Shown here: positions 1 through 64,000 of the stretch, piece by piece | Layout of the letters: the number at the start of each line of letters is the position of its first letter | Position numbering within the stretch: position 1 is the stretch's first letter | NCBI GenBank assembly: GCA_030583685.1 | Contig: CP129470.1 | Span: 635,412 to 699,411 of the forward strand | Length of the DNA stretch: 64,000 bases | From: Candidatus Dojkabacteria bacterium | GTDB taxonomy: Bacteria; Patescibacteriota; Dojkabacteria; GCA-002793355 | Direction: 5' to 3' | Translations under genes and position numbers: made by a program | Notes under the pieces: model-generated | Told to the model about the DNA's origin: nothing | Databases searched by the model: none | The model's input: the letters and a program-made list of their open reading frames with translations, nothing else

Positions 1-8
1 CTGAGTGG

Positions 9-482
9 ATGACCTGGGATGCAGAATCACGACAACTCTCGGGGACAGTCCCGAAGATTGGCGGTATTTTTTCTGTTTCACTCCGCGCAACGTCAACCTC
101 AGGGGATGTTGCGGAGCAAAACTTCACGGTAACGATTGACGCGCAAGGAGAAGTAAAGGGAACAAAATCAATTGGTTTGTGGAAGGACCCATTCCATCCT
201 AATTTCGTTGACCAAGAACAACAGGTGCTTCTCCCCGGAAATTTTGAGAATGAGACACCGACTCCTCAGGGATTGGTGCAGCCGCCCGCAGTACTCGGAG
301 AAAAAACTGATGCACAGGCAACGAATTTTGTATCCAAACAGGTGGAGCAATACATACTAATTGGGTTAGTAGCAGTTTTGATTGTCGTTATCGGCTCGAT
401 TGTCCGCAGATTAATTACGCTCTCTCGAAGTAATAGGAGCAAATTACCACCAGGTGTAGTAATTGAACGTGGAAGACAATGA
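9..482 (+). CDS. C-terminal part of a surface protein (putative-Ig-like repeat, C-terminal TM anchor plus basic tail). The 5' end lies upstream of the window
   Basis: The ORF begins at the window edge. It has Ig-like repeat wording (LSGTVPKIGGIFSVSLRATSTSGDVAEQNFTVTID) similar to the large surface protein at 6701-9985. The C-terminal hydrophobic stretch LIGLVAVLIVVIGSIV is followed by an RR/K-rich tail. Confidence 0.5.
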   Translation: MTWDAESRQLSGTVPKIGGIFSVSLRATSTSGDVAEQNFTVTIDAQGEVKGTKSIGLWKDPFHPNFVDQEQQVLLPGNFENETPTPQGLVQPPAVLGEKTDAQATNFVSKQVEQYILIGLVAVLIVVIGSIVRRLITLSRSNRSKLPPGVVIERGRQ

Positions 483-892
483 TTTCCATACTCAGAAAAA
501 TTGGCAAAGTGACGGGAGTTTTGTCGCTTATTCTTCCGGTCATCATCATGATTTTGTGGTATACATATGTTCGCGAACAAGAAGGCTTGTATTCGGCAAA
601 AACAACTGAGAAGTTTGGCTGTGAGCCCTATGGCATGATCGTCAGTAGAGAGAAAGAGCGAATGGTTATCATGTGGGAGACGAAAGAGGAATGTTCAGGA
701 TTTCTCCTTCTTGGAACGTCATACGCAGAATTTAGTGGGCTTCCGTATAAGGTACTGTCAGAACAGGGAGAAGCACCAGCACGAAGTCATAAGGTAACGC
801 TCCTGAAACAGGATGAAATCGCATATCGGTATGCAATCATTGTATCGGCAGGAGAATGGTATGGAATATCAGGAAGACCAATTGAACTGTAA
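479..892 (+). CDS. hypothetical small membrane protein
   Basis: 137-aa ORF with an N-terminal hydrophobic helix (VLSLILPVIIMILWY). Its start overlaps the previous stop (ATGA). No recognisable motif. Confidence 0.35.
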   Translation: MISILRKIGKVTGVLSLILPVIIMILWYTYVREQEGLYSAKTTEKFGCEPYGMIVSREKERMVIMWETKEECSGFLLLGTSYAEFSGLPYKVLSEQGEAPARSHKVTLLKQDEIAYRYAIIVSAGEWYGISGRPIEL

Positions 893-998
893 CGCATTGA
901 GGCTAAAAAGGATCGTAAGTATGCGATTCAAACCCCCAAACCATAATGTCTTCTCCTCGTTTTGTCAGTTGCGGGAATCGCTTTATAGTTTCACCGTA

Positions 999-1925
999 TT
1001 AACTTGTGGCCAGTAATACTTCGAATCCAAATCCTTCATCTTCAAACTTCCCTGATTTTAGTGCGGTCTCTAAGTTAAATAGGCGTAGAAGTAATTTTTC
1101 TGCACGCTCCGAAGAGATACTGTTTGCTTGCGCTGAGCGGAGGAGGGAGTCGATATAAAAGGGGTGTTTCCCGAGTTTTTTGGCCATGGATGCGTTATCA
1201 TAGCCTTCACGTTTTGCTTGTAAGAGAACGAGTAGTAAGAGTATCGTGCTTTTGGTGAACGACATAATTTCATAGGACGACATTGTTTCAGAAAGTGATT
1301 GGAAGTATTTGTTTTGCTTTTTTTTGTTAGAAGAAAAAAAGTTCGCAAGAATCTCCCACTGGCTTGCCTTACCTTCTTGCATGGTGAGGATGTTTTTGAA
1401 AAATGCTGGTCGCTTTTGTTCAGGTTCTGAGGCTATTGCTTGTAGTTGGCGAAGCAGTGTCATGCAGCGAAGGGGAGATAATCTTTCTCTTCCTCCAAAG
1501 TCTTCAAGCATTAAGGGAAGGTATAATCGGGCAAGTTCTTCGCGTGTTGAAGTGATACCAAGGTCACGGAGGTTTTTGTCAATGAGGGATTTCAGTGTTG
1601 CATCACCAATTTTTTCTTTGACAAGAGACACCGTAGTCGGAATCTTTGTTGGTAGTTTCCCAACGGTGGAAACTACATAGATATCTTGTGAATAAGAGAG
1701 CATGAGTGAAAAAATGTCCTTTGTTACCTCTACAGAGTGGGCGACGATTATTTTGTCTGCAGAGAAAAACGTTACGGTGTTGAGTTCCTGGAGTAATTTT
1801 GCTTTTCCTGTCTCTGTATCAGCATGGAGAATTAATAGTTGTTGTTCTTTTGGTAATTTATTCTTTACATGAAACCAATGGAACAAATCTGATTCTCTGT
1901 CTCCTGTGGAAAGTATTGTAACCAT
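999..1925 (-). CDS. DNA polymerase III delta-subunit-like (HolA-like) protein
   Basis: 308 aa with helical clamp-loader-like organisation. Position and size fit holA. The motif match is weak. Confidence 0.4.
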   Translation of the reverse strand: MVTILSTGDRESDLFHWFHVKNKLPKEQQLLILHADTETGKAKLLQELNTVTFFSADKIIVAHSVEVTKDIFSLMLSYSQDIYVVSTVGKLPTKIPTTVSLVKEKIGDATLKSLIDKNLRDLGITSTREELARLYLPLMLEDFGGRERLSPLRCMTLLRQLQAIASEPEQKRPAFFKNILTMQEGKASQWEILANFFSSNKKKQNKYFQSLSETMSSYEIMSFTKSTILLLLVLLQAKREGYDNASMAKKLGKHPFYIDSLLRSAQANSISSERAEKLLLRLFNLETALKSGKFEDEGFGFEVLLATS

Positions 1926-1928
1926 GAC

Positions 1929-3341
1929 CTATTTACCCATAACTATGACAATTGCAGTGTCTTTCGGTTTGGGAACAGAAATTGTTTCGTCGACTGTAAT
2001 GTACGGTAATTTTTGGCTCGTTGCTAAATACTGGGCTGCGGTTTCTGATGAAGTGCCTCCAATGTTATACACACCAGGTTCTGGTAAGTCTTTCGGCGTT
2101 CCTCCGTTGACGAAGTTTGTATAGTAATAGCGATTGCGAAGATTGTTGTAGACCGTTAGATAATTCTCTTTGCCTTTGTTATAGACGGTAACATTTTTAT
2201 CAAGCGTTACGAGACCAGGAAATGCCGCATAATCCTTTAGAAATGCTTTTACTTGCGACCAGTTGTTTCGACCTGCGGAGGGTTCAATCGTGTATAACGT
2301 GCTTTGGCCTCGAGTGATGAGTCTGCCATACCGTCCTCCTGCACTCGGATCGAGTACCAGAGAGAAGGTTGCGGGCTTACCTTTCTTCGCAAGAAGGGAA
2401 AGGCCAGCTTCAACGTCTTCTGGGGTGACACGATTCACTTTAATATGACTGGCGACGGTACTCATAATTTCAAAAATTGCTTGAGTATTCTGGAGTGTTT
2501 CTACTTTTGTTGCTTTATCGACGACCGCTTGAATGACTTTTTGTTGTCTTCTTGCTCGAGCAAAGTCTGATGCTTCACTTCCTGGGTAGGCAAAGCGAAT
2601 TCTCGAGAATTGGAGCGCTCGTTCTCCATTCATTTTGTTAACCCCTTTTGGAAAAGTAACACGAATCCAGCGATGGTTAGGTGTTGGATAATCTCCGGAA
2701 AATGCAGTGTCAACTGATACTTCAATGCCACCCAATTGGTCAATAATGGTCGTAAATCCTTTTAGGTCAACCATCACATGGTAGTGAATTTTTTGTCCTG
2801 AGATCGATTCAATGAGCTGTTTCAGATATTCGATTCCTGCACCAGACTTTCGAAGTTCCCCGTATGCATAAGTGGCATTTATCTTTCCGAAACTTGGGGT
2901 TCCGGGGTAATTAACCGTAAGGTCACGAGGAAAGGAAACCATGGCGACCTCGTTTGTCTTGTGGTTATAGGAGGCGAGAATAATGGTATCGGTGTTCAAG
3001 AGTCTACTCCCTTTTTCTCGAGTGTCGATACCGACAATTAACGCATTGGTAAAGCCATTCGCGTCTGTTCTGAGTGTCGGTTCTCTTTTCATGGATTCAA
3101 AGGCGGCCGAATTGCCGTTTACGGTGAAGTTGGCCGCCTTAAAAAACGGTTGTAGAATGGCAGAACTCACCATAATGAGGTAAGGTACGAGTGCGACAAT
3201 AATACCGACAGGAACAAGAAAAGCGAAAACTTTTACAATCCCAGATACAAAGAGAGATCGTTTTTTCTGATTTACAGGTGAGTCATCAGTGTCAAGCTTG
3301 GTTGGATTGACGGAGTGCTTTTTTATCGAGGTGAGCTTCAT
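1929..3341 (-). CDS. LytR-CpsA-Psr (LCP) family cell-wall polymer transferase
   Basis: N-terminal TM helix followed by the LCP core NALIVGIDTREKGSRLLNTDTIILASYN...VSFPRDL, which matches the LCP signature (R..D..D ... SIPRD). Confidence 0.7.
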   Translation of the reverse strand: MKLTSIKKHSVNPTKLDTDDSPVNQKKRSLFVSGIVKVFAFLVPVGIIVALVPYLIMVSSAILQPFFKAANFTVNGNSAAFESMKREPTLRTDANGFTNALIVGIDTREKGSRLLNTDTIILASYNHKTNEVAMVSFPRDLTVNYPGTPSFGKINATYAYGELRKSGAGIEYLKQLIESISGQKIHYHVMVDLKGFTTIIDQLGGIEVSVDTAFSGDYPTPNHRWIRVTFPKGVNKMNGERALQFSRIRFAYPGSEASDFARARRQQKVIQAVVDKATKVETLQNTQAIFEIMSTVASHIKVNRVTPEDVEAGLSLLAKKGKPATFSLVLDPSAGGRYGRLITRGQSTLYTIEPSAGRNNWSQVKAFLKDYAAFPGLVTLDKNVTVYNKGKENYLTVYNNLRNRYYYTNFVNGGTPKDLPEPGVYNIGGTSSETAAQYLATSQKLPYITVDETISVPKPKDTAIVIVMGK

Positions 3342-3359
3342 GATTGCATTCTCGCATAC

Positions 3360-4472
3360 TTAGGGACGCAAATACAAGGAGATATTTCTGTTGTGCTCTT
3401 CGATAGTTCTTCCATATCTAATGTTCCCATCGAGCCCATGAAGATAGAACCAATAGGCACTTTCCTTTGGTTCTAGGACTGCCCGAATACTCTCAAGACC
3501 AGGATTACAAATGGGGGTCGGGGGAAGCCCAAGATGCTTGTAGGTATTGAATGCAGAGTTGCTTGCTTTATCTTGAAGCGTAATGGGCGCTTTCCAATCC
3601 TTTTTATCATACAAAAAAGTTGCGTCAACCTGAAGTAGCCAGTTGTTTTTATACCGTTTTTCGAGGATACCCGCCACCATTTGTTTTTCTTCAAAGGATT
3701 TTCCTGCTTCCTTCTCAATGATGGACGCCATGACGAGAACTTGGTATGGCGTGAATGTTTTCGAACCATCAAGTGGCGCGGTTGTGGTAGTTTTCCTGCT
3801 AAACGTACTGGTTAAGATGTCTATGATCTCTTTTGCCGTGGCGTTTTTTGCAAATTCGTAGGTGTCTGGAAAAAGGAACCCTTCCAAGCTCTTTGCTCCT
3901 TGAGTATGGGGAAGGGAAGCGATGTACTCTTTGTCTTCTGTCAAGCCAAGGAACTCTGTTTTAGAAAATTTTTTGACTTCATTATCTTTACTCATTCCAG
4001 TATCAATTCTTTCTGCAATTTCGTCCATTCTGAGTCCTTCTGGAATCGTAATTCTTACCGTAGGAATTCGAGAATTTTGCAAGAGTGGTACGACCTGTTC
4101 CAGAGTAACAGGGAGCTGAATTTCATAATATCCCGCCTGGATCTTGTTTCCAGCTTCAATCTTACGGATATAACAGAAGAAGTCAGTTGCGCTGTGAATG
4201 ACGCCTTTTTTCTCTAAATCTTTCCCAATTGTGAGTGGATCTTCTCCCGGAGTAATGGTAATCATTGCGATACCTTGCTTTGTCCCCATACGTGAAATTA
4301 CCGTAGGATTCCAGTAACAGCGGTACAGAGTTAACCTACTTTGCACCAAAGGATGTGAATAGGCAAGATACCCTCCGACACCAATGAGTACAAAAAGTGT
4401 GAGCATTATCATAAGAAAGGGACTCTTTTTTCTTGCTGGTTCTTTTATAATTTTTCCAGAGTAAAATGCCAT
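3360..4472 (-). CDS. mltG: YceG/MltG-like endolytic murein transglycosylase
   Basis: 370 aa with an N-terminal TM helix and a YceG-like core (GYYEI motif region). Sits beside the yqgF-like gene, as in many bacteria. Confidence 0.5.
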   Translation of the reverse strand: MAFYSGKIIKEPARKKSPFLMIMLTLFVLIGVGGYLAYSHPLVQSRLTLYRCYWNPTVISRMGTKQGIAMITITPGEDPLTIGKDLEKKGVIHSATDFFCYIRKIEAGNKIQAGYYEIQLPVTLEQVVPLLQNSRIPTVRITIPEGLRMDEIAERIDTGMSKDNEVKKFSKTEFLGLTEDKEYIASLPHTQGAKSLEGFLFPDTYEFAKNATAKEIIDILTSTFSRKTTTTAPLDGSKTFTPYQVLVMASIIEKEAGKSFEEKQMVAGILEKRYKNNWLLQVDATFLYDKKDWKAPITLQDKASNSAFNTYKHLGLPPTPICNPGLESIRAVLEPKESAYWFYLHGLDGNIRYGRTIEEHNRNISLYLRP

Positions 4473-4475
4473 ACG

Positions 4476-4868
4476 TTATGCAGTCATGTTAAATGTTTCT
4501 GTTTGCCACTGTTCTAATATTGCAACGGCACTCAGTGAGTCCAGGTTTTTTTCCTGTTTAGGTGAGTTGATTTGAGACTTGATGCCAAGTGACGTATTGT
4601 CTTCGTTCACATACTGAATAGTCAAGTCCTTTTGTAAAAAGAGTTCAAAATTTTGTACAAAACGCTTTACCTTTTTCTGCGTTGTCTCGTAAGATGGCAT
4701 TCCCACAACAATTATTTCAACTCGATAATCCGAGACTATCTTAACAAGATGAAGAAAGAGATGACGATCATTTTTGACGACGGGAAGAGGACTGATAACG
4801 GTAGACGTTGCTTCAAGTAACGCAAGCCCAACCTTCTTCGTTCCAAAATCAATTCCAAGTACCATCAT
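4476..4868 (-). CDS. ruvX: YqgF/RuvX-like putative Holliday junction resolvase / pre-16S rRNA nuclease
   Basis: N-terminus MMVLGIDFGTKKVGLAL matches the YqgF RNase-H-fold signature (LGiDfGtkriGvA). 130 aa. Confidence 0.75.
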   Translation of the reverse strand: MMVLGIDFGTKKVGLALLEATSTVISPLPVVKNDRHLFLHLVKIVSDYRVEIIVVGMPSYETTQKKVKRFVQNFELFLQKDLTIQYVNEDNTSLGIKSQINSPKQEKNLDSLSAVAILEQWQTETFNMTA

Positions 4869-4871
4869 AGC

Positions 4872-6683
4872 CTATTCTAACACTCCTTTGACTCTGAGAA
4901 TGCCATTCCCGATTTTTTCTTGTTTGGTAATTTTGAACGTTCCCTTTATGTCACCTGTGTTTTTGACATGAGGGCCATTACAAAGCTCTTGAGAGAAAAG
5001 TGTGTCTCCCTCGCCTATACGATACACTTTAACGATTGAGGCATATTTTCCCTCGAATGCTGCAAATGGTACGAGTACTAATGCTTTCTCGCGTTCCATT
5101 TCAGTATAGGAGACGGGAAGAGCAGCAGCAATTTGTTCATTCACTAATTGTTCAACTGCAGAAATTTGCTCAGGAGAAAGTTTATCTGGGTTCGGAAAAT
5201 CAAATCGCAACCGTTCTGGTGTAATATTACTCCCTTTTTGGTAGATATGTTCACCGATGAGCTTCCTGAGTGCTGCGAGGAGTAAGTGGGTTGTGGTGTG
5301 GTAATGCGTTGATTTCTCAGAGGTGTCTGCAAGTCCTCCAGCGAACAGTCCTTGCGTTGCCGTTCTGGATTTCTCTTGGTGGTCTTTTACTTTTAAGGCA
5401 TGATTATTCCAGAATAGCGTTGTATCAACAGCAACACCAAGTGTTTGTAACTCCTCAAGAAACATTTCAGGAGGAAACCCATAGGATTCGTAGACAAAAA
5501 AGGACTCACCATTATCGTTCGTAAAGGTTTTATTTGCATAAGTATTGGCGATTTTTGAAACTTGCGAGATTCCTGTTCGTAAGGTATTTCTAAATTTCTT
5601 TTCTTCTTGCTCCATAACGGAGAGGATATGTTCTTCTTGTTCTGTTAATTGTGGGTAAATTGGTGAAAACTGAGTAATTGCAATCTTCCCTAATTCTCGC
5701 ATGAAGGGTTTTTCAATACCCATTTGCATTCCGTGGCGAATGGCTCGTCTGATAATACGTCTGAGGACATATTCCTTTTCTGTTTTGCCTGGCTCCACAC
5801 CGTCCATGATCATCCAAGTCGCAGTTTTGACGTGATCAATAATAACGCGGATTGATTTTTGATTGGGACGTGTTGCAAGCGCTTGTGCACCATCACCTAT
5901 TGGTTTGTAAATATCTGTATCATGATAACTCTCTACTTGTTGTAGTAAAATGACAATTCTGTCGAGGCCTCCTCCAAAATCTACATTTTTTCTTGCGAGA
6001 GGAGTAAATGTTCCCTCTTTGTTTAAAAATTCCATGAAAACATTATTTCCAATCTCTATGTATTTCCCACAATCACAATTGACATGGCAGTCTTTACCAC
6101 ATGCGTCTTTACCCGTATCGTAAAATATTTCTGACGTAGTCCCACAAGGGCCACCTCCAGGCAATCCCCACCAGTTTTTACTTTTTCCATAGAGTTGAAT
6201 TCTTTCACCTTTCCCGACTTTTGCGTCAATTCCGTACGTAGTAAATATTTTCTTGAGAATATCGATAGATTCTGTATCAAGTGCGGCATCGCTGTCTCCT
6301 TCAAAAACAGTGGCGTACAAGCGCTCTATGGGAATCTCTAATTTTTCAACGAAAAATTCGTAGGTTTGAGTGAGTGCTTGTTCTTTAAAATAATCCCCAA
6401 GCGACCAATTTCCGATCATCTCAAATGCAGTCGCATGAGAAGCATCACCAACTTCTTCAAGATCTTCAGTCCTGACACATCGCTGAACATTCACAAGTCT
6501 TGTTCCGAGTGGGTGATCTTCGCCTAAAAGAAAAGGGACAAGTGGAAACATGCCGGAGTTGACAAAGAGGAGTGTCGGGTCGTTTTCAGGAACGAGAGAG
6601 GCATTCGGAACTTCTTTGTGTCCATTGCTTTTTAAAAAGTTGAGGTATGCATTTCTGACCTCGAGATATGTCAGGTATTTCAT
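4872..6683 (-). CDS. alaS: alanyl-tRNA synthetase, short form with catalytic and editing domains and no C-Ala domain
   Basis: N-terminus LVPENDPTLLFVNSGM matches the AlaRS class-II core. The editing-domain zinc motif HTTTHLL (HxxxH) is present. 603 aa against about 870 aa for canonical AlaRS. Confidence 0.85.
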   Translation of the reverse strand: MKYLTYLEVRNAYLNFLKSNGHKEVPNASLVPENDPTLLFVNSGMFPLVPFLLGEDHPLGTRLVNVQRCVRTEDLEEVGDASHATAFEMIGNWSLGDYFKEQALTQTYEFFVEKLEIPIERLYATVFEGDSDAALDTESIDILKKIFTTYGIDAKVGKGERIQLYGKSKNWWGLPGGGPCGTTSEIFYDTGKDACGKDCHVNCDCGKYIEIGNNVFMEFLNKEGTFTPLARKNVDFGGGLDRIVILLQQVESYHDTDIYKPIGDGAQALATRPNQKSIRVIIDHVKTATWMIMDGVEPGKTEKEYVLRRIIRRAIRHGMQMGIEKPFMRELGKIAITQFSPIYPQLTEQEEHILSVMEQEEKKFRNTLRTGISQVSKIANTYANKTFTNDNGESFFVYESYGFPPEMFLEELQTLGVAVDTTLFWNNHALKVKDHQEKSRTATQGLFAGGLADTSEKSTHYHTTTHLLLAALRKLIGEHIYQKGSNITPERLRFDFPNPDKLSPEQISAVEQLVNEQIAAALPVSYTEMEREKALVLVPFAAFEGKYASIVKVYRIGEGDTLFSQELCNGPHVKNTGDIKGTFKITKQEKIGNGILRVKGVLE

Positions 6684-6700
6684 GGGTAATTATATCACCT

Positions 6701-9700
6701 TTACAGTGGAAGCGCAGGAGATTCGGGTGGCAACACTTCGGTAGATTTGGTGGGTAACGTTGGTGGAGCAGGTGGTTGCTGCGCGGGTGTGGGTTGTACT
6801 GGTTTTTGATCAGGTATGCGAGACTGAGCTTGGGTAGGTGCTGGTGTCTGTGGAACCAATGGCTGCCGTTGAGGGGTTGGAGTTGACTGAGGTGCCCCTG
6901 TTTTTGGTTGAGGGGGAGTATCTGGTTGGTTTGGTGCTGCAGGTGGTTGGATCGGTTTTTGAGGTGCCGGTGGTACTGGAGGCTTGGCCATTTGATTCAT
7001 TGGTTGTGGAGCCGGTGATTTTGGCTGCGTTGCTGGAGAGGTATTGTTTTGTTTCGGCCCGCTCACAAAGGAGGCTTGCGCGACAAAGTTAGCAATTGGA
7101 TCGACTTTTGGCGTGTCACTTGGTTTCGTGGGTGTTTGAATATCGGGTTGCGTCTTAGGGACGGAGGGAACCTTATGGTCAAGTGGTTGCTTTGGTGGAA
7201 CCGTAGGTGGCTGTGGTTTTGGTGTTTCAGGAGCAATTGGTGCGGGCACAGAAGGAACAGGTGCTGGTGTTTCTGGCGCTGGTGCAGGTTGAGGGCGCAC
7301 CTCTAGGGTAGGAATATATGCTGTGGTGGTTGGTGAATTTGCTGGTTGTGTGGCAAAAGAAGTAGTTGGCGTGCGAAGTCCTGACGTTGGAGGAGGTGCA
7401 ATCGGAGTAACAGGACGTTTTACTGCAGGAAAATCATTCTTTTCAGAATTCCTGTGCGCGAAGTAAAGGATAATTGGAAGTAGGGCAATTATTGCAAGTA
7501 AGATGAGCCCTGCGAGGAAAATCGTATAATAGCCCTTTTTAATAGTGAAACCGAAAAAATCAACATAGTCGTTATCCTGTGCTGAGGAGTCCACGATAGT
7601 AAAGGTGAGGGATACTTCTTTACTTTTTTCTACTGAATCCTTTGCGGTCACTGCAAGTTGATGAACACCAGGTTCTAACAAGACCGTAGGTTTGTAATTA
7701 GCCGTAAGTGTTTTACCAGAATTTGCGGAGTAGGTGAGCTGACCTGAAATATCTAACCCATCAAGTAACACTGAGACTCCCTCCTTTGTCACTTCTCCTT
7801 GTGAAGACGCGGAAACTGACATGACGAGTTGAAATTCTTCAGCGGTGACCTCAGCTTGATTGAGGGGTGAGGTGATTTGAATACTTAATTCGTCTGGTTG
7901 AGGTTCTTCGGAGGGTATTGTCGGTAAAACCGTTACTGAAGCAGTAGGAGTTGGTGTTGGTGTACTGGTTCCAGATGGTGTTGCTGTTGGAGCAGGAGTG
8001 CTGGTCGGCTTTGGTTTTGGCAATATTCGAACTAGCGCAGTATACCCACTTCCTGTCGCTGGAGGACTAAACCCATCGGTCGCAGTGACAATGAAATAGT
8101 AATCTCCTGGTGGAATAGAAGAAGTGTTAATTGAGAGCCCTCTGGTGTTGTACGAAACATTGTTATTGTAGGTGGTACGCGATGTTGAGTTAAGATTTTT
8201 CGTGTAGTAAATTCCGAAAGAAACAACTTGATGTCTATCGGTAACATCCCAACTTAGCTGAAAATTATTCCCTTGAGTTCTAGTCAATCCAACTGTTGGC
8301 GTAATAATTTGTACTCTAGGAATATCGTTATTTGGATAGTCAACGTTGATTACCCAGGTTCTCGTTATATAATGGCCATAGCCATCGTTAATTGATACGG
8401 AAAAAAGATTACTTCCTGCATGCTGACTCGTTGGTGTTCCCGTGAACTGAATCGAGTACTCAGATTCACCACCGGCACCAACAGAAGAAGTTACTGCAAC
8501 TGCAGCCCATCCTGGCTTTGTAACGATGGTATGTTGCAGTGGATCTCCATCTAAATCCTTTGCACGTAAGGTAAACGAGTAGGATATTCCATAGACGAAG
8601 GAAACTGACGGTGATGACCCCCCACTTGCTGGCGGAGCCATGGGATCAGAAACAAAGGTTGGCGCTCGATTTTCTCCAACATTAACCTGGGCAGATACTG
8701 CTGCGAAAACTCGTTTAATAGTTAATTCGGTAGCGTGTCTGAGAAGACTTGAGAGAGAAATCGCTGGATTGGTAAATTCACACGTAAATACCTTTCCGCT
8801 TTTTGTGGTGATACTTGCTTTGCCGGTGTATGTGCCTTCAGAAAACTTGTAGAGGAGCGCTGGACGGCTGTTCTGATCAAGAATGATATTGGTCGGTTCA
8901 TTTGCAAACTCGTAGTTAAATTCTTTTTCAACAGCGTTGTTTCTTTCGAGGGTCACTTGAGCACTTACCATTGGTTCGGAACTTTCTGCCACAATGACCA
9001 GTGGTGTTGTGACGCGATAATCGAGGAGTTTGACCGTCAGTGCCGGAGTAAACGTGCAAGACACAATTGCGGTGTTAGTTTGCAGCACATAGAGTAAGAA
9101 TGTTTGTGTCGAAACACTTTTTCCGTCATTTGCGAAAAGTGATATTTCGTAAGGTTTCTCTCGATAGACGGGATCTTTCCATGTCAATATGTTGCCCTCA
9201 AGGAGTATTCCTTCTGGAGTGGTAGGATTCTTTGTACAGAATGTTGTTTCAGGGCAAGTCAGCGTATAGGTAATAAGATCTCCGTCGGCATCAGTTGCCT
9301 CAAAAGAATAGGCATATTCTTGTTTTTCGGTGGCATATTTCTCTGGCCGAGTAACAAATTGTGGGGCTTGGTTTCTTACATATTCCCCCAGGTTAAGTGT
9401 TGGAAGAATTGTTTTCTCATTCCACAGCGTCGCGCTTTCTGCATCGGAAGCACCAATTATGGTCACTTGGATAGGACGTTGTTGCTCAGTTAACGTTTCT
9501 AGCAATACACCGTTGACGGTAAAAGAAATGGTTGCTGCAGAAATCATACCCAGTTCGCAAGTTTTATCTTTTGCACAAGTTTCCGGATACAATGCGTCTT
9601 TCGTGAGTGGCGTCGTCATTGTAGCAGGGTAAACAAGAAATCCATTTTGAAACTCACTTACTCGAAGCATTCGTTGGTCTTGCAGTTGTATGCCTTTAAT

Positions 9701-9985
9701 ATCAACTTTTGTTGTGTCGAATTCTATGAATGCTGCATAATAACCCAGCGGAATTCGTTGCGGCGCACTGGTTGACACTTTTACTGAAAACGGTGCTCCT
9801 TTCGCAATATTTGCAGAACTTTCTGTTTCAACAAGAAACGTTGCTTCGTTTTGTTGAAGCGGTTTTGCAAAGGCCTGGTTAATCAGTGTTGAGAGATTGG
9901 TAAACCCAACAATTGCAGTGGGAAGAACCAAAAGCATGAAAAGGGATGCAAGAGTCAAAGTTTGGCGCAGTCTTTGTTGTTTCAC
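6701..9985 (-). CDS. giant cell-surface protein: signal peptide, multiple Ig-like/adhesin-type domains, single TM, then a roughly 330-aa Pro/Thr/Gln-rich C-terminal tail
   Basis: Signal-like N-terminus (LASLFMLLVLPTAIVG). DADGD-containing putative-Ig repeats. A PT-rich linker (PKPKPTSTPAPTATPSGTSTPTPTPT). TM helix YYTIFLAGLILLAIIALLPIILYF followed by a long P/Q/T-rich tail. Last gene of the sortase operon. Confidence 0.8.
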   Translation of the reverse strand: MKQQRLRQTLTLASLFMLLVLPTAIVGFTNLSTLINQAFAKPLQQNEATFLVETESSANIAKGAPFSVKVSTSAPQRIPLGYYAAFIEFDTTKVDIKGIQLQDQRMLRVSEFQNGFLVYPATMTTPLTKDALYPETCAKDKTCELGMISAATISFTVNGVLLETLTEQQRPIQVTIIGASDAESATLWNEKTILPTLNLGEYVRNQAPQFVTRPEKYATEKQEYAYSFEATDADGDLITYTLTCPETTFCTKNPTTPEGILLEGNILTWKDPVYREKPYEISLFANDGKSVSTQTFLLYVLQTNTAIVSCTFTPALTVKLLDYRVTTPLVIVAESSEPMVSAQVTLERNNAVEKEFNYEFANEPTNIILDQNSRPALLYKFSEGTYTGKASITTKSGKVFTCEFTNPAISLSSLLRHATELTIKRVFAAVSAQVNVGENRAPTFVSDPMAPPASGGSSPSVSFVYGISYSFTLRAKDLDGDPLQHTIVTKPGWAAVAVTSSVGAGGESEYSIQFTGTPTSQHAGSNLFSVSINDGYGHYITRTWVINVDYPNNDIPRVQIITPTVGLTRTQGNNFQLSWDVTDRHQVVSFGIYYTKNLNSTSRTTYNNNVSYNTRGLSINTSSIPPGDYYFIVTATDGFSPPATGSGYTALVRILPKPKPTSTPAPTATPSGTSTPTPTPTASVTVLPTIPSEEPQPDELSIQITSPLNQAEVTAEEFQLVMSVSASSQGEVTKEGVSVLLDGLDISGQLTYSANSGKTLTANYKPTVLLEPGVHQLAVTAKDSVEKSKEVSLTFTIVDSSAQDNDYVDFFGFTIKKGYYTIFLAGLILLAIIALLPIILYFAHRNSEKNDFPAVKRPVTPIAPPPTSGLRTPTTSFATQPANSPTTTAYIPTLEVRPQPAPAPETPAPVPSVPAPIAPETPKPQPPTVPPKQPLDHKVPSVPKTQPDIQTPTKPSDTPKVDPIANFVAQASFVSGPKQNNTSPATQPKSPAPQPMNQMAKPPVPPAPQKPIQPPAAPNQPDTPPQPKTGAPQSTPTPQRQPLVPQTPAPTQAQSRIPDQKPVQPTPAQQPPAPPTLPTKSTEVLPPESPALPL

Positions 9986-9986
9986 G

Positions 9987-11333
9987 TTATCGTTTCAAAG
10001 TTAAATTGTTAATTTGTGATTGAATTTGTTCAAGTTCGTTTCTGGTGACTGCCCCTCGATCCTCATATTGTAGGAATTCTCGGCGTAAGGTTTCTTCCCA
10101 GATGCCATAGTCAAAGAGAGGCCAGCTTTTCATACCTGGGGCCATTTCTATGATTGCGCCAATGTACGGTGCATCTTGCTGCTCTGACGCCATGGATTTA
10201 ATTGGATAGGGATTCCCGATAATCCTTAGCTCTGTTTGTTTTGCATAAATTCTGCGAAGTTGTTCTGGTTCGCCGAGCCATTTTAAAAATTTCCAAGCCT
10301 CCTCTGGATTTTTAGATTTTTTAGAAACAACGTCAACCCAATAAGAGGCATAATACTGAGGTACACCAGGATTTGCTCCAGGAAGTACAGGGATTGGTAA
10401 GGCCTCAAAACGGAGAGAGGAGTTCATGCCTACTAAGTCTATAACACGCCAGCTTGGCGCAATCATCATAGCAAGTCGACCACTTGCGAACGCTTGCAGA
10501 TCGTCTTCCATTCTCGACGACCATGCGCCTACGCGGGAAAACTCAAAGAATCTGTTGACCGCTGCAACGCCGCCATCAGTTGCAAATGTTGCCGATACTG
10601 CACCATTCGTTTGGTTAATCGTAACAATCGGAACAGACGCTTGCGTCAACATTGCGAGTAATATTTCTGGTGAGCTTCGAACATTGGAGAAGCTTCCCAT
10701 ATTGATACCGGCAACTTTAATTGTGCCGTTTGTGTTTTTTTCAGAAAGTTGCAACGCTGTTTGCAGGGTGACATCCCAATCGCGTGTTGCTGTTCGGGGA
10801 TCGGTAATTTCGGCCTTGTCAAATAAATCTTTATTGTAGAGTAAAACCAAACCATCAATAATTTGCGGTGAGGCAAATACCTGATTGTTCGATGAAGTAA
10901 TTGCATCTGCAATGGCAGGATAATAGAGATCTCGTGCTTGCACCCCGGTCATGACCGTATTAGGAGCAGGTGCCAACTGCGGAAGCAATTTCGCTACCCA
11001 CGCCTGATGGACACGAACAATATCTACCGTCCCGCTATTTAAGCGTTCTTCCATATCAACCTGGTGGACACCTTGATAAGCAAGGTTTGGCGAGTTTTTA
11101 AAGGTTGCTTTTGTATAGATTATTTTAACGTGAGGATTATTATTCTGATATTCCTGAATCAAAGGTTCGTAAATCGAAGCATCGTCCCATAAACCGATAT
11201 AGTTCAACTCAACTGATCCTCCTGAACTGCCTGATTTGTTGTATTGTTGGTAAACAAAGAATGCGATGACAGCTACAATAGTGACAATACCTATGATAAG
11301 GAGGGCAAGCAACGGTCCTCGTTTGTTATTCAT
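9987..11333 (-). CDS. membrane-anchored extracellular protein, possibly solute-binding-protein-like
   Basis: 448 aa with an N-terminal TM anchor (LLALLIIGIVTIVAVIAFFVY). Translationally coupled to the sortase gene: its start overlaps the sortase stop at 11333. Fold assignment is weak. Confidence 0.5.
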   Translation of the reverse strand: MNNKRGPLLALLIIGIVTIVAVIAFFVYQQYNKSGSSGGSVELNYIGLWDDASIYEPLIQEYQNNNPHVKIIYTKATFKNSPNLAYQGVHQVDMEERLNSGTVDIVRVHQAWVAKLLPQLAPAPNTVMTGVQARDLYYPAIADAITSSNNQVFASPQIIDGLVLLYNKDLFDKAEITDPRTATRDWDVTLQTALQLSEKNTNGTIKVAGINMGSFSNVRSSPEILLAMLTQASVPIVTINQTNGAVSATFATDGGVAAVNRFFEFSRVGAWSSRMEDDLQAFASGRLAMMIAPSWRVIDLVGMNSSLRFEALPIPVLPGANPGVPQYYASYWVDVVSKKSKNPEEAWKFLKWLGEPEQLRRIYAKQTELRIIGNPYPIKSMASEQQDAPYIGAIIEMAPGMKSWPLFDYGIWEETLRREFLQYEDRGAVTRNELEQIQSQINNLTLKR

Positions 11334-12112
11334 TAAATTCTGTCAGCAATAACAATTAATCTTTTTGTTCCAATGCCGAGTGGCCAACAGGTAAGCAGTA
11401 TTGCTCGTTCTTTCTCTGTCGAATCGGTCATAAAACCGAGGTCTTGAGCTTCAATAATTTTTTTGCTCGAAACAACATACCGAAGCTCTTTGCCATCTCG
11501 CTCTATGGTCATTGTATCACCAATCGAAACAGCATCAAGACGTGAAAAGACAATTTGGGGACTACTTCTTCCCGCGAAAAAACCAGTCACGCCGCTGTGA
11601 CCGTAAATAACGGTTAATCCATTGTCTCCAGGGACTGCAGTTCCCTTGAGATGGGCAACACCGTACTTGAGCGCTTCGTCATATATTTCTGGATTACTCC
11701 CCGGTATATTGGCAGCTAAGTTAATTCTCATAATATTTGCACGAGGAATACTCAGTTTCATGGATTTCTTGTAGCCAGTATCGATGACGAGTGAATGGTT
11801 CTGTGCAACGACAGCTTCAAACCAATCAGATCCTGGATCAATGTATTTGGTTGTTCCGAGTCTTTCTATAAACTCTTGCGTTACGGGCATAAACATCGCA
11901 CTCGTTGAAGAAAGGGGAAGTCCGGCAAGCATTGACCATCCCAAGGGTATTATTTGACTTAGGATAAGCACGAGTCCACCGATAAGAAGAAGTCTGGGAA
12001 AGAGTGAATACGAAGTAGTTTTCTTTTTCGTTCTTTTTACAACTGCCGATTGTTGGGAGTTCTGCTTAGCACCTTGTTGTCTGGTATCAATTTTTGGTAA
12101 AATCGGGAGCAT
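11333..12112 (-). CDS. sortase-family transpeptidase
   Basis: N-terminal TM segment. Catalytic TLxTC motif (AILLTCWP) and the conserved His region (VIYGHSG). 259 aa. Confidence 0.7.
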   Translation of the reverse strand: MLPILPKIDTRQQGAKQNSQQSAVVKRTKKKTTSYSLFPRLLLIGGLVLILSQIIPLGWSMLAGLPLSSTSAMFMPVTQEFIERLGTTKYIDPGSDWFEAVVAQNHSLVIDTGYKKSMKLSIPRANIMRINLAANIPGSNPEIYDEALKYGVAHLKGTAVPGDNGLTVIYGHSGVTGFFAGRSSPQIVFSRLDAVSIGDTMTIERDGKELRYVVSSKKIIEAQDLGFMTDSTEKERAILLTCWPLGIGTKRLIVIADRI

Positions 12113-12139
12113 TACTTAGTATAAAGAAAGTAGTAAACT

Positions 12140-13249
12140 ATGTCAAAATCGGGAAAAAATTATTATGACGTTCTCGGAGTTCCCAAAACTGCGAGTGTCG
12201 AAGAAATAAAACGTGCGTATCGTAAGCTTGCTGCGAAGTTTCATCCAGATCGCAACAAAGAAAAGGATGCGGAAGAGAAATTCAAAGAAGTTGGTGAAGC
12301 ATACGAAATTCTTTCAAATCCACAGAAACGACAAATGTACGATCAATACGGGGAAGCCGGTGTGCAAGGCGGATTTGGTGGTGGTCAGGGTTCACCGATG
12401 GGTGGTGACTGGTCTCAGTATTCACAAGTGTTTGATATGGGGGATATGGGTGACCTATTTGGAGGCTTATTTGGAGATTTTTTTGGAAGGCAATCAGGTG
12501 GTGGGCGACGTGCAAGAAGGACTGATCAGTCTGAGCCAGGTGAAGATAGAGAATTAACCATTAAAATTCCCTTTGAAACAGCAAACCAAGGTGGCGAAGT
12601 AACCATTGAATACGAGCGGTATGGTACCTGTAAAGGATGTAAAGGAACCGGAAGTACAACGCAAAAGACAACGGATTGTTCTCGCTGTCAAGGAAGTGGT
12701 ATGGTGCAGTTTCAGCAGGCAACGCTATTGGGAAGTTTTATGTATCAATCACCGTGTCCAACCTGTCAAGGAACCGGTAAAACAGTATCTGACCCCTGTT
12801 CTCAGTGCAAAACGACAGGTCGCGTAACAGAGAAGGTTCATTTGGACATCAAGATTCCGCAAGGGTCGTATGATGGTTTAACACTTCGTTTTAGAGGCGG
12901 AGGAAATGTTGGAAAGACCAATGGTCCGAGCGGTGATTTATTCTTGACAATGTCCGTTGCAGATTTTCATACCTACCGTCGCGACAGAGAAACACTCTTT
13001 GGAGAACTTCAACTTCATCCTGCACAGGCAACGTTGGGAGCAAGGCTTGATATTACAACGCCGTATGGCACGCAACGCATTACAGTTCCAGCTGGAACAC
13101 AACCGGGAGAAGTCATTACGGTCAAAGGCGCCGGTGCCTACAAATTAGGAAGCAACTCAAAAGGTGAACTGAAGTTGTCAGTCAAAGTACTCATCCCTAA
13201 GAAGTTGTCGCGAGAAGAGCGGAAAAAGTGGGAAGCAATGGTGGAGTAA
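12140..13249 (+). CDS. dnaJ: molecular chaperone DnaJ
   Basis: J-domain ([32 protein letters not shown]), G/F-rich linker and four CxxCxGxG zinc-finger repeats ([32 protein letters not shown]). Confidence 0.95.
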
Positions 13250-13305
13250 AAAACTTAAAGCAGTTAATGCAAGAAAAGCTTTAAAGAGAAAAAATTTGAA
13301 GGTGT

Positions 13306-13833
13306 TTGGAGAAATTGACCTTGCATGGCAAATGGGAAAATGATATAATATGTGGTATGGGTTCAATTTCAGAACCAACAGTTCAAGTTTCTCTAGATTA
13401 TGATCCAACGTTAGCGCCGGAAATTTCACAAGGATTTGTTGATGCAGTATTGCGATCGACTTCACCTGTAGTGATGCTTCAGTTGCTTAACAAGCTTGGG
13501 GCGCGCATCGCAAGAATGAACGTGACGGAAGGATCAAAAGTTCTTTACAACATAACTGAAGGAGTTAGTCGGACTCCTTCGAATACTCCATTCGAATCGC
13601 TTAAGGATCAGTCTTCCTGTGACTTAGTTGGTCTCGCTTTGAAGCCTGGTGTGTATAGAACCGCTGGTGGACAGAAACTGACATGTATTGGTTCTGAACT
13701 GATGTTTGGTATTAGTATTATTGCTTCTGAACAAGGAGTGAATGAAGCTCTCTTTTTGCCCCCAATATTAAAACTTGAAATGGTACTTAAGGAATATGTT
13801 CGAAACAGTCAAGGAAATAAATTAACTCGATAG
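13306..13833 (+). CDS. hypothetical protein. The start may instead be the internal ATG at 13357, which lies directly downstream of a TGATATAAT extended -10
   Basis: 175-aa ORF with no recognisable motif. TGATATAAT at 13341-13349 sits inside the annotated 5' end, suggesting a shorter leaderless CDS. Confidence 0.4.
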   Translation: MEKLTLHGKWENDIICGMGSISEPTVQVSLDYDPTLAPEISQGFVDAVLRSTSPVVMLQLLNKLGARIARMNVTEGSKVLYNITEGVSRTPSNTPFESLKDQSSCDLVGLALKPGVYRTAGGQKLTCIGSELMFGISIIASEQGVNEALFLPPILKLEMVLKEYVRNSQGNKLTR

Positions 13834-13839
13834 AAAAAT

Positions 13840-14256
13840 ATGCCTGAACCAGAAATAAGAACTATGCCCTATGATTCTCAGCTTACTGTAGCTCGTAATC
13901 TCCTTAGTCATGCGTTAACAGGTAACTCAAGAGGTGCAGGCAACTACATAGGCTATATGAGTGAAATGGGGAAGTATGTTGCACTATATTTGGTTGGCAA
14001 TAACAATACAGAGACTGCAAGGCAGGTAGCCTTGACTGCTTTACGAAATAAAGTGAGTGAGTTACGGCAAGAAGGTCAAGAACTTAACAGATTTGCGTTA
14101 GGAATGTTGAGTCAAAGGGCAACAGACCGTACAACAAGTGATATTTTCACTTATTGGTTTGTTCAGGGGGCTGCTGCTAGTGGTGGAGGAAAAGAGGTGA
14201 GAGAGTCAATGAAGGGGATTATCTTTGATCTTCATCAAGAAGTTTTTGAGAGGTAG
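13840..14256 (+). CDS. hypothetical protein
   Basis: 138-aa ORF between dnaJ and nusA. Not RimP-like by motif. Confidence 0.4.
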   Translation: MPEPEIRTMPYDSQLTVARNLLSHALTGNSRGAGNYIGYMSEMGKYVALYLVGNNNTETARQVALTALRNKVSELRQEGQELNRFALGMLSQRATDRTTSDIFTYWFVQGAAASGGGKEVRESMKGIIFDLHQEVFER

Positions 14257-14274
14257 TCTCCCAACCCTCCTTTG

Positions 14275-14283
14275 TGATATAAT
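14275..14283 (+). promoter_or_regulatory. extended -10 element TGATATAAT upstream of nusA
   Basis: Exact TGnTATAAT about 30 nt upstream of the nusA ATG. The same 9-mer recurs at 13341 and 47305. Confidence 0.5.
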
Positions 14284-14314
14284 TCCCCAGTAACTAACAT
14301 CACGCCTTTTTCTC

Positions 14315-15406
14315 ATGAGTAATGAGCTCATTACTGCCGTCAATCAAATTTGCGCGGAACGTGGCATTGACCCAGCAGTTATTTTTACCGCCTTACAAAC
14401 CGCAATGGCCGACGCCTATCAAAAGGAAAACGGCGAAGACGCACGCGTAAAAGTCGAGATCGACAAACTTTCCGGACAGTTCCATATGTATGTGGTCAAG
14501 GAAGTTGTCAAAACAGTAACAGATGAAAAAAATCAACTTTCTCTCGCAGACGCTAAGAAGTATTCTAAGGAAGTAAAAGTTGGAGACGAACTCGAGCTTG
14601 AAATTCCTGTTGGCTCGCTTGGAAGAATTGCTGCACAGGTTGCAAAGTACACCGTTATGAGCAAGATTAGGGATGCAGAGCGTGAAGCAATGGTCGAATT
14701 CTACTCACAAAGACTTGGCGAAATTGTTACCGGTAAAGTACAAGGTGTTCGAGCAGATTTGATTCTTGTAGAATTAGAAAAGGGTGTTGGTGAAATGCCA
14801 GAAAACGAGCAAATCAAGGCAGAATTTTACGAAATTGGAAAACGATATCGCTTCTTGGTCAAGGAACTTATTAATGAGGAAAATAACCGACATGTCATCT
14901 TATCTCGAAGTGATGAAGGCTTTGTCCGTGCGTTATTTGCCATGGAAGTTCCAGAAATTGCCAATGAACAAGTCGAGATTAAAGGAATTGCACGATTTGC
15001 AGGAATGCGATCGAAGGTTGCCGTCGCGTCAAACCAAGACGGTCTTGACCCACAAGGTGCGTGTATCGGACAACGAGGAATGCGAATTAATGCAATTATG
15101 AACGAACTCGGTGAAGAAAAGGTCGACATTGTGAAATGGGACCTTGATATTGTTGAATATATTAAAAATGCGCTATCACCAGCAAATGTACTTGACGTGA
15201 AGTATAACCATACTCGCCAAGAAGCGGTGGTTGTTGTTGCAGAAGATCAACTTTCATTAGCAATTGGACGGGAAGGAACAAACGTTCGACTTGCTTCGAT
15301 TTTGACAGGTGTTGAGATTAGTGTTGTGCAAGAGGGAACTTCTGAGGAAGTGGTCGAAGCCGAGAAACCGGTGAAGAAAAAAAGAGTAGTAACGAAGAAG
15401 AAATAA
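14315..15406 (+). CDS. nusA: transcription termination/antitermination factor NusA
   Basis: Typical NusA N-terminal domain plus S1/KH arrangement (…AICAERGIDPAVIFTALQTAMADAY…). Directly followed by infB. Confidence 0.9.
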   Translation: MSNELITAVNQICAERGIDPAVIFTALQTAMADAYQKENGEDARVKVEIDKLSGQFHMYVVKEVVKTVTDEKNQLSLADAKKYSKEVKVGDELELEIPVGSLGRIAAQVAKYTVMSKIRDAEREAMVEFYSQRLGEIVTGKVQGVRADLILVELEKGVGEMPENEQIKAEFYEIGKRYRFLVKELINEENNRHVILSRSDEGFVRALFAMEVPEIANEQVEIKGIARFAGMRSKVAVASNQDGLDPQGACIGQRGMRINAIMNELGEEKVDIVKWDLDIVEYIKNALSPANVLDVKYNHTRQEAVVVVAEDQLSLAIGREGTNVRLASILTGVEISVVQEGTSEEVVEAEKPVKKKRVVTKKK

Positions 15407-15409
15407 TTT

Positions 15410-16984
15410 TTGGTTTATAACGAAATGGCAGACAATACGACAAAACTCATCAGAAATCCGATCGTTGTCGTGTTGGGTCACGTCGATCACGGAAAAACAT
15501 CATTATTGGACGCGATTCGTAATACGTCGGTGCAAACAGGTGAACCAGGGGGAATCACGCAGAATATCTATTTGTCTAATGTTGAGTGGAAAAATGAAAC
15601 CATTACTTTTGTTGATACTCCAGGTCACGAAGTGTTCAGTTTGATGCGTATTAATGGCGGAAAAGTTGCCGATATCGCTTTCTTAATTGTTGCAGCTGAC
15701 GAAGGGGTAAAACCTCAAACGCTGGAATCAATCGACATTATTCAATCAAATCACATGAAGTTTATCGTCGTGATTACAAAATGCGACAAAGAAGGTGCGA
15801 ATCCAGAAAAAATCAAGACAGAATTAGTCACACGTGGTGTGTATCTTGAAGGGTATGGGGGAGATGTTCCCTTTGTCGAAGTTTCGGCAATTACAAAGCA
15901 GGGGATTGATTCGTTACTCGACCTGGTTTTGTTGTACGCTGATGTCGAGAATCTTCTGACAGAAGATCAAGAGCGAGTCAAGTTAATCAATACATTTGGC
16001 GAAAGTAGCGAGAAAGTAAAGGTCCATGGCGTCGTCCTCGATAGTTCTGTTGACAAGGCTATGGGAAGGCAGGCATTTTGTGTTCTTCGTATGGGGTCCT
16101 TGAAGAAAGGTGATAGTTTATTGTTTGGGCCAAAGGTTGAGAGAGTTGGGCTTCTTTTTGATGCAAACAAAAAACCGATAACCGAAGTCACTCCAGGAAT
16201 GGCCTTTATTGTGACCGGATTGTCTGAATTACCCATGACTGGTGTTGATATTGTTGATACAGAATCTGAGGAAGTGAAGAATATTATTGAAAAGCAGTAC
16301 TCACTCCCCGTTGTCGGGCAAGAACAGGAAGAAAAATCGACGCAGGATTTGATAGATGATTTATTCGCGGACGAGCACGAAGTCATTATTCCAATTATTC
16401 TTAAAACGGATGTCAATGCCTCGTTGTTTTCAATTTTGCCAACATTCGAGAAATTTAATACCGATAAAGTGATGATTAAAGTCATCTCGAGCGGAGTTGG
16501 GGCATTGTCTATGAGTGACGTTGAAACCGCGAAAACCTTCAACGCCTTGCTTATCGGTTTTCGCGTCAAAGCAAACAACGAGGTGATCGAATTTGCAAAG
16601 CAACAGGGTGTCAAGCTCTCTACTTTTGATATTGTGTATCATCTCTACGATTTGATTCAGGAATACACTAAAAAGGCTCAGGATGGTGGTGAGATTCAAG
16701 AAGTTGTGTTGGGAACGGGTCGTGTCAAGAAGGTATTTGTTCTCTCCGATGGAGAAGTTGTTGCTGGAACCGTTATTACCGATGGAGAAGCACGACGAAG
16801 TGCTCTCGCTCGAGTTCTCAGGGAAGGTGAAATTATTGGTGATTATCCTATTCAATCACTGAAAATCCTCAAAGAAGAGAAGAATGTGGTCAAGAAAGGT
16901 TCAGAATGTGGAATCAATCTCGGAAAAGGCATAGCACTACAAGAGGAAGATACGATCACGTTTGTGGTGAAGAAATCTGAATAA
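15410..16984 (+). CDS. infB: translation initiation factor IF-2, short N-terminus
   Basis: G-domain motifs GHVDHGKTSLLD, DTPGHE, NKCD-like TKCD. 524 aa. Follows nusA. Confidence 0.9.
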   Translation: MVYNEMADNTTKLIRNPIVVVLGHVDHGKTSLLDAIRNTSVQTGEPGGITQNIYLSNVEWKNETITFVDTPGHEVFSLMRINGGKVADIAFLIVAADEGVKPQTLESIDIIQSNHMKFIVVITKCDKEGANPEKIKTELVTRGVYLEGYGGDVPFVEVSAITKQGIDSLLDLVLLYADVENLLTEDQERVKLINTFGESSEKVKVHGVVLDSSVDKAMGRQAFCVLRMGSLKKGDSLLFGPKVERVGLLFDANKKPITEVTPGMAFIVTGLSELPMTGVDIVDTESEEVKNIIEKQYSLPVVGQEQEEKSTQDLIDDLFADEHEVIIPIILKTDVNASLFSILPTFEKFNTDKVMIKVISSGVGALSMSDVETAKTFNALLIGFRVKANNEVIEFAKQQGVKLSTFDIVYHLYDLIQEYTKKAQDGGEIQEVVLGTGRVKKVFVLSDGEVVAGTVITDGEARRSALARVLREGEIIGDYPIQSLKILKEEKNVVKKGSECGINLGKGIALQEEDTITFVVKKSE

Positions 16985-17008
16985 ACTTTTGCTCTGACAA
17001 CCCATTAT

Positions 17009-17040
17009 TTCTTGATTTATCAAGAAGAGTGTCCTATAAT
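17009..17040 (+). promoter_or_regulatory. promoter TTGATT-17-TATAAT overlapped by a perfect 8-bp inverted repeat (TTCTTGAT-TT-ATCAAGAA). The -10 ends 5 nt before the ATG at 17046, consistent with a leaderless transcript
   Basis: Read directly: -35 at 17012-17017, -10 at 17035-17040, palindrome at 17009-17026. Confidence 0.45.
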
Positions 17041-17045
17041 ACTGC

Positions 17046-18629
17046 ATGGCAAATGAGGTGAACGCTTTGGCAGGAACAATCGCAAATGCAAAACGGCTTT
17101 TGCTGGTGGTTCATGAATACCTGCCTTTGCCACTTGCGTTGTGGATGAACTCTCTCGTTTCTCTTCTCAAAACACAAGATAAAGAGGTAACCGTTTTAGT
17201 TGCCCAGGAGATGAAAGGTTGGGCGCAACGAGTTGATGAACTCTATCCCGTTGATATGGTGGTATCGCTCGATCAGTTACGGCAAATCATTTCAATTCCA
17301 GTATCACACCAAGGTTCAGAAATTGGTGATGTCTCGTACCTTGTCGCGGAAGGGAACCTCGAGATTACCGTTGTACCGGTGAAAGAAACCCTTGAGACGG
17401 ATAAAATTACCACAAGGACTGAAGGAAAAATCTACGATGTCGTGGTTGGCGTTGGTGTATCTGCACGCCATCAGCTCCTACAGGTATTGCAAACTAATCA
17501 GGCGTCACTTTCTTCTGCAACAGGAATTTTTGTGGGTACGTTTGCGGTGGCTGGGGCATTGCAAGAAGTGTTACCATTTCTTGCAAAGGTCGAAACAATT
17601 GAGAAAGAAAGCGATTCATTTTTGAGAAAAGTACTTGAACAGATAACCGAGGGCAAAACATTGCTCTCGTCTCAGCGTGAGCTTGTTACTCTATTTATAC
17701 AAAGTATTGGCCTTTCGCAACAGCAGTTCGACTACATCGACCGAGCTGGCTATGAATATCTTGCGAAAATTTCAGCGGGCGACATGGACTCAGGGAGAAT
17801 GTCGTCGTTGTATGGTGGCGATTTTGCGAAGCAAAATCGCATACTCCAACAAATTCTGAGCGGAGCTCAGCAGTCAGATAACGGCGAGGTTTTGTTATTC
17901 ACTGTAAGAGCAACGCAGTTAGCACAGCTTCAAGTGACGGTTCAAGATGCAATTATCGCCCTGTATTATTTACCAAAGTATCCCCAAGTAAAACAAGTAG
18001 CTGTCGTGTTAGAAGAAAATCTCCAAACGCATCATGTGTATGTAACCGGAACTGAGGACAAAATTCAACAAGTTGCGATGAAATTTGGCTTTTCAAAGAC
18101 TCAGAAAATTTCAGGTGGCATAATTACTGGCCAAAGCTTCGAAAAAGTATGTCAAGATGTCTCTCGTGTACTAGGACATGAATTCCTGGTGTATCAAGAA
18201 CCGCAGGTTCAAACAGTGCCACAAAAACCGGTAAGAGTTATGTCTCAGACTGTATCTGCTCAAACTGCGGTTCCGATTGAAATTCAAGATAGTCCAACAA
18301 TTCCTGTCGCAGAAAAACCAGAGCCGCACCAAGAACCAATTGTACAACCATCACTTGATGAAGTCTTGGCGAATACGGTTCTTCCTCCAGAGGAAGATGC
18401 AGAAATCGATAGTGGAGAAGATTGGGATGCAACAGCTCCACAAACGGTTGCACCTTCATCACAAGAATCAAGACATCAATCAGGTTTTGTTCCTATTTCG
18501 GAAGCAGTTGCCCAAGTTGCGCAAGAAGTTGTTCCGCCTGAAAAGGCGCCTGTTGCACCTGTTGTAAGGACCTCGTCAGGTGTGGATTTTGCTGCAATCG
18601 CAAAGAAAATGCGAGAGAGTATTACATAG
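17046..18629 (+). CDS. hypothetical protein in the infB-rpsO interval, with an acidic/Pro-rich C-terminal region
   Basis: 527-aa ORF at the position where rbfA/truB/nrnA-type genes usually sit. No convincing DHH or other motif. Confidence 0.5.
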   Translation: MANEVNALAGTIANAKRLLLVVHEYLPLPLALWMNSLVSLLKTQDKEVTVLVAQEMKGWAQRVDELYPVDMVVSLDQLRQIISIPVSHQGSEIGDVSYLVAEGNLEITVVPVKETLETDKITTRTEGKIYDVVVGVGVSARHQLLQVLQTNQASLSSATGIFVGTFAVAGALQEVLPFLAKVETIEKESDSFLRKVLEQITEGKTLLSSQRELVTLFIQSIGLSQQQFDYIDRAGYEYLAKISAGDMDSGRMSSLYGGDFAKQNRILQQILSGAQQSDNGEVLLFTVRATQLAQLQVTVQDAIIALYYLPKYPQVKQVAVVLEENLQTHHVYVTGTEDKIQQVAMKFGFSKTQKISGGIITGQSFEKVCQDVSRVLGHEFLVYQEPQVQTVPQKPVRVMSQTVSAQTAVPIEIQDSPTIPVAEKPEPHQEPIVQPSLDEVLANTVLPPEEDAEIDSGEDWDATAPQTVAPSSQESRHQSGFVPISEAVAQVAQEVVPPEKAPVAPVVRTSSGVDFAAIAKKMRESIT

Positions 18630-18753
18630 AAAGCGTAAGTATATCACACCTCGCTTTATAGCTCTTGCATACGCAAGTTTCCTATGTTACAATTACTTCA
18701 CTGCACCTCATCCACAGATGAAGCAAACAGATAAAATTGTTTAATTTGCCACA

Positions 18754-19023
18754 ATGGCGTTAGTAAAAGACGAAAAAGCAGCTGTTATCAAAAAGTTTGG
18801 TCTCTCAGCAACTGATACTGGCTCACCAGAAGTGCAAATTGCTTTATTGACGGTACGTATTCAACGCTTGTCAGAGCACTTTACCAAGCATAATAAAGAT
18901 CACCACTCACGACGTGGTTTTATTAAGCTTGTTAAATTGCGACAAAGATTGCTTGCGTATCTCAAGAATGAGGATGAAGCACGCTATACGAAATTGATCG
19001 AATTACTCGGTCTTCGTAAATAA
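18754..19023 (+). CDS. rpsO: 30S ribosomal protein S15
   Basis: 89 aa. Sequence [55 protein letters not shown] matches S15. Followed by pnp. Confidence 0.95.
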
Positions 19024-19127
19024 TAACAGAGTAACTGTCCTGTATTGTGCGTTCACGCATCAACATTGCGTTACCTGTTCTGGCGTAGTAGTATCTGAGA
19101 GGTATATAAAGTGTATTGTATTAGTCG

Positions 19128-21245
19128 ATGAATAGATTTTCATTCGAATTTTCTGGCTCCACCATGACGTGGGAGTACAAGAGGTTTGCGCACCTGTGTA
19201 ATAGCGCAGTATTTGGAACATGGGGCAACTCAGCGGTTAACGTGACTGTGTTACGAGGTCCCGCACAGGAGAACGCCAATTTCTTTCCGTTACAGGTTGA
19301 GTATCTTGAAAAATACTATGCCTCAGGGAAAGTGATGTCTTCTCCGTATGTCAAACGTGAAGGATTTCCTTCAGAGTCCGCAATTTTACGAGGCAGAATT
19401 ATTGATCGTGCAATTCGTCCTCGATTCCCTAAGGAATTGGTTGATCAAGTGCAGGTCTTTGCTACTGTTCTTTCGTATGATGTAGACAATGATCCGCTTA
19501 TTCTCGCTTTTAACACTGCAGTTGCAGCACTCATGGCTTCAGATATTCCATTTGAAGGAAAGCTTGCTGGAATTCGCATGGGACTGTCTCAAGATGGACT
19601 CCCCATTGCCGTATCGCGAGATGTGACGTCATTAAAAGTGACGGCAAATAACGAAAATCATCCCATGAATATGGTACTCGGCTTGGACCCGAACGGAGTT
19701 GTCATGTTCGACGCAGAGATGACTGAGGTTCCTGAAGCAACGGTTAAAGAAGCTATCGCAAGAGCAAAAGATCTCTCACAAACTATGTGGAATGCGCAAG
19801 AATCTTTTGTCAAAGAACACGGTATCGAAAAGAAAGAAGGAACAATGTTGCATATTCCGGCAGAATTGGTTGAGAAATTAGAATCTGTGTATGGAAATGA
19901 CATCAACGCAGCCATTAGCGACAAAAGCAAGGAAGTGAGAAAAGGAAAAATTGATGAAATTGCGACCAAAGTAAAAGAAGAGCATAAAGAGGATGAATCT
20001 GTACTTGCATACCAAGTTGATGGTGCTCTCGAAAAAGTGATGAAAAAATATATTCGCAAGTCTGTTCTGGAAGCAAATCAGCGAATTGATGGACGGAATT
20101 TTGATGAAATCAGAACGCTCGGTGCCGAGACAAGTATACTGCCAAAAACTCACGGATCAGCAGTATTCAAACGAGGAGATACTCATTCTTTGACCATCGT
20201 GACACTTGCCTCTCCGGCAAAACAACAGAGTTTGGAAGACATGACAGGTGAAGATGTCGCTACTTATTTGCATGAATATAGTGCACCTCCTTACGCTTAT
20301 GGCGAAACCGGACGAATGGCATATAAACCAGGACGTCGGGAAATTGGTCACGGAGCACTAGCAGAGAAAGCACTTATTCCGGTCATTCCTTCGCAGGAAG
20401 CATTTCCCTATATGATTCGTGTGGTGAGCGAGATTATGTCATCTGCAGGGTCAACTTCAATGGCTTCAACTTGTGGAAGCACCCTCGCCTTGATGGATGC
20501 AGGAGTTCCGATTAAAGCACCTGTCGCAGGAATCTCTGTTGGTGTTATCGCAAACGACGACTTCTCTTCATATCATCTGTTGACTGATATTGAAGAAATT
20601 GAAGACTTTTACGGAGAAATGGACTTTAAGGTCGCTGGAACTGAGGCAGGTATTACGGCAATTCAAATGGATGAAAAGAGAATGTTCATTCCCTATGAGG
20701 TCATAAATGAAGCAATCGACGCAGGGAAGCTTGCAAGAACAACAATATTGAAAGTAATTACCGATGCAATTGCCGCTCCACGAGAGAGAATGTCCGAATA
20801 TGCACCACAAATTGAGAGAATTACGATTGATCCAGAAAAAATTGGAAAGCTCATCGGTCCAGGTGGAAAAATGATTAAAGAAATTACCAGACTATCTGGT
20901 ATGGACTTAAACATTAAAGATGATGGAACTGTCGAAATCTTCGGCGCACCTGCGGAAGCACGAGCAAAGGCAAGAGAAATGATTGATGCCTTATTTGAGG
21001 AGTTTAAGACTGGCGAAATCTACGAAGGTATGGTGCTAGAAACGAGACCTTTCGGCGCAATCGTCAAAATCTCCCGAGGTGATCTTGAAGGCAAAGGTCT
21101 AATCCATGTTTCTGAGCTTGCGGATGGGTTTGTCAAGAACCCTGAAGATGTCGTGAAAGCAGGACAGCGTGTTCGAGTAAAAGTTGTCGGTCTCGATGAC
21201 ATGGGACGATTGAAATTGTCACTTAAGCAAGTACCGAAGGAGTAA
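19128..21245 (+). CDS. pnp: polyribonucleotide nucleotidyltransferase (PNPase)
   Basis: Two RNase PH-like domains, a KH domain (GPGGKMIKEI) and a C-terminal S1 domain (GEIYEGMVLETRPFGAIVKI). 705 aa. Confidence 0.95.
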   Translation: MNRFSFEFSGSTMTWEYKRFAHLCNSAVFGTWGNSAVNVTVLRGPAQENANFFPLQVEYLEKYYASGKVMSSPYVKREGFPSESAILRGRIIDRAIRPRFPKELVDQVQVFATVLSYDVDNDPLILAFNTAVAALMASDIPFEGKLAGIRMGLSQDGLPIAVSRDVTSLKVTANNENHPMNMVLGLDPNGVVMFDAEMTEVPEATVKEAIARAKDLSQTMWNAQESFVKEHGIEKKEGTMLHIPAELVEKLESVYGNDINAAISDKSKEVRKGKIDEIATKVKEEHKEDESVLAYQVDGALEKVMKKYIRKSVLEANQRIDGRNFDEIRTLGAETSILPKTHGSAVFKRGDTHSLTIVTLASPAKQQSLEDMTGEDVATYLHEYSAPPYAYGETGRMAYKPGRREIGHGALAEKALIPVIPSQEAFPYMIRVVSEIMSSAGSTSMASTCGSTLALMDAGVPIKAPVAGISVGVIANDDFSSYHLLTDIEEIEDFYGEMDFKVAGTEAGITAIQMDEKRMFIPYEVINEAIDAGKLARTTILKVITDAIAAPRERMSEYAPQIERITIDPEKIGKLIGPGGKMIKEITRLSGMDLNIKDDGTVEIFGAPAEARAKAREMIDALFEEFKTGEIYEGMVLETRPFGAIVKISRGDLEGKGLIHVSELADGFVKNPEDVVKAGQRVRVKVVGLDDMGRLKLSLKQVPKE

Positions 21246-21414
21246 ATTTTGAAGCAATTGAAGCGAGGGTAACGCTATAACGCATCAAAGCGAGACTAAC
21301 GCTGGTAAAGTGGTATTGAAATATTCCTTTTTACTTCAACGCTGTATAACCGTACCGTTTCAATTCTGCTTTAAAGTTGTAACTTTCTTGTGAAAATGTT
21401 AAAACTATACCATT

Positions 21415-22545
21415 ATGGCTGATATCTCCTATCTCGAATCACAATCAGAGACGTACTCAGATATTACGGAACTTCTCGAAAAGCTTGAAGCAAGTCACGT
21501 ACCCACAGAGTTGAAAGAAGAAGGTAAAAAAATGATTGTGCGTGTGTACCGAATGGCAAAAAAGGGAAGCTACTCTTCAGAATTTGAAAATGTTTCTCGT
21601 TATGTTGATTGGGTATTAAGTATTCCCTGGGAAGTGTATTCAACTGATTCCCTTGATTTGGCCCGAATTCGCGAGGAGTTAGACAAATACCATTTTGGCC
21701 TCGACAAGGTGAAGGAAAGAATACTCGCCTATATGGCAGTGATGAAGTTGAAGCAAGACAGGCAGGTAACAGGTGGAGAAACGAGTGAAGTGAAAGGTAT
21801 GACAACGACGTATCTGCGGCCCCCTGTGCTTTGTTTTGTCGGGTTGCAGGGGTTGGGTAAAACAACGATTGCAAAGTCGATTGCAAATTCGCTCGGAAGA
21901 AAATATGTGCGTATTTCTCTCGCAGCTTTTGGAAGCATTGCGCAATTGCGTGGCTCAGCCCGGTCAAACCCCGATGCAGAACCAGGGTTGATTATCCAAG
22001 CAATTCGCCAAGCAGGAACGCTCAATCCCGTCATTGTGTTAGATGAGATTGATAAAGCGAGTGGTATTGAGTCCTTGCGAAATGACATTATGGCTGCATT
22101 ACTAGAAATTCTTGATCCTGCGCAGAACGAATCGTTTGTCGATCGATTTATTAATTACCCCGTTGATTTATCGAAGTGCTTCTTTATAACGACAGCGAAC
22201 ACCTTAGGAACGCTCTCAGCAGCATTACTTGATCGTTTGGAAATTATTCGCTTCACCAGTTACTCTGACGATGAGAAAATTACCATTGCGAAGTCGTATG
22301 TGATGCCTCGTGTTATTGCAGAAACAGGATTGACAGAAAATCAACTGCAAATCGCTGATGAAGCTTGGCCGCTGATTGTTCGTCCGATGGGGTATGATGC
22401 AGGAATTCGTCAGTTGGAGCGAACGATGAATAACTTGGCTCGCCGTGTCGCGTATCAGTTAATTACAGGAGAAACGACTTTTGTTCGCGTTACCCCTGAA
22501 AACGTGAAGCGTTATTTACCTGAAGATCTTGGGGTAATGGGATAA
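21415..22545 (+). CDS. Lon-like AAA+ ATPase with a Lon N-terminal region plus AAA+ module and no S16 protease domain
   Basis: Walker A VGLQGLGKTTIAKSIA. Lon-like Walker B/sensor region NPVIVLDEIDKASG. The ORF ends after the AAA+ lid at 376 aa. No downstream ORF encodes a protease domain, because RNase J follows. Confidence 0.6.
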   Translation: MADISYLESQSETYSDITELLEKLEASHVPTELKEEGKKMIVRVYRMAKKGSYSSEFENVSRYVDWVLSIPWEVYSTDSLDLARIREELDKYHFGLDKVKERILAYMAVMKLKQDRQVTGGETSEVKGMTTTYLRPPVLCFVGLQGLGKTTIAKSIANSLGRKYVRISLAAFGSIAQLRGSARSNPDAEPGLIIQAIRQAGTLNPVIVLDEIDKASGIESLRNDIMAALLEILDPAQNESFVDRFINYPVDLSKCFFITTANTLGTLSAALLDRLEIIRFTSYSDDEKITIAKSYVMPRVIAETGLTENQLQIADEAWPLIVRPMGYDAGIRQLERTMNNLARRVAYQLITGETTFVRVTPENVKRYLPEDLGVMG

Positions 22546-22655
22546 GGGTAACGCTTATCGCGATTGAAGCAGTTAAAGCTGATAGAAGAAACAAAGTGTT
22601 GAAAAGAATAAATTTCTAGGACTGCCCAACTATAGTTAAAAATTACTAAAAAATT

Positions 22656-24311
22656 ATGAAAAATGAAAATAAAAAAACAGGACTGCGGGTAATTCCGTTG
22701 TCTGGAGCCGAAACAGTTGGCTTAAACTGTTATGTTATTGAATACAATGACGATATCTTTGTTGTTGACTACGGGGTGACTTTTCCAGCAGGAGAATCAT
22801 ACGGAGTTGATTATATTTTGCCGCCACTTCAGTGGTTGCAGGAAAACAAAAAACGCATCAAAGCGATTATTGTGACTCACTCACACCTTGATCATATCGG
22901 GGGTATTCCTTTTGTGATTGACAAACTTGGGTATCCTCCTGTCTACGGAAGTCCTTTCTCAATGGAATTTCTGAAAGAAAAATTGACCGAAGTGAAAAAG
23001 GAAAAGCAGACAAAATTATTTGTAGCAAACGAAAGTGACGTCTTGACCTTTGGTGAGGTCAAAATTTCGTTTATTCATGTCACGCACAGTATTCCACAGT
23101 CGTATGCAATTTGTTTTGAAACGCCTGAAGGACGAGTTGTGTATACCGGTGATTATAAACTTGATCCAAAACCAATCAATCAGAAGCCAACGGATATGAA
23201 GAAGATTGAAGACCTCGGCAAGAAGGGGGTACTCGTAGCACTTGTCGACTCAACAAACGCATTTGAGCCAGGTAAATCACTCTCGGAAACCGAGATTCTT
23301 GAAGAATTAATTGAAGTCATTAAAAACGCACAGGGTCGAGTCATTATTGCTGCGTTTTCATCCTTGGTAAATCGTTTAGGAGGAGTTATTGAAGCAGCAA
23401 AGCGATTGAACAAAAAGATTTTTGTCACGGGACGCAGTTTGGAAAGTAACCTGAAGATTGCCATGAGAATTGGCTATATTCACCCACAATCAGGTGTTTT
23501 TGTAACGCATAAGCAACTGAACAATATACCCGACAATCAATTAATCATTTTGACGACAGGAAGCCAAGGTGAACCGATGGCGGCATTAACGCGTATTGCG
23601 ACTAATCGTCATAAACTTTTGACCATCAAGAAAACAGATACGGTCATTATGTCCTCCAGTATTATCCCAAATAACGTTTTGGAAGTGCAGAACCTTATGG
23701 ATGCCATTGCGCGTCGCGGTGCTCGAATTATTAACAACAAAATTATGAACGTTCATGTCAGTGGACATCCAAATCAGGAAGATTGTATAACGATGGCAAA
23801 AGCCCTCAATGCGAAATATACCATTCCTGTGCACGGGTTTGCTTCATTTACCAGTCAACTGCGGTATGTGTACAAACAAGCAGGATTACCAGAAGCTTCG
23901 GTATTTGTACCGGTTGAAGGAGGGGTTTTCTTCTTCGATAAAGGGACTATAATTCAGGAGCAGAAACTTGACGTTGAAGAAGTCTTAGTGTTTGGTAAGA
24001 AAATTCTCTCACCAACAGAACCGTTACTTGCAGATAGAAAGGTGATGGCATCTGAAGGGATTTGTCATGTCTCGGTTGCCAGAAGTGAGAAGAAACCACC
24101 AGAGTTTGCTGTTTCACTCCGCGGTTTTGTGACCGCAGAAGAGGTGGAGGAGATGAAGACGGAGATTAGAAATCGTTTGATTGCGCAAGTGTCAAAAATA
24201 AAAGACGAAAAAACGATGAAAAAGCAAATCTATACCACACTCGGGTCATTCTTCCATAATAAGTTACGAAGGTATCCGATTATTGCTGTTGAGCTTGTTT
24301 CAAATTATTAA
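22656..24311 (+). CDS. rnj: ribonuclease J (metallo-beta-lactamase / beta-CASP RNase)
   Basis: MBL motif HSHLDHIGG. Beta-CASP and C-terminal domain arrangement. 551 aa. Confidence 0.85.
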   Translation: MKNENKKTGLRVIPLSGAETVGLNCYVIEYNDDIFVVDYGVTFPAGESYGVDYILPPLQWLQENKKRIKAIIVTHSHLDHIGGIPFVIDKLGYPPVYGSPFSMEFLKEKLTEVKKEKQTKLFVANESDVLTFGEVKISFIHVTHSIPQSYAICFETPEGRVVYTGDYKLDPKPINQKPTDMKKIEDLGKKGVLVALVDSTNAFEPGKSLSETEILEELIEVIKNAQGRVIIAAFSSLVNRLGGVIEAAKRLNKKIFVTGRSLESNLKIAMRIGYIHPQSGVFVTHKQLNNIPDNQLIILTTGSQGEPMAALTRIATNRHKLLTIKKTDTVIMSSSIIPNNVLEVQNLMDAIARRGARIINNKIMNVHVSGHPNQEDCITMAKALNAKYTIPVHGFASFTSQLRYVYKQAGLPEASVFVPVEGGVFFFDKGTIIQEQKLDVEEVLVFGKKILSPTEPLLADRKVMASEGICHVSVARSEKKPPEFAVSLRGFVTAEEVEEMKTEIRNRLIAQVSKIKDEKTMKKQIYTTLGSFFHNKLRRYPIIAVELVSNY

Positions 24312-24317
24312 CGAGAA

Positions 24318-25508
24318 ATGAATCAGAGCCTTACCTCAAACATCTGGAAATATGCGGTATTATTGATTACCAATAAACGAGTTTGGGTATCAATAATTGC
24401 AGTTTATTACTTGACGATACCTGGTGTTAACGAGCTAGGGATTTCATATATTATTCTTGCAGGGAATGTAGCGGGAGTGCTTTTCGAGATTCCGAGTGGC
24501 TACTTGGCAGACCAAATTGGACACAAAAAGACCCTTGTTTTGTCTCGTATTTTTGCGGTGATTTCTTCAATTTTCTATCTTATGGCTTGGGATTTATGGA
24601 CACTGATAGCAGGAAGTGTTTTTCTAAGCTTATCGGTAGCGTTTATGAGTGGTACGGGAAATGCGTTTATGTTAGATACCCTGAAAAATCTTGGAAGAGA
24701 ACATGAGTATGCCAAAATCATGGGCAAAATTAAATCAATAGGCTTTTCACTTCCCCTTTTGATTAGCATGTTTGTCCCATTTCTTGCTGAAATAAGCATA
24801 AAGGCTCCATTTGTAGCCGGAATTGTAATGGATGTAATTGGATTGGTAGTATCGCTCCTGTTTATTGCGCCAAAAGTGATAAAAGCAAAAGTTGAAGACA
24901 ATGCATTTCGCGATTTACTAAGAATAGTAAAACAAGGAATCAGCATCGGTTTTGTTAAATATTCAGTATATTTGGGTGTTCTTGGTGGATTAATTTTTGC
25001 GATTGGAAATTATCGTGGTCCATATCAAGCTTCTCTTGGAATCCCGATTATCTATTTTGGTTTATTCTTTGGGTTGGGAAGAGGGTTTGCATCAATTCTC
25101 TTGTGGTTTAGTGGGAAGATACAAAAAAGATTTACGATGAAACAGTTCTTTTTTTGGCAAACCATTTTGTACGGTTTGATTTTTCTTGTACTTGGAACAG
25201 GAATTAACCCGTGGGTCCTTGTGATTCTTTTTGCCTTTCAGAACGGCCTCAAATGGGGACTAACCGAAATTGAAGATTCATACTTTATTGATCTTATCAA
25301 GGATGTTCCTAATAAGGCGACACTGTTATCCTTTGGTTCTCAAATTCAACAGATAATTGGAGGTATTGCGGCATTACTGGTAGGGTGGATTATTGTATCG
25401 TTTGGATATCAGCAAGGCTTTCTGTTTTTCGGTATCATTTTCTCGGTAATTATGCTCGCCATGTATTGGATAACATTTTCGCGAACGACCATAAAAAAGA
25501 ATCGATAA
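24318..25508 (+). CDS. polytopic membrane protein, putative MFS-like transporter
   Basis: 396 aa with about 10-12 predicted hydrophobic helices. No definitive family motif. Confidence 0.4.
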   Translation: MNQSLTSNIWKYAVLLITNKRVWVSIIAVYYLTIPGVNELGISYIILAGNVAGVLFEIPSGYLADQIGHKKTLVLSRIFAVISSIFYLMAWDLWTLIAGSVFLSLSVAFMSGTGNAFMLDTLKNLGREHEYAKIMGKIKSIGFSLPLLISMFVPFLAEISIKAPFVAGIVMDVIGLVVSLLFIAPKVIKAKVEDNAFRDLLRIVKQGISIGFVKYSVYLGVLGGLIFAIGNYRGPYQASLGIPIIYFGLFFGLGRGFASILLWFSGKIQKRFTMKQFFFWQTILYGLIFLVLGTGINPWVLVILFAFQNGLKWGLTEIEDSYFIDLIKDVPNKATLLSFGSQIQQIIGGIAALLVGWIIVSFGYQQGFLFFGIIFSVIMLAMYWITFSRTTIKKNR

Positions 25509-25541
25509 AAAGAAAGACGGGCTCATTCTTTCCATACGATT

Positions 25542-26807
25542 GTGCTATACTGTGCTATGAAGCTATTCTCCCTTTTCGGAGGGGCACAATCGGCAAAGAA
25601 AACCTCCAAATATCTGATATCTCTTGATATTGGTACAGAGGTTATGAAAGGTCTCTTGTTTTCAATGTCGAATCTTGGGGTAGATATTTGGGCGACCAAT
25701 CAAGTAACGCAACAAACTCACGCAATGCGAAGTGGTGTTATTCTTAACAGCGATACGGTTCTCGAGAATGCCCGATTATGTGTACAAAAGCTGGTCTCAA
25801 AATTGGAACCACAGGAAGTACCGACCAAAATGGTACTTGGAATGGCCGGTGAACTGGTCAATGGTATTTCAATTCGTGTATCGTACGATCGCGGTCGCGA
25901 TGCAGGGAGAAAAATATCTGAAAGCGAGGCAAATACCGTTGTTGAAAATGTTATCAGTGATATTCTTACCAAAGGTAGGGATGAATTAGCAAAAAGGCTT
26001 GATACCACAGAGGACAATGTTGAAGTATTACAAATTACCGTAACAGGAATGTTTGCAGATGGTGTCAAAATCGAATCGATGATTGGTTCTTCTCCTGAAG
26101 AAGTCGTGCTTCATTTGTATGCATCGTTTGCGCCAAAAACATATATCAATACGTTACGAGAACTTTCAGATGAACTTGGATTGGAAATTGCGTCGATAGT
26201 CACGCAGCCCTTTGCTGTTTCTCGATCGTTTGCAGGAAGTTGGGACTCTCAATTTTCGGGAATTTTTATTGATATTGGAGGAGGGACAACAGATGTCGCT
26301 CTCGTGCAAAATGGCGATACGATTCAAACACAGATGTATGCGTTTGGAGGCCGTGCATTTACCAAGAAAATTGCGCAATCAATGGATGTGAGTTATACAG
26401 TAGCGGAAGGCAGAAAAATTAAGTATGCAACAGGCGAATTACCACAAGATTTGCGTGATGAAGTCAGACGACTCATTGCGCCAGATGTACAATTGTGGCT
26501 TGATGCGTTGGTTGTTGCAATGGAAGAGTTTGAAAATGTTGAGGAATTCCCTCCGCAATTCTTCTTGTGTGGAGGTGGAGCAATGCTTCCAGACTTGAAA
26601 GAAGCAATACTTTCTTATCCGTGGCACAAACACCTTCCGTTCAAACGATTGCCAAAAGTTATGCTGGTAACACCTGATAAACTTGATAAGGTATATGACA
26701 AAAGCGGGTTACTCATTCATCCGTATGATGTGACACCAACGTCATTAGCAAAATTTTATTGGGATGTCCTTCGGCTGCCCAATCTTAATTATTTAGGAAC
26801 CTATTAA
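25542..26807 (+). CDS. FtsA/PilM-like actin-fold ATPase (probable cell-division FtsA)
   Basis: Phosphate-1 motif LISLDIGTE and the adenosine/phosphate-2 motif FIDIGGGTTDVAL. 421 aa. Confidence 0.65.
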   Translation: MLYCAMKLFSLFGGAQSAKKTSKYLISLDIGTEVMKGLLFSMSNLGVDIWATNQVTQQTHAMRSGVILNSDTVLENARLCVQKLVSKLEPQEVPTKMVLGMAGELVNGISIRVSYDRGRDAGRKISESEANTVVENVISDILTKGRDELAKRLDTTEDNVEVLQITVTGMFADGVKIESMIGSSPEEVVLHLYASFAPKTYINTLRELSDELGLEIASIVTQPFAVSRSFAGSWDSQFSGIFIDIGGGTTDVALVQNGDTIQTQMYAFGGRAFTKKIAQSMDVSYTVAEGRKIKYATGELPQDLRDEVRRLIAPDVQLWLDALVVAMEEFENVEEFPPQFFLCGGGAMLPDLKEAILSYPWHKHLPFKRLPKVMLVTPDKLDKVYDKSGLLIHPYDVTPTSLAKFYWDVLRLPNLNYLGTY

Positions 26808-26809
26808 CC

Positions 26810-28810
26810 ATGATTGATGCAGTACCAGAAAAAAAAATTGTCAAAATAAATGCCACTATCGATGACGATATCAACTTAATTCTTGATGCCATTATCAAAG
26901 TCGAGGCGGCCTATGTTATGTTGGTTTTACCTGAGGGTAATGACCTCGCAAATAGTCCGATTGGGTTGAAGGCACTACGAAAGAAAACACTAGAAAAAGG
27001 AAAGAGAATGGTTCTCGTTGTGCCGAAAGGAAGTGGCTATGAATTGGCGAAAAAGGCAGGATTCATCGCCTCTGTTTCTCAAGATGCGGTGACGGGGGAT
27101 GTTTGGCAGACGGTGAATGAACAGTACGATGAGTATAAACAGTCTCAAGCGGGAATGAATTCGAAAAAAGAACAAACCCGACAGTTAGAGAAACCTGAAG
27201 TTGAGTATATTGCCCCTGTTGCAAAAGCAAATCTCCCGGTACCAGAAATTATACGAGGTGGAGCAACTCAAACCTCACCAGAAGAAGGCGAGAGCGAGGT
27301 TGCGGAGGGTGAGTCCGAGAAAAAAAAGATGGTTGAGCCGCCAAAAATAAAAGAATCTGAAGAACCCAAGAAAGATACTAAACAAGAACCTTCGGAAAGA
27401 GAGAAAATGGCAGCTCAAAATGTAACGGGTATGGATTTCTCAAAATTCGTTAAAAGTAGTCCGAAATCATTCTGGGGTAAGCCGAAGGCTGCGCCAATGT
27501 CCGCAAATACGATAGTCGCTCCAAACGAGGTTAATACCTTCCATCCAGATATCGTTCCGAAGAAAGTTGGTGCGACGCTGGGTAAAGTGGGTAAAAAAGG
27601 AATGTCCGGTGTCGCAAAAATTATTCTTTTTGGCCTTATTGCCTGTCTCCTGTTGGGTGGTGGGGTGTTTGCTGCATGGTATGCGTATTTCCCAAAAATT
27701 CGAATAGAGTTGCAGCTGCAATCAACAATGATGTCTGTTAGTGAACAAGTTCTTGCAACTTCGGCAGTAACGGGGTTTGATGTTAATCGTAAAGAGGTTC
27801 AACTAACGAAAGAACGGGTAGAGAAGAACGCAACGCAGTCATTTACTGCGACTGAAAAGAGTGCTGACGGAACAAAAGCAACGGGAACGATTACCGTGAG
27901 TAGCTCAGGACCAGTAACGATTCAAGCAGGAACTTTGGTGACAATTAAGACAAAGAAGTTTTCTGTAACAACACAGACTGTTGCTAACGGAGCGTCAAAT
28001 TTAGTTCCTGTTACTGCTTCTGATTTCGGTACTGACTATAATCTTGAGGCGTGTGCACTTCCTTCAGAATGTGACATTGATGTCGCAAAATCTGGCATTG
28101 AGCCCATTGGAAACTCCGCGTTTACCGGTGGTACCAAGCGAGAATTTACCGTAGTTGGGCAGAAAGATGTTGATGCCGCAACAAAAGAGTTACAAACGGA
28201 GCTGGGAAAGCAAGGCGAGGCAGATCTCATGTATATGAATATGGATAAGGGCTATGAATTTATTCCTGAATCGGTAAAAACAGAAGTTAAAGACAAAGTT
28301 GCGGTTTCTCCTGCTGTTGGCAAAGAGGTAAAAGAAGCTGAAGAGGATCCAAATATTTCCATGACAACGGTCACTACCGCACTGTATTATCACCGAGAAT
28401 CATTGGAAATTATGGCGGAACGACTTCTGCTTGATAAATACAAGATTGAGAAAAACCTTTCGTTGGAAGCTGCTGCACTGACACAGATTAACAAAAATGA
28501 ACTCAAGGTTACGGTTGAGAAAATTACTGTTGATAAAGATGAAAAAGTTACCATTACTTTTTCTGCAACTGGGCTGGTTACCTCACGGGTGGACGTAGAT
28601 AAGATTCGTAACGATGTTGCAGGGAAGAAATGGCCAGAAATGTTGGAATATCTTTCTAAGCTTCCCGCGTTGGCCCGTGCTCCTGAGGTATTGTCGTTTC
28701 CCACATGGCTTCCTGAGTATGCCCGTTATGTACCTGGCGAGGTGAGCCGTGTTGATGTGCGCGTTCGGGTGGTTCCCCCTGAGCCGACAACAACTCCAGA
28801 AGCTGAGTAG
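26810..28810 (+). CDS. hypothetical bitopic membrane protein, 666 aa. N-terminal cytoplasmic region, Lys/Glu-rich linker, one TM, large extracytoplasmic domain
   Basis: Start overlaps the FtsA-like stop. TM helix IILFGLIACLLLGGGVFAAWYAYF at about residue 265. No recognisable motif. Possibly a division-associated protein, from context. Confidence 0.5.
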   Translation: MIDAVPEKKIVKINATIDDDINLILDAIIKVEAAYVMLVLPEGNDLANSPIGLKALRKKTLEKGKRMVLVVPKGSGYELAKKAGFIASVSQDAVTGDVWQTVNEQYDEYKQSQAGMNSKKEQTRQLEKPEVEYIAPVAKANLPVPEIIRGGATQTSPEEGESEVAEGESEKKKMVEPPKIKESEEPKKDTKQEPSEREKMAAQNVTGMDFSKFVKSSPKSFWGKPKAAPMSANTIVAPNEVNTFHPDIVPKKVGATLGKVGKKGMSGVAKIILFGLIACLLLGGGVFAAWYAYFPKIRIELQLQSTMMSVSEQVLATSAVTGFDVNRKEVQLTKERVEKNATQSFTATEKSADGTKATGTITVSSSGPVTIQAGTLVTIKTKKFSVTTQTVANGASNLVPVTASDFGTDYNLEACALPSECDIDVAKSGIEPIGNSAFTGGTKREFTVVGQKDVDAATKELQTELGKQGEADLMYMNMDKGYEFIPESVKTEVKDKVAVSPAVGKEVKEAEEDPNISMTTVTTALYYHRESLEIMAERLLLDKYKIEKNLSLEAAALTQINKNELKVTVEKITVDKDEKVTITFSATGLVTSRVDVDKIRNDVAGKKWPEMLEYLSKLPALARAPEVLSFPTWLPEYARYVPGEVSRVDVRVRVVPPEPTTTPEAE

Positions 28811-28825
28811 CTTCTAAGAGGAGCT

Positions 28826-28867
28826 GGCGATTTTTCGCCACGTCTTCGTTCTCAGCGAAAAATCGCC
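28826..28867 (+). terminator. perfect 13-bp stem hairpin (GGCGATTTTTCGC ... GCGAAAAATCGCC) 16 nt after the 26810-28810 stop. No T-tract, so a doubtful intrinsic terminator
   Basis: Inverted repeat read directly from the sequence. Confidence 0.35.
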
Positions 28868-29005
28868 CTTCCCACCACAACGCATCAAGTACCTGAAGGA
28901 GCTCGAAATAGAACTTTTTTCTTACTGATATAGAATTTGATGTCATACGTAGTATTGCCCGATTCTCTTAGGGAAATGTAAGAATTGTGTAAGAAATATA
29001 GAACG

Positions 29006-29029
29006 ACATGTCATAGTGTGATGACATCA
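29006..29029. promoter_or_regulatory. cluster of TGTCAT/ATGACA palindromes (GACATGTC; TGTCAT-n6-ATGACA) 20-40 nt upstream of the XRE regulator gene, a candidate operator
   Basis: Sequence acatgtcatagtgtgatgacatca read directly. Typical of autoregulated HTH-XRE operators. Confidence 0.4.
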
Positions 29030-29048
29030 TATTTCATACATTCGACGT

Positions 29049-29636
29049 ATGAACAATAAAGAAATCGGAGCACGTATTCGTCGTGAGCGTATAAAAAAGG
29101 GCTGGTCACAGCAACAACTTGCTAAACGTGTGGGAGTGACGTGGGAAATGATTAGCAGGTATGAGCGTGGGGTTTCTTCGCCACTAAAACAACTTTTTCC
29201 CATTGCAGAAGCATTAGAATTAAACCCAAATACATTATTTGGAGTGAAAACAGATTTGGGTAACTTTGCCGATGGCAGTGCCGAGTACTTGTCGACTAGA
29301 TTTATCCCAATTCTTTCTGTCATTCCTGTCTCCTCATTTGATTTAGTACAGATGTTGCAAACAACTGACGCGGGAATGCGATTGTTCGACGATGGCCAGC
29401 AGATTGAGAAATTTGGCATTAAACTCGGTCCTGACTCGAAAATTCGCGTTGCGTCCGCTCTCCTTCTTCCAAAAGGAACGTTAATTTGTACTCTTTCGCT
29501 TGCCAATCTTTCTGAAAAATCGTTAGTATTAGTGACACGCCAAGGGTTGATTACCGTTGAACAGTATAATCCACGAGATATGAAAACCTCCGTATTAGCA
29601 AGGGTACTGGAATGGGTAGTCAAATTTGACGACTAA
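29049..29636 (+). CDS. XRE-family helix-turn-helix transcriptional regulator with an uncharacterised C-terminal domain
   Basis: HTH_3 signature IGARIRRERIKKGWSQQQLAKRVGVTWEMISRYERG. The C-terminal 120 aa lack an S24 (GDSM) peptidase motif. Confidence 0.75.
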   Translation: MNNKEIGARIRRERIKKGWSQQQLAKRVGVTWEMISRYERGVSSPLKQLFPIAEALELNPNTLFGVKTDLGNFADGSAEYLSTRFIPILSVIPVSSFDLVQMLQTTDAGMRLFDDGQQIEKFGIKLGPDSKIRVASALLLPKGTLICTLSLANLSEKSLVLVTRQGLITVEQYNPRDMKTSVLARVLEWVVKFDD

Positions 29637-29657
29637 TCGGGGAGAGAGCTTACGACA

Positions 29658-30407
29658 GTGACAGATGCATCAACTTTTTGGCAATCGTCCTGCTTGAATA
29701 TTACAAGAGGAAGGAGTATAATAACTATGGGACAGAGCTCGCATACGCCCGCGTACAGTCGTGAAAGTAGGGAACTGGTCGATCGTATAGGAGAGGTTAT
29801 GGCTTTTGAGGATTATCTTACGACAATTTTAGCAATTCCTTTTGAACGTATTAGGTCGAAACTGCAAACTGTTTTAGAATTACGTCAATTGTTTCCAGGC
29901 TATAGACCTGACGATGCTTGGTATCAGGGATCATTGGATGGATTACATGAGTTAAAACGAATGACCTTAGCACAAGGGTTGTTTAAGATTGGTTTTGTCC
30001 GCAACAAAATTGCGAAAAGATACATTAAACCTGCCAAGGATGCGAAGAAAGAGATGATTGTAATGCTGCTATCTCAAAGGAATGCACCAAAAAAGTTGTT
30101 CGAAAGGGATGGGGAATATCAAGGGTTACATGAACTCCTCTGCCGTAATGGGAAACCCTCAATGTTTAAGATGGCTAAAATTCTTTCTGTTGTTGCTCCG
30201 ACTTTGGCAGGGGTGATTCCCCGTGAAGTCATCACCAAAGCGATAGATACGATGCACCATACACTGTATGGTGATGCTCTTCATCAATCAGTTATCGCAA
30301 CTCGTGAAAAAGTGAAGGAATGTTCGGATGTCACCGCTGTTATCTATTGGCTTGCACTGAAAATAGCAGTAAAATTACAAAAGCAAAATGACTCGGCAGT
30401 ACCCTGA
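29658..30407 (+). CDS. hypothetical protein (the true start is probably an internal Met)
   Basis: 249-aa ORF overlapping the next ORF by 20 nt. No motif. Confidence 0.45.
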   Translation: MTDASTFWQSSCLNITRGRSIITMGQSSHTPAYSRESRELVDRIGEVMAFEDYLTTILAIPFERIRSKLQTVLELRQLFPGYRPDDAWYQGSLDGLHELKRMTLAQGLFKIGFVRNKIAKRYIKPAKDAKKEMIVMLLSQRNAPKKLFERDGEYQGLHELLCRNGKPSMFKMAKILSVVAPTLAGVIPREVITKAIDTMHHTLYGDALHQSVIATREKVKECSDVTAVIYWLALKIAVKLQKQNDSAVP

Positions 30408-31224
30408 AGAAGCATTATCAATACGTGAAACAATTGATGTTGGTATTGGAATTAAGGATTTACCTAAAGTATTAGGGGATTTCACTGGTAACTTAGAAGT
30501 GACACTACCAGGGCAGTTATTAAAACACTTTGTCTCAGAACAATTTAAGGTGCATGTCTTGGCGAAATTCGAATTAGTCAAGGGAATACAAGAATTGTCC
30601 GCACTCTTTCCCGGCCTCGGAAATAATATAGAAAGAGAAACGTGGTTACGGAGATTGTTACCTGAAGATGAATGCAAAAGTCTTCAAGAGGCTATTTGTA
30701 ACGGATATTCAACGAATAATTTGTATCGTGCATTTATTGTTGGTAAAACACTTATTCAGTATGCAGATTTTGTTCTTGAAGAGTTCATGGTTCTGTTTGG
30801 AAAAAGGGAACTCCCTCCTGATTTTCCGCAAGGAAGAAAGGGTGAACTTCAAATATTCAAGGAATTATGTAGCCAACGTCGACGAGGAGAGGAAGAAGAA
30901 AAGTTTTCGCAACAAGTCTTTGCGATTATGAAGGATGGAATGTTCTATTTTAATACTATTGACCCGACAAACAGAGAATTTGTTCTGAGAAAATGGAAAA
31001 AAATCCTCATTGCTTATGCGAATAAAGCCTACGAAGGAAGACGAGACGGAAACGACTTACTTTTAGCAAAAACGCAGCAAGAAGTAATTAATAATCTCTC
31101 TCCTGGTGCAGTGTATGTGTATGCAGCAGTCATGTTATGGAAGTATCCGTTACAGTATGATGACCAGCAACCAGTACGGAATCCCTATTCGTGGATTGAA
31201 GAGGCAAGTAAGGTAGGGAATTAA
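30388..31224 (+). CDS. hypothetical protein
   Basis: 278-aa ORF co-oriented with and overlapping the previous gene. No motif. Confidence 0.45.
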   Translation: MTRQYPEEALSIRETIDVGIGIKDLPKVLGDFTGNLEVTLPGQLLKHFVSEQFKVHVLAKFELVKGIQELSALFPGLGNNIERETWLRRLLPEDECKSLQEAICNGYSTNNLYRAFIVGKTLIQYADFVLEEFMVLFGKRELPPDFPQGRKGELQIFKELCSQRRRGEEEEKFSQQVFAIMKDGMFYFNTIDPTNREFVLRKWKKILIAYANKAYEGRRDGNDLLLAKTQQEVINNLSPGAVYVYAAVMLWKYPLQYDDQQPVRNPYSWIEEASKVGN

Positions 31225-31243
31225 CCCGCTGTATTAATACGCC

Positions 31244-31272
31244 TTGACACACTTTCAAAACTCCTATACAAT
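31244..31272 (+). promoter_or_regulatory. near-consensus sigma-70-type promoter TTGACA-17-TACAAT
   Basis: TTGACA at 31244-31249, 17-nt spacer, TACAAT at 31267-31272. Confidence 0.6.
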
Positions 31273-31278
31273 CCCCTT

Positions 31279-31484
31279 TATCATGACACAGCCAGTGGTC
31301 AAAACTCAGCCCCAGGATTCCCTGTTGGTTGCGGTTGCACGGTCGTTGTCTTCTCTTATTTCCCCCATGCGTTGGGCAAAGTATCACCTTAGCCTTTCAC
31401 TCTTTGTCCTTTTTATTAAGACATCGGGGGGATAACTTTTATCAAACATAAAAAGAAAGTTAAACCCCCGAAAGGGGGTTTTTT
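31279..31484 (+). ncRNA. candidate small RNA or 5' leader/attenuator of about 200 nt, bounded by the promoter above and an intrinsic terminator
   Basis: No credible ORF: the 63-aa ORF at 31244-31435 starts inside the -35 box. The transcript ends in a strong terminator immediately (18 nt) before the next ATG. Confidence 0.4.
31462..31484 (+). terminator. Rho-independent terminator: CCCCC-GAAA-GGGGG stem-loop followed by TTTTTT
   Basis: aaacccccgaaagggggtttttt read directly. GNRA-type GAAA loop, 5-bp GC stem plus flanking A/U pairs, 6-T tract. Confidence 0.8.
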
Positions 31485-31501
31485 AGTTAATAAACATAAA
31501 A

Positions 31502-32584
31502 ATGAAAACATACCTGGTCCCAGTCCATGTGGACCCAGTAAAACCAATGAATCCGAGTCACTTGAGACATATATTGTATGTGGACTTTCTTTATAGGCAA
31601 TTTAAGGCTCTTGGTCATGACGTGGTGTATTTATACAATAGGTTGTGTTTTGATGTATCAAACCAGGTTATTAAGCTCGCAAAGTTTTTAGAATCTAGGA
31701 AAAGTAAAGTAGAAACCTCACTAGATATTGGGTTGCAGTACATTCAAATGACCTCAGAGAGATTTGAGATTGATGCTGATACCCTCTATGAAGAACGCGC
31801 ACAACAACAAACACACTTACATGGATATCCATATTATTCTATTCTGTTAGAGGATTGGAAGCGTGAGCATGAACTCTTAGACGTATTTGACCCAGGCTTT
31901 AGGTCTCCACGACGAATCAGGTTGACAGTACAAGAGGTGAGTACTGTTTTGAACGATCTTGGAGTGATATTTGACGCACGAAGAATTGATGGGAACATTT
32001 ATCTCGATTTGACTCCAGAAGGATTGCCAATGAGGAAGATTATTGGGGTGAATGAATATAGTTATAACTATTTGTTTATTGTTCTCAGGGAGCTGTTCGA
32101 GTACGTAAAGAAAGGAGATGAAGTATATTTTGTTTTTGATCCTGACTTGAGTTTAGACTATGAGTTGCTGAAGAGAGTCTTGAAAAAATACGGATGTCAC
32201 GTATTCAACCTAACAACCTCTCGGATTTCATTAGGTGGAAAAATACAATCAGCACGTAAAGGTGGATGGCAGGGATATACAACTAAAGATATTTTACATA
32301 GGTATACGCCCCGATTTTCTAGTAATAGCATAGGTCTAGCGATAAGACATTATCTTCTTGCAAAAAATGCAGTACATAAGCAATTTGATTTTTCTTATGA
32401 TGAATTTGAAAAATCGTTTGAGTTTGCACAAGCAGTTGAGAAGAAGTATGGCAGTCTTTCTTTTTCAGAGCTGATTGAAAAAGTCTATTCTCCAAATAGC
32501 GATTATTCTCCACCTTTGACGCGTAGTTTTAATATTTGGAGCACAAAAATTGAGAAAAATAAATCAAACGAGACAAAAAGATGA
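31502..32584 (+). CDS. class-I aminoacyl-tRNA-synthetase-like catalytic-domain protein (CysRS/MshC-type paralog) with a degenerate HIGH motif (HLRH)
   Basis: NPSHLRHILYVDFLYRQFKALGHDVVYLYN aligns with the CysRS/MshC pattern CHIGHaRs...D...RyLr..GydV.yv.N. A possible KMSKS-like stretch GGKIQSARKG appears at about residue 245. 360 aa, about the size of a catalytic core alone, with no anticodon-binding domain. Confidence 0.4.
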   Translation: MKTYLVPVHVDPVKPMNPSHLRHILYVDFLYRQFKALGHDVVYLYNRLCFDVSNQVIKLAKFLESRKSKVETSLDIGLQYIQMTSERFEIDADTLYEERAQQQTHLHGYPYYSILLEDWKREHELLDVFDPGFRSPRRIRLTVQEVSTVLNDLGVIFDARRIDGNIYLDLTPEGLPMRKIIGVNEYSYNYLFIVLRELFEYVKKGDEVYFVFDPDLSLDYELLKRVLKKYGCHVFNLTTSRISLGGKIQSARKGGWQGYTTKDILHRYTPRFSSNSIGLAIRHYLLAKNAVHKQFDFSYDEFEKSFEFAQAVEKKYGSLSFSELIEKVYSPNSDYSPPLTRSFNIWSTKIEKNKSNETKR

Positions 32585-33237
32585 AGGTGTCAAATCTGTA
32601 TCTCAATCAAGCGAAATTACAAGAGTACTATATGAGTCGAGTACAAGCAGCAGAATATGTTCCCGGAGAAGAGAGCAAAAATGCGATTGTAGTAATTTTA
32701 TTTGAGTATACTTTTGAAGAGTATGCACACGCATTGTTTAAATTGCATGAATCATTATTGGATGAAGAAAAAACAGTATGGCTTCAAAATTTTACGGAAA
32801 CTCATTTTCTTTTAGGGAATCCGCGTACTGTTTGTCAGAAAGATCCTGAAGACTTTGTTTATATTTCTGACGCGATTGCAGTTTCTCGACTTCTGCCAAG
32901 TAAGGTCGCAAAAGGGTACGTCTCCCGATGTCCTCGGTATTCACCAATCAAATCAAGAGTCATGCAATACGCTGCCATTTCTCAGAAGGAATCAGAAAGA
33001 CTTGAAGTGGTATTGTGTCGTTCAGATATTCCCGAAGAAATAGTGCTTATTGATTTATCTCATGTTGTCAATGAATACTTGATTAATAACCCTCTCGAGA
33101 TTGGAAAAGTGGTTAGTATTAAGTTCTTATCTGAACGAGAACAAGGTGAGGATGTGGTTTCATGGGACAGAACTCGAGTTGTATTCAATGCAGATGTAAA
33201 AGAATATGAATTAAGAGCATATATACGTGAATTCTAA
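32581..33237 (+). CDS. hypothetical protein
   Basis: 218 aa, overlaps the neighbours by 4 and 11 nt (operonic). No motif. Confidence 0.45.
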   Translation: MKVSNLYLNQAKLQEYYMSRVQAAEYVPGEESKNAIVVILFEYTFEEYAHALFKLHESLLDEEKTVWLQNFTETHFLLGNPRTVCQKDPEDFVYISDAIAVSRLLPSKVAKGYVSRCPRYSPIKSRVMQYAAISQKESERLEVVLCRSDIPEEIVLIDLSHVVNEYLINNPLEIGKVVSIKFLSEREQGEDVVSWDRTRVVFNADVKEYELRAYIREF

Positions 33238-33865
33238 TACAAAAAAATTCATAGTCCTGCTTGGCGGTGACGGAGCAGGGAAAACGTCGGTAATCAAAAA
33301 TTTGGGGCTGGATTGTTGTAGTGTCATTTCGTATTCTGAAACTCCGGTTTCCAATCGAATAGAATCTATGTGTGAAATTGAAAAGATTGTTCGCAAGGAC
33401 CTCCTCCCTCAATTTTCTACCATGTCTCCGCAGTTTAGAGTTGCAGTCTACAACTTATTTGTTGCCTATATGGCCGAGTCAATTTCTCATGAAATATGTC
33501 GAAACAATGTCATTTGCGACTCATATTATTACAAGTTCATGGCAAAGGAAATTTTATCAGGTGTCGATGCGAACCAGTTGCAGATTTGGAAAACACTCCA
33601 AAGGCCAGATGCCGTTGTGTATTTAGATGCTGATCCACGTCTTGCTTACAGAAGGATAAAAAAAACTCGTGCTATTCAAAGTAATGAAAAATTCGTAGAC
33701 GATCGAGAGGAAGAAGGATTTATTCGGTTACAAAAACGATTAAAAGAACAAATGATTGAGATTATTCGAAAATCCAATATCCCCCTCAGTCTCGTGGACG
33801 CGAACAAACCATTGAAGGATGTTTGTCTGCAAGTTCAAAATAATATTATTGAAATCTTAAAATGA
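33227..33865 (+). CDS. thymidylate-kinase-family (Tmk-like) nucleoside monophosphate kinase paralog
   Basis: Walker A KFIVLLGGDGAGKTS aligns with Tmk KYIVIEGLEGAGKTT. ICDSYYYKFMA aligns with the DRH/Y..S.AYQ region. The lid PDAVVYLDADPRLAYRRIKK aligns with PDLTLYLDV.PEV.LKR. The DR(Y/H) motif is replaced by DSY. Confidence 0.6.
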   Translation: MNSNTKKFIVLLGGDGAGKTSVIKNLGLDCCSVISYSETPVSNRIESMCEIEKIVRKDLLPQFSTMSPQFRVAVYNLFVAYMAESISHEICRNNVICDSYYYKFMAKEILSGVDANQLQIWKTLQRPDAVVYLDADPRLAYRRIKKTRAIQSNEKFVDDREEEGFIRLQKRLKEQMIEIIRKSNIPLSLVDANKPLKDVCLQVQNNIIEILK

Positions 33866-34638
33866 ATTTGGGGTTAAAAGACAAAAAAATTGTTGTTACC
33901 GGTGGTGCGAGTGGGATAGGAAAGGCAATCGCACTCGATCTCTGTAGAGAAGGAGCTTTCCCTATAATTATTGATCGTGATGAGTCTGCACTTTTACGTC
34001 TTAGGAAGGAGATAGGTGATGCAAGGATAAAAACATTTGTCTGTGATTTGTCTGATTGTTTAGAAACAAAACAGGTAATTTCACAGATTAATAAAATATT
34101 CGGAGATGAAATCTATGGCTTGGTTAACAATGCTGGAGTAAACGACGGGGTTAGTCTTTTGGACGGAATTTCCGCATTTCAGGCTTCATTACAAAGAAAC
34201 TTGATTCACTATTTTCAAATGACCAGTGGGTTGATGGAAAGTATCAAAAAAAATCAAGGGTCAATACTCAATATCTCTTCAAAAGTTGCTGAAACGGGGC
34301 AAGGAGGAACATCAGGATATGCTGCTGCAAAAGGAGCAATTAATGCGTTAACAAGAGAGTGGGCACTTGAGCTTGCGCAGTATGGAGTAGATGTAAATTG
34401 TATCGTTCCCGCTGAAGTGATAACACCTCAATATGAAAAGTGGATAAAAAACGAATCTGATTCTCGAAAAGTTCGGAACATACTTCGTAAGATTAACCTG
34501 GGAAAGCGTCTTACCAGACCAGAAGAAGTAGCAGATTTCGCAATATTCTTGCTGTCACAAAGAAACACACACACAACGGGGCAGTTAGTCTTTGTGGATG
34601 GTGGATATACGCACTTAGATGATTCAACGTCAGTATGA
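33862..34638 (+). CDS. short-chain dehydrogenase/reductase (SDR)
   Basis: TGGASGIGKAIALDL (TGxxxGIG), NNAG, and the catalytic YAAAKGA (YxxxK). 258 aa. Confidence 0.85.
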   Translation: MNLGLKDKKIVVTGGASGIGKAIALDLCREGAFPIIIDRDESALLRLRKEIGDARIKTFVCDLSDCLETKQVISQINKIFGDEIYGLVNNAGVNDGVSLLDGISAFQASLQRNLIHYFQMTSGLMESIKKNQGSILNISSKVAETGQGGTSGYAAAKGAINALTREWALELAQYGVDVNCIVPAEVITPQYEKWIKNESDSRKVRNILRKINLGKRLTRPEEVADFAIFLLSQRNTHTTGQLVFVDGGYTHLDDSTSV

Positions 34639-35297
34639 AAGAGAAGTTTATGACAAAAATCAGAAAGTTTGCAAAAGAGTGCATGGGAAAAGTTCCAGCG
34701 CACGGTTATGACCATGCTTTCCGAGTCGGAATAATGGCCCGGAATATTGCACGAAAGGAAAGCTTAAAAAAATTATACCTGTATGAAATCGCAGGTCTTC
34801 TGCATGATATTGGGTTGGATTTTCCCGACAGGTCAAAACACGGGGAGATTGGAGCAAAGAAAGCTTACAGCTTCTTGAGACAAGAGACGGATTTGTCTAT
34901 CACAGAATTATCTGAAATTACGTATGCGATTTCTTATCACAACCGGAAGCTATCAGCACCAAAGCATTCTCTTATACTTGATGTTCTTGCAGACGCTGAT
35001 ACGTTAGATTTATTGGGGGCAATAGGGATTTGGAGAGGAATCCAATCTCGTGCAGATGCTAATCTCCCTTCTCCGAGACAAGTAGCAGCTGCGATGAATC
35101 GATTTGAAGAGTATAACAAGAGCCGGAAAGATAAACGCGAAAACAACACGCATAGTATTGCTGAACAAATTAATTTTCAGATTCAATCTGCCAAGATAAT
35201 TACAACAAGTACGGGTAAAAAGATGGCAGAACCTTTACTTGCAACAATGAGGCATTTCCGATACATGATTGTCGAAGAGTTAACCCAATCTAAGTAG
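34635..35297 (+). CDS. HD-domain metal-dependent phosphohydrolase
   Basis: H...HD motif: HGYDHAFRV ... LLHDIGL. 220 aa. Confidence 0.65.
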   Translation: MKEKFMTKIRKFAKECMGKVPAHGYDHAFRVGIMARNIARKESLKKLYLYEIAGLLHDIGLDFPDRSKHGEIGAKKAYSFLRQETDLSITELSEITYAISYHNRKLSAPKHSLILDVLADADTLDLLGAIGIWRGIQSRADANLPSPRQVAAAMNRFEEYNKSRKDKRENNTHSIAEQINFQIQSAKIITTSTGKKMAEPLLATMRHFRYMIVEELTQSK

Positions 35298-35301
35298 CAT
35301 T

Positions 35302-35502
35302 ATGAACGAATTTCTTGATTCACACATCCCTTTGTGGAAGTATAAGAAGAAAGATTACTTCTTTGAAAAGTATCTTTTGAGAATTGGAAACGCCGAAAAG
35401 CTCTTTTGTGGTGGAGTTTTAGTTCAGGTACGACAAGGTAGGAATGAAACAGTTTACAGAAACTTATATACGGTATTTTTGACAGAATATGGTGAAATAT
35501 AA
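35302..35502 (+). pseudogene. decayed duplicate of the N-terminus of the amidohydrolase gene at 36736
   Basis: MNEFLDSHIPLWKY...CGGVLVQVRQGRNETVY against MNIIDTHIHLWKY...SGGVLVQARQSGEETEF of the ORF at 36736-37581. The metal-binding His is replaced (HIHLW to HIPLW) and the copy is truncated at 66 aa. Confidence 0.5.
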
Positions 35503-36739
35503 AGAAAATATGACTTCACAGGGCGGAATTGGCATAATTCCGGAGCAAGTGCTTTTGGCGCTTTTGGAGTATTCTCTTAATAGAAGTGTATTGACTAATA
35601 AGGCAGGTCTGATGGTTAAGATGAGTTATGGGAATGAGAGGGTATTTGCTGGTCGATATGGATTGCTTGCTGAGTGTCCTTTTGATACAAGATTCCCAGT
35701 GGGTTCTATCTCAAAGGTTAAGGTGTTAGGAGAAATTCTTAGCCTCGTATCAGAAGGCAAAGTAGTGCTAAACGAGCAGATTAAGGCCTACTTACCATGG
35801 TTAGCTGACTCAGCTGTTGGACAAAAACAAATTTTCACAATTTTTAACCATAGTACTGGACTATCAAGAGATGGTCTCTGGGGGAATGGTATAACACCAG
35901 AATATCCATCTGAAGTTGAGTTGAGGGCATATGTACGGGAATGCTCACTTGTTGAGGACATTGTGTGGAAGTATTCAAACATCGGCTTCGAGATAGCTCG
36001 TATGATTATTGAAAGTGTAACAGGGCGAGTGTATCCAAACTCTTTGTCAAGGAAAAACGATTTGCAAGTCTCTTTGTATGGTTTTGCTGATGAGGGAAGT
36101 TTGATTGCAGTACCTCATGAAGATCCCAAAGCTATGACTGCTTCTATTGGGCAATACATGTCTCTCGATGAAATTATTACGCTTTACCAATCTACAGTGC
36201 AGAAATATTCGAAGTTCATCTTTGATGAGCAATATCGAGTCGAACGTGCACCAGAACCTGTTTGGTTACTTGGTGTTTCTGAATGGCAAGATGTAAAGGA
36301 GGAGGTATATCATGGTCACCAAGGAAATGGATATGGATACTCTGTAAAAGTCGCAGTGACGCAGAGCTTAGAACACAGTGTCGTGATTTTCAGTAATGTC
36401 ATAAAGTACCCAGTGCATGAGATTTCAAACAAGCTTCTGCGAATCGCTAAACTGCTTTCTGCTACAAAACTAAAGAGCGCAGTAGGCTGGAAGGTGACGA
36501 AATTTCAGAATCGTACCTTAGCTCTCCTTGTTGCATATAACAGTGAGAGTGCGTTCTTCTTTCGTGAGGGAAATCATACTTTTTACGATTGGGTGATGCA
36601 GGCGGATGGGGATATTACCACTGGAGCTCTCATAAATAGAGGAGGAACTAATGCATTTATAGGAGAAATTGCAACAATTAATCAGGAGGAATTGACGATT
36701 GGTCCGTATAAACTTGAGAAAAAGAATAAGTTATTATGA
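35489..36739 (+). CDS. beta-lactamase-fold serine hydrolase (class C beta-lactamase / D-aminopeptidase / esterase superfamily)
   Basis: SxxK active-site motif in the typical context FPVGSISKVKVLGEIL. 416 aa. Confidence 0.6.
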   Translation: MVKYKENMTSQGGIGIIPEQVLLALLEYSLNRSVLTNKAGLMVKMSYGNERVFAGRYGLLAECPFDTRFPVGSISKVKVLGEILSLVSEGKVVLNEQIKAYLPWLADSAVGQKQIFTIFNHSTGLSRDGLWGNGITPEYPSEVELRAYVRECSLVEDIVWKYSNIGFEIARMIIESVTGRVYPNSLSRKNDLQVSLYGFADEGSLIAVPHEDPKAMTASIGQYMSLDEIITLYQSTVQKYSKFIFDEQYRVERAPEPVWLLGVSEWQDVKEEVYHGHQGNGYGYSVKVAVTQSLEHSVVIFSNVIKYPVHEISNKLLRIAKLLSATKLKSAVGWKVTKFQNRTLALLVAYNSESAFFFREGNHTFYDWVMQADGDITTGALINRGGTNAFIGEIATINQEELTIGPYKLEKKNKLL

Positions 36740-37581
36740 ATATCATTGATACACATATTCATCTTTGGAAGTATATTCCTGAGCAGTATTCATGGATTAC
36801 GGAGGAGATGAAAGTACTTAAGCAGGATTTCCTGTATTCACAGTATAAACAGCAAGTAAAGAGTTCTGGAGGAGTCCTTGTTCAAGCCAGACAGTCAGGG
36901 GAGGAGACTGAATTTCTGTGTGGTATCGCAAATCAGTATAATGATGTTATCGCAGTTGTTGGTTGGATGGATTACCAAGAGGATGAGCCTTCACAAATGA
37001 TAGCAAGAATTAAAGAACAACCACAATATGCAAAACTGACTGGTTTTCGACATTTAGTTCAAGATGAGCCTGATTTGAGATTTATGCTTCAGGAAAAGTT
37101 TAGATCATACCTTGAGCTACTTGCTAAGGAGAACTATACCTATGATGTTCTTATTCGCTCCCATCAAATGAAACAGTTTCTTGAGTATTTGCATACAACC
37201 GAGACTAATAAACAACCTGTGCTGGTTTTGGATCATATTGCAAAACCTGTTATTGGGGGACCTAAAGAATTATTTAACAAATGGCAACAGGACATACGGG
37301 AAATTGCGAAACACGAGAATGTGAATTGTAAGATATCTGGACTCTTAACAGAAGCGAGTACCGGTTCAACTCCAATTTTCACTCCATATCTTGAGGTAGT
37401 GCTTGAAGCTTTCGGAGTCGACCGACTCGTTTTGGGATCTGATTGGCCAGTGTGTACTTTGAGAGGGTCGGGGACTCAATCACTTTCGGTTTCTGTAGAT
37501 TTCTTGCAAGCCAATCTTGTTCAATCTGATTTAGAAAAAATACTTAATTTAAATGCCATACGGATATATGGAAAAAATTAG
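36736..37581 (+). CDS. TIM-barrel metal-dependent amidohydrolase (Amidohydro_2 / COG3618-like)
   Basis: N-terminal metal-binding motif IDTHIHLW. 281 aa. A paralogous fragment lies at 35302. Confidence 0.6.
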   Translation: MNIIDTHIHLWKYIPEQYSWITEEMKVLKQDFLYSQYKQQVKSSGGVLVQARQSGEETEFLCGIANQYNDVIAVVGWMDYQEDEPSQMIARIKEQPQYAKLTGFRHLVQDEPDLRFMLQEKFRSYLELLAKENYTYDVLIRSHQMKQFLEYLHTTETNKQPVLVLDHIAKPVIGGPKELFNKWQQDIREIAKHENVNCKISGLLTEASTGSTPIFTPYLEVVLEAFGVDRLVLGSDWPVCTLRGSGTQSLSVSVDFLQANLVQSDLEKILNLNAIRIYGKN

Positions 37582-39304
37582 TAACGTAATCGCTGCGCCA
37601 CAATTATCCGACTATTTTGTTTCTCATGCTGAAATTGAATATCTTTATGATGGAGAGGGAGAAAATTCTGGTGCTATAGATCCTAATGCTCTATCTGCGG
37701 GAGGTGGACCATTTATTTTTCGAATGATTTTAAGATTTGTCGATACAAGTCGGGCCGTTGCATCAGAAATTCCTAATAGATTGCAACAAACATTAAAGCA
37801 AGTTCTGCCTTCGATGGGAAATCAAGCGATTCAAGAGTTGAACTCGCAAATTGTTAGTCATTTGGAGCGGATGGGTATAAATTCTCTAGAGTCATTCGAA
37901 TATCTTGAGAAGAAAATTATCGAAAAGATGCCTGATATTCTTGAACTTTACAACAATACAGCACTGATTCAACGTTTGAACGGATTGTTTGAAACGGAAT
38001 ATGGAATCGTTTGGTTCGCACCAAAATTGTGGAGGGAATATAAACTGCGCCAGATAGAGCTTTTCTTAAAAGCAGTGAGACAAGGGAAGCAAATAGGTCC
38101 TTTTGCAGCTGATTTTAACAAAAATATGAAAGCGTATCTTGATACTCTTTGCCAAACGCTTGAACCAATTCCACCCGAGTATGTTACATTTGATGTTGAA
38201 TGGGAAACTGACTTTAGTTACTACGTTGCCTATAAAAAGAGTCAGGAAGGTGTTATTATACGAGTATTGATGGATTTGCACTCCAATAGTGGCTTGTTTG
38301 CTGAGATCCCATTACAAGCAATCCTTGCTCCATACGGAAAGAAACGATACAACGATGTTTATGGACTACTACTTGAATCTGATGCAGGGGTACAGGAAAG
38401 GAACGGTTTTAGATATACGAATCATAAATGTAAGATCATAATTGAGGAAGGTGGGCGAAAAGAACTTTGTTTCTCTTCTGGCATCATGATTAAGCTTGCA
38501 GATTCTGTTACAACAACACGCGAGGCTATCCAAGGAGATTTTAAGCAATATGCATATCTTTGGGAATGGTTCGATAAATCAAAGTTTGATTACTCACGGG
38601 ATAGTCATCGAAAGATGTATCTCTCAAGTTTTTTAAATGCAAAATCTGGATTTTTCGAAATTTTCAAGTATGCTCAGGAAAAATATGGTATTTCGTTGAA
38701 GTATCCAAAAACGAATGTGTTTGGGAAGAAAAGTATTCCAAATATGGACGGTTACTCTGAGTTTGTCAATATTAAAGATGGTGGCTGGTGTTCTACTGGA
38801 GGAAAACATGTACACCTTGTTAAAAAGGAGCACCTTAAGAGAGATGTTGAGAAATTACATTATCCTGGTTACCTTGTGCAGATACATATACCTTCACTTC
38901 TTTTTATTCATGAGGATGGAACAAAATATCATGGACACGCACGAAAAGTTTCGATTGTCAATCGAAGTGGTGACATTGTTCATCTCGGTTTCTTCTTGCG
39001 TATGGTTGAAGAGAGTAAAGGAAACAGTTCAGGTTACCGAGCTTATCGTATGGTATTTAATGATGAAGGGAATTTCATTGTTTCGTATAGAACTGGGGGA
39101 GAACCACAAACATACTTGTCGCTTGAGGAAACAAAACTCAAGCCATTAGTAAGCGATTTGAAAGCATTTCTAATTGAGGTAAAACAGGAATGGCATAAAC
39201 AAATTTATGCATTAAATAAATTTGTTGCAGAAGAAGATGTGCCAGCTTTTGTCGCACAACTCGTAAAAGATGGTAAACTGTCAAAGAGATATTTAATAAG
39301 TTAA
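37553..39304 (+). CDS. large hypothetical protein (583 aa) with no recognisable motif
   Basis: Long uninterrupted ORF co-oriented within the enzyme cluster. Contains the Cys/His-containing stretch GGWCSTGGKHVHLV...HYPGY...HGH, but no assignable family. Confidence 0.55.
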   Translation: MPYGYMEKISNVIAAPQLSDYFVSHAEIEYLYDGEGENSGAIDPNALSAGGGPFIFRMILRFVDTSRAVASEIPNRLQQTLKQVLPSMGNQAIQELNSQIVSHLERMGINSLESFEYLEKKIIEKMPDILELYNNTALIQRLNGLFETEYGIVWFAPKLWREYKLRQIELFLKAVRQGKQIGPFAADFNKNMKAYLDTLCQTLEPIPPEYVTFDVEWETDFSYYVAYKKSQEGVIIRVLMDLHSNSGLFAEIPLQAILAPYGKKRYNDVYGLLLESDAGVQERNGFRYTNHKCKIIIEEGGRKELCFSSGIMIKLADSVTTTREAIQGDFKQYAYLWEWFDKSKFDYSRDSHRKMYLSSFLNAKSGFFEIFKYAQEKYGISLKYPKTNVFGKKSIPNMDGYSEFVNIKDGGWCSTGGKHVHLVKKEHLKRDVEKLHYPGYLVQIHIPSLLFIHEDGTKYHGHARKVSIVNRSGDIVHLGFFLRMVEESKGNSSGYRAYRMVFNDEGNFIVSYRTGGEPQTYLSLEETKLKPLVSDLKAFLIEVKQEWHKQIYALNKFVAEEDVPAFVAQLVKDGKLSKRYLIS

Positions 39305-39316
39305 TAAAACTTTCTG

Positions 39317-40651
39317 ATGAAACTTTATGAAAATTACCAAAAATCGTTACAGGAGCTGGTTGCATTACAATCCATTTCTACTGACCCAACTTTTGCGCAG
39401 GGCATTGAGGACACCGTTCAGTGGCTCGTTTCGTACTTTGAAAAAAATGGCTTCTCTGTAGAGCGAGTAGATGGATATGGCAACCCGATTGTTGTCGCAC
39501 GGTATACCGTTGCGCCTGAAAAAGAAACCTATTTTGTGTACGGACACTACGATGTACAGCCTGCTTCTCAGGAAGACGGTTGGGAGAGTGATCCTTTCTC
39601 TTTGACGGAGCGTGATGGAAAGTTATACGGACGCGGAGTTGTTGATAATAAAGGGCAATTTATGGTGCATTTAACCAGTATTGTTGCTTTGATTGAAGAG
39701 GGAAAACTTGAAAAGAATGTTGTGTTTGTTGTTGAAGGAGATGAGGAAACCGGTGGCGAAGGCATCACGAAACTTTTTGAGGCACGACCCGAGTTATTCA
39801 AGGCAGATCAATATATTATTTCAGACGGAGAAATGCCGTACAAACCTGTAATCACTGCTTCTTTCCGAGGGACCTTTAATATCACCGCAAAAATTACGAC
39901 TGCTGCAAATAACTTGCACTCTGGTCTGTATGGCGGCGCAGCACCAAGTGCCACAGTTGTTGCGTCAAAACTGGTTGCGGGCATGTATGACGATGAGAAC
40001 AGACTGGCGATTACTGGATTCTATAATAACGATTTGGTCGCAGATGAAGTTGAAATGCAACTTTGTCGTGACATGGATGCAGTGAAGACAGCAACTCTTG
40101 AGCAAACTGGCGTGAAAAAATGGTTTACTGGCCCAAACAACTCATTCTGTGAAGTCGTTGGCTTTACCACTATGGTGGTTCCTTCTGGAATTTCAAGTGG
40201 CTATACCGGCAGTGGTTACTCAAACATTGTGCCTGCCTCTGCGCTGATCAAGATGAATGTCAGAATCGCAGCAAATCAGACGGTTGAACAAGTGAAAACG
40301 TTGCTTGAGCACTACTTTGCAAAAAATACTCCAGAATACGCAACAACGGAGCTGATTGAAATGCAGAGCAATAATGAACCAATCAAGGTGAATATTAACT
40401 CAGATATGCACAAAAGAACTATTCAATTGCTCGAGGAAGTCTATGGAGACAAGGTATTGATTGACTATTGTGGTGCAACTCTTCCGGTGGTAATTGATAT
40501 CAAACGCGTTTTTGGTGCTGATCCCGTACTGATTTCTTTGGCGAATGATGATTGTAATATGCATGGAGTCAATGAGAATTACGATATCGAGCTCTTGAAG
40601 AAAGGATTGGAGTTTTCTTACCGATTGTTTGGCGGGAATAGTAATGGGTGA
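39317..40651 (+). CDS. M20-family metallopeptidase (dipeptidase/ArgE/DapE-like)
   Basis: Metal-binding motifs GHYDVQPA, VDNKGQ and EGDEETGG. 444 aa. Confidence 0.75.
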   Translation: MKLYENYQKSLQELVALQSISTDPTFAQGIEDTVQWLVSYFEKNGFSVERVDGYGNPIVVARYTVAPEKETYFVYGHYDVQPASQEDGWESDPFSLTERDGKLYGRGVVDNKGQFMVHLTSIVALIEEGKLEKNVVFVVEGDEETGGEGITKLFEARPELFKADQYIISDGEMPYKPVITASFRGTFNITAKITTAANNLHSGLYGGAAPSATVVASKLVAGMYDDENRLAITGFYNNDLVADEVEMQLCRDMDAVKTATLEQTGVKKWFTGPNNSFCEVVGFTTMVVPSGISSGYTGSGYSNIVPASALIKMNVRIAANQTVEQVKTLLEHYFAKNTPEYATTELIEMQSNNEPIKVNINSDMHKRTIQLLEEVYGDKVLIDYCGATLPVVIDIKRVFGADPVLISLANDDCNMHGVNENYDIELLKKGLEFSYRLFGGNSNG

Positions 40652-41111
40652 GTATTTAGAAGGTAGTTTCTTCTCTCGAGTTCATGAGATTGAAAGGTAT
40701 GAAGGAAGTCAGCTTGTGCTATGCTCGATGTCAGAACAAAACAGGTTTACCTTAGCACTTACACAGAAAACAGGTAAAAAACACCTTATTGCCGCCAAGG
40801 TCGTAATTGAGGTCTCCGCTCCGAGTTCTTTTCCTATACCACAAGACCATCTAAGAAGCTTACAAATGTATAATAGAATAGCTAGCTATGCTTTTAAATC
40901 GTATAAAATAGAGAAAGGGTATGGTAGCTATTTGTGGAAAAAAGCAGATGAGTGGGTGAAAATGCAACGCCTTCCTGTATTTATTGAAGATACTAATCCT
41001 ATGTCATCAGCCGGATGGACAAGTGCAATGATAATAAAGTTGCATCCTAACGCTCAATATCTTGGAAAGAATGAAAGAGGAAACCACACATGGATATACA
41101 ATAAGAAATAA
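40629..41111 (+). CDS. hypothetical protein
   Basis: 160-aa ORF overlapping the M20 gene's 3' end. No motif. Confidence 0.35.
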   Translation: MAGIVMGEYLEGSFFSRVHEIERYEGSQLVLCSMSEQNRFTLALTQKTGKKHLIAAKVVIEVSAPSSFPIPQDHLRSLQMYNRIASYAFKSYKIEKGYGSYLWKKADEWVKMQRLPVFIEDTNPMSSAGWTSAMIIKLHPNAQYLGKNERGNHTWIYNKK

Positions 41112-41127
41112 AATTTGAACTCGTCTT

Positions 41128-42567
41128 TCAATATTCCCCCTTCTCACTCAAATACTGCTGTAAATAGTACCCTGTTTTTGTTAAATAGCCACGATTGTAG
41201 AGTTCTTGCGCGCGGGTAACACCGATATAGCGAATATGCCAGGGTTCGTACGTGTAGCCGGTGTATGGTTCTGAGCCGTTGGGATAGGAAATGATTAATC
41301 CGAATTTGTGTGCGTTATTGTGTAAGTAGGTGTAAACCGGTGTGTTTTTTGAGTCATAAAAATTGCATGGATAATTGCAGCCCATGATATCGACTGTTGT
41401 GCCTAATTGATGTTCAGAATGACCAGGTTTTGCGGAATACGTATTCGCTTTTACGACAGCCTGTTCGTAGGTGAGTCCCTTTTTTCTCTCATTATTGACG
41501 TACGAATTGAAGAGCGATTGTTGTGTTGTATACGACCGATATGAAGACGAAACTCGCATAACAGAAATCCCATTCGCTTTTGCATCAGCAAAAAGTTTTT
41601 GCAACGCGGTTCTCGTGTCAGGAGTAACATAGCCACCGCCGGTAACACCGGTTGCAACAACATAGGGAATATAGGATGAAGGCAGTGCGAAGTTCTTGCT
41701 GACGGGGGCAAGCCAGCAATTCTTACAACTAAGCACGCCACTGGTTGGTTTCGGCTTGGCGCAAAGTGATTGCAATGCTGTGAGTACGTTTCCTAATCGA
41801 TATTGCTGTTGATCTTTCAGGTAGTATAGGGGAATAGTCGCTTTTGTTGTGCAGTTTTTCTGCTGCAGGGTTACGGTCCCAATCTGAATCAAAAATTCTG
41901 ATTCTTCGCCGAGTGCAAGCGAGACTGATGCAGTGTGTTCCAAACGATACGCAAGGTCAGAGATTTTGAATATCGAGGCAAGTGTTCCAAAGTCTGTCGC
42001 AAGCAGGAAAGATTCTGCAGTATTCTGTTGTTTTTTCGACAGCGCAGTTTTCAGAGAATTCCAGTTGTCAGTTAGTTGTTTGGTCAGTTCTGCGTGTACT
42101 TTTTCACCAATAAATCGTTTTTCGTGCAACGGAGCGGTGAGTATCCGAGTTGAGTGATCATAGTACGCGGTTATTTTACCGTTTACCTGAACTTCGCGCA
42201 CTTCGACTTCGGCAAAACCATCGTGCCCCGCGGGAAAGGTATATTCCCACTCGGCAGGAAAGGTCGGATCAGTGCTTGTTTCAACGGTAAAGGGGAGGGC
42301 AACTTCTTTTGTTTCGACAATCGTCTCGGTAATCGTTAAACCGAGACTCTTTTTTTGCAATGCAGTTTGGTTTGGCGCTTCACCGTACAACAGAGTCAGC
42401 GCGTGTTGTCCGTTCTCAACAGAGGCAAATGAACCGGTGCGTAACTGATGCCACGCAATACCTTTATGGAGCGGCGAGGTCGGCCACTCCCACAAGAACA
42501 TGCCCAACGAACCAATGGTTGCGATACCAATCAGGATAGGCAGGAGTACTTCTCGCAACTTCATCAT
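41128..42567 (-). CDS. membrane-anchored VanY / M15-family D-alanyl-D-alanine carboxypeptidase
   Basis: N-terminal TM. C-terminal M15 signature SAKPGHSEHQLGTTVD ... EPWHIRYIG. Confidence 0.75.
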   Translation of the reverse strand: MMKLREVLLPILIGIATIGSLGMFLWEWPTSPLHKGIAWHQLRTGSFASVENGQHALTLLYGEAPNQTALQKKSLGLTITETIVETKEVALPFTVETSTDPTFPAEWEYTFPAGHDGFAEVEVREVQVNGKITAYYDHSTRILTAPLHEKRFIGEKVHAELTKQLTDNWNSLKTALSKKQQNTAESFLLATDFGTLASIFKISDLAYRLEHTASVSLALGEESEFLIQIGTVTLQQKNCTTKATIPLYYLKDQQQYRLGNVLTALQSLCAKPKPTSGVLSCKNCWLAPVSKNFALPSSYIPYVVATGVTGGGYVTPDTRTALQKLFADAKANGISVMRVSSSYRSYTTQQSLFNSYVNNERKKGLTYEQAVVKANTYSAKPGHSEHQLGTTVDIMGCNYPCNFYDSKNTPVYTYLHNNAHKFGLIISYPNGSEPYTGYTYEPWHIRYIGVTRAQELYNRGYLTKTGYYLQQYLSEKGEY

Positions 42568-42598
42568 GGTGCATTATAGCGGAAATGGGCAGAGGAAT

Positions 42599-43627
42599 TT
42601 AATCGTTAAGTGTATCGGAAATTCTCGCCAGGTAATCTTCTAATGCTCGATGGTTCTGATGATCTTGTATGTATTGTTGCAATTCAAGCTGCGTGTGTAT
42701 CAATCTAAATCCTCGCGGAATGGAATAAACACTGGAATTTGTCGGAAAATAAAGAAAATGAAAAGGTAGTTTTCTGTCAATAAAATGTGACTTTTCTGCA
42801 GGTCGAGGATTCTCAAGGAAGAACGTTTGTAAACGCTGTAGCGTTGAAATGAGGAGTGATCGAATGATTTCGTCATGTTCAAAAACCATTTGTCGTTTTG
42901 TCCACGCAACAGGACTTGTTTCTGCTTGTGCCTTTGCTCTTTCGACGCGAGTCTGTTTATCAGAATCCATAACAACAAAAAAACGAGGTGACCATGTCTT
43001 CAAATTGACAATAATCAGCATAAAGAGTGGTTCGGGTAAAGATATTTGCCCTGATTCTTTGTCAATTTCATAGGTTTTGGTAAATGCGCAGAGACCAACA
43101 AGAGTTTGTAGCAATCCGCCAATTGCAATAAAGTCGGCGCTGAGTGGTTTTGGCATTGTCTCCAGTTTTTTTTGCATGGTAAACGCTCCTCGAATACTTG
43201 CGTAGATATATTCTTCCCAGAGTACCGCAGCTTTTTCTTCGTCAGAAGAGTAAGGAGAGATTCGAGCCCTGTATTGTTTGTTACCAAAAAGTTCTGATGT
43301 TGGCCGATGTTCCATATATCGAAGTGATTCTTTAAGATATTCTGCGGTCGTAGTTTTTGCCGCAGCGCCAGGTCCAAGAATCATGACTCCGTTTCCAGGA
43401 TGAATTGTGGTTGTATCCTGCTTGATTGCGGTAACTTCTTGTTGGAGTAACTCAAGTCCAAAGGTAATTCTTCCTCGCAGTGTTCGTGGTGTTCCCATTT
43501 CCTGAGGAGCAAGTAGCTCTATTGCCACGTTTGCGGCAACTTCTTCTGGTTGAAAAACGAGCGGTCCAATTTTCTGACGGATTTCTGGAGCGGTTGCAGG
43601 AGGACCTTTTGCGGTTACTTGGTACAT
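42599..43627 (-). CDS. P-loop NTPase-fold protein (kinase / zeta-toxin-like Walker A) of unknown function
   Basis: Walker A MILGPGAAAKTTTAEYL. 342 aa. Immediately follows the gene at 43629-44636 (1-nt gap). Confidence 0.5.
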   Translation of the reverse strand: MYQVTAKGPPATAPEIRQKIGPLVFQPEEVAANVAIELLAPQEMGTPRTLRGRITFGLELLQQEVTAIKQDTTTIHPGNGVMILGPGAAAKTTTAEYLKESLRYMEHRPTSELFGNKQYRARISPYSSDEEKAAVLWEEYIYASIRGAFTMQKKLETMPKPLSADFIAIGGLLQTLVGLCAFTKTYEIDKESGQISLPEPLFMLIIVNLKTWSPRFFVVMDSDKQTRVERAKAQAETSPVAWTKRQMVFEHDEIIRSLLISTLQRLQTFFLENPRPAEKSHFIDRKLPFHFLYFPTNSSVYSIPRGFRLIHTQLELQQYIQDHQNHRALEDYLARISDTLND

Positions 43628-43628
43628 A

Positions 43629-44636
43629 CTACGTTGCTGAAATCAATTTGTATCCTTTTCCTGAGATTGTTCTGAGCATATACTTCTCTTGGATCGCCTT
43701 GCCAAAACGAGACATCGTTTTGTAGACTGCCCACAGGGAATAGGGCTTTTGCTGGTTCAAATGTGCGTGAATTGCTTCTTTGGAAAGGAATTTGCCAGGT
43801 TGTTGCAGAAAAAGCTCGAGAAGCTCTTGATACAGCGGTGAGAGCTGGTCCAATGTCGGTTGAGCAAGAGATTTGACAAACGCTTTGAGAAGAGGAATGG
43901 TAATAACTCCGTTTTCCGTTGTTAATCCAATCCTTTCGGTTGTCATGCGAGAAAGTGTGCGATACTCAAGCTCAAGCTGTAATAGTTCTGCGCGAATGGT
44001 CGGTTCATGAAGGAGTTTTGGAATAGTGAGAGGATGCTTTTGTTGCGCAAGCAGGAAAAGTCGCTTCGTTAGGCCGATATGTCCGTTTGTTAAGGAAAGG
44101 ATGGTTTTTCTTGCTCCTGGCGGTAATTTTTTTCCGTACAGCTGTTCTCGTACGTCGAGCAAGTGTTTCGAATTTTCTTTGGACAATGGTTTGCGAGTGA
44201 GAATCACTTCAACAGGGGTAGAGGTGTGGGAGAATACTTTTTCAGGAGTATCAAAGTATGATGCCTCAAGAATAATGAGCGAGAGAAAAGTATTCGATTT
44301 GTTCCGCATATACCGGGTAAATGCGCTTGTAAAGGACTTTTCTTTACGGAAATACCAGGGAACAAGAAGCAGTTTTTGACGCGTGCTTTCTTTCTTTTGG
44401 ACAAGATCAAGCGTTTGCGCAGTAAAGGAATCGTCGTGGTCGTAATATACGTCATACTCGCCTGAATGCTGAAAAATTGAGTATAAATAGTCGAGAAAAC
44501 GTCGGTCTCCCATCTTATAGGCAGAACAAAACGCGACACATTGTTTCCGTTGTAGTGCCTCTTGAACGAGTGTTACCTCCTCCGAAAAGTAGGGAAGTCC
44601 TTGAAGGTAGAGGGTTTGATAGGTTTGTGTGTCCAA
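43629..44636 (-). CDS. protein with a C-terminal OmpR/PhoB-type winged-helix DNA-binding domain and a non-canonical N-terminal domain
   Basis: C-terminus SLWAVYKTMSRFGKAIQEKYMLRTISGKGYKLI matches the OmpR wHTH (TVDVHI.RLRKKL...I.TVRG.GYRL). The N-terminal 230 aa lack receiver D/D/K residues and a Walker A. Confidence 0.5.
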   Translation of the reverse strand: MDTQTYQTLYLQGLPYFSEEVTLVQEALQRKQCVAFCSAYKMGDRRFLDYLYSIFQHSGEYDVYYDHDDSFTAQTLDLVQKKESTRQKLLLVPWYFRKEKSFTSAFTRYMRNKSNTFLSLIILEASYFDTPEKVFSHTSTPVEVILTRKPLSKENSKHLLDVREQLYGKKLPPGARKTILSLTNGHIGLTKRLFLLAQQKHPLTIPKLLHEPTIRAELLQLELEYRTLSRMTTERIGLTTENGVITIPLLKAFVKSLAQPTLDQLSPLYQELLELFLQQPGKFLSKEAIHAHLNQQKPYSLWAVYKTMSRFGKAIQEKYMLRTISGKGYKLISAT

Positions 44637-44723
44637 AGTTGTCCAAAAGTGTCAAGTTATGACGGTGTTACCGTGTTAATTATACCATACTTGCGGAATG
44701 TTGAATAACTTAAAAACAGGGCT

Positions 44724-45155
44724 ATGACACAACCACTTGCTATGAAACAGGTTCAAGAACAATTACTCCGTTATCAATCAGATTTGCAACATATTCCGGT
44801 ATCGGATCGCGATACCGTTGATCAGCAATTTTTCGCAATAGGCAAAAAATTGCTCTCCCTCTTCCCTCAGTTTACCTCCTCAGACCTTCCAACGCTCACG
44901 CAGTTGCTGGCCAGTTGGTATACACTCGTGTTGCAGCGCCTTCATACCGAAGCAGTTTCAGGAAATCAAGAGCTAGCCTATGCGTATGTGTTGCACTTGC
45001 TTGAGCAACCACCACTGACGGTGCAAGAAATGAAAGAACAAGTACCCTTGGCAATTAACGGAATTATCGCGTCATACCGCACAAAAGACTGGCACCGCCT
45101 TCTTTCTGGATTAGGAAGGGTGAGAGGGGGAATAGGTGAGGGTGGTGATGAATAA
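44724..45155 (+). CDS. hypothetical protein
   Basis: 143-aa ORF divergent from the wHTH/P-loop operon. The intergenic region carries a GTCCAAAG direct repeat and an AT-rich -10-like box. Confidence 0.4.
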   Translation: MTQPLAMKQVQEQLLRYQSDLQHIPVSDRDTVDQQFFAIGKKLLSLFPQFTSSDLPTLTQLLASWYTLVLQRLHTEAVSGNQELAYAYVLHLLEQPPLTVQEMKEQVPLAINGIIASYRTKDWHRLLSGLGRVRGGIGEGGDE

Positions 45156-45283
45156 GGAATTCCTTCGTTGCACTTCAAGGGAGCCTTTGTTGGTTAATGT
45201 GAGGAAGTGACGGATGTTACCCATGTTTTTGGAGAGATTATTATAAAAGTAGATTGTAGACACACATAAACAAAGACGGTACA

Positions 45284-47299
45284 ATGTTGATTATGGATGT
45301 TGCAGCTTTTGGAAATATTTCCAAAAAAAAAATAAAAATAAGTCAACGTAGGTACCTTGGGAGTAAGTCTAAGTTACTAGAATTCATTGAAGATATTCTT
45401 AAGAAAGAAAGTGTTGAATACAAGGTTTTTGCGGACATATTTGGTGGCTCTGGCGTCGTCGCTCATCACTTCTACGGGAGGGCAGATATTATTGTAAATG
45501 ACATTCTCAAGTCTAACTACCTTGCATACGTTGCATACTTTGGAAAAGGTCGAGTTCGCCAATTTTATATTGATAAAAAGATTGAAGAGTATAATGCTCT
45601 AGATTCTAAGAATATAACGGAAAATTATTTTTCAATAAATTTTGCTAATACCTATTTTGATCGTGAGAACTCCCTAAAAGCTGGTGCTATTCGAGATGAC
45701 ATTGAATTACAGTATACAAGCGGGTTTATTAATAATAGGGAACGAGCCTATTTAATTACGTCGCTGATATATGCACTTGATAGAATTGCTAACACGGTTG
45801 GTCATTATGACGCCTATAGACAAGTAACTATACCGAAACGCCCCTTGATTCTAAATCATTTAGAACTCAAAGTATGTAAGTCAAAAAGCTGGATTTACAA
45901 CATGGATGCGAACAATCTTGTAAAACTGATCAAACCAGATGTCATATATATTGACCCCCCATATAATTCTAGGCAATATTCGGACTCTTATCATCTACTG
46001 GAAAATATAGCTGAATGGAAGAAAGAGCCAGTATATGGAGTTGCAAGAAAAATTAACCGCTCTCACCTCAAAAGTAAATATTGTCTTAAGATTGCCGGGG
46101 AAACTTTTAGCGATTTGATTGATAAGATCGACGCAAAATACATTCTTGTTTCGTACAACGATATGGGAAAGAATGGAGATAACCGGTCTCAATCTCGAAT
46201 CACTGATCATGAAATCATTTCTGCGCTAGAACGATGTGGTGATGTTAAGATTTATGAAAAATCTTATAAACAATTCACTACAGGTCGATCGTCAAAGAAG
46301 GATCTTAGTGAAAGAATCTTTTTTTGCAGAGTCGGCAAAAGTCCACAAAAAAGGAGGTTACAGGTTTTCGTATCTAAAGGTGATGAGAGGAGAGAATTTA
46401 TAAAGTCTCCACTAAATTATACAGGTGGTAAATATAAATTACTTCCACAGATAACAAAATTTTTTCCAGATGAAATTGAAACATTTTATGATGTGTTTTG
46501 CGGTGGGGCGAATGTCGGGATAAATGTAAATTGTAAAAATGTAGTATGTATTGATAAGGATAGTCATGTAATAGATTTGCATCATTTAATTTCAACTGTT
46601 AACTTTGATGAGTTACATCAAAATATTCTTGCAATTATAGATCGATTTGGTTTGAGTCATAGTTTTGTGAATGGTTACGAGGTGTATGGCACTGAAAGTT
46701 CTAAAGGTCTGGGGCAGTACAATAAAGATAAATATTTATTGCTACGAGCAGAATATAATAAGATGGAGCAGTCTAATGAGAAAACACTTCTACTACTTGT
46801 ATTAATTATATATGCATTTAACAATCAAATACGCTTTAATTCAAAAGGTGACTTCAATTTGCCTGTAGGAAAGCGTGATTATAACGGTAGCTTACGCAGA
46901 AATCTTGCTGCATTTAACCGGGCAGCTATGGAAAAAGTAATTAAATTTCAGGTTGCTGATTTTAAGGATATACTCAAAATGCCCCTTATAGAAAAAGATT
47001 TTGTCTATCTGGATCCTCCATATTTACTTGGACTTGCTTCGTATAATGAAAATGGTAGATGGAATGAAAATCATGAGAAAAAACTATATTGGGTTCTCGA
47101 TAAGCTCAATAAACGTGGAATTCGGTTTGCTTTGTCTAACGTTATAGAACATAAGGGTACCTCAAACAAAATTCTTAAAAAATGGATTGAAAGTCGTGGG
47201 TATAGACTGAATGAGTTAGACTTTCACTACAATAACTCTAACTATCAGTCGAAGGCGAAATTTGACAGTTCGCTTGAGGTGCTCATTACAAATTACTAA
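45284..47299 (+). CDS. type IIS restriction-modification methyltransferase: fusion of two Dam-like (D12 class) N6-adenine DNA methyltransferase domains
   Basis: Two complete MTase modules, each with a DPPY motif (YIDPPYNSRQY; YLDPPYLLGLASY), plus N-terminal SAM-binding regions (FADIFGGSG; DVFCGGANVG). 671 aa. Strongly AT-rich. TACAAT overlaps the first ATG, so the real start is probably the ATG at about 45293. Confidence 0.8.
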   Translation: MLIMDVAAFGNISKKKIKISQRRYLGSKSKLLEFIEDILKKESVEYKVFADIFGGSGVVAHHFYGRADIIVNDILKSNYLAYVAYFGKGRVRQFYIDKKIEEYNALDSKNITENYFSINFANTYFDRENSLKAGAIRDDIELQYTSGFINNRERAYLITSLIYALDRIANTVGHYDAYRQVTIPKRPLILNHLELKVCKSKSWIYNMDANNLVKLIKPDVIYIDPPYNSRQYSDSYHLLENIAEWKKEPVYGVARKINRSHLKSKYCLKIAGETFSDLIDKIDAKYILVSYNDMGKNGDNRSQSRITDHEIISALERCGDVKIYEKSYKQFTTGRSSKKDLSERIFFCRVGKSPQKRRLQVFVSKGDERREFIKSPLNYTGGKYKLLPQITKFFPDEIETFYDVFCGGANVGINVNCKNVVCIDKDSHVIDLHHLISTVNFDELHQNILAIIDRFGLSHSFVNGYEVYGTESSKGLGQYNKDKYLLLRAEYNKMEQSNEKTLLLLVLIIYAFNNQIRFNSKGDFNLPVGKRDYNGSLRRNLAAFNRAAMEKVIKFQVADFKDILKMPLIEKDFVYLDPPYLLGLASYNENGRWNENHEKKLYWVLDKLNKRGIRFALSNVIEHKGTSNKILKKWIESRGYRLNELDFHYNNSNYQSKAKFDSSLEVLITNY

Positions 47300-47304
47300 T
47301 TAGT

Positions 47305-47313
47305 TGATATAAT
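47305..47313 (+). promoter_or_regulatory. extended -10 TGATATAAT immediately upstream of the restriction endonuclease gene (ATG at 47322)
   Basis: Read directly. Gives the REase its own promoter at the 3' end of the MTase gene. Confidence 0.5.
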
Positions 47314-47321
47314 TACAAATA

Positions 47322-49115
47322 ATGGCTGAAGTATGGAGTTTTAACACAACCATCCGAAATCCTGAACGTCTAGAGTCGCTACTCAGAATCCTGTCCGACA
47401 TGGAGGGAGTGATCTTCGATGCACAAGGTCAAGAGCTCTTTTTTAGTTTGCAAATAAAGAAACGGTTTTACAAACCTAGTAGGAGTACTTTGGGAGAAGA
47501 ATTAGCGTCCGCAGTTTTTGATTCCGAGCAAAATGAAGAACTTGATGATAGTGTCGTTAGTAGTATTCTGGACCAATATAGAGGAAACGTCGATAGTGCT
47601 GGTCGTGGGCGAACCTCAGTTGCTGTTCTTAATAGATTTGGATTGAGTATTGCCCTTCAATCTCATGGTCCCGTAATTATTACGCCTTTAGGTAAGAAAT
47701 GGCTTAGCGGCGAAATTGATGATGAGGAACTTTTTACGCGTTTTCTGTTAAGATGGCAGTATCCGAACCCGATTGAAAGTGGGTATACCAATTACGATAT
47801 TAAACCTTTTCCAGCTGTGCTGCAGCTTATTAATGAAGTTAACATAAAATGGAAGGCTGCTGGTAATAATCCCGTAGGTATATCAAAAGATGAATATCGA
47901 CTTTTTGCATTATCATTACATCGGCAAAGTGATATTGTAAGTGCAGCAGAACAAATAATCGAACTCAGAAGGTGTGTCAACACTTTAGTTGGAACCGAGC
48001 GTTCAGATTATATAAATAGATTTACACAACAGCGTGTTATTGGGATTTTTGGTGACACAAATGATGAGCCGATTAGGAAACACATTAGTAATCTAAAAGA
48101 TTACACTGACTCATCTCTACGGTACTTTAGAACATCGGGCTTGATTACACTGCGTGGTGCGGGTCGGTATATAGACATTGCTGTTGATAAAAAAGTAGAG
48201 GTAGATAGTATTCTTAACGACGTTTCCTTAGAGTCAATTGGCTTTACTGAAGCTGCAGATTATCTTGCTTATCTCGGTGATTTATCCTATGAATTACCGT
48301 GGCAAAATGAGGAAGATCTACAGAGGATTAGCGAAAATCTTATGTCCGTTCTTGAATCTGAAGTCCAAGAAACTACGATTGAATTTGATTCTTCAACGAT
48401 CCACAACAAGACTCTTCCACAGAAAGTTAGTATACTCAAAGGCAGAATCAATCAGGTACGTATAGAAAAACTTCGATCACTTAAGCATGACTTAGAAGTA
48501 CTCGATGAAGCAATAGAGAAGTTGTCGAGTATTACTAGCCCAAGGTACGAAATCATAACATCCCGTCCATCTCTCGATTTAGAGTGGTATGTTTCAAGAG
48601 CGCTTATGGTTATCAATGATGCCATTAGAATTGACCCAAGTTTCAAGGTGGGGGATGACGGAGTACCAACTGGTTTTAGGGGTAAAATCTCTGATATTGA
48701 GTGTGAATATACGTCATTTGGATTGACGGTGGAGGTGACACTAATTAAGGGCCGAGACCAATGGTACGCAGAAGGACAGCCTGTTATGAGACACCTAAGA
48801 GATTTTGAAGACACTTTGCCTGAAGGCAAGGAAGCGTACTGTGTGTTTATTGCCCCTCATATTCACCGTGATACGTTAAATCAATTCTGGACTAGTAATA
48901 AATACGAATTTGAAGGAAGGCGGCAGAAAATTATACCTATTTCGATTGGTGAGTTTGTAGACTTCTTGCACAAAGCTCGTGAAATGATTCAATCGAGTAC
49001 TCTGGACCATAGTGCACTAAGAGAACTACTTAACAATATAACTTTATCAGTCGATACTTATTCTGACTCAATCGAGTGGCAAAGCAATATACATAATACT
49101 ATCTTAGGTTGGTAG
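47322..49115 (+). CDS. AlwI/PleI/MlyI/N.BstNBI-family type IIS restriction endonuclease
   Basis: 597 aa, the same size class as N.BstNBI/PleI. Motifs recalled from that family: FLLRWQYPNP (compare KWQYPS), SLRYFRTSGLITLRG (compare TRYFRYTGLFVARG), YCVFIAPHIHRDT (compare YCLFIAPEINKNT). Paired with a tandem-Dam MTase, as for GAGTC/GGATC type IIS systems. Confidence 0.7.
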   Translation: MAEVWSFNTTIRNPERLESLLRILSDMEGVIFDAQGQELFFSLQIKKRFYKPSRSTLGEELASAVFDSEQNEELDDSVVSSILDQYRGNVDSAGRGRTSVAVLNRFGLSIALQSHGPVIITPLGKKWLSGEIDDEELFTRFLLRWQYPNPIESGYTNYDIKPFPAVLQLINEVNIKWKAAGNNPVGISKDEYRLFALSLHRQSDIVSAAEQIIELRRCVNTLVGTERSDYINRFTQQRVIGIFGDTNDEPIRKHISNLKDYTDSSLRYFRTSGLITLRGAGRYIDIAVDKKVEVDSILNDVSLESIGFTEAADYLAYLGDLSYELPWQNEEDLQRISENLMSVLESEVQETTIEFDSSTIHNKTLPQKVSILKGRINQVRIEKLRSLKHDLEVLDEAIEKLSSITSPRYEIITSRPSLDLEWYVSRALMVINDAIRIDPSFKVGDDGVPTGFRGKISDIECEYTSFGLTVEVTLIKGRDQWYAEGQPVMRHLRDFEDTLPEGKEAYCVFIAPHIHRDTLNQFWTSNKYEFEGRRQKIIPISIGEFVDFLHKAREMIQSSTLDHSALRELLNNITLSVDTYSDSIEWQSNIHNTILGW

Positions 49116-49142
49116 CTAATGATTGGGGAATGATAGCATTTA

Positions 49143-49814
49143 TTAAGATTTGAATATTCGATTGAAGTAAAATCGTTTGAACAATTGCAAAATATTATGG
49201 TGTTTTTTCGCAATTTTTGAATGAGATCGTTGCATTCGATTTAGAATAAAGCTTAAAGAAGTTTTTGTTTGTTCTTCTCCAAATTTTGTTGCAAATGTTG
49301 ATACACCTTCCTCTTTATCGAACTTGATATCCATGAGATCATCTAATAGCTGGCGTAGTAGAAAGTAGTCGGCAATATAGTTTAAATCCTTAAATGAAAG
49401 TTGACTATTTGCTTTTTTTATCAAATTTGTTAGTGGTCGATGTCTATTAGTAATTGAAAGCAGTGTATCTCTTTTTACATTGTGAATCTCGAAGTAATCA
49501 CTCATTTTGTACAGCTCCCAGATAGAAATGATTTTCTCTGTTTGTATTGGGCTATCAGTGTAGTTAATAAAGATTAGTGTATCTGTAAAAATAGTATCGT
49601 AAATAGCATTTGGTCTTAAATTTTTGGAAATTGTGTTAAGACACCTGAGGTATGACCGGAGGTTAGGGTCGTTATTCGTTATTTCAAATGTTTTATAATA
49701 TTTAGTCAAAAAAACGCAATGATACAACGAGGGAAACTTTTTAGTCGAAAAAAATAAATACAAGAAAAGCGAGATACTGTTTGTAAGTAAAGTTTTTGTA
49801 ATTATGGATTCCAA
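49143..49814 (-). CDS. hypothetical protein in the AT-rich island. Contains a UbiA-like Asp-rich segment, but the protein is not strongly hydrophobic
   Basis: QLLDDLMDIKFDKEEGVSTFATKFG resembles the UbiA second motif (DDDLKIGIKSTAILFG), but there are no 8-9 TM helices and the protein is only 223 aa. Very AT-rich codon usage. Confidence 0.35.
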   Translation of the reverse strand: MESIITKTLLTNSISLFLYLFFSTKKFPSLYHCVFLTKYYKTFEITNNDPNLRSYLRCLNTISKNLRPNAIYDTIFTDTLIFINYTDSPIQTEKIISIWELYKMSDYFEIHNVKRDTLLSITNRHRPLTNLIKKANSQLSFKDLNYIADYFLLRQLLDDLMDIKFDKEEGVSTFATKFGEEQTKTSLSFILNRMQRSHSKIAKKHHNILQLFKRFYFNRIFKS

Positions 49815-50030
49815 GGCAGTTTGACTTTACTCAATAATGGTACGATAAACTCTACAACTTGATTGAATATTTCCATGAAGCTATGGTGAGCCATTTTTAT
49901 TAGAAAGTCAAGACCACATGTTTGTTGCACGACTTACAGTCTCTTTGAAAGTTCAAGCTATAGATACAGACAATCCATGAAAAAGATTGTATGGCTTCGT
50001 GAGCTGAATTATATGAGAGTATAATAATGA

Positions 50031-50972
50031 ATGGTAAAAAGGAGTAATGATACAAAGTCTCGTATGAACGTTGACTTGTTTAGCGATATAAAAATTGTCG
50101 ACGATGGGTGTTATTTAAAATTGCCTAATTTAAATTCAGACAAATATAGGACATATGATCCTGAGTATATCGTTACAGGTATGATAAAAACTAGAAGAAG
50201 AAAGATTAATGAATTATGGAAAGTTTTCAGAGGAACGCAGGATAACGATTTTTTGAATCAGTACAAATACGATAAAAATTTCTCTTCACGGATGTGGGAA
50301 ATGTATATTGGAGTTATATTGCTTAATAATGGTTGTAAGATTAATGCTAAAAATAACTCTCATTTAGATTTCTTTGTAAATGATTCTTTCTACATAGAAT
50401 GTGTATACCCTCAAAATGCAAACTGTCAAGATAAGCCTGACTATGTTAAGCCGTTGCTTAGGAAAAATAATATCACCGAAAGACCTGAAGAGAGTTTCAA
50501 AACAAGAATTACAAGTTCCATTGCAGATAAGTATAGAAAATACCGGGAAAAGTTAGAGAATGGTAGTGTCAATGAAAATGTGCCCTATGTACTTGCAATA
50601 AATACTGCTTTTAGGGATATGCCCGATGGGATTGTCCATTCTTTATTATTTGGGTATGGCAATACCCAAATCTTATACCAGCGTGATAAATCAGATTTTG
50701 GTACAAAAGTGGTTGCCTATGACAAGGAGAGTATATCTTATATCCTCAAAAGTTTCTGTAAAAAGGTTACAATTGGATACTTTGAGAACAATGAATTTGA
50801 CGGAATAAGTGCAGTCATTTGTTGTAATAATCATATTATTAATTCATCAAAAGAACCTGGCGCAGATTGTTATATAATACGGAATCCATATGCAAAAAAT
50901 GTATTGTGTAACCAAATTAATTTCATTTCAGAAATTTACAGAGAAGATAACTTTGATGGTATATTCTGGTAA
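50031..50972 (+). CDS. hypothetical protein (313 aa) in the AT-rich island
   Basis: Long AT-rich ORF with TATAAT about 5 nt upstream of the ATG (leaderless-type). No motif. Its position next to the R-M system suggests a defence or mobile-element cargo role. Confidence 0.5.
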   Translation: MVKRSNDTKSRMNVDLFSDIKIVDDGCYLKLPNLNSDKYRTYDPEYIVTGMIKTRRRKINELWKVFRGTQDNDFLNQYKYDKNFSSRMWEMYIGVILLNNGCKINAKNNSHLDFFVNDSFYIECVYPQNANCQDKPDYVKPLLRKNNITERPEESFKTRITSSIADKYRKYREKLENGSVNENVPYVLAINTAFRDMPDGIVHSLLFGYGNTQILYQRDKSDFGTKVVAYDKESISYILKSFCKKVTIGYFENNEFDGISAVICCNNHIINSSKEPGADCYIIRNPYAKNVLCNQINFISEIYREDNFDGIFW

Positions 50973-51043
50973 CAATATCAAGATGTATAGTGAATCAAAA
51001 AATGCTATATGTTTGGTCTATCGATATATGCATATTGAAGTTT

Positions 51044-53668
51044 TTACCCCTCATTCACCACCTTCTTTAACTGTTCTACCAGCAGGAGGGCTTGGAGGGG
51101 GGTGAGGTTGTTTGGGTCGACGTCTGAGAGTAATTCCTTGACTCGTTTACTTTGCTCGCTTTCAATGGTGCGTGGGGTAGAAAAGAGGTCGAGTTGCGAG
51201 TCGTTTGTTTCCTTGGAGCGTGCGGGTTGTCTAGGAACGGTTAATTCCTTCCCTTCTACGGACAGGGCTCTGGTTTCAAAGGAATTGAGCACCTCAAAGG
51301 CGGTATCGATAATTTCCTTGGGTAAATTGACCAGTTTTGCAACCTGAATACCATAGCTTTTATCACTTCTGCCTCGAGTAATGGTGTGCAAGAAATAAAT
51401 GGTATCGTTTTCCTCTTTCAAGTTGACCTTGTAGTTGATAAATTTCTGGGATAACTCCTCTAAATCGGTTAACTCACGAAAATGTGTGGTGAATATGGTG
51501 GTGCAGCCAATTTTATGGGCAAGATACTGTGCAATGCCCCAGGCAAGCGAAATTCCTTCGTAGGTGCTGGTGCCTCGGCCAACTTCGTCAAGAATGACCA
51601 AAGAATGTGGCGTTGCCTGTGATACGATATAGGCAACCTCCGAAAGTTCAACCATAAAGGTGCTTTTTCCCGTAGAAATATCGTCTGATGCACCAATTCG
51701 CGCAAAGACTTTGTCGACCAAGGGAAGTGTCGCTCGTTCAACGGGAATATACGAACCGATTTGTGCCATAATCTGTAAGAGTGCAATCTGGCGAACGAAT
51801 GTTGATTTTCCTCCCATGTTTGGTCCAGTCAAAATCAAGAAGTTGCTGTCTTGGGTGATTTCCAAATCATTCGCGACAAATTCGGAGACAGTGTTTTCAA
51901 CAACGGGGTGGCGCATGCCGGTTATCTGCATGGTTCTTTCGGTTGTGGTAAGGGTTGGTCGCGTGTAGCGTTTAGTCAACGCTGAAGTCGCAAAACTGGT
52001 TAAAACATCAACAGTTGCGACCATTCTGCCGAGTGCAACCAATTCAGGAATATACTCCTGCAGTTCAGAAATAAGTGCTTTATACAATTCCGCCTCAAGA
52101 AGCTGCATATTGTCCCGTGCTGACAGTACTTGTGCCTCAAGTTGTTTTAGTTCTTCGGTAATATATCGCTCTGTGTTCACCAGCGTCTGTTTTTTTATAA
52201 AATGCGCCGGTGCGTTGGCACTTTGTATACGGGATAATTCGAAGGAATACCCAAAAATATTGTTAAAACTGAGTTTTAAGCCGGGAAGATCGTGGGATAC
52301 TTTCTCTTTTTGGTAAAGGTCTTGAATGTACCGTTCACCATTTGTTGACAGTTCGACCAATTTGTCCAATTCTTGATTGTGTCCCATAGAGACGAAGGTC
52401 GGGCGGTCTCCGTTATCTGATAGTATATTTCGGACTTTTGCGATGAACGCTGATAATTTTATCTTTTGTGTTTTTTCGATTTTTGGGATTGCGGGTAATT
52501 TTTCATGGAGCACAGTAAGTGAAATTCCTTTTTCGACTGCATCCGCCAGTGCGAGTACTTGTCGAAAATGAATTCGTCCGAGACCAAGTGCGCTGGTCAA
52601 TCGCTGGATATCAGGGTAGCGTTGCAACAGGTTTCGAGTCTCTTGATAATGACTGCTGTTTCGTGTATAATGCTCAACTGTATCGTATCTACGGCCCAAT
52701 TCTTCAGGGTCCGTTAACGGAAAGGAAAGCCACTCATACAAGAGGCGGTGACCGGGCGCTGTTTGTGTCTGGTCAAGTATTCCGAGGAGCGATCCTTCAA
52801 GACGATGTGTCTTGAGGTTGTAAAAAAGTTCTAAATTTCTCTGAGTGGTTGGGTCAATCTGGAGTGTATGTCTTAGATTAAAATACTCGAGGGTGGTAAT
52901 GTGTTTTGGTTCAGTTTTTTTTGTTTCTGCAAAATATGTGAGTAAAACGCCGGAGGCTATAGTTGCAAGGGGGTATTCAGAGAGTCCCAGTGGGTCTAGA
53001 TTGGGTACACTAAAGTGAGACAGGAGCGTTTTGGTACTTTTTTCTAAAGAAAATTCTTTATCCTCTAGTGGCTGGATAACCATTCGGTCATGTTTTCGAT
53101 ACTGATATCCATCTTTCATCGACTTTAAGAGCTCTTTGATTCCTAATTGTTCCAAAATATCATCAATCTCTTCGTGATTCTTGGTGACATTTCCTTCATA
53201 CACCTTAAATTCACCGGTTGAAATGTCTGCAAACGCAAGTCCAAACTTTTGTGGAGTGGTCACAATACAGGCAATATAATTCTTGTTTTGCGAGAGTAAT
53301 TCTTCTTGTGTTGCGATGGTCCCTTGGGTAATAACTTCAGTTACCGCACGCTTCACAATACCTTTTGCATTTTTTGGGTTTTCCATTTGACGGGCAACGG
53401 CCACTTTTAGCCCTGCGGCAATGAGCTTTGGTAGATACTCATCAAGCGCTTTTTGTGGGAAGCCCGCCATCGGTGGTGCTTTTTCATCTTTTGACCGACT
53501 GGTCAGCACAATGCCAAGCACTTCGGAAACTTTGACCGCGTCGTCGTAGAAACATTCAAAAAAGTCTCCCATTTGAAAAAGTAAGAGGGCATCTGGATAT
53601 TCCGCCTTGATGGCAGCGTATTGCGCCATCAGTGGCTTAGTTTCGGTCATATGGGAATTGTAACACAT
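51044..53668 (-). CDS. mutS: DNA mismatch repair protein MutS
   Basis: N-terminus MTETKPLMAQYAAIKAEYPDALLLFQMGDFFECFYDDA (mismatch-binding domain). Walker A GPNMGGKSTF. MutS domain V (ILDEVGRGTSTYEG). 874 aa. Confidence 0.95.
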   Translation of the reverse strand: MCYNSHMTETKPLMAQYAAIKAEYPDALLLFQMGDFFECFYDDAVKVSEVLGIVLTSRSKDEKAPPMAGFPQKALDEYLPKLIAAGLKVAVARQMENPKNAKGIVKRAVTEVITQGTIATQEELLSQNKNYIACIVTTPQKFGLAFADISTGEFKVYEGNVTKNHEEIDDILEQLGIKELLKSMKDGYQYRKHDRMVIQPLEDKEFSLEKSTKTLLSHFSVPNLDPLGLSEYPLATIASGVLLTYFAETKKTEPKHITTLEYFNLRHTLQIDPTTQRNLELFYNLKTHRLEGSLLGILDQTQTAPGHRLLYEWLSFPLTDPEELGRRYDTVEHYTRNSSHYQETRNLLQRYPDIQRLTSALGLGRIHFRQVLALADAVEKGISLTVLHEKLPAIPKIEKTQKIKLSAFIAKVRNILSDNGDRPTFVSMGHNQELDKLVELSTNGERYIQDLYQKEKVSHDLPGLKLSFNNIFGYSFELSRIQSANAPAHFIKKQTLVNTERYITEELKQLEAQVLSARDNMQLLEAELYKALISELQEYIPELVALGRMVATVDVLTSFATSALTKRYTRPTLTTTERTMQITGMRHPVVENTVSEFVANDLEITQDSNFLILTGPNMGGKSTFVRQIALLQIMAQIGSYIPVERATLPLVDKVFARIGASDDISTGKSTFMVELSEVAYIVSQATPHSLVILDEVGRGTSTYEGISLAWGIAQYLAHKIGCTTIFTTHFRELTDLEELSQKFINYKVNLKEENDTIYFLHTITRGRSDKSYGIQVAKLVNLPKEIIDTAFEVLNSFETRALSVEGKELTVPRQPARSKETNDSQLDLFSTPRTIESEQSKRVKELLSDVDPNNLTPLQALLLVEQLKKVVNEG

Positions 53669-53744
53669 AAAATCGGGTGATTTCCTGTATGATCAGCTCA
53701 CTTGGCAAACGTTTGTTCCAGGAACATTCTCTGACATAGTCAAC

Positions 53745-53774
53745 TTGCAGAATGAGAAGAGGAAATGGTATAAT
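53745..53774 (+). promoter_or_regulatory. promoter TTGCAG-18-TATAAT ending 7 nt before the ATG at 53782 (leaderless-type)
   Basis: Read directly. Divergent from mutS. Confidence 0.4.
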
Positions 53775-53781
53775 ATAGGAT

Positions 53782-54339
53782 ATGGTAGTCCCTGCATCAA
53801 GAAATGTGCCGACAAGGCGAGCAACGCCACCTCACTCTGAAAGTCATAGGGTAGAGGATCAAACCAATTATGACTATTCTTGTCGCTTAGCGAGCAGTAT
53901 TGCAGTAAATACTGGAATCCCGCCAAAAACTCGTTGGAAAATTCAAGTAGACCGTCATGAAGACGAAGAACATTGGAAGATTGCGAATGCTGCAAGCGGG
54001 CCGGATGTTTCAATAGAATTCAAGCTTGGTGCAGAGGAAACCCTTGTGGCAAATGTAAGAGTGGCGAGGTTAGATTTCGAAAGAACTGCCCTTGACAGTT
54101 TGACTGCTGTGTATGTTTGTACTAAAAAAGGCGATATTGAGCTCAGAAATGCATCGTATAGAGTAGATAATGCATATTATACAATAACAAATAGAACGCA
54201 AGAACCACTGGATTCACCGACCAAGTTTGTCTACAAAGTAATCAAAATTCAAGGAAATAGCCTGTTGAAAGAGGAAAATGTATCAAGCGGTCAAGCTTAT
54301 AGCATTCTTCAGCAAAAAGTTGCATCCTTCTTTCAATAG
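53782..54339 (+). CDS. hypothetical protein
   Basis: 185-aa ORF. The promoter-like element directly upstream supports this start. No motif. Confidence 0.45.
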   Translation: MVVPASRNVPTRRATPPHSESHRVEDQTNYDYSCRLASSIAVNTGIPPKTRWKIQVDRHEDEEHWKIANAASGPDVSIEFKLGAEETLVANVRVARLDFERTALDSLTAVYVCTKKGDIELRNASYRVDNAYYTITNRTQEPLDSPTKFVYKVIKIQGNSLLKEENVSSGQAYSILQQKVASFFQ

Positions 54340-54342
54340 CAT

Positions 54343-56616
54343 TTACCCTAACTGTACACCAACCACTTCCTCACCAATTTTTTCCACATCTTCTGCGGTA
54401 ACCGAGGGGAGTGACTCGACAAATACCAGCACATTTACCCCTTTCTTCACGACTGGTTTCATTTCTTTACGGAGCGGTACGGTAAAATAAGGCTTATCAA
54501 GGGTAATTCCAAGGTAGCTCCATTTTTGCTTCTTCAATGATTCAACGGTTCTTTCAACTAATTGCCATAATTCTGGGTCAATTTCGGTTGCACCAGGTTT
54601 GAAGGCAGTTGCTAAATCCTGCATAGCGAAAAAGACACCGTCAACGGATAAGTCAGAGACCGATTTCGAATTCATAACGCCATACAGCGTTGAAAAGGCA
54701 ACAACCATATGAATTTTTTTGGAACGTCGAATACCAAGTGCCGAAAGTGCCCGTTTTGTAGCGAGCACCTCATCAAAGGAACCGGTGACCGGTAGGAGGA
54801 GAACGAGCGTCCCGTTGAGTTGCTTCTTTAATTTCTTGATACTGAGAATGGTGGACTTTTTCGTATCGAGAACGGGAACGATCAAAAGTTCAGCGTCTGG
54901 AAATTGTTTCGCATCGTCTAAGGAGACGGTAAAGGTGAAGTTGCTGATATCAGTATCACGCAAAAAGAGTTTTATGGGGAAATTCTTTTTTGCTTTTTTG
55001 GTTGTAGTTGTAGTTTCAGGAGTACTCTCTGTTTTTGTAGGCGGAGGCGCTGGCACGGGAGCAGGAGCTGGTGGCATTTCCTTGACAGGAGTAGAAACCG
55101 CAGTTTTTGCAGCAGTCTTCTTCTTTTTCTTTTTGCGTAGAATCCTTTTCACAGGTTGTTCTGGAAGTTCTTCAGGAAGAAAATCAACACGATACACAGC
55201 GCCAGAAGAACCATCTATTTTGAGTAAAGTGCCGGATTGCACGTAAGTTGTGCCAATACGGGTGCCAACAACAGCGGGAATATTTGCAGAACGGGTGAGC
55301 AATCCGACATCACTATTTGCACCGCCGAAATTTGAGACAACACCACCTGCCAAGGCGAAGAGTGGTTCAAGTGTTGCGGTAAATTCATTGACAAAGAGAA
55401 TATGGCGCTTGCTAATGGTGCTTTGCAGGTGCGCAAGCGCCTCGCCAGAAATGCTTTCTGCATTTGGCAGCAAGAGAGCTTCACCATACGCAACACCAGT
55501 TCCTGCAGCAATTCCAGTAAATAGGAGGGTTTCTGGTGGGAGTACGGGAGCAGGTTTCTCAGGTTTCGTATCTTTTGTAATAATGAGTGGAGTAGAATCG
55601 GCAATTTTACTAAATGAGTCTAAATCAGAGGCTGTGGTCACTTTGCGTGAGACCTCCTGAACCTTCTGAAATGTGTTTTCTGATGCGTGAGAAAGCGGTT
55701 TTGCTTGGAGAATATAAAGACTTCCGCGTTCCATGGCCCATTCAATAATTTGCGGTTCTCCGAAGGATTTTTCAACAACGTCAGCAAGTTTGGTGAGTTC
55801 TCTGATCAACATGTCGTCTAATTTTTGGGAGTATTGCCACATCTGGGAGATGGTAATCTTCTGTAAGTGTTCTAGTTCGTTGGCGTCTCCCATTTTGCGA
55901 ACTTTCATCCACTCTTGTGGAACAATCTTTTTTTCGACAATATCCAATGATTCTTTTGAAACAGTATAAATGTCTGGGTTAACACTTCCTTCTGCCAAGA
56001 CGTCACCTAGCCCAAAGACTGCTTCAATTGAAACATGCGACGGATTGTTTGTGATTGGATCGTAGGTATACATAATCCCCGAAACCTCCGCTTGAATCAT
56101 TTTTTGAATAATCACCGCAGTACTGACATCACCGTAAGAAATTTTGTTTCGTTTGAGATAGTCGTAGGTTCTATCGGTAAAAAGCGAGAGGTAAACTTCT
56201 TTCAGTGCAGCTTCGATTTCTTGACTTCCGCGTACGTTTAATTTTGATGCTAACAATCCGCTAAAGGATGTTTGTTCATGACTTGTTGCCACAACAGAAG
56301 ACCGCGCCGCGACCCATGCTTTCCCAAAACCTGAGAGTTTGCCGTATTCAGCTGCAATGAGTGCTTTTGTCTCCTCATCAAGCGTGAGCGAGGAAATACT
56401 TTTTCGAAAATCTTCCAAGGAAGAAACTTGCTTATCTTTGAAAATACGAGCAACAAATTTTGAATACCAATCAGCAGGAATGATGAAAAAAGGAGGAACG
56501 GGGATTTTGTTCTGAACAAGATGGGCAAGGCTCACACCTTTGCGGCCGAGTGTTTTTTCCGTTACGGGTTTTGATTGTGCAGACAAGAAGTCTTTATAAA
56601 ACAAGGGCTGTGTCAT
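54343..56616 (-). CDS. PEP-utilising-enzyme homolog: PPDK_N (ATP-grasp) domain plus a swivel 'mobile' domain whose catalytic His is replaced, a Pro-rich linker and an unknown C-terminal domain
   Basis: N-terminal TLGRKGVSLAHL...IPVPPFFII matches pyruvate phosphate dikinase / PEP synthase PPDK_N. The mobile-domain motif GGANSDVGLLTRSANIPAVVG compares with canonical GG.TSHAAI.ARE.GIPAVVG, i.e. His to Asp. A PAPAPVPAPPP linker precedes a roughly 230-aa C-terminal region. Confidence 0.65.
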   Translation of the reverse strand: MTQPLFYKDFLSAQSKPVTEKTLGRKGVSLAHLVQNKIPVPPFFIIPADWYSKFVARIFKDKQVSSLEDFRKSISSLTLDEETKALIAAEYGKLSGFGKAWVAARSSVVATSHEQTSFSGLLASKLNVRGSQEIEAALKEVYLSLFTDRTYDYLKRNKISYGDVSTAVIIQKMIQAEVSGIMYTYDPITNNPSHVSIEAVFGLGDVLAEGSVNPDIYTVSKESLDIVEKKIVPQEWMKVRKMGDANELEHLQKITISQMWQYSQKLDDMLIRELTKLADVVEKSFGEPQIIEWAMERGSLYILQAKPLSHASENTFQKVQEVSRKVTTASDLDSFSKIADSTPLIITKDTKPEKPAPVLPPETLLFTGIAAGTGVAYGEALLLPNAESISGEALAHLQSTISKRHILFVNEFTATLEPLFALAGGVVSNFGGANSDVGLLTRSANIPAVVGTRIGTTYVQSGTLLKIDGSSGAVYRVDFLPEELPEQPVKRILRKKKKKKTAAKTAVSTPVKEMPPAPAPVPAPPPTKTESTPETTTTTKKAKKNFPIKLFLRDTDISNFTFTVSLDDAKQFPDAELLIVPVLDTKKSTILSIKKLKKQLNGTLVLLLPVTGSFDEVLATKRALSALGIRRSKKIHMVVAFSTLYGVMNSKSVSDLSVDGVFFAMQDLATAFKPGATEIDPELWQLVERTVESLKKQKWSYLGITLDKPYFTVPLRKEMKPVVKKGVNVLVFVESLPSVTAEDVEKIGEEVVGVQLG

Positions 56617-56636
56617 AAATACAACAGGGTACGGTA

Positions 56637-56665
56637 TTCACACACTATTGTCAATGAGGTATAAT
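56637..56665 (+). promoter_or_regulatory. promoter TTCACA-17-TATAAT upstream of the GT2 synthase gene
   Basis: Read directly. ATG at 56689. Confidence 0.45.
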
Positions 56666-56688
56666 ACGGTAAAGATTGACAAAACCGC

Positions 56689-58248
56689 ATGAAACACATT
56701 TATAACTTTGATTCTTCATTTTTTAAAGTTGTTCGCGTTATTCCTGGATTGGTTACCTTGTTGTTACTTCTTGCACCAATTTGGGCAACACTTATCGGGA
56801 AGCCAGAAATAGTTCTGTACTATGTTGCTTTTCTTTCAGTGTATTGGTTTTATAAAACAATTGTAACCAATATCGGGAATGTTATTGCATTTCGTCGGTA
56901 CAAACGCGCAATAGCGTTAGATTGGGATGTAATGATTAGTAGGCTCGATTGGAGTACGTTACCCAACCCTGAGCAATTGCCAGCATCATACAACGATTTC
57001 AAACTGGTTGTGCTGATTCCTTTCTATAAAGAACCCTACGAGGTGCTACAGGAGACGGTTGAATCAATAAAAAGCTCGACATATGACTTGCGGAAAGTGC
57101 ATATTGTATTTGGCGTCGAGGAACGTGCGGGCGAACTTGGTGAACAGAATGCAAAACGACTGGTTGAAGAATACTCACCCTATTTTGCTGAAATTAAATA
57201 CTACATTCACCCTGAGGGAATTCCAGGAGAAGCGGTAGGGATTGCAGGTGCAAATCTCTCTTGGGCCTCTCGTGAGTATGTGAAAGATGTGCTTGCCCGA
57301 GGCGATAATTTACAGGAGTATCAAGTCATTAAGTATGACAGTGATATGCTGATTCACCCGAAATTTTTATCGAACTATGTTCATACATATCTAACAACGC
57401 CAGATCGCTATAACGCGTTCTTTTCTCCCGCAATCATGTTGTATTCCAATAATTATTGGGAAGTTCCTGTATTGATGCGTGTCTTCTCTGGTGTTTTGAC
57501 ACTTGCCTTGATGAGTGAGTGGGTTGTCGCCAAAAAAACAAAACAATCATTTTCCTGCTATGGTTTCAATTTGAAACTTCTTCACGAAATTGATTACTTT
57601 GATCCAAAAATTGGAGTTGACGATACAGGGTTTTACTGGCGTGCATTTCTGGCGTTAGATGGAAATTTTCGAGGAGAGGAGTTCTATGCCCCCTGTTACA
57701 ATGATGCAGTTCAGGCAGAATCGTATGTAAAAACACACATTATTCAGTATAAACAACTGAGACGTTGGGGGTGGGGGGCAATTGTTTACCCTATGACCTT
57801 GCAAGGAATCACCAACAACAAGAAGATTAGCATAAAAAAGAAAGTTCTGAGTGTGGCAGAACTCTTTCGTGTGTACAATCTGTATTCGACCATTACCTTT
57901 CTCTTATTCTTCTCCATCCCCTTACTCACCTTGCTCAATCCAGATTTTGGATTTCAAGGTTCAGCCCATGTTCTACCAAAAATCGTGAGTTATATTCTAA
58001 CTTTTGCACTTCTTGGGTTACTACCTTCACGATCAATACTAGAAGGGTTGTACGGAAGACCACCTAAAAAATACGGGGTTCTGTTTTTCCTCTGGCATTA
58101 TTTTGAGCAGTTGATGCTCATATTCTTCTCTTTAACACTTGGTTTTTTCCCGTATTTGCAAGCACAAATGGAGATGATGTTTGGCAAATCGATGACTTTT
58201 ATTGTAACGCCGAAAGTGCGAGGCGAAGGGAAAGTTGGAGGAGCATAG
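56689..58248 (+). CDS. processive family-2 glycosyltransferase (cellulose/chitin/hyaluronan-synthase-like) with integral membrane domains
   Basis: GT2 catalytic motifs, including the D,D,D region (KYDSDMLI) and the processive QxxRW motif (QLRRWGWG). N- and C-terminal TM helices. 519 aa. Confidence 0.7.
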   Translation: MKHIYNFDSSFFKVVRVIPGLVTLLLLLAPIWATLIGKPEIVLYYVAFLSVYWFYKTIVTNIGNVIAFRRYKRAIALDWDVMISRLDWSTLPNPEQLPASYNDFKLVVLIPFYKEPYEVLQETVESIKSSTYDLRKVHIVFGVEERAGELGEQNAKRLVEEYSPYFAEIKYYIHPEGIPGEAVGIAGANLSWASREYVKDVLARGDNLQEYQVIKYDSDMLIHPKFLSNYVHTYLTTPDRYNAFFSPAIMLYSNNYWEVPVLMRVFSGVLTLALMSEWVVAKKTKQSFSCYGFNLKLLHEIDYFDPKIGVDDTGFYWRAFLALDGNFRGEEFYAPCYNDAVQAESYVKTHIIQYKQLRRWGWGAIVYPMTLQGITNNKKISIKKKVLSVAELFRVYNLYSTITFLLFFSIPLLTLLNPDFGFQGSAHVLPKIVSYILTFALLGLLPSRSILEGLYGRPPKKYGVLFFLWHYFEQLMLIFFSLTLGFFPYLQAQMEMMFGKSMTFIVTPKVRGEGKVGGA

Positions 58249-58249
58249 G

Positions 58250-58984
58250 TCATATCAGTGGTTTTGTGAGCGAATATCCATACCCATAAAGATTTCGAAT
58301 CGTTTTCGGTATACCGACAGTTTGTAATTTGAGGCGTAATTTTTTTATCGTTACGGTGACAGTATTTGGTTTTATACCAAAATGCTTCCATCCAATATAG
58401 GATAGTTCTCCGATACTCGCAAAACCTTGTCGCTGACTTAAATATTCTAAAAGTCGCTTCTCAATAGCGGTGATGGTAACAGTTTTATTTTTATTTACCA
58501 GAAACAGTTTGTCATGTGGAGCGTGAAGATAGGTAAATTGCTCCCCACTGGTATAAGAAATGGAAGTGTCGTGCATTTGTGGAGCTTTCTTTGCCTGTAT
58601 TTCGATTGTTTTAATGATGACACTGGTGGGAACGGGTAATTCAAAACAATGGCTAAATCCGAGGTCAAGAAGGTCAAGTTTTTGTTGGTAATTACGGTCG
58701 ATAGTTAATGCAATACTGGTATGTTGTCGGAATAACTGGGCCTGCAGTTTTTGCAGGTCAGAAGAGGTCTTTTTAGTCACTTGCGTCGCATCAATAATTG
58801 AAAAATTAGCCTGCGTTTCCTCAAATTCGGAAAGCGAAGGAACCACCACTATCGCTATTCCGCGGAGACGTAATTGAGGAGCAAGAATTGATCCGAGATA
58901 GGGAGAATTGCCAATGGCAATACCGCTCTGTAAGTGTGTTTCCATAGAGTAGTGTATGGGGAAATCCTTACAACATTCTTGCAA
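58250..58984 (-). CDS. OmpR/PhoB-type winged-helix transcriptional regulator with an atypical (non-phospho-acceptor-like) N-terminal domain
   Basis: C-terminus TVTVTIKKLRLKLQTVGIPKTIRNLYGYGYSL matches the OmpR wHTH. The N-terminal about 110 aa lack the receiver DD...D...K pattern. Confidence 0.55.
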   Translation of the reverse strand: MQECCKDFPIHYSMETHLQSGIAIGNSPYLGSILAPQLRLRGIAIVVVPSLSEFEETQANFSIIDATQVTKKTSSDLQKLQAQLFRQHTSIALTIDRNYQQKLDLLDLGFSHCFELPVPTSVIIKTIEIQAKKAPQMHDTSISYTSGEQFTYLHAPHDKLFLVNKNKTVTITAIEKRLLEYLSQRQGFASIGELSYIGWKHFGIKPNTVTVTIKKLRLKLQTVGIPKTIRNLYGYGYSLTKPLI

Positions 58985-59816
58985 ACAAGGCTTTTGTTGC
59001 CTGACTTGTGAGTTCTATAACAGCTTCAAGCGGTATTCTTTTTATGGCAGCAATTCTTTTTGCAGTCGCATGAATACCGATAGGTTCGTTTGTTTTCGGA
59101 TCTTGCAACAAACTCCTGTCACAGTTGCTTGGGATAAGAAAAGGGGCGTCAGTTTCAAGAAGAATCCTATCGGTCGGGATATACGCCAGGGCTTCGACGA
59201 GGTCTTTCGCCCCAGAATAAGTCACAATACCATTGATTCCGAGATAATGTCCAGCATCAAGCAGTTGCTTTGCTTCCTTGCGAGATGCTCCAAAACTATG
59301 AAAATACGCACTGTTATTGTAATTTTCCTGGTTCAATAGTGAGACGATTTCCCCAATTACCTGATATTCGTGGTTCTCTTTTCCTCGCGCATGGATTACT
59401 AGTGGGAGTTGGTGTTTCTTTGCCTCAGCTATGTGTAACGTGAGGAGTTGGCGTTGCTGTTCGATAATCTTCGAAGAACTGTCTTGTTCAGTGGGTAAGT
59501 ACCAATAGTCTAACCCGGTTTCTCCGACCCCAACAACATTTTTTAAGAGGGATAGCTGTGAAAATCCTGCGTGAAAATCTTTGCATAATTGTTCGAAGAT
59601 GACAGCGTCACCTGTACAACTTTCAGGATGAAAACCGATGGTTGTAGAAACCATGTGCGAATACGCGTCAATAATGCTTTGGGAAACCTGAATGTCTGTT
59701 GCACTAGTGGTAACATCAATTACCTGTTTTCCCCCTGCTTTGATGAATTTCTCTAAAATGACACCGACAGTTTCTGCGGTATAGGAGGCGTTTAAATGTG
59801 CATGCGAGTCAATCAT
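58968..59816 (-). CDS. tatD: TatD-family metal-dependent deoxyribonuclease/hydrolase
   Basis: N-terminal MIDSHAHLN (HxH). TIM-barrel TatD pattern with conserved E/H/D residues. 282 aa. Confidence 0.75.
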   Translation of the reverse strand: MIDSHAHLNASYTAETVGVILEKFIKAGGKQVIDVTTSATDIQVSQSIIDAYSHMVSTTIGFHPESCTGDAVIFEQLCKDFHAGFSQLSLLKNVVGVGETGLDYWYLPTEQDSSSKIIEQQRQLLTLHIAEAKKHQLPLVIHARGKENHEYQVIGEIVSLLNQENYNNSAYFHSFGASRKEAKQLLDAGHYLGINGIVTYSGAKDLVEALAYIPTDRILLETDAPFLIPSNCDRSLLQDPKTNEPIGIHATAKRIAAIKRIPLEAVIELTSQATKALFARML

Positions 59817-61195
59817 ATGAGGAATTGTATCCCAAGAAGCAGTCCCCCGAATAGGGCAACGAGAGAAAGCCAGAAAACAGTTTGGTGTTTGAAGCGCTTT
59901 TCCCCAAAGGCGGTGACTATACTGAGTTTGAAAAGTAGGTTAAACACCACTGCGCCAAGCAGTACACTTGTCCCGAGTTGGAGAGATACCGTTTCGGGGA
60001 TTGCCTGGGAGGTGATAATCGTTACTGTATCTAATCCGGTCATTGATGCCAGAATTGCCGTGATAATGAATCCGCTATCTCCAAACAGAAGAAGTCCTAA
60101 GTTGGTAAAGATTGTGACGAGTAGAAACAAAGCGCCAAACATAAAGGCAGGTTTCAATGCAAGTGGAGACGTGAATATTTTTAAGGGGGTTCCCGTAATT
60201 TTTGCTTGAGACCTAAGGAAGAATGCGACAATGGTAGTAAATATTGTTAATCCCAGCAGTATGGGGGCTATTGAAATAAAGAGTGTGGGGTTCAAGGCGA
60301 GTGCAATCAGGGGAATCCTGATAAAACTTGTCATGTTTGCCAAAAGTACAGCTGCTGTCAGTAGTTTGCTCCCTCCCGCTGTTGAACTTGTTTTGCTTTT
60401 CTCTGACAGAAATTCTGTAACCGCAGTGCTCGAAACGATTCCTCCTAAAAAGGCAGTCAGCAAAATACTTGATGAAGATTGAATTGTCTTTGTGAGAAAA
60501 TACCCTGCAAAGTTGAGAGCACTAATAAAAACTACAACGTATCCAAGTGTAAGCGGATTAACAAGCACGAGTGAGTCAAATTGTCCACCAGATATACCAA
60601 AGTTTCCTAAGATATTCCCCACTGTGTAAGAAACATTTGGCAACCAGGGGAGTAATATTGCTGCTAATGCAACAAATTCGATTGATTCAAGAATTTCTTT
60701 TTTTGTAAAAGAACCAATAAACTTTCTCAATTCTACTTTTAAATTTGAAATCAGGGAGGCTACAACTGCAATTCCCATGACAATACGAGGTTCAAGCAAT
60801 CCTGCCCCAAGTGCTACCGCAAGAGAGAACATAAGGAGCATGCCAAGCTCTGTCGTGAGCCCAAGTGTATTTTTATCAAAATAGTTTAAAAAATATGCAA
60901 TTGAAATATACGCAACAACGCCGATGAAACCGATAATCATGAGTGGAAGCATTCGCGGATCGACGACATAGAATGTTCCCAGTACAACACCGAGGAGCGA
61001 GAGGATTGCGTACGTCCTAACACCACCTAAACCTGTTGCATATTTTCCGGGCCGAACAAACGTAAATCGCGAACGGGTGAGTGATTTCTGTTTCTGCCAG
61101 CTATCATCACGGTCGATACCAATTAAAAGTCCGACAAAAAGCGCGAGGATTATTCGGAGTAAGATACTTTGTGGATCTAGTATATAATTACTCAT
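59813..61195 (-). CDS. MgtC/SapB-N-terminal plus DUF4010-like polytopic membrane protein
   Basis: N-terminus LLRIILALFVGLLIGIDRD resembles the MgtC signature (GxLIGxER). 460 aa, highly hydrophobic. Confidence 0.45.
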   Translation of the reverse strand: MSNYILDPQSILLRIILALFVGLLIGIDRDDSWQKQKSLTRSRFTFVRPGKYATGLGGVRTYAILSLLGVVLGTFYVVDPRMLPLMIIGFIGVVAYISIAYFLNYFDKNTLGLTTELGMLLMFSLAVALGAGLLEPRIVMGIAVVASLISNLKVELRKFIGSFTKKEILESIEFVALAAILLPWLPNVSYTVGNILGNFGISGGQFDSLVLVNPLTLGYVVVFISALNFAGYFLTKTIQSSSSILLTAFLGGIVSSTAVTEFLSEKSKTSSTAGGSKLLTAAVLLANMTSFIRIPLIALALNPTLFISIAPILLGLTIFTTIVAFFLRSQAKITGTPLKIFTSPLALKPAFMFGALFLLVTIFTNLGLLLFGDSGFIITAILASMTGLDTVTIITSQAIPETVSLQLGTSVLLGAVVFNLLFKLSIVTAFGEKRFKHQTVFWLSLVALFGGLLLGIQFLI

Positions 61196-61213
61196 CTATT
61201 TGAACATAGTAGC

Positions 61214-63328
61214 ATGATACATTTATACTTTCTAGGCATCGAGGCATTCACGATATTGGGATATTTCCTCGGTTCTGTGTTGTTTCCCAAACGGTACTCT
61301 TTACTCTTCTACAAGTTTTTTGGAGTAACAATATTCTCACTCTTGGTTTGGTATATGTCGCTATTGAGTGGGAAAGGGTGGACAAACTTTCTCTGGTGGA
61401 GTATTGCCTTTTTATTTCTTTTTGGCGTTACATGTATGGTCATTTGGCATAAGCGTGCTCGATTGCCGACCAAGCAACAATTAAAAACATTCATTGGAAT
61501 AGAAATTCTCTCTTATTTATTATATCTCTTGTTGGTATATATACGAACATTCAAGCCCGATATCTTGGGAACAGAAAAACTTATGGACGTAGCCTTGATT
61601 AATGCAATTATGAAGCAAAATCAGGTACCTATTGAGAATCCTTGGTTGTCAGGTTTCTTTATGAATTACTACTACTTTGGGCATTTCATTTTGGCAGTGT
61701 TTCAATTCATCTTCAAAATTCCAACGGCGGTCGGATATAACTTAGCGGTTTCACTGGGTGGGGTTTGGATCGTTCAAGCAGCGTATCTAGTTGTGAGAAA
61801 GTTGCAGGTTTCTCATATAGCGGCATTCGTGATTGCGCTTATCGTTACTTTTGGAGGAAATTTATACTTACTTGCACAAGTTATTCTGCATAATAATACT
61901 GAACAGTGGTTTGCTTCTGCAACACGAGTTATACCTTTTACTATTAATGAATTCCCGTCATATTCGGTTATCCTAGGCGACTTACATGGGCATTATCTCT
62001 CTTATCCTTTCTTTTTAGTAGGGATCTTTTTGTTGTTAGATATTCTCTTCCCGAAAAGGGAAACAAAGAGGCAGGATTGGATAGTTCCCAAAAGTCTTTT
62101 TCTTGGGATACTACTCGGTCATCTCTATTTAACGAATAGTTGGGATGTACTTACGTTGGCACTTTTTGGATGTATCCTCGTGCTGTTTCTGCTCATTAAC
62201 GTACGTTTTGTCCAGAAGAAAAGTATGAGAAGCGCTCTGCTTTGGATGAAAAAGGTAATCCTCTTGGTGGGTCTTCCTGTTGCGTCAATGAGTATTCCTC
62301 AGTTTCTTTCTTCAAGATCGTATTATTTGCCGCCAGTTGGAGGAATTGGGATTAATACCAATTTCAGTGGACTGTGGGAGATGTTTTTATTATTCGGACA
62401 ATTTCTCCTCTTGTTGCTCTTCGCTGGAGTATTATACTGGTGGATTTTGCGTGGCTACACCCGAAGAGGAATAATTCGATATATTTTTACCGAGAAACAG
62501 TTGCTTCCTGTTTTGTTGTTGATAACCGCTTTTGTATTAATTCTTAGTGTGGAGTTTGTTTATGCAAAAGATGTCTTTACGACGTTAAATCCGCCATACG
62601 CACGGACAAACACAGTTTTTAAAATATATTTTCATGCATGGGCTTTTCTGAGTATTGGGACACTCGTTCTTGCAGGTAGGGCAATTGGGGAACTTTTTCG
62701 AAACATGTCCCAGAAATGGCTCATTGCAGTCCCTTATGCAGGGCTCGTTGCAGTGGTAGCGGTGATGATGTCATATCCTTTTATTTCTGTAGATCAGTAT
62801 ATCAATCCGGTATTCCGCCCATTTCAAATAAAACGGCTCGTTGACGCAAATTGGAGTAATGGGTACGCCTATATGCAAAGTCAATACGGTCCAGATTATA
62901 ATCTTGTTTCTCATCTGTTAGTACAGCCGAAATCAACAATTCTTGAAATAGTTACCTATGATTCATATTCGTATTATGCACGAGTTGCTTCATATAGTGG
63001 GCATACTGCAGTATCCGGATGGCCATTACATAACGTGCAATGGTACGGGGGATATGATGGCAGCGGCATTTCTCTGCAGACGAAGGAGCAACAACCGATT
63101 TTGATAGCTGAGCGAATTATTGACATTGAGCAGTTATACACCGAGCAAGAACCTCAGTATGTTGAGCAGATGCTCCGAAAATACGGCATAGATTTTGTCG
63201 TTTTTAGTGCGAGAGAGGCAAGTTGGGCCGAGGAAAAAGGGCGGGTTTTGAACCGTGCTGCGTACGATGAATTATGCACAGTAAGTTGGGAGCAAGACGA
63301 TGCGAAACTCTATGACTGTCGCGAATAA
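61214..63328 (+). CDS. Chlor_Arch_YYY / DUF2298-like large polytopic membrane protein (glycosyltransferase-like topology)
   Basis: 704-aa hydrophobic protein containing the family-defining YYYxG motif (NYYYFGHF). Many TM helices with a C-terminal soluble domain. Confidence 0.5.
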   Translation: MIHLYFLGIEAFTILGYFLGSVLFPKRYSLLFYKFFGVTIFSLLVWYMSLLSGKGWTNFLWWSIAFLFLFGVTCMVIWHKRARLPTKQQLKTFIGIEILSYLLYLLLVYIRTFKPDILGTEKLMDVALINAIMKQNQVPIENPWLSGFFMNYYYFGHFILAVFQFIFKIPTAVGYNLAVSLGGVWIVQAAYLVVRKLQVSHIAAFVIALIVTFGGNLYLLAQVILHNNTEQWFASATRVIPFTINEFPSYSVILGDLHGHYLSYPFFLVGIFLLLDILFPKRETKRQDWIVPKSLFLGILLGHLYLTNSWDVLTLALFGCILVLFLLINVRFVQKKSMRSALLWMKKVILLVGLPVASMSIPQFLSSRSYYLPPVGGIGINTNFSGLWEMFLLFGQFLLLLLFAGVLYWWILRGYTRRGIIRYIFTEKQLLPVLLLITAFVLILSVEFVYAKDVFTTLNPPYARTNTVFKIYFHAWAFLSIGTLVLAGRAIGELFRNMSQKWLIAVPYAGLVAVVAVMMSYPFISVDQYINPVFRPFQIKRLVDANWSNGYAYMQSQYGPDYNLVSHLLVQPKSTILEIVTYDSYSYYARVASYSGHTAVSGWPLHNVQWYGGYDGSGISLQTKEQQPILIAERIIDIEQLYTEQEPQYVEQMLRKYGIDFVVFSAREASWAEEKGRVLNRAAYDELCTVSWEQDDAKLYDCRE

Positions 63329-63896
63329 AGAAATTAGAATTCTGAAAACGCTGGTAGTGATAGTGAATATGTTGGTACTTTTACCACCAATTCTGTTTCA
63401 CTTAGGATTAGAGCGAATTGCAACATTTTTGTATTCTGGGTTGGGGTTTCTCTGTCATCAACGAGCTGACAGAAGTTTTTTTCTCTTTGGTGAACAACTG
63501 ACGTATGAGAAGAGCACTGTTCAAGGAATTGTTCCTTTTGATCAGATAATGACGATATCTTTTGGAAAACGATTTACCTGCAATGAAGAATTGGGGTGTA
63601 AATTCGGTGTTTGTTCGCGATGTACTGGCATGTACTTGGGTGTGCTGGTTGGCGTTTTTCTCTCTGAACTGATGCAGCGTTGGAAAATTCCTAAGATTTT
63701 TCCATTGTTTCTACTCGTTCCCTTAGCGCTTGATGGGATTATTCAAACGATTGCGTATGTTCTTGCCCCTGAGCGAGGTTTTTACGAAAGTACGAATCCT
63801 CGGAGGTTTATAACGGGAGTACTGTTCGGTTTTGGAGTTGGCTATCTTGCCGTATCAGCAATCAAGACTGTGATTGCTAAAACGGAAGAATCATAA
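63300..63896 (+). CDS. DUF2085-like membrane protein
   Basis: Four TM helices with the conserved Cys/His pattern (CHQRADRSF ... CSRCTGMYLG). Overlaps the previous gene's 3' end. Confidence 0.5.
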   Translation: MRNSMTVANKEIRILKTLVVIVNMLVLLPPILFHLGLERIATFLYSGLGFLCHQRADRSFFLFGEQLTYEKSTVQGIVPFDQIMTISFGKRFTCNEELGCKFGVCSRCTGMYLGVLVGVFLSELMQRWKIPKIFPLFLLVPLALDGIIQTIAYVLAPERGFYESTNPRRFITGVLFGFGVGYLAVSAIKTVIAKTEES

Positions 63897-63907
63897 TACA
63901 ATCGGAT

Positions 63908-64000
63908 ATGACCGAGCGACAGAAACTCATCTTAAAGGCCCTGGTTGAGTCCTTTATTGAAAGTGGTCGTGATATTAGTTCTTTTGAATTGCTGCGCTCC
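63908..64000 (+). CDS. hrcA: heat-inducible transcription repressor HrcA, 5' end only (runs off the window)
   Basis: Translation MTERQKLILKALVESFIESGRDISSFELLRS matches the HrcA N-terminus (LTERQ..IL.AIV..YI..G.PVGSK.L). Confidence 0.6.
   Translation, partial: MTERQKLILKALVESFIESGRDISSFELLRS

Follow-up and report, generated by a model that had tools for sequence, protein, structure and literature searches.

The window, by which we mean the whole stretch of 64,000 nucleotides that was analysed, belongs to a Candidatus Dojkabacteria MAG and carries two ORFs on its minus strand that lie 1 base apart. They are referred to here as the genes for protein 1 and protein 2. Together with their neighbours they are arranged as follows:

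44724..45155, plus strand: divergent small gene, an ORF of 143 aa, predicted soluble
43629-44636, minus strand: gene for protein 1, 335 aa, TTG start
42599-43627, minus strand: gene for protein 2, 342 aa, ATG start
41128-42567, minus strand: VanY gene, 479 aa, 31 nt downstream of the protein 2 gene, putative third gene of the operon

A preliminary description of this DNA had reported a coupled ORF pair upstream of VanY, and its coordinates and the 1-base gap were confirmed exactly, with a VanY/G5 gene at the distance given above. At the junction of the pair (TAG-t-ATG), a single base separates stop from start and no Shine-Dalgarno sequence is seen at a useful distance from the start of protein 2, so that the arrangement is compatible with translational coupling. 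The third gene product matches Pfam VanY (PF02557, 119 bits) and the G5 domain (24 bits). It is a VanY-family D-Ala-D-Ala / LD-carboxypeptidase with an N-terminal membrane anchor and a G5 domain, and the NCBIfam VanY-B/G and LdcB models match it with scores below their cut-offs. The divergent small gene has no meaningful Pfam match and no family assignment. It is kept in position in all related loci, 73-87 nt from the start of protein 1 in every one; its positional homologues in L001, L002, L004, L005, L007, L008 and L010 are 121-147 aa long, collinear and 21-24% identical.

Protein 1 is a putative transcription factor, in which a pseudo-ATPase of AAA+/STAND fold is fused to a C-terminal winged helix of the OmpR type. 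The following parts can be distinguished:

43932..44636, minus strand: aa 1-235, AAA+-like alpha/beta base with a helical lid at 175-235
44502..44525, minus strand: degenerate Walker A, aa 38-45 (SAYKMGDR), between strand 33-38 and helix 43-56 in the model
43632..43895, minus strand: aa 248-335, winged helix of OmpR/PhoB type

The N-terminal 230 aa had been described as neither a receiver domain nor an obvious ATPase. At the level of sequence this holds, as the receiver model (Response_reg) does not match protein 1 and the AAA Pfam models match none of 8 family members even at E<=1. The predicted fold, however, is AAA+/STAND-like. Structure prediction and Foldseek, proposed earlier as a check, gave for protein 1 an AF2 model with a mean pLDDT of 84, in which an AAA+/STAND alpha/beta nucleotide-binding fold (base strands 33-38, 61-65, 87-92, 117-124 and 142-146) adjoins the helical lid; it resembles AAA+/STAND structures, not receivers. 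A two-component response regulator was rejected as an identity for protein 1, which is without the N-terminal CheY-like receiver. Both nucleotide-binding motifs are degenerate. The Walker A consensus GxxxxGK[ST] is absent, and the G-K-[ST] slots read G43-D44-R45, with Asp44 in the place of the lysine; M42, G43 and D44 are invariant in 8 sequences. Walker B (hhhhD[DE]) is absent as well, with strand 87-92 reading LLLVPW and P93 invariant. The invariant M42-G43-D44 and P93 are also found in the 37%-identical homologue of L008, which keeps KLGDRRF and reads LLLPYFEE at the Walker B strand, its end likewise without an acid. With an invariant Asp in place of the Walker A lysine and no acids left in Walker B, protein 1 cannot act as a canonical nucleotide switch.

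The C-terminal OmpR/PhoB winged helix of the preliminary description is real, as judged from profile and AF2 topology, but weak in sequence terms: Trans_reg_C (PF00486) scores 24.6 bits on the window protein (aa 265-331), slightly below the cut-off of 26.2. The same model matches 8/8 members of the family at E<=1 (best 2.9e-6), a precomputed PF00486 assignment exists for P0004, and the family profile aligns to solved DNA-binding domains of the PhoB family, ToxR, CadC and RstA. In the AF2 model, helices 267-278, 286-293 and 301-315 are followed by strands 319-324 and 328-333, giving a three-helix core and a C-terminal beta-hairpin wing. The longest invariant stretch in the protein 1 family, YSLWAVYK (299-306), forms the start of the recognition helix.

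Protein 2 consists of a poorly conserved N-terminal extension of ~78 aa and a P-loop kinase core, with two informative motifs:

43352..43375, minus strand: Walker A, aa 85-92 (GPGAAAKT), Ala for the usual Gly before Lys
42935..42979, minus strand: aa 217-231 (FVVMDSDKQTRVERA), a strand ending in invariant D221, then invariant R227 and R230

The core has the NMP/deoxynucleoside-kinase fold, a weak assignment in which the individual matches are coherent. Its predicted model has a mean pLDDT of 52, the alignment being too shallow, and Foldseek with this model returns nucleotide-kinase families at E-values of 0.03 or worse, thymidylate and deoxynucleoside kinases being the best structural matches. 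The window protein matches none of the Pfam kinase models, including Zeta_toxin and Thymidylate_kin; among its relatives, AAA_18 is found in 7/10 (best 8e-11) and AAA_33 in 6/10 (best 4e-8). The zeta- or kinase-like Walker A noted earlier (ILGPGAAAKTT) is present, but deviates from GxxxxGK[ST] in having Ala for Gly before Lys. All nine relatives that cover the motif have Gly in this position (G[GPTQ][AP][AG][AS]GK[TS]), and with this replacement, nucleotide binding by the window copy may be poor. The family as a whole retains the lysine of Walker A, the aspartate of Walker B and the arginines of the lid, and D221, R227, R230, K244 and R245 are invariant in the 10-sequence alignment. The segment FVVMDSDKQTRVERA fits the strand-plus-lid signature of nucleotide kinases, hhhhDxxxExxxxRxxxR. 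It is also collinear with LYLDVTPEVGLKRA of E. coli Tmk, a lead only, from an hhalign comparison of the protein 2 profile with the Tmk of E. coli and that of M. tuberculosis, in which the probabilities were as low as 14% and 9%. Homologues were hard to obtain: a word-indexed search found protein 2 itself only, a profile search 3 and exhaustive HMMER 10. With ~10 representatives in 1.84 billion proteins, the family is truly tiny.

The region upstream of protein 1 holds two elements that are candidates for control of the operon:

44679..44687, minus strand: extended -10 element TGGTATAAT (TGnTATAAT), putative operon promoter
44630..44655, minus strand: three direct repeats with exact 10 bp phasing, putative operator

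TATAAT is present in 8/8 loci and the preceding TGn in 7/8. A generic promoter scan did not list the TGGTATAAT box, for which there is no -35 element. On the minus strand of the window the repeats read TTGACAC (44655-44649), TTGGACA (44646-44640) and TTGGACA (44636-44630), the last of which includes the TTG start codon of protein 1; positions 44630-44646 form a 17-mer without mismatch. Across the loci there are 3-4 TTGGACA repeats at 10 bp spacing, the last one abutting or overlapping the start codon of protein 1, and a fourth in-phase repeat is seen in L002 and L007. Protein identity among the 8 loci is no more than 37-52%, yet the phasing is kept in all of them, and the repeat pair is kept also in the distant locus L008. 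Identity is 73% over the 45 nt upstream of protein 1 and 55% over the coding sequence. Within the 64-kb window and 5 loci, TGGACA-N4-TGGACA occurs once per locus, always at the start of protein 1, and this search for a regulon found the paired site in front of protein 1 only. A scan of metagenome contigs with TGACWNTNTTGGACANNNTTGGACA returned 30 loci. Protein 1 is encoded in two of these, L016 and L030, which belong to the L007 lineage; the other 28 lie in unrelated contexts on contigs of 25-66% GC and were judged to be chance matches or simple tandem repeats.

OmpR-type domains, e.g. in SARP/AfsR, bind direct repeats at whole helical-turn spacing (PMC10936776). We infer that the TTGGACA repeats are an autoregulatory operator for the winged helix of protein 1. 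They may also have a role at the RNA level, given their place in the transcribed leader. An RNA element in the leader was rejected as a candidate: RNAalifold on 8 leaders gave -2 kcal/mol and no covarying pair, that is, no conserved structure, and Rfam had no match in the window.

The block recurs with a common layout in about seven independent lineages, namely the divergent small gene, protein 1, protein 2 and usually VanY, and the comparative results are to be read as coming from this small number of lineages. Conservation of the gene neighbourhood, another of the checks proposed earlier, was borne out. Protein 1 and protein 2 occur in the same order and with the same coupling in every related locus examined, their genes overlapping by 1-17 nt or lying 1 nt apart, and the pairing is therefore more than chance. 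In the closer relatives the block sits between mutS and an M20 peptidase, which is its conserved convergent neighbour. Between diverged Dojkabacteria genomes, MutS is 73% identical, M20 75-77%, VanY 50-55%, protein 1 47-52% and protein 2 28-35%; the two genes of the pair change faster than the genes around them. From this fixed place in diverged genomes, the operon looks like a vertically inherited one, specific to a small group of Dojkabacteria-type CPR bacteria (ultra-small).

VanY is not a constant member of the block. It follows the protein 2 gene after 19-31 nt in 6/8 loci (the window, L001, L004, L005, L007 and L010). In L002, VanY is ~4.4 kb away and only 32% identical, and in L008 and L009 the third gene encodes an unrelated protein of 435-490 aa and VanY is absent from that slot, with the regulator-kinase pair and its operator persisting. 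The conserved unit is thus the regulator-kinase pair and not the kinase with VanY. Regulation of the adjacent VanY, one of two roles suggested in the preliminary description, is nevertheless plausible, as VanY lies close downstream in most loci and the sole conserved operator-like element stands before protein 1.

We favour, tentatively and with a probability of roughly 40%, a probably self-regulating operon, passed on vertically within CPR bacteria of the Dojkabacteria type, with protein 1 as transcription factor, protein 2 as a kinase-like nucleotide input and VanY as output. The winged helices of protein 1 would bind the 3-4 TTGGACA repeats as a head-to-tail array, one helical turn apart. 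Occupancy of the repeats, which lie between the -10 box and the start codon, would prevent the protein1-protein2-vanY message from being transcribed or initiated and so amount to negative autoregulation; the divergent small gene, 73-87 nt away, could be a further target of protein 1. The dead module of AAA+/STAND/Orc-Cdc6 type (base, lid, then winged helix) is probably a scaffold for oligomerisation or partner binding. Protein 2 would supply in trans the nucleotide-dependent input lost from the P-loop of protein 1, either in a complex with protein 1 or by producing or using up the ligand of protein 1, and the output of the two would set the expression of the membrane-anchored VanY/G5 peptidoglycan peptidase. 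In this scheme, the arrangement of the genes, the folds, the lost motifs, the synteny and the conserved repeats are observations, whereas binding to the repeats, repression, kinase activity, the partnership of the two proteins and the link to VanY are proposals.

CPR bacteria have few canonical regulators. To our knowledge, gene regulation in CPR/Patescibacteria is almost unexplored, and most of the organisms have not been cultured. The locus is a compact circuit, open to tests in a foreign host, with a candidate operator (TTGGACA per 10 bp), a probable binder and an obligate partner kinase. If the proposal is true, a STAND/AAA+ regulator can do without a working nucleotide site when a separate P-loop protein is paired with it, and peptidoglycan trimming (VanY/G5) is tied to a nucleotide-linked signal in salvage-dependent organisms. 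If it fails, there remain two paired protein families that are new, well delimited and confined to a single lineage.

Of the other explanations, a pair of cell-envelope enzymes survives best, although we consider it unlikely. Here, protein 2 would be the kinase for a nucleotide-linked precursor of the wall or for a wall antibiotic of nucleoside type, and would work metabolically with VanY under a dedicated regulator, with no direct partnership with protein 1. P-loop kinases of the same superfamily have UDP-GlcNAc (zeta toxins), chloramphenicol and compounds of the tunicamycin type as substrates, and the position of VanY directly after protein 2 in 6/8 loci, the convergent M20 peptidase and a kinase fold with non-Tmk substrate motifs would all suit this scheme. 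It does not account for the persistence of the pair and its operator where VanY is missing (L008/L009) or displaced (L002), and the fact that genes 1 and 2 are strictly coupled or overlapping in every locus points to products that work as stoichiometric partners.

Somewhat less probable still is a housekeeping salvage kinase, in which protein 2 would be a thymidylate or deoxynucleoside kinase that has diverged, protein 1 merely its regulator and the adjacency of VanY incidental. CPR bacteria depend on salvage, these kinases are the best structural matches, and the motifs are collinear with E. coli Tmk, which is a lead only. According to the preliminary description, its proposal would be overturned if the P-loop protein matched a housekeeping kinase and kept the substrate residues; of this, the nucleotide-kinase fold was found, but thymidylate kinase substrate motifs are not conserved. 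The hallmarks of thymidylate kinase are a P-loop Asp (GxDGxGK) and a DR(Y/H/F) substrate motif. The protein 2 family has neither: its P-loop is G-x-[AP]-[AG]-x-G-K, without the Tmk Asp (GxAAxGK in the window), and the position aligned to DRH of Tmk reads GG, in an alignment of low probability. Protein 2 further differs from thymidylate and deoxynucleoside kinases in its N-terminal extension and longer C-terminus and in failing their Pfam models; Thymidylate_kin (PF02223) matches 2/10 relatives, at best with E 0.0064. The small size of the family, ~10 proteins, also speaks against such a role, and an identity of 28-35% where MutS has 73% is too low for an essential kinase. Protein 1 has an OmpR winged helix, not the helical collar of clamp-loader subunits. 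Moreover, a separate ORF in the window passes the model:

33227-33865: separate ORF, Pfam Thymidylate_kin 49.8 bits against a cut-off of 27, P-loop GGDGAGKTS

The preliminary description had leaned towards a toxin-antitoxin or abortive-infection module, and of the alternatives this one fared worst. In a system of PezAT or omega-epsilon-zeta type, the kinase, protein 2, would be toxic, e.g. by acting on UDP-GlcNAc, and protein 1 would be the DNA-binding antitoxin that neutralises it and represses the operon. Such systems are autoregulated via repeats in the promoter region, which the apparent operator of protein 1 recalls. The order of a DNA-binding regulator and a tightly coupled P-loop kinase is the same, both genes evolve faster than their neighbours, and the Gly-to-Ala change in the window copy can be read as an attenuated toxin. 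A cell-wall gene adjoins the pair, and zeta toxins poison peptidoglycan synthesis (PMC3062530). The profile evidence is slight: Zeta_toxin (PF06414) matches 3/10 relatives with E 0.002 at best, well behind the generic AAA_18 and AAA_33 models, and the PADLOC model VakA, a small P-loop model, matches two relatives (E 3e-6 and 3e-5) in what looks like generic P-loop similarity. The window proteins themselves match no PADLOC model. The catalytic Asp of zeta/PezT lies ~20 residues past the Walker A Lys (Asp67 in zeta, Asp66 in PezT; PMC3062530), whereas protein 2, closer to Tmk, deoxynucleoside and adenylate kinases, has no invariant or near-invariant acidic column between K91 and D221 in the 10-sequence alignment, a test at the sequence level. 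Protein 1 is an AAA+-like, three-domain regulator of 335 aa and not a short labile antitoxin such as epsilon or PezA. The locus is chromosomal, keeps its place between housekeeping genes in diverged genomes and is present in all related loci and throughout the lineage; it is not on mobile or patchy DNA, and no relative of protein 1 or protein 2 was found in 50,697 phage records (tblastn) or in IMG/VR viral contigs. Taken together, we regard such a module as very improbable. The toxin of AbiE (AbiEi/AbiEii) is a nucleotidyltransferase-fold protein, and an AbiE identity was rejected on the P-loop kinase fold of protein 2 and the lack of a PADLOC match for the window proteins. Elsewhere in the window, a weak Baseplate_J match was noted at 26810-28810; PHROGs gave no backing across the genes at 12-29 kb and a prophage near the locus was rejected.

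For the self-regulating operon that we favour, the closest known systems to protein 1 include Orc1/Cdc6 and the archaeal "Walker-type ATPase" family (PAB2304, PDB 2qen; SSO1545, PDB 2fna), and STAND regulators with an OmpR-type domain (large SARPs such as AfsR and, more loosely, MalT and GutR). AfsR and MalT need ATP binding, whereas protein 1 is without the Walker A lysine and Walker B acids. One speculative extension, which we think unlikely, is that a transcription factor with a dead AAA+/STAND P-loop relies on a co-translated protein of NMP-kinase fold for nucleotide sensing or energising, and that this split switch couples nucleotide or salvage status to the expression of a wall peptidase in CPR bacteria. 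Compared with AfsR-type SARPs the domain order is reversed, with the winged helix of protein 1 at the C-terminus, and compared with AfsR, MalT and GutR it has no BTAD and no TPR or other sensor arm. In contrast to AfsR-type and MalT-type regulators, a separate kinase is always co-encoded with protein 1, and the repeats lie downstream of the -10 box, as for a repressor, rather than overlapping the -35 region as in the AfsR type.

The window derives from an 888,748-bp contig of a Candidatus Dojkabacteria (CPR/Patescibacteria) MAG. ORF calls confirm the two minus-strand genes of the preliminary description and the single nucleotide said to separate them, the junction reading TAG-t-ATG:

43629-44636, minus strand: protein 1, winged-helix protein, 335 aa, TTG start
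42599-43627, minus strand: protein 2, P-loop protein, 342 aa

Next, after 31 nt, comes a gene for a membrane-anchored protein of 479 aa in which a G5 domain accompanies a VanY domain (119 bits), and a consensus scan predicted no minus-strand terminator-like sites between the protein 1, protein 2 and vanY genes. Beyond the winged helix, Pfam and NCBIfam give no assignment for either protein family.

Only the C-terminus of protein 1 is recognisable by sequence. Trans_reg_C scores 24.6 bits over aa 265-331 of the window copy (cut-off 26.2 bits) and matches eight of eight family members, and solved DNA-binding domains of the PhoB family, ToxR, CadC and RstA align to the family profile. Conservation peaks at YSLWAVYK, where the recognition helix begins. 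A confident AF2 model (mean pLDDT 84; input, an 8-sequence alignment) comprises an alpha/beta base (strands 33-38, 61-65, 87-92, 117-124 and 142-146), a helical lid (aa 175-235) and the winged helix (aa 248-333), the same architecture as in Orc1/Cdc6 and the archaeal PAB2304/SSO1545 ATPases. The earlier remark that the N-terminus is not an obvious ATPase therefore holds for its sequence and gives way at the level of fold. At the place of the P-loop, after strand 1 and before helix 1, stands S-A-Y-K-M-G-D-R, with M42, G43 and D44 invariant, so that an Asp occupies the place of the Walker lysine; the Walker B strand is LLLVPW, with an invariant Pro. Both the Asp-for-Lys P-loop and the loss of Walker B are also seen in the homologue of a distant locus, at 37% identity. 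Protein 1 is a pseudo-ATPase that has lost its catalytic motifs. By function the closest systems are STAND-type transcription regulators such as AfsR, MalT and GutR, whose domains come in the opposite order and whose defining motifs for nucleotide binding are missing from protein 1.

The leader of protein 1 is conserved in the window and seven related loci (L001, L002, L004, L005, L007, L008 and L010). TATAAT lies upstream in all eight, preceded by TGn in seven, and about 22-25 nt past it each locus carries (T/C)TGAC(T/A)-N-T-N-TTGGACA-NNN-TTGGACA, the GAC cores being spaced by exactly 10 bp. The last repeat includes the TTG start codon in the window, L004 and L005 and abuts or overlaps the ATG in the other five; L002 and L007 have a fourth repeat in phase. 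The 64-kb window has a single TGGACA-N4-TGGACA, as has each 10-15-kb locus, always at the protein 1 start. Mean identity is 73% over the last 45 nt upstream, against 55% for coding sequence, and no RNA structure or covariation was detectable in the leader. Since OmpR-type domains, including those of SARP/AfsR, bind direct repeats at whole-helical-turn spacing (PMC10936776), we infer from the sequence a candidate operator, positioned for repression of the operon. An effect of protein 1 on the small divergent gene is possible.

We propose, with a probability of about 0.4 for the whole chain, that protein 1 binds these repeats and autoregulates the protein 1-protein 2-vanY transcript. Its dead AAA+/STAND module would serve as a scaffold, and the co-translated, kinase-fold protein 2 would supply a nucleotide-dependent input by binding to protein 1 or through ligand turnover; the output in most lineages would be the membrane-anchored peptidoglycan carboxypeptidase VanY. 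The transcription factor and its operator are the strongest step, a small-molecule kinase role for protein 2 is of moderate strength, and the partnership of the two proteins and the link to VanY are weakest.

The recovered loci represent about seven independent lineages: metagenome contigs (L001, L002, L010/L011), a contig shared by L004 and L006, Patescibacteria BroJett019 (L005), Dojkabacteria WS6 (L007, sharing its lineage with L016 and L030) and a distant relative (L008/L009). Every locus with a protein 1 homologue has a divergent gene of 121-147 aa, a gap of 73-87 nt, and then proteins 1 and 2, whose order is kept throughout and whose genes overlap or lie 1 nt apart. VanY follows 19-31 nt downstream in six of the eight compared; it is about 4.4 kb from the pair in L002, and in L008 (7570-8877) and L009 (7210-8682) the third gene is unrelated to it, encoding 435-490 aa (start sites are called differently in the two contigs) with no significant family match. 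A rival reading, in which the enzymes form a wall-metabolism pair and proteins 1 and 2 do not act on each other directly, is unlikely. In closer relatives mutS and the M20 peptidase gene flank the block. Identity to the window copy is 73% for MutS, 75-77% for the M20 peptidase, 50-55% for VanY (32% in L002), 47-52% for protein 1 and 28-35% for protein 2. Synteny and identity together fit vertical inheritance: the pattern is that of a lineage-specific, fast-evolving module and not of a mobile toxin-antitoxin or defence island. No relative of either protein was found in phage genomes, nor of protein 1 in viral contigs. The insert between the pair and VanY in L002 holds a second C-terminal Trans_reg_C protein (7031-8287, minus strand, 418 aa), of which the winged helix alone aligns to protein 1 (hhalign probability 31%), the N-terminus being unrelated; this suggests that C-terminal OmpR-type domains are reused on varied N-terminal modules in these bacteria.

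For protein 2, a word-indexed search returned only the protein itself, and HMMER, run exhaustively with a profile against 1.84 billion representatives, gave a family of ten. AAA_18 matches seven (best 8e-11) and AAA_33 six (best 4e-8), the window copy being in neither set; Zeta_toxin, dNK, Cytidylate_kin and Thymidylate_kin match marginally. The AF2 model has low confidence (mean pLDDT 52), but two structure searches with it concur; Foldseek, as previously suggested, pointed to the adenylate, deoxynucleoside and thymidylate kinase families, with no E-value better than 0.03. The Walker A lysine is kept in nine of ten aligned sequences, the tenth (P0018) being truncated before the region. A strand ending in invariant D221, followed by invariant R227, R230, K244 and R245, reads as the "strand plus lid" signature of nucleotide kinases. 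The window Walker A (aa 85-92, 43352-43375) is GPGAAAKT, in which Ala replaces the Gly that precedes the lysine in all nine relatives covering the region; the change may make nucleotide binding weaker in this lineage, or may be an assembly variant. As a reading of the pair, a divergent nucleotide kinase of the housekeeping type together with its regulator is in our view quite improbable. Protein 2 lacks the thymidylate-kinase P-loop Asp, and, as a lead only, the position aligned at low probability with the DR(Y/H) motif of a Tmk sequence reads GG. It is unlikely to be the cell's Tmk, as a separate ORF exceeds the Pfam threshold:

33227-33865, plus strand: Thymidylate_kin ORF, 212 aa, 49.8 bits (cut-off 27), P-loop GGDGAGKTS

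A PezAT-like toxin-antitoxin pair, akin to the zeta/epsilon-like reading of the preliminary description, is very improbable, although its gene order and coupling are those of the present pair: the pair departs from the zeta family in sequence and context, with no conserved acid in the protein 2 alignment at the place of the zeta catalytic residue, Asp67 (PMC3062530), no zeta or PezT structures in the lists of either structure search, no PADLOC match for window proteins, and a syntenic, vertically inherited locus.

An island of lower GC (45284-50972; 0.36 against about 0.42) separates the small divergent gene from mutS in the window. It is missing at the corresponding place in other genomes, and its first two genes form a restriction-modification system (45284-49115):

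45284-47299: fused double D12-class N6-adenine methyltransferase, 671 aa
47322-49115: AlwI-family restriction endonuclease
49143-49814, minus strand: no assigned family
50031-50972, plus strand: no assigned family

Directly after mutS, L001, L005 and L007 have a gene of 355-359 aa and L004 one of 244 aa. On the other side, a 160-aa ORF (40629-41111, plus strand) without any match overlaps the end of the M20 gene, and a 583-aa protein without a family match (37553-39304, plus strand), beside the M20 peptidase and an amidohydrolase, is kept in L007 and L030 (40% identity). The Thymidylate_kin ORF belongs to a same-strand cluster (31502-35297) with an uncharacterised 360-aa protein, a DUF6182 protein, a short-chain dehydrogenase and an HD-domain protein; instead of being simply a tmk locus, the cluster may serve the modification of nucleotides or sugars. 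A 666-aa protein (26810-28810, plus strand) has a weak Baseplate_J-like match (31.9 bits); PHROGs matches of its same-strand neighbours at 12-29 kb give no support to a reading as a prophage or a tail-like cluster. Two opposite-strand ORFs overlap almost fully within 29027-29636, and that on the minus strand (29027-29623) is probably spurious, because its plus-strand counterpart (29049-29636) is an XRE-type HTH_3 protein.

What the first reader, a model, noticed from the sequence alone, without database searches (positions are those of the whole stretch)
45200..51040. AT-rich horizontally acquired island beside mutS carrying a type IIS R-M system (tandem-Dam MTase fusion plus AlwI/PleI/N.BstNBI-family endonuclease)
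Base composition drops sharply across roughly 45.2-51.0 kb relative to the flanking core genes. The MTase is a fusion of two complete D12-class m6A methyltransferase modules, each with DPPY, which is the arrangement needed to methylate both strands of an asymmetric site. The 597-aa partner carries the motifs I recall from the AlwI/PleI/MlyI/N.BstNBI family (…WQYP…, …RYFR.SGL…, YC.FIAP…). That family includes natural nicking enzymes. The REase has its own TGATATAAT promoter inside the MTase 3' end. R-M systems are sparsely characterised in Patescibacteria, so the specificity (GAGTC-like or GGATC-like) and cutter-versus-nicker status would be new information.
Basis: partly seen in the sequence, partly recalled or inferred. 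Interest (0 to 1): 0.55.

Follow-up and report, generated by a model that had tools for sequence, protein, structure and literature searches.

The report
Type IIS restriction-modification island beside mutS
A 5.8-kb AT-rich insert next to mutS in a Dojkabacteria (candidate phyla radiation, CPR) genome carries an ordinary two-gene AlwI-family restriction-modification cassette plus a second nuclease-type defence gene; it is real and foreign, but GenBank already names it and the cassette is common in related bacteria.

Summary
Window 45249-51043 has 34.8% GC, against 41.7 +/- 1.5% for other 5.8-kb stretches, and is the lowest in the window. It encodes a 668/671-aa methyltransferase made of two separate D12-class modules (DPPY at aa 224 and 577). 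A 597-aa AlwI-family endonuclease follows (Pfam PF09491, 1e-78; N.BspD6I, 6e-24). Its four active-site acidic residues are invariant in 118 homologues.

Three results support horizontal origin. Relatives lack these genes at this site. The last ~39 codons of the gene that normally follows mutS survive at the left edge. The same M-R cassette sits in integrative/conjugative-element-like (ICE-like) contexts in 14 other CPR loci.

The TGATATAAT element lies in the M-R spacer, not inside the methyltransferase gene. A -10-like hexamer is kept 6-9 nt before the endonuclease ATG in 15/15 cassettes.

Specificity and cutter-versus-nicker status remain unsettled. The enzyme is only 23-25% identical to GGATC and GAGTC relatives. 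Its Dam-like module keeps T4 Dam's GATC contacts, so a GATC-containing site such as GGATC is the best guess. GenBank already names the protein, so this is a new member of a known kind.

The parts
45132..45248 (-). Remnant (last ~39 codons) of the 352/355-aa membrane-protein gene that follows mutS in relatives. It marks the left junction of the island.
   Evidence: tblastn with the L004 355-aa and L006 352-aa ORFs hits only here (E 7e-4 and 6e-3). The match is to their C-terminal ends (residues 318-352 and 314-349), on the mutS strand.
45257..45285 (+). Promoter-like site TAGACA-17-TACAAT. It ends 7 nt before the likely MTase start (ATG at 45293).
   Evidence: Consensus scan, 10 of 12 matches. 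A -10-like hexamer lies 6-7 nt before the MTase start in most homologous cassettes.
45293..46340 (+). MTase N-terminal module: D12-class m6A methyltransferase of the 'DNA adenine methylase' lineage. FGGSG at aa 53, DPPY at aa 224 (nt 45953-45964). The ORF opens at 45284, but homologues align from Met4 (45293).
   Evidence: PF02086 4.3e-28, 99 bits. PADLOC PDLC03373 2.4e-101. No solved relative. Homologue alignments start at residue 4-7. The module boundary is approximate.
46341..47299 (+). MTase C-terminal module: T4 Dam-like D12 methyltransferase. FCGG at aa 405, DPPY at aa 577 (nt 47012-47023). Its DNA-reading hairpin is FNNQIRFNSKGDFNLPVGKR.
   Evidence: PF02086 4e-35. T4 Dam 1yfj 6.2e-42. 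TIGR00571 dam 2.1e-46. The hairpin keeps T4 Dam F111, R116, P126, K129 and R130.
47285..47313 (+). Promoter-like site for the REase: ATTACA-17-TATAAT with an extended -10 (TGATATAAT at 47305-47313). It ends 8 nt before the ATG, and no Shine-Dalgarno sequence is present.
   Evidence: Scan, 10 of 12 matches plus TG. TTGWTATAAT is invariant in the 5 sequences (4 distinct cassettes) of the closest group. TATAAT, TATACT or TATTCT lies 6-9 nt before the start in 15/15 cassettes.
47322..49115 (+). AlwI-family type IIS restriction endonuclease, 597 aa. N-terminal DNA-binding part and C-terminal PD-(D/E)XK catalytic domain (about aa 405-597). Acidic residues E421, D458, E471, E484.
   Evidence: PF09491 9.8e-79. 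N.BspD6I 2ewf 6.3e-24 and its small subunit 2p14 6.7e-10 on aa 414-590. PADLOC PDLC03393 8e-129. The four acidic residues are invariant in 118 homologues.
49143..49814 (-). ORF223: an orphan ORF of unknown function. Gene callers give 206 or 120 aa.
   Evidence: No hit in Pfam, NCBIfam, PADLOC or PHROGs. No homologue in the 5.8-billion-protein search or in phages. Single-sequence model pLDDT 40. Absent from all related cassettes.
50031..50972 (+). ORF313: predicted PD-(D/E)XK-fold nuclease resembling the single-gene anti-phage candidates PD-T7-5 and PD-T7-1. It is an independent second defence-type gene.
51044..53668 (-). mutS: core flanking gene. The right junction of the island lies in the 71 nt between the ORF313 stop and the mutS stop.
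   Evidence: MutS domains I-V. 73-74% identical MutS proteins in Dojkabacteria relatives L004-L006.
44724..45155 (+). ORF143: core flanking gene on the left.
   Evidence: An ORF of similar size and orientation (147 and 121 aa) sits beside the ORF335 homologue in L004 and L006. Sequence similarity was not detectable.

Best explanation
The segment 45249-51043 is foreign DNA that replaced most of the gene normally found downstream of mutS. Its core is a two-gene type IIS restriction-modification cassette of the AlwI family.

The methyltransferase is one polypeptide with two different D12-class m6A modules. Inferred: each module methylates the adenine on one strand of an asymmetric site, which protects host DNA.

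The endonuclease has an N-terminal recognition part and a C-terminal PD-(D/E)XK domain with a single active site. Inferred: it binds the same site and cuts a few bases to one side. It most likely cuts both strands by transient dimerisation, as AlwI and MlyI do, because no second-subunit gene is present.

Each gene has its own -10-like box 6-9 nt before its start codon and no Shine-Dalgarno sequence. Inferred: both are made from separate leaderless or near-leaderless mRNAs, which looks like the normal mode of expression in this genome.

The Dam-like module keeps the residues that read G-A-T-C in T4 Dam. The best guess for the site is therefore an asymmetric sequence containing GATC, such as GGATC.

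The neighbouring 313-aa PD-(D/E)XK protein is a separate defence-type gene, which makes the insert a small defence island.
For: Shown:
- Family assignments for both genes.
- Both MTase motif sets are present.
- E421, D458, E471 and E484 are invariant in 118 homologues. They align with N.BspD6I E418, D456, E469 and E482. The D456A and E418A variants of N.BspD6I are catalytically dead (PMC6261011).
- The island has the lowest GC in the window.
- Relatives with 73-74% identical MutS keep the order PPDK-mutS-[352/355-aa ORF]-...-ORF335-ORF342-VanY and have none of the four island ORFs.
- The C-terminal remnant of that ORF lies at 45132-45248.
- The same fused-M then R cassette (50-73% identical REase) occurs in 14 other loci. 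All 11 loci with enough upstream sequence carry both MTase modules in the same order. Three of the six close-relative loci that came with called genes lie beside a serine recombinase, and others beside relaxase-like or type IV secretion genes.
- A -10-like hexamer is conserved before the REase start in 15/15 cassettes, and before the MTase start in most.
- No ORF resembling the catalytic domain (a BspD6I-type small subunit) exists in the window or in six cassette loci.
- The Dam-like hairpin FNNQIRFNSKGxFNLPVGKR is near-invariant across the clade. It retains T4 Dam F111, R116, P126 and R130. The EcoDam equivalents R124, Y119, P134 and L122 read the GATC bases (PMC4417163).
- AlwI-family REases are regularly paired with a 'DNA adenine methylase' module plus a Dam-type module, fused or split (PMC12898733).
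Against: - No activity, methylome or transcript data exist. All mechanistic steps are inferred from homology.
- The REase is only 23-25% identical to the GGATC-clade enzymes (A. lwoffii, G. stearothermophilus, P. megaterium YC4-R4) and similarly distant from N.BspD6I. Specificity cannot be transferred from either.
- AlwI-family systems have been mis-predicted before: GASTC was predicted and GCATC was found (PMC9799307).
- GGATC and GAGTC are not specifically under-represented in the window or in 243 kb of pooled host DNA. GATC depletion is lineage-wide.
- The best PADLOC model is labelled 'nicking endonuclease', so a nickase cannot be excluded.
- The island has no integrase, tRNA or flanking direct repeats. 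How it arrived is unknown.
- Counts of promoter-like sites in the region equal chance (24 against 24.4). The promoter argument rests on conservation, not on the scan.
Confidence: 0.8

Rival explanations
1. The endonuclease is a natural strand-specific nickase, monomeric like isolated N.BstNBI/Nt.BspD6I, and not a double-strand cutter.
For: The best PADLOC model (PDLC03393, 8e-129, full length) is labelled 'Type II nicking endonuclease'. The enzyme has one active site per chain. No partner subunit gene is present.
Against: The PADLOC label is a database name, not a tested activity. N.BstNBI/BspD6I turned out to be the large subunit of a heterodimeric cutter, and AlwI and MlyI cut both strands as homodimers (PMC3017599). 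A cassette kept together with a two-strand methyltransferase across many genomes fits a lethal double-strand cutter better. This last point is inference.
Confidence: 0.2
2. The system works as a heterodimer. ORF313, the nearby PD-(D/E)XK protein, or ORF223 supplies second-strand cleavage, as the small subunit does in BspD6I.
Against: ORF313 and ORF223 are absent from all 14 related cassette loci. ORF313 does not match the REase catalytic-domain profile. It belongs to a large family of stand-alone ~300-aa proteins. ORF223 lies between it and the REase on the opposite strand. The sister-clade partner ORF shows no similarity to ORF313.
Confidence: 0.04
3. The recognition site is GAGTC (PleI/MlyI/N.BstNBI type), or another site without a GATC core such as GCATC (SfaNI type) or GGATG, and not a GGATC-like site.
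For: The REase matches N.BspD6I (GAGTC) as well as it matches GGATC-clade enzymes. AlwI-family systems with GCATC are documented. GAGTC is mildly low in pooled host DNA (O/E 0.87, z -2.8, rank 26 of 512), and CCATC is lower still. The N-terminal module could not be read for specificity.
Against: The C-module keeps the T4 Dam residues for all of G, A, T and C. These include R116 (C:G at position 4) and R130 (the first G). T4 Dam-like modules of the S. epidermidis and Helicobacter systems have lost K129/R130. GAGTC contains no ATC core. The k-mer signals are weak and not specific.
Confidence: 0.4
4. The AT-rich stretch is ancestral, fast-evolving host DNA and not a horizontally acquired island.
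For: There is no integrase, tRNA or direct repeats at the edges. GATC depletion inside the island (O/E 0.68) resembles that of the host.
Against: A gene remnant sits at the left junction. The four genes are absent from the syntenic site in relatives. Homologous cassettes lie in ICE-like elements of other CPR phyla. The composition is 4.6 sd below the rest of the window.
Confidence: 0.03

Closest known systems
AlwI/EacI-type GGATC R-M systems (A. lwoffii pH7-48, G. stearothermophilus pGS18, P. megaterium YC4-R4 plasmid)
   Same: Same gene order, with a fused two-module m6A methyltransferase of about 630-710 aa followed by an AlwI-family REase of about 560-600 aa. Same two module types. Carried on mobile DNA. 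The YC4-R4 strain methylates GGATC (PMC13224479).
   Different: REase is only 23-25% identical and MTase 23-28%. The module order is swapped: Dam-like first in these plasmids, last here. Their Dam-like module is EcoDam-type (LKWAGGK, PFGKY), while this one is T4 Dam-type. The A. lwoffii system has an upstream HTH regulator gene, and this one has none. The link between locus L105 and the published GGATC motif is my inference from the strain name.
N.BspD6I / N.BstNBI (GAGTC; large subunit of a heterodimeric type IIS enzyme; PDB 2ewf, 2p14)
   Same: Homologous over residues 92-559 (6.3e-24). The catalytic acidic residues align. The architecture is the same: recognition part, linker, catalytic domain.
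   Different: Similarity is low. No small-subunit gene is found here. I could not check what methyltransferases the GAGTC systems use, because the source papers are not held.
AlwI-family systems of Mycoplasma/Streptococcus with a fused 'DNA adenine methylase-Dam' MTase (PMC12898733)
   Same: Same module order (non-Dam D12 module first, Dam-type second) fused in one protein and paired with an AlwI-family REase.
   Different: No sequences were compared here. The paper does not give their specificity.
SfaNI-like AlwI-family systems (Caldicellulosiruptor BluCon085; S. xylosus TMW 2.1324), GCATC/GATGC
   Same: An AlwI-family REase with adenine methylation of both strands of an asymmetric 5-bp site.
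   Different: Two separate MTases in Caldicellulosiruptor. REase and MTase of about 706-708 aa in S. xylosus. No sequence comparison was possible with these tools.
M.FokI-type tandem D12 methyltransferases
   Same: One polypeptide with two independent m6A modules, one per strand of an asymmetric site. This rests on my own knowledge and on PMC12898733. The 646-position fused PADLOC model PDLC03287 matches at 1.4e-127.
   Different: The partner REase family differs: FokI is not an AlwI-family enzyme. That PDLC03287 corresponds to M.FokI is a guess from its length.
PD-T7-5 / PD-T7-1 (single-gene anti-phage candidates from the E. coli pangenome screen)
   Same: ORF313 matches both PADLOC models (1.1e-18 and 1.7e-11). 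The systems are listed as PD-(D/E)XK nucleases (PMC10952713). The ORF313 model has that fold.
   Different: The match covers only residues 69-263 and profile positions 41-231 of 346. No close relatives were found. No defence phenotype has been tested.

Membership tests
AlwI family type II restriction endonucleases (Pfam PF09491) | Full-length match to the family profile above the curated cut-off | tested here: met
   265.8 bits against a cut-off of 23.1, profile positions 3-440 of 441. [quoted passage not shown]
AlwI family type II restriction endonucleases (Pfam PF09491) | C-terminal PD-(D/E)XK catalytic domain with the acidic residues of N.BspD6I (E418, D456, E469, E482) | tested here: met
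   E421, D458, E471 and E484 align to them and are invariant in 118 homologues. D456A and E418A are inactive in N.BspD6I (PMC6261011).
AlwI family type II restriction endonucleases (Pfam PF09491) | Recognises an asymmetric site and cuts at a fixed short distance outside it (type IIS) | not testable with these tools
   This needs cleavage assays or methylome data. It is suggested only by the two different MTase modules.
D12-class (alpha) N6-adenine DNA methyltransferases, tandem fusion | Two complete modules, each with an AdoMet motif (FxGxG-like) and a DPPY catalytic motif, each passing PF02086 on its own | tested here: met
   N module 99.2 bits and C module 122.2 bits, cut-off 22. FGGSG at aa 53 and DPPY at aa 224; FCGG at aa 405 and DPPY at aa 577.
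Dam (GATC) methyltransferases | Hairpin residues that read GATC (T4 Dam F111, S112, M114, R116, P126, R130; EcoDam Y119, N120, L122, R124, P134) | tested here: inconclusive
   The C module keeps F, R116, P126 and R130. S112 is N (as in EcoDam) and M114 is Q. This is compatible with a GATC core but does not prove it. The module is part of an R-M MTase and is not a solitary Dam. The TIGR00571 subfamily cut-off is passed (158.8 against 114.85). The E. coli Dam equivalog model is not reached (60.5 against 441).
BspD6I/BstNBI-type heterodimeric REase (class III) | A separate small-subunit gene homologous to the catalytic domain, next to the large-subunit gene | tested here: not met
   A profile of the catalytic domain finds only the REases themselves, at E<=10, in all six-frame ORFs of the window and six cassette loci.
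C-protein-controlled R-M systems | A small HTH controller gene upstream of the M or R gene | tested here: not met
   The 128-nt gap between ORF143 and the MTase holds no ORF. The cassette homologues have varied upstream genes.
Genomic island / mobile-element cargo | Deviant composition, absence from the syntenic site of relatives, and a disrupted target | tested here: met
Genomic island / mobile-element cargo | Own integrase or recombinase, a tRNA target, or flanking direct repeats | tested here: not met
   No tRNA in the window. Only short, chance-level repeats. No recombinase among the four ORFs. Recombinases do accompany the cassette in other genomes.
PD-T7-5 (PADLOC) | Match to the PADLOC model and a PD-(D/E)XK fold | tested here: met
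PD-T7-5 (PADLOC) | Protects against phage when expressed alone | not testable with these tools

The most novel reading that the evidence does not exclude
The CPR-wide clade to which this enzyme belongs (REases 50-100% identical, with an invariant MTase reading hairpin) may recognise a sequence not yet assigned to any AlwI-family enzyme. Alternatively, it may be a true stand-alone nickase paired with a two-strand methyltransferase. Either would give a new type IIS or nicking reagent and a methylation mark shared by many Patescibacteria.
Probability: 0.3. Interest if true: 0.45.

Novelty: new member of a known kind. Interest (0 to 1): 0.27.

Why it matters
The practical value is modest. Knowing the methylated site would help genetic manipulation of Patescibacteria. 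It would also help assign plasmids, phages and contigs to hosts by methylation motif in long-read metagenomes. A divergent AlwI-family enzyme could become a new type IIS or nicking reagent. Conceptually nothing new is implied. The architecture, the family and its mobility are established, and the gene is already named in GenBank.

Tried and rejected
- **K-mer avoidance as a read-out of specificity.** GGATC (O/E 1.04-1.05) and GAGTC (0.86-0.87) are not singled out in the window or in 243 kb of pooled cassette-bearing DNA. GATC is the most depleted tetramer (O/E 0.59), but it is also depleted (0.64-0.86) in relatives whose fetched loci lack the cassette. It says nothing about this system.
- **Search for a BspD6I-like small subunit.** None found.
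- **Flanking direct or inverted repeats, tRNA genes and Rfam families as island hallmarks.** Nothing found.
- **Contig ends as evidence of mobility.** The 5978-nt contig from a second sample (L001) equals window 45108-51085 at 100% identity. Its ends lie 140 nt and 42 nt outside the junctions and include flank sequence. It shows only that the same arrangement exists in that sample.
- **ORF223.** No family, no homologue, low-confidence model.
- **Original AlwI and N.BstNBI/PleI/MlyI papers (PMC60812, PMC55753).** Not held. M.AlwI and the GAGTC methyltransferases could not be checked against primary sources.
- **Leaderless promoter layout as a cassette-specific control device.** Rejected. Window genes generally lack Shine-Dalgarno sequences, and 11 of 50 long ORFs have a strong -10 box 4-9 nt before the ATG.

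Full report
**Observation**

The composition drop is real and well delimited. In 500-nt windows GC falls from 0.42-0.46 to 0.31-0.37 between about 45.25 and 51.0 kb, then returns to 0.43-0.48. The stretch 45249-51043 has 0.348 GC. All other 5.8-kb windows of the 64 kb average 0.417 (sd 0.015, minimum 0.384), so this is the most AT-rich stretch of that size.

It holds four ORFs:
- 45284-47299 (+), 671 aa;
- 47322-49115 (+), 597 aa;
- 49143-49814 (-), 223 aa;
- 50031-50972 (+), 313 aa.

On the right is mutS (51044-53668, minus strand, all five MutS domains). On the left is a 143-aa ORF.

**Methyltransferase**

The whole protein matches fused type II MTase models of PADLOC (PDLC03292, 4.5e-174; PDLC03287, 1.4e-127). 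Each half also matches models of stand-alone enzymes (PDLC03373 for residues 15-350, PDLC03383 for residues 369-671). Scanned separately, each half passes Pfam PF02086 (D12 class), at 99 and 122 bits against a cut-off of 22, over nearly the full profile. Motif positions are FGGSG at aa 53 and DPPY at aa 224, then FCGG at aa 405 and DPPY at aa 577.

The halves are not a recent duplication. BLASTP finds only motif-level similarity between them. The C-terminal half is close to phage T4 Dam (6.2e-42). The N-terminal half has no relative among solved structures. Homologues align from residue 4-7, so the true start is probably Met4 at 45293.

**Endonuclease**

The 597-aa protein matches Pfam RE_AlwI at 9.8e-79. 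It matches the nicking enzyme N.BspD6I (2ewf) at 6.3e-24 over residues 92-559. Its residues 414-590 match the BspD6I small subunit (2p14) at 6.7e-10.

E421, D458, E471 and E484 align with N.BspD6I E418, D456, E469 and E482. All four are invariant in 118 full-length homologues of 38-100% identity. D456A and E418A abolish catalysis in N.BspD6I (PMC6261011). The gene is full length and looks functional.

**Source and prior annotation**

[quoted passage not shown] The search returned 456 homologues at E<=1e-5. Among the 50-73%-identical ones, those that carry a name are mostly CPR lineages: Roizmanbacteria, Paceibacterota, Moranbacteria, Magasanikbacteria, Kaiserbacteria, Yanofskybacteria. ORF313 is the 'hypothetical protein' QY312_03285 of the same record. 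Dojkabacteria is candidate division WS6. Its placement in Patescibacteria is my own knowledge.

**Is it acquired?**

Three independent lines say yes.

1. *Synteny.* Dojkabacteria relatives with 73-74% identical MutS (L004, L006) keep the order PPDK - mutS - a 352/355-aa membrane ORF overlapping the mutS stop - zero to three other genes - an ORF143-like gene - ORF335 - ORF342 - VanY. None has any of the four island ORFs.
2. *A remnant gene.* The 352/355-aa ORF is missing from the window except for its last ~39 codons. These lie at 45248-45132 on the mutS strand, exactly at the left edge of the AT-rich stretch (tblastn E 7e-4 and 6e-3, aligned to the C-terminal ends). The insert therefore replaced about 950 nt of that gene.
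3. *Mobile contexts elsewhere.* The same two-gene cassette recurs in 14 other loci, with REases 50-73% identical. It has a fused MTase of about 667 aa, a 20-33-nt spacer, and a REase of 596-600 aa. All 11 loci with enough upstream sequence carry both MTase modules in the same order. The neighbours in the six close-relative loci that came with called genes include large serine recombinases, a relaxase-like protein, a coupling-protein-like ATPase, type IV secretion genes (TrbC, TrbL, PrgI, TraC-like, VirB4-like), Mrr and ApeA.

The island itself has no recombinase, tRNA or flanking repeats. The mechanism of arrival is unknown. A 5978-nt contig from a second sample is 100% identical to window 45108-51085. 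That shows only that the same arrangement exists there.

**Expression signals**

TGATATAAT lies at 47305-47313, in the 22-nt spacer after the MTase stop (47297-47299), 8 nt before the REase ATG. A -35-like ATTACA sits inside the last MTase codons. The scan alone means little, since it finds 24 sites against 24.4 expected.

Conservation is the stronger argument. TTGWTATAAT is invariant in the five sequences (four distinct cassettes) of the closest group, while nearby codons vary. A TATAAT, TATACT or TATTCT hexamer lies 6-9 nt before the start in all 15 cassettes, and none has a Shine-Dalgarno sequence. The MTase start is likewise preceded by TAGACA-17-TACAAT plus 7 nt, and most homologues show the same layout.

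This is not special to the cassette. None of 38 long ORFs in the window has a Shine-Dalgarno word at its first start codon. Eleven of 50 ORFs have a strong -10 box 4-9 nt before the ATG, against one or two at control offsets. No controller-protein gene is present.

**Cutter or nicker**

The family contains homodimeric cutters (AlwI, MlyI). It also contains the BstNBI/BspD6I large subunit, which nicks alone and cuts with a small subunit encoded next door (PMC3017599). A profile of the catalytic domain finds no second copy in the window or in six cassette loci, so the heterodimer model is not met.

The best PADLOC model is labelled 'nicking endonuclease', but that is a name, not a test. I favour a homodimeric cutter at about 0.6. 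The tools cannot decide this.

**Specificity**

Plasmid-borne AlwI-family systems of A. lwoffii, G. stearothermophilus and P. megaterium YC4-R4 are 35-42% identical to each other in the REase and 58-70% in the MTase. They are only 23-28% identical to the window proteins. Their MTase modules are in the opposite order, with the Dam-like module first. Strain YC4-R4 methylates GGATC (PMC13224479). Linking that motif to locus L105 is my inference.

Other AlwI-family systems recognise GAGTC (BspD6I, PleI, MlyI) or GCATC (PMC9799307; PMC10030836). In the Caldicellulosiruptor case the database prediction was wrong. Family membership therefore does not give the site.

The one positive clue is the C module's DNA-reading hairpin, FNNQIRFNSKGDFNLPVGKR. 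It is near-invariant across the CPR clade. It keeps T4 Dam F111, R116, P126, K129 and R130, with S112 replaced by N (as in EcoDam) and M114 by Q. In EcoDam the equivalents are:
- R124, which reads the C:G pair at position 4;
- Y119, which intercalates between A and T;
- L122 and P134, which contact the neighbouring pair.

First-base contacts vary within the Dam family (PMC4417163). T4 Dam-like modules of the S. epidermidis and Helicobacter systems have lost the K129/R130 pair. A GATC core, and hence a GGATC-like site, is the best guess at about 0.45.

K-mer statistics do not help. GATC depletion (O/E 0.59) is lineage-wide, and neither GGATC nor GAGTC stands out.

**Other ORFs**

ORF313 matches PADLOC PD-T7-5 (1.1e-18) and PD-T7-1 (1.7e-11), and phrog_8571. 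Both systems are listed as PD-(D/E)XK nucleases (PMC10952713). It has no close relatives but 708 distant cluster representatives, mostly about 300 aa. Invariant residues are E90, D113, E123, R159, K167 and N285.

ORF223 has no detectable relatives and no confident model.

**Verdict**

The finding is correct and somewhat richer than described. It is a small defence island that replaced a gene next to mutS. It carries a canonical AlwI-family type IIS R-M cassette that circulates on mobile elements among CPR bacteria, plus a PD-T7-5-like nuclease. It is a new member of a known kind, already named in public annotation. Its recognition site and strand-cutting mode are open and need experiments.

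Noticed in passing
window 50031-50972 (+): A 313-aa predicted PD-(D/E)XK nuclease matches the anti-phage candidates PD-T7-5 and PD-T7-1, so the insert is a two-system defence island. GenBank annotates it as hypothetical (QY312_03285).
   Followed up: yes
window 45132-45248 (-): The last ~39 codons of the 352/355-aa membrane-protein gene that follows mutS in relatives survive here. The rest was replaced by the island, which fixes the left junction.
   Followed up: yes
whole window (e.g. starts at 17040+, 42573-, 6689-, 12115-): Genes lack Shine-Dalgarno sequences (0 of 38 long ORFs at the first start). 11 of 50 ORFs have a strong -10 box 4-9 nt before the ATG, against 1-2 at control offsets. 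Leaderless mRNAs appear to be common in this genome.
   Followed up: partly
whole window; L004-L008, L065: GATC is the most under-represented tetranucleotide (O/E 0.59, z -10). It is also depleted (0.64-0.86) in other Dojkabacteria loci. GTAC and ACGT are low as well.
   Followed up: partly
L103-L105 versus window 45293-47299: In the GGATC-clade plasmid systems the Dam-like module is N-terminal and the other D12 module C-terminal, the reverse of the order here. This implies independent fusions or a module swap.
   Followed up: partly
L109/L110 4994-5986 and L111 5020-6000: A sister clade of 621-630-aa AlwI-family proteins (about 39% identical; the PADLOC 'nicking' cluster) has a conserved 326-330-aa ORF of unknown function abutting the REase start. 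In Mesobacillus maritimus no D12 methyltransferase is called nearby.
   Followed up: no
window 49143-49814 (-): The 223-aa ORF in the most AT-rich part (30% GC) has no homologue anywhere searched. Gene callers disagree on its length (206 or 120 aa). It may be a decaying or very fast-evolving gene.
   Followed up: partly
L001 (= window 45108-51085): A separate 5978-nt contig from a different sequencing run (DRR779146) is 100% identical to the island plus 140 nt and 42 nt of flank. The exact flanking proteins were found only in the SRR24881069 assembly.
   Followed up: partly
L004 12603-16412; L006 5226-6724: The interval between mutS and the ORF335 homologue varies among relatives (1.6 kb, 3.9 kb, 6.4 kb here) with different gene content. 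It appears to be a local hot spot for gene turnover.
   Followed up: partly

What the first reader, a model, noticed from the sequence alone, without database searches (positions are those of the whole stretch)
49143..50972. Two very AT-rich unknown genes completing the defence/mobile island
A divergent gene pair sits between the R-M system and mutS. The 313-aa protein at 50031 has a leaderless-type promoter and no recognisable motif. The 223-aa protein at 49143 carries an Asp-rich segment resembling the UbiA prenyltransferase second motif, but without the expected transmembrane character. Defence islands commonly juxtapose R-M with abortive-infection or other novel immunity genes, so these are candidates for an undescribed defence component.
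Basis: inference. Interest (0 to 1): 0.5.

Follow-up and report, generated by a model that had tools for sequence, protein, structure and literature searches.

The report
Defence nuclease gene plus orphan ORF
Of the two AT-rich "unknown" genes, the 313-aa one is a distant relative of the known E. coli anti-phage nucleases PD-T7-1 and PD-T7-5, from a branch that usually sits inside restriction-modification operons, while the 223-aa one is an orphan reading frame with no relatives, no clear start and no evidence of any function.

Summary
Both ORFs exist as described: 49143-49814(-) is 223 codons with a TTG start, and 50031-50972(+) is 313 aa. They are divergent, 30-32% GC against about 42%, and lie between an AlwI-family R-M cassette and mutS.

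The 313-aa protein is not motif-less. It matches the PADLOC models PD-T7-5 (E=1e-18) and PD-T7-1 (2e-11), but only over the central core. It has 708 cluster-representative relatives. It keeps the family's invariant E90, D113, E123, R159 and K167. It folds confidently (pLDDT 88.6) into a restriction-endonuclease-like core. Genuine PD-T7-5 proteins score 1e-124 full-length, so this is a third, Patescibacteria-rich branch of that superfamily.

Relatives are typically embedded in R-M operons: type I hsdM/S in 10 of 37 loci, between hsdS and hsdR in two of them, and twice fused to HsdS. They are never next to an ORF223-like gene, an AlwI cassette or mutS.

The 223-codon frame is longer than chance allows. 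It has no homolog anywhere and no ATG in its first 103 codons. Gene callers give it different lengths, and its UbiA-like motif is sub-threshold with no membrane segments.

Verdict: one credible, distant member of a known defence nuclease kind, plus one unresolved ORFan. The "pair" is not a system. Interest is moderate to low.

The parts
50031..50972 (+). 313-aa gene for a PD-(D/E)xK-type nuclease-like protein. It belongs to a distant, Patescibacteria-rich branch of the PD-T7-1/PD-T7-5 anti-phage superfamily.
50280..50603 (+). Region encoding the conserved nuclease core (residues 84-191): helix with W89-E90, D113 before a strand, E123 in the next strand (YIECV), and a helix with R159 and K167.
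   Evidence: These columns are invariant in 60 family members. E90, D113 and K167 are also invariant in the alignment with genuine PD-T7-5 and PD-T7-1 proteins. The order of secondary-structure elements in the model fits the alpha-beta-beta-alpha-beta core.
50020..50025 (+). TATAAT hexamer 5 nt upstream of the ATG at 50031, a candidate -10 box of a leaderless or very short-leader mRNA.
   Evidence: Sequence. The same arrangement is enriched genome-wide: 11 of 40 ORFs against 4-9% at random positions. An in-frame ATG at 50064 (M12) is an alternative start that fits the N-termini of homologs.
49143..49814 (-). 223-codon orphan ORF with a TTG start. Alternative calls are 206 aa from TTG 49763 and 120 aa from ATG 49505. 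Its coding status and function are unresolved.
   Evidence: Stop-free run of 227 codons against a shuffle maximum of 198. No homolog in any search. Gene callers disagree on identical DNA. The single-sequence AF2 model is unusable, pLDDT 40.
49257..49346 (-). Asp-rich segment of the orphan ORF (residues 157-186, LLDDLMDIKFDKEEGVSTFATKFG) that resembles UbiA motif 2.
   Evidence: Pfam UbiA E=0.053, 13.2 bits against a 34.2-bit cut-off. Four NCBIfam UbiA-type models at E=0.02-0.14, all on the same about 30 residues.
45284..47299 (+). Context: 671-aa DNA methyltransferase with two D12-class (Dam-like) N6-adenine domains, the modification half of the AlwI-family cassette.
   Evidence: Pfam MethyltransfD12 E=1.7e-61 in two stretches; PADLOC MTase_II E=4.5e-174.
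47322..49115 (+). Context: 597-aa AlwI-family type IIS or nicking restriction endonuclease.
   Evidence: Pfam RE_AlwI E=9.8e-79; PADLOC REase_II (type II nicking endonuclease) E=8e-129. It forms a conserved two-gene module with the MTase in more than 10 metagenome loci.
45257..51043 (.). Low-GC mosaic island between a 143-aa host gene and mutS. It is the R-M cassette (homology to relatives ends near 48995) plus the two AT-rich ORFs.
   Evidence: GC profile; per-gene GC; extent of cassette homology. No tRNA, integrase or flanking repeats beyond chance-sized matches were found.

Best explanation
The region is the distal part of a mosaic, horizontally acquired low-GC island. It holds two unrelated items.

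**1. The 313-aa gene (50031-50972, +).** It encodes a stand-alone, metal-dependent PD-(D/E)xK-fold nuclease. It belongs to the same superfamily as the E. coli single-gene anti-phage systems PD-T7-1 and PD-T7-5, but to a separate branch of about 300-aa proteins, mostly from Patescibacteria.
- Shown: the homology, the conserved catalytic-type residues, the fold, and the R-M-linked genomic habit of the branch, including fusion to HsdS.
- Inferred: it is an anti-phage effector that cleaves nucleic acid during infection. It may work alongside the neighbouring R-M system as a second line of defence. The substrate (DNA or tRNA) and the trigger are unknown.

**2. The 223-codon frame (49143-49814, -).** It is a lineage-specific orphan. 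Most likely it is a fast-evolving or decaying cargo gene, not a partner of the nuclease. It is not a UbiA prenyltransferase, and nothing ties it to defence.
For: **Homology of the 313-aa protein**
- PADLOC PD-T7-5 E=1.1e-18 (residues 69-263) and PD-T7-1 E=1.7e-11; phrog_8571 E=1.8e-21.
- All 60 aligned family members hit both PADLOC models.
- An exhaustive phmmer search finds 708 representatives at E<=1e-3, and 206 at E<=1e-10.

**Separate branch of the superfamily**
- Genuine PD-T7-5 proteins (A. baumannii, Nostoc) score 1e-124 and 1e-115 over the whole profile. Genuine PD-T7-1 (P0197) scores 1e-136.
- The window protein and its close relatives score only 1e-13 to 1e-28, and only over the core.
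- Identity to those reference proteins is 17-23%.

**Catalytic signature and fold**
- F74, F84, W89, E90, D113, E123, R159, K167 and N285 are invariant in 60 sequences.
- E90, D113 and K167 stay invariant when PD-T7-1 and PD-T7-5 are added. In the PD-T7-1/5 rows the strand glutamate (CIEAT / ALEAT) sits two columns off E123 (YIECV), most simply an alignment shift.
- The AF2 model has pLDDT 88.6 and pTM 0.88. Its element order is helix(E90)-strand(after D113)-strand(E123)-helix(K167)-strand.

**Literature**
- PD-T7-1 and PD-T7-5 are single-CDS "nuclease" systems validated against phage in E. coli (PMC9519451 main text and Table S1-S3).
- They are listed as PD-(D/E)xK nucleases in PMC10952713.

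**Genomic context of relatives**
- C-protein + M.EcoRI-like + homolog + GmrSD-like, and type IIG MTase + homolog + S subunit.
- Among 37 genome loci: type I M/S genes in 10, HsdR-like in 8, and an M.EcoRI + GmrSD_N/HNH triad in 4.
- L044 reads hsdM-x-hsdS-kinase-homolog-hsdR.
- The HsdS::homolog fusions P0011 and P0041 are 38% identical over their full length with a conserved linker, inside a type I operon.

**The orphan ORF**
- No hit in any library or collection tried.
- Start signals are absent or ambiguous.
- Composition is atypical: G at codon position 1 is only 14%, Gly is 0.9%.
Against: - No biochemical or phage-challenge data exist for this branch. Nuclease activity and defence are inferred from homology at about 20% identity, restricted to about 190 core residues.
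- The canonical lysine of (D/E)xK is a valine (ECV). A catalytic role for K167 or R159 is only inferred.
- No Pfam or NCBIfam nuclease model is hit.
- The mechanism of PD-T7-1/5 themselves is unpublished in the library searched.
- About half of the relatives' loci show no recognisable R-M gene nearby, and no background rate was computed.
- For ORF223, a 227-codon open frame in 30% GC DNA argues for real, or recently real, coding. The homolog search that was run is limited by exact 5-residue words, so a remote family could have been missed.
Confidence: 0.66

Rival explanations
1. The 313-aa protein is a conventional or auxiliary type II restriction endonuclease whose self-protection depends on a methyltransferase. 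Here that would be the neighbouring double Dam-like MTase. In that case the island would carry two nucleases served by one methylase.
For: Several relatives sit directly after a methyltransferase in a C-protein/M/homolog arrangement that looks like a C-M-R operon. M.EcoRI-like MTases co-occur with the homolog in 4 loci. The fold is restriction-endonuclease-like, with PspGI, BsoBI and FokI among the weak matches.
Against: Many relatives have no MTase nearby: release factor, helicase or Bro-N neighbours, and loci with no R-M gene. PD-T7-1 and PD-T7-5 protect E. coli as single cloned genes without a methylase and were judged unlikely to be R-M (PMC9519451). The AlwI cassette occurs in more than 10 loci without any such gene. 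In type I loci the cognate HsdR is already present.
Confidence: 0.1
2. The divergent pair is a toxin-immunity or toxin-antitoxin module. The 313-aa nuclease would be the toxin (its best structural match is a CdiA-CT toxin domain) and the 223-aa product its neutralising partner.
Against: No ORF223-like sequence lies beside any of the relatives examined, and no conserved small partner of any kind emerged from clustering of neighbours. Divergent transcription is atypical for TA or CdiA-CdiI pairs. PD-T7-1/5 function as single genes. ORF223 has no credible start.
Confidence: 0.06
3. The 223-codon ORF is a genuine, expressed, lineage-specific defence protein, for example an Abi-like ORFan of the kind common in AT-rich islands. 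It could use the Asp-rich DDxxD / DxxxDxxxG segment to bind a diphosphate-metal ligand.
For: The open frame is far longer than chance allows. The codon-usage score is positive only in this frame. It lies in a defence island next to R-M and a defence nuclease. The Asp-rich motif matches UbiA motif 2 at E about 0.02-0.05 in two libraries.
Against: It has no relatives at all. No PADLOC hit. No ATG in 103 codons, and no promoter or SD at either TTG chosen by a gene caller (49814, 49763). Its composition is odd. The motif score is below threshold, and the hits in the two libraries are not independent.
Confidence: 0.15
4. The 313-aa nuclease is a housekeeping mismatch-repair accessory (MutH- or Vsr-like) that works with the adjacent mutS and the Dam-like methylase.
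Against: No MutH or Vsr family hit. Its GC is 12 points below mutS, so it is foreign. None of the 51 relatives' loci contains a MutS homolog. Relatives sit in R-M operons instead.
Confidence: 0.02

Closest known systems
PD-T7-5 (E. coli UMB0934, RRM82777.1; PADLOC PDLC04110; Vassallo et al. 2022)
   Same: It is a single-polypeptide protein with the same conserved core: W-E helix, (P)D, a hydrophobic-E strand, a helix lysine, and a C-terminal N-P-x-A motif. The HMM match is significant, E=1.1e-18. It is predicted to be a PD-(D/E)xK nuclease and occurs in defence and mobile contexts.
   Different: Only profile positions 41-231 of 346 are matched. Identity is 21-23%. Genuine members score 1e-115 to 1e-124 over the full length. 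The N- and C-terminal regions differ, including an insert of about 40 residues in PD-T7-5 before the N-P-x-A motif. The host range is Patescibacteria rather than Proteobacteria or Cyanobacteria. This branch is habitually embedded in R-M operons.
PD-T7-1 (E. coli ECOR46, RCQ85672.1; PADLOC PDLC04073)
   Same: It shares the same core domain, E=1.7e-11 over profile positions 138-344 of 452. Every family member hits this model too. Published HHpred gives weak Hjc, PDDEXK_5, FokI_C, Vsr and RmuC matches over the same core.
   Different: PD-T7-1 has an extra N-terminal domain of about 110 residues that is absent here. Identity is 17%.
PrrC / EcoprrI-type "restriction-linked" effectors embedded in type I R-M loci (my own knowledge of the prr locus literature, not tested here)
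   Same: The genomic habit is the same. It is an extra nuclease gene inserted among hsdM/hsdS/hsdR (L044, L048, L067), which suggests functional coupling to the R-M complex.
   Different: There is no sequence or fold relationship. PrrC is an ABC-ATPase-like anticodon nuclease. Latency and activation by anti-restriction factors is pure analogy here. In this window the neighbour is a type IIS system, not type I.
CdiA-CT nuclease toxin domain of Burkholderia pseudomallei 1026b (PDB 4g6v_A)
   Different: Identity is 11-16%, and the score is below the level of clear homology. There is no CdiA delivery context and no immunity gene. The query has extra N-terminal helical and C-terminal beta regions.
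UbiA prenyltransferase family (PF01040), for the 223-aa ORF
   Same: A segment of about 30 residues, DxxDxxxDxxxGxxTxxxxxG, fits the second Asp-rich motif.
   Different: The score is far below the gathering threshold. There are no transmembrane helices. There is no first NDxxDxxxD motif. The rest of the protein is unmatched.

Membership tests
PD-T7-5 (PADLOC PDLC04110) | Significant match to the family HMM | tested here: met
   E=1.1e-18, 65.5 bits.
PD-T7-5 (PADLOC PDLC04110) | Near full-length coverage of the profile, as in bona fide members | tested here: not met
   Only positions 41-231 of 346 are matched. A. baumannii and Nostoc members cover 1-341 at E=1e-124 and 1e-115. The protein is therefore filed as superfamily, not family.
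PD-T7-5 / PD-T7-1 superfamily | Conservation of the core residues shared by both validated systems (E of the W-E helix, D of (P)D, helix K, N-P-x-A) | tested here: met
   D71, F84, W89, E90, D113, K167, F251, S260, N285, P286 and A288 are invariant across window, branch, PD-T7-5 and PD-T7-1 sequences.
PD-T7-5 / PD-T7-1 superfamily | Confers phage resistance as a single gene | not testable with these tools
   Shown only for the E. coli proteins (PMC9519451).
PD-(D/E)xK nuclease fold (restriction-endonuclease-like) | alpha-beta-beta-beta-alpha-beta core, with an acidic residue at the start of one strand and (D/E)xK in the next | tested here: inconclusive
   The model's element order and the positions of E90, D113 and E123 fit. 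However, the motif reads E-C-V, with the lysine presumably supplied by K167 from the next helix.
PD-(D/E)xK nuclease fold (restriction-endonuclease-like) | Structural similarity to solved members | tested here: met
PD-(D/E)xK nuclease fold (restriction-endonuclease-like) | Metal-dependent phosphodiester cleavage | not testable with these tools
   Requires biochemistry.
Type II restriction endonuclease with cognate methyltransferase | Obligatory linkage to a methyltransferase gene across relatives | tested here: not met
   Many loci have no MTase among the neighbours. The validated relatives work as single genes.
UbiA prenyltransferase (PF01040), 223-aa ORF | Score at or above the Pfam gathering threshold | tested here: not met
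   13.2 bits against 34.2; E=0.053.
UbiA prenyltransferase (PF01040), 223-aa ORF | Seven to nine transmembrane helices | tested here: not met
   No 19-residue window exceeds KD 1.6; the maximum is 1.50, at residues 4-22.
UbiA prenyltransferase (PF01040), 223-aa ORF | First Asp-rich motif NDxxDxxxD upstream of the second | tested here: not met
   Reading the translation: the only N-D is NDPNL. No such motif is present.
Small catalytic subunit of heterodimeric AlwI/BspD6I-type enzymes, 223-aa ORF | Sequence similarity to ss.BspD6I (in the PDB), or a conserved small ORF downstream of related REases | tested here: not met
   No PDB chain matches at E<=10. No conserved gene lies downstream of R in 13 related loci, and none resembles ORF223.

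The most novel reading that the evidence does not exclude
The roughly 300-aa branch to which the 313-aa protein belongs may be a dedicated "restriction-linked" nuclease module. It would dock onto R-M complexes, as suggested by the conserved HsdS::nuclease fusions and by its position between hsdS and hsdR. It would act as a fail-safe that fires when phage anti-restriction proteins disable the R-M system, a PrrC/EcoprrI-type logic built on a PD-(D/E)xK effector. That would also suggest how the T7-selected PD-T7-1 and PD-T7-5 sense infection.

In this window the module would guard an AlwI-type IIS system. A still more speculative add-on is that the orphan 223-codon ORF is a new, host-specific accessory of it.
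Probability: 0.15. Interest if true: 0.65.

Novelty: new variant of a known kind. Interest (0 to 1): 0.33.

Why it matters
**For this window.** The result turns one "hypothetical protein" of a Candidatus Dojkabacteria genome into a credible defence nuclease. It also shows that the presumed two-gene unit is not a system.

**More generally.**
- The PD-T7-1/PD-T7-5 nuclease superfamily was validated only in E. coli and its mechanism is unknown. It has a large, unannotated branch in Patescibacteria, which are small-genome episymbionts often said to be poor in defence systems.
- That branch is tightly wired into R-M operons and is even fused to HsdS. This gives a concrete, testable lead for how these stand-alone nucleases are targeted or triggered.

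The 223-codon ORFan has little importance unless expression data show that it is real.

Tried and rejected
**Searches for relatives of ORF223 (all empty)**
- Pfam, NCBIfam, PADLOC and PHROGs.
- Word-indexed search of 5.8 billion protein clusters.
- tblastn against plasmids.
- Pattern scans of metagenome and viral contigs.
- PDB sequences.
- All fetched loci.
- An exact-sequence look-up of the 206-aa and 223-aa forms also found nothing. NCBI's own call for this ORF could therefore not be established.

**Other tests on ORF223**
- The single-sequence AF2 model had pLDDT 40 and was unusable, so no fold search was run on it.
- Small REase subunit hypothesis: rejected.
- N-terminal extension by frameshift: the other two frames upstream are full of stops.

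**Island mobility**
- No tRNA.
- No flanking direct or inverted repeats beyond chance-sized matches of 13-30 nt at 73-93% identity.
- No integrase.
- No "empty site" contig could be found. The exact flanking proteins occur only in the source sample.

- The search for related loci with the broad alignment A1 failed because no stretch was conserved enough.
- With the single protein it found nothing in GTDB representatives.
- It worked with the tighter alignment A2.
- The afdb50 fold library was unavailable.
- BFVD gave no significant viral match.
- tblastn against phage genomes gave no match for the 313-aa protein, although phrog_8571 matches.

**Rejected functional idea**
- MutH/Vsr-type repair role next to mutS: rejected.
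Full report
**1. The observation**

The ORF list confirms a 223-codon ORF on the minus strand (49143-49814, TTG start). It also confirms a 313-aa ORF on the plus strand (50031-50972, ATG start). The two are divergent and separated by 216 bp.

Upstream lie a 671-aa methyltransferase with two D12-class domains (45284-47299) and a 597-aa AlwI-family endonuclease (47322-49115). Downstream, mutS (51044-53668, minus strand) converges on the 313-aa gene.

GC is 0.30 and 0.32 for the two ORFs and 0.34 and 0.40 for the MTase and REase. It is 0.43-0.46 for the host genes on either side. The whole stretch from about 45.26 to 51.04 kb is therefore compositionally foreign.

NCBI calls the 313-aa product [quoted passage not shown], on an 889-kb contig.

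**2. The promoter remark**

TATAAT lies at 50020-50025, 5 nt before the ATG. This is not an isolated curiosity:
- Only 2 of 36 long ORFs in this window have a Shine-Dalgarno-like motif.
- 11 of 40 have a -10-like hexamer ending 4-12 nt before the ATG. At random positions the rate is 3.9-8.7% (binomial p = 3e-7 to 5e-4).

The "leaderless-type" description is therefore reasonable. An in-frame ATG at 50064 (M12) would fit the N-termini of homologs equally well, so the exact start is open.

**3. The 313-aa protein has clear relatives**

- Pfam and NCBIfam give nothing.
- PADLOC gives PD-T7-5 (E=1.1e-18, residues 69-263 on profile positions 41-231 of 346) and PD-T7-1 (E=1.7e-11). PHROGs gives phrog_8571 (E=1.8e-21).
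- The word-indexed search found only the protein itself.
- The exhaustive phmmer search of 1.84 billion representatives found 708 proteins at E<=1e-3 and 206 at E<=1e-10. Nearly all are about 280-320 aa. The closest is 45% identical.

An alignment of 60 of them has nine invariant positions: F74, F84, W89, E90, D113, E123, R159, K167 and N285. The window protein keeps every one. All 60 members hit both PADLOC models.

**4. Fold**

With that alignment AlphaFold2 gives a confident model (pLDDT 88.6, pTM 0.88). Its element order is:
- helix 84-99, carrying W89-E90;
- strand 114-116, immediately after D113;
- strand 120-125, carrying E123 in YIECV;
- long helix 153-176, carrying R159 and K167;
- strand 186-191.

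This is the order expected of a PD-(D/E)xK core. The usual lysine of (D/E)xK is replaced by valine, and a lysine is available from the following helix.

**5. Relationship to the known systems**

PD-T7-1 and PD-T7-5 are single-CDS systems recovered by functional selection against T7 in E. coli. They are annotated "Nuclease" (PMC9519451). Published HHpred finds only weak PD-(D/E)xK-type matches over the same core. A review lists both as PD-(D/E)xK nucleases (PMC10952713). No paper in the library describes their mechanism.

Genuine PD-T7-5 proteins found by tblastn on an A. baumannii record held in the plasmid collection and a Nostoc plasmid score 7e-124 and 2e-115 over the whole PADLOC profile. 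A genuine PD-T7-1 (P0197) scores 6e-136. The window protein and its close relatives score only 1e-13 to 1e-28, and only over the core.

A joint alignment shows 17-23% identity. D71, F84, W89, E90, D113, K167, F251, S260 and the N285-P-x-A motif are invariant. The strand glutamate is displaced by two columns in the PD-T7-1/5 rows, which is most simply an alignment shift (CIEAT / ALEAT against YIECV).

I therefore place the window protein in the PD-T7-1/5 superfamily but in a distinct third branch. It is not a member of either named family.

**6. Where the branch lives**

A pattern scan of GTDB representative genomes with a tight sub-alignment returned 40 loci. These are overwhelmingly Patescibacteria: Paceibacteria, Parcubacteria, Moranii-, Peregrini-, Sacchari-, Dojka-, Andersen-, Falkow- and Nomurabacteria.

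Three look-ups with precomputed Pfam labels showed these arrangements:
- HTH - M.EcoRI-like - homolog - GmrSD_N/HNH.
- M.EcoRI-like - AAA_15/21 - GmrSD_N/HNH - homolog.
- HTH - type IIG N6_Mtase/Eco57I - homolog - Methylase_S - HARE-HTH/PDDEXK_5.

I called ORFs in 37 usable loci, clustered the neighbours and scanned the two nearest genes on each side against Pfam. The results:
- Type I M/S-type genes lie upstream on the same strand in 10 loci.
- HsdR-like genes occur in 8 loci.
- An M.EcoRI-like + GmrSD_N/HNH pair occurs in 4 loci.
- Scattered neighbours include UvrD-type helicases, Fic, Schlafen/AlbA_2, ImmA/IrrE-HTH, YafQ/RelB, a C5-methylase, AAA_13 and serine recombinases.

L044 reads hsdM - x - hsdS - small P-loop kinase - homolog - hsdR.

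Two representatives, P0011 (690 aa) and P0041 (722 aa), are HsdS fused to this domain. They are 38% identical over their whole length, with a conserved linker, so the fusion is an evolved architecture and not a gene-calling accident. P0011 sits in a type I operon just upstream of hsdR. Another member carries a C-terminal P-loop kinase.

At least 15-16 of about 36 independent loci are thus inside R-M operons. I did not compute a background rate. This is a limitation.

**7. What is not conserved**

- No locus with a relative contains anything like the 223-aa ORF, the AlwI cassette or MutS.
- The closest relative (P0002, 45% identity) has an overlapping same-strand upstream gene, not a divergent one.
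- The AlwI-type M+R pair is a conserved two-gene module in more than 10 metagenome loci (50-77% amino-acid identity). Its nucleotide homology to the window ends at about 48995. There is no conserved third gene, and neither AT-rich ORF occurs nearby.

The island is a mosaic: an R-M cassette plus an independently acquired nuclease gene plus an orphan.

**8. The 223-codon ORF**

*For coding.* The stop-free run (227 codons) exceeds all 2000 shuffles of the region (mean 67, maximum 198). Only this frame has a positive codon-usage score relative to the island's genes.

*Against a normal gene.*
- There is no ATG in the first 103 codons.
- Neither TTG chosen by a gene caller (49814, 49763) has a -10-like hexamer or an SD. 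The only ATG with an SD-like GGAG (49505) would give 120 aa. A TTG at codon 36 has TATCAT 9 nt upstream.
- Gene callers produced 206 aa on one assembly and 120 aa on another whose DNA is 100% identical to the window.
- G at codon position 1 is 14%, against 26-31% in neighbouring genes. Gly, Ala and Val together make up 4.4% of residues.
- Every homology search was empty.
- The single-sequence structure model is unusable (pLDDT 40).

*The UbiA resemblance.* The Asp-rich segment does match UbiA motif 2 (Pfam E=0.053; four NCBIfam prenyltransferase models at E=0.02-0.14). All hits fall on the same 30 residues, at 13 bits against a 34-bit threshold. There is no first Asp-rich motif and no transmembrane segment. 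The ORF fails UbiA membership.

*The small-subunit idea.* I considered that it might be the small catalytic subunit known for some AlwI/BspD6I-type enzymes. That is rejected.

*My commitment.* It is an orphan, either a fast-evolving cargo gene or a decaying one. Nothing links it to the nuclease or to defence.

**9. Mechanism**

*Shown.*
- Homology to validated defence nucleases.
- Conservation of an acidic/basic constellation typical of PD-(D/E)xK active sites.
- A restriction-endonuclease-like predicted core.
- Strong physical linkage, including fusion, of the branch to R-M components.

*Inferred.*
- The protein is a metal-dependent nuclease that contributes to phage defence. Probability about 0.65-0.7.
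- It cooperates with, or backs up, the adjacent R-M system, by analogy with restriction-linked effectors such as PrrC in the prr locus (my own knowledge). Probability about 0.15-0.25.

*Unknown.* Substrate, trigger, and whether immunity is direct or abortive.

*Rivals.*

| Rival reading | Confidence | Main reason |
|---|---|---|
| Methylase-dependent type II REase | 0.10 | Weakened by MTase-less relatives and by single-gene activity of PD-T7-1/5 |
| Toxin-immunity pair with ORF223 | 0.06 | No conserved partner |
| Repair nuclease tied to mutS | 0.02 | No conserved linkage |

**10. Novelty and score**

The finding resolves into three things:
- a new, divergent variant of a known kind of defence gene;
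- a moderately interesting family-level observation, namely a large Patescibacteria branch that is embedded in R-M operons and fused to HsdS;
- an unresolved ORFan.

It is neither an undescribed system nor a functional pair. Interest is 0.33.

Noticed in passing
window, whole (for example the starts at 6683-, 17046+, 25557+, 42567-, 47322+ and 50031+): The genome is almost free of Shine-Dalgarno motifs: 2 of 36 long ORFs have one. In 11 of 40 ORFs a -10-like hexamer ends 4-12 nt before the ATG, against 4-9% at random positions. Leaderless or very short-leader mRNAs seem common in this Dojkabacteria genome.
   Followed up: partly
window 45257-48995; loci L053-L063: The AlwI-family cassette (double Dam-like MTase plus REase) is a conserved two-gene mobile module in more than 10 metagenome contigs, at 50-77% amino-acid identity. 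Homology to the window stops at the end of the REase, and no third gene is conserved. PADLOC's best model for the REase is a type II nicking endonuclease.
   Followed up: partly
L004 = window 45108-51085; L005 = window 48090-51085: Contigs from two other sequencing runs (DRR779146 and DRR779145) are 100% identical to the island. L004 ends 42 nt (51085) and 176 nt (45108) beyond its outermost genes; L005 shares only the 51085 end and starts inside the REase gene. The exact flanking proteins (143-aa gene, MutS) were found only in SRR24881069. This could reflect strain heterogeneity at the island borders, but no empty site was recovered.
   Followed up: partly
P0011, P0041; L067 1532-3604: There are conserved fusions of a complete type I specificity subunit (HsdS) to the PD-T7-1/5-like nuclease domain. 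They are 38% identical over their full length with a conserved linker. One lies inside an operon reading x-HsdS::nuclease-145aa-HsdR-PDDEXK_1.
   Followed up: partly
L012, L015, L019, L028 (also L006, L008, L009): A recurrent triad of M.EcoRI-like methyltransferase, GmrSD_N/HNH (DUF262-HNH) protein and the nuclease homolog occurs in variable gene order in four Patescibacteria genomes. Sometimes a C-protein-like HTH precedes it. Which nuclease, if either, is cognate to the methylase is unclear.
   Followed up: no
P0096; L044 7510-7974: The nuclease domain is associated with small P-loop kinases. One member carries a C-terminal PRK/thymidylate-kinase-like domain. In L044 a 154-aa AAA_33 gene sits directly upstream of the homolog, between hsdS and hsdR.
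   Followed up: no
window 50008-50037 (minus strand): A 10-of-12 sigma-70-like promoter match (TTACCA, 18-nt spacer, TATAAT) lies on the minus strand and overlaps the start of the 313-aa gene. It points toward the orphan ORF, leaving a leader of about 190 nt. Promoter-like sites in the region are not more frequent than in shuffles (8 against 11.5).
   Followed up: no
window 42599-43627(-), 43629-44636(-) and 44724-45155(+): Three host-GC genes just upstream of the island (342, 335 and 143 aa) have no Pfam family on record in the precomputed tables. They were not examined further.
   Followed up: no
window 47322-49115, residues 544-574 of the REase: The C-terminus of the AlwI-family endonuclease gives a sub-threshold match to the SirC C-terminal domain (PF22440, E=4.8e-5, 23.7 bits against 27).
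   Followed up: no
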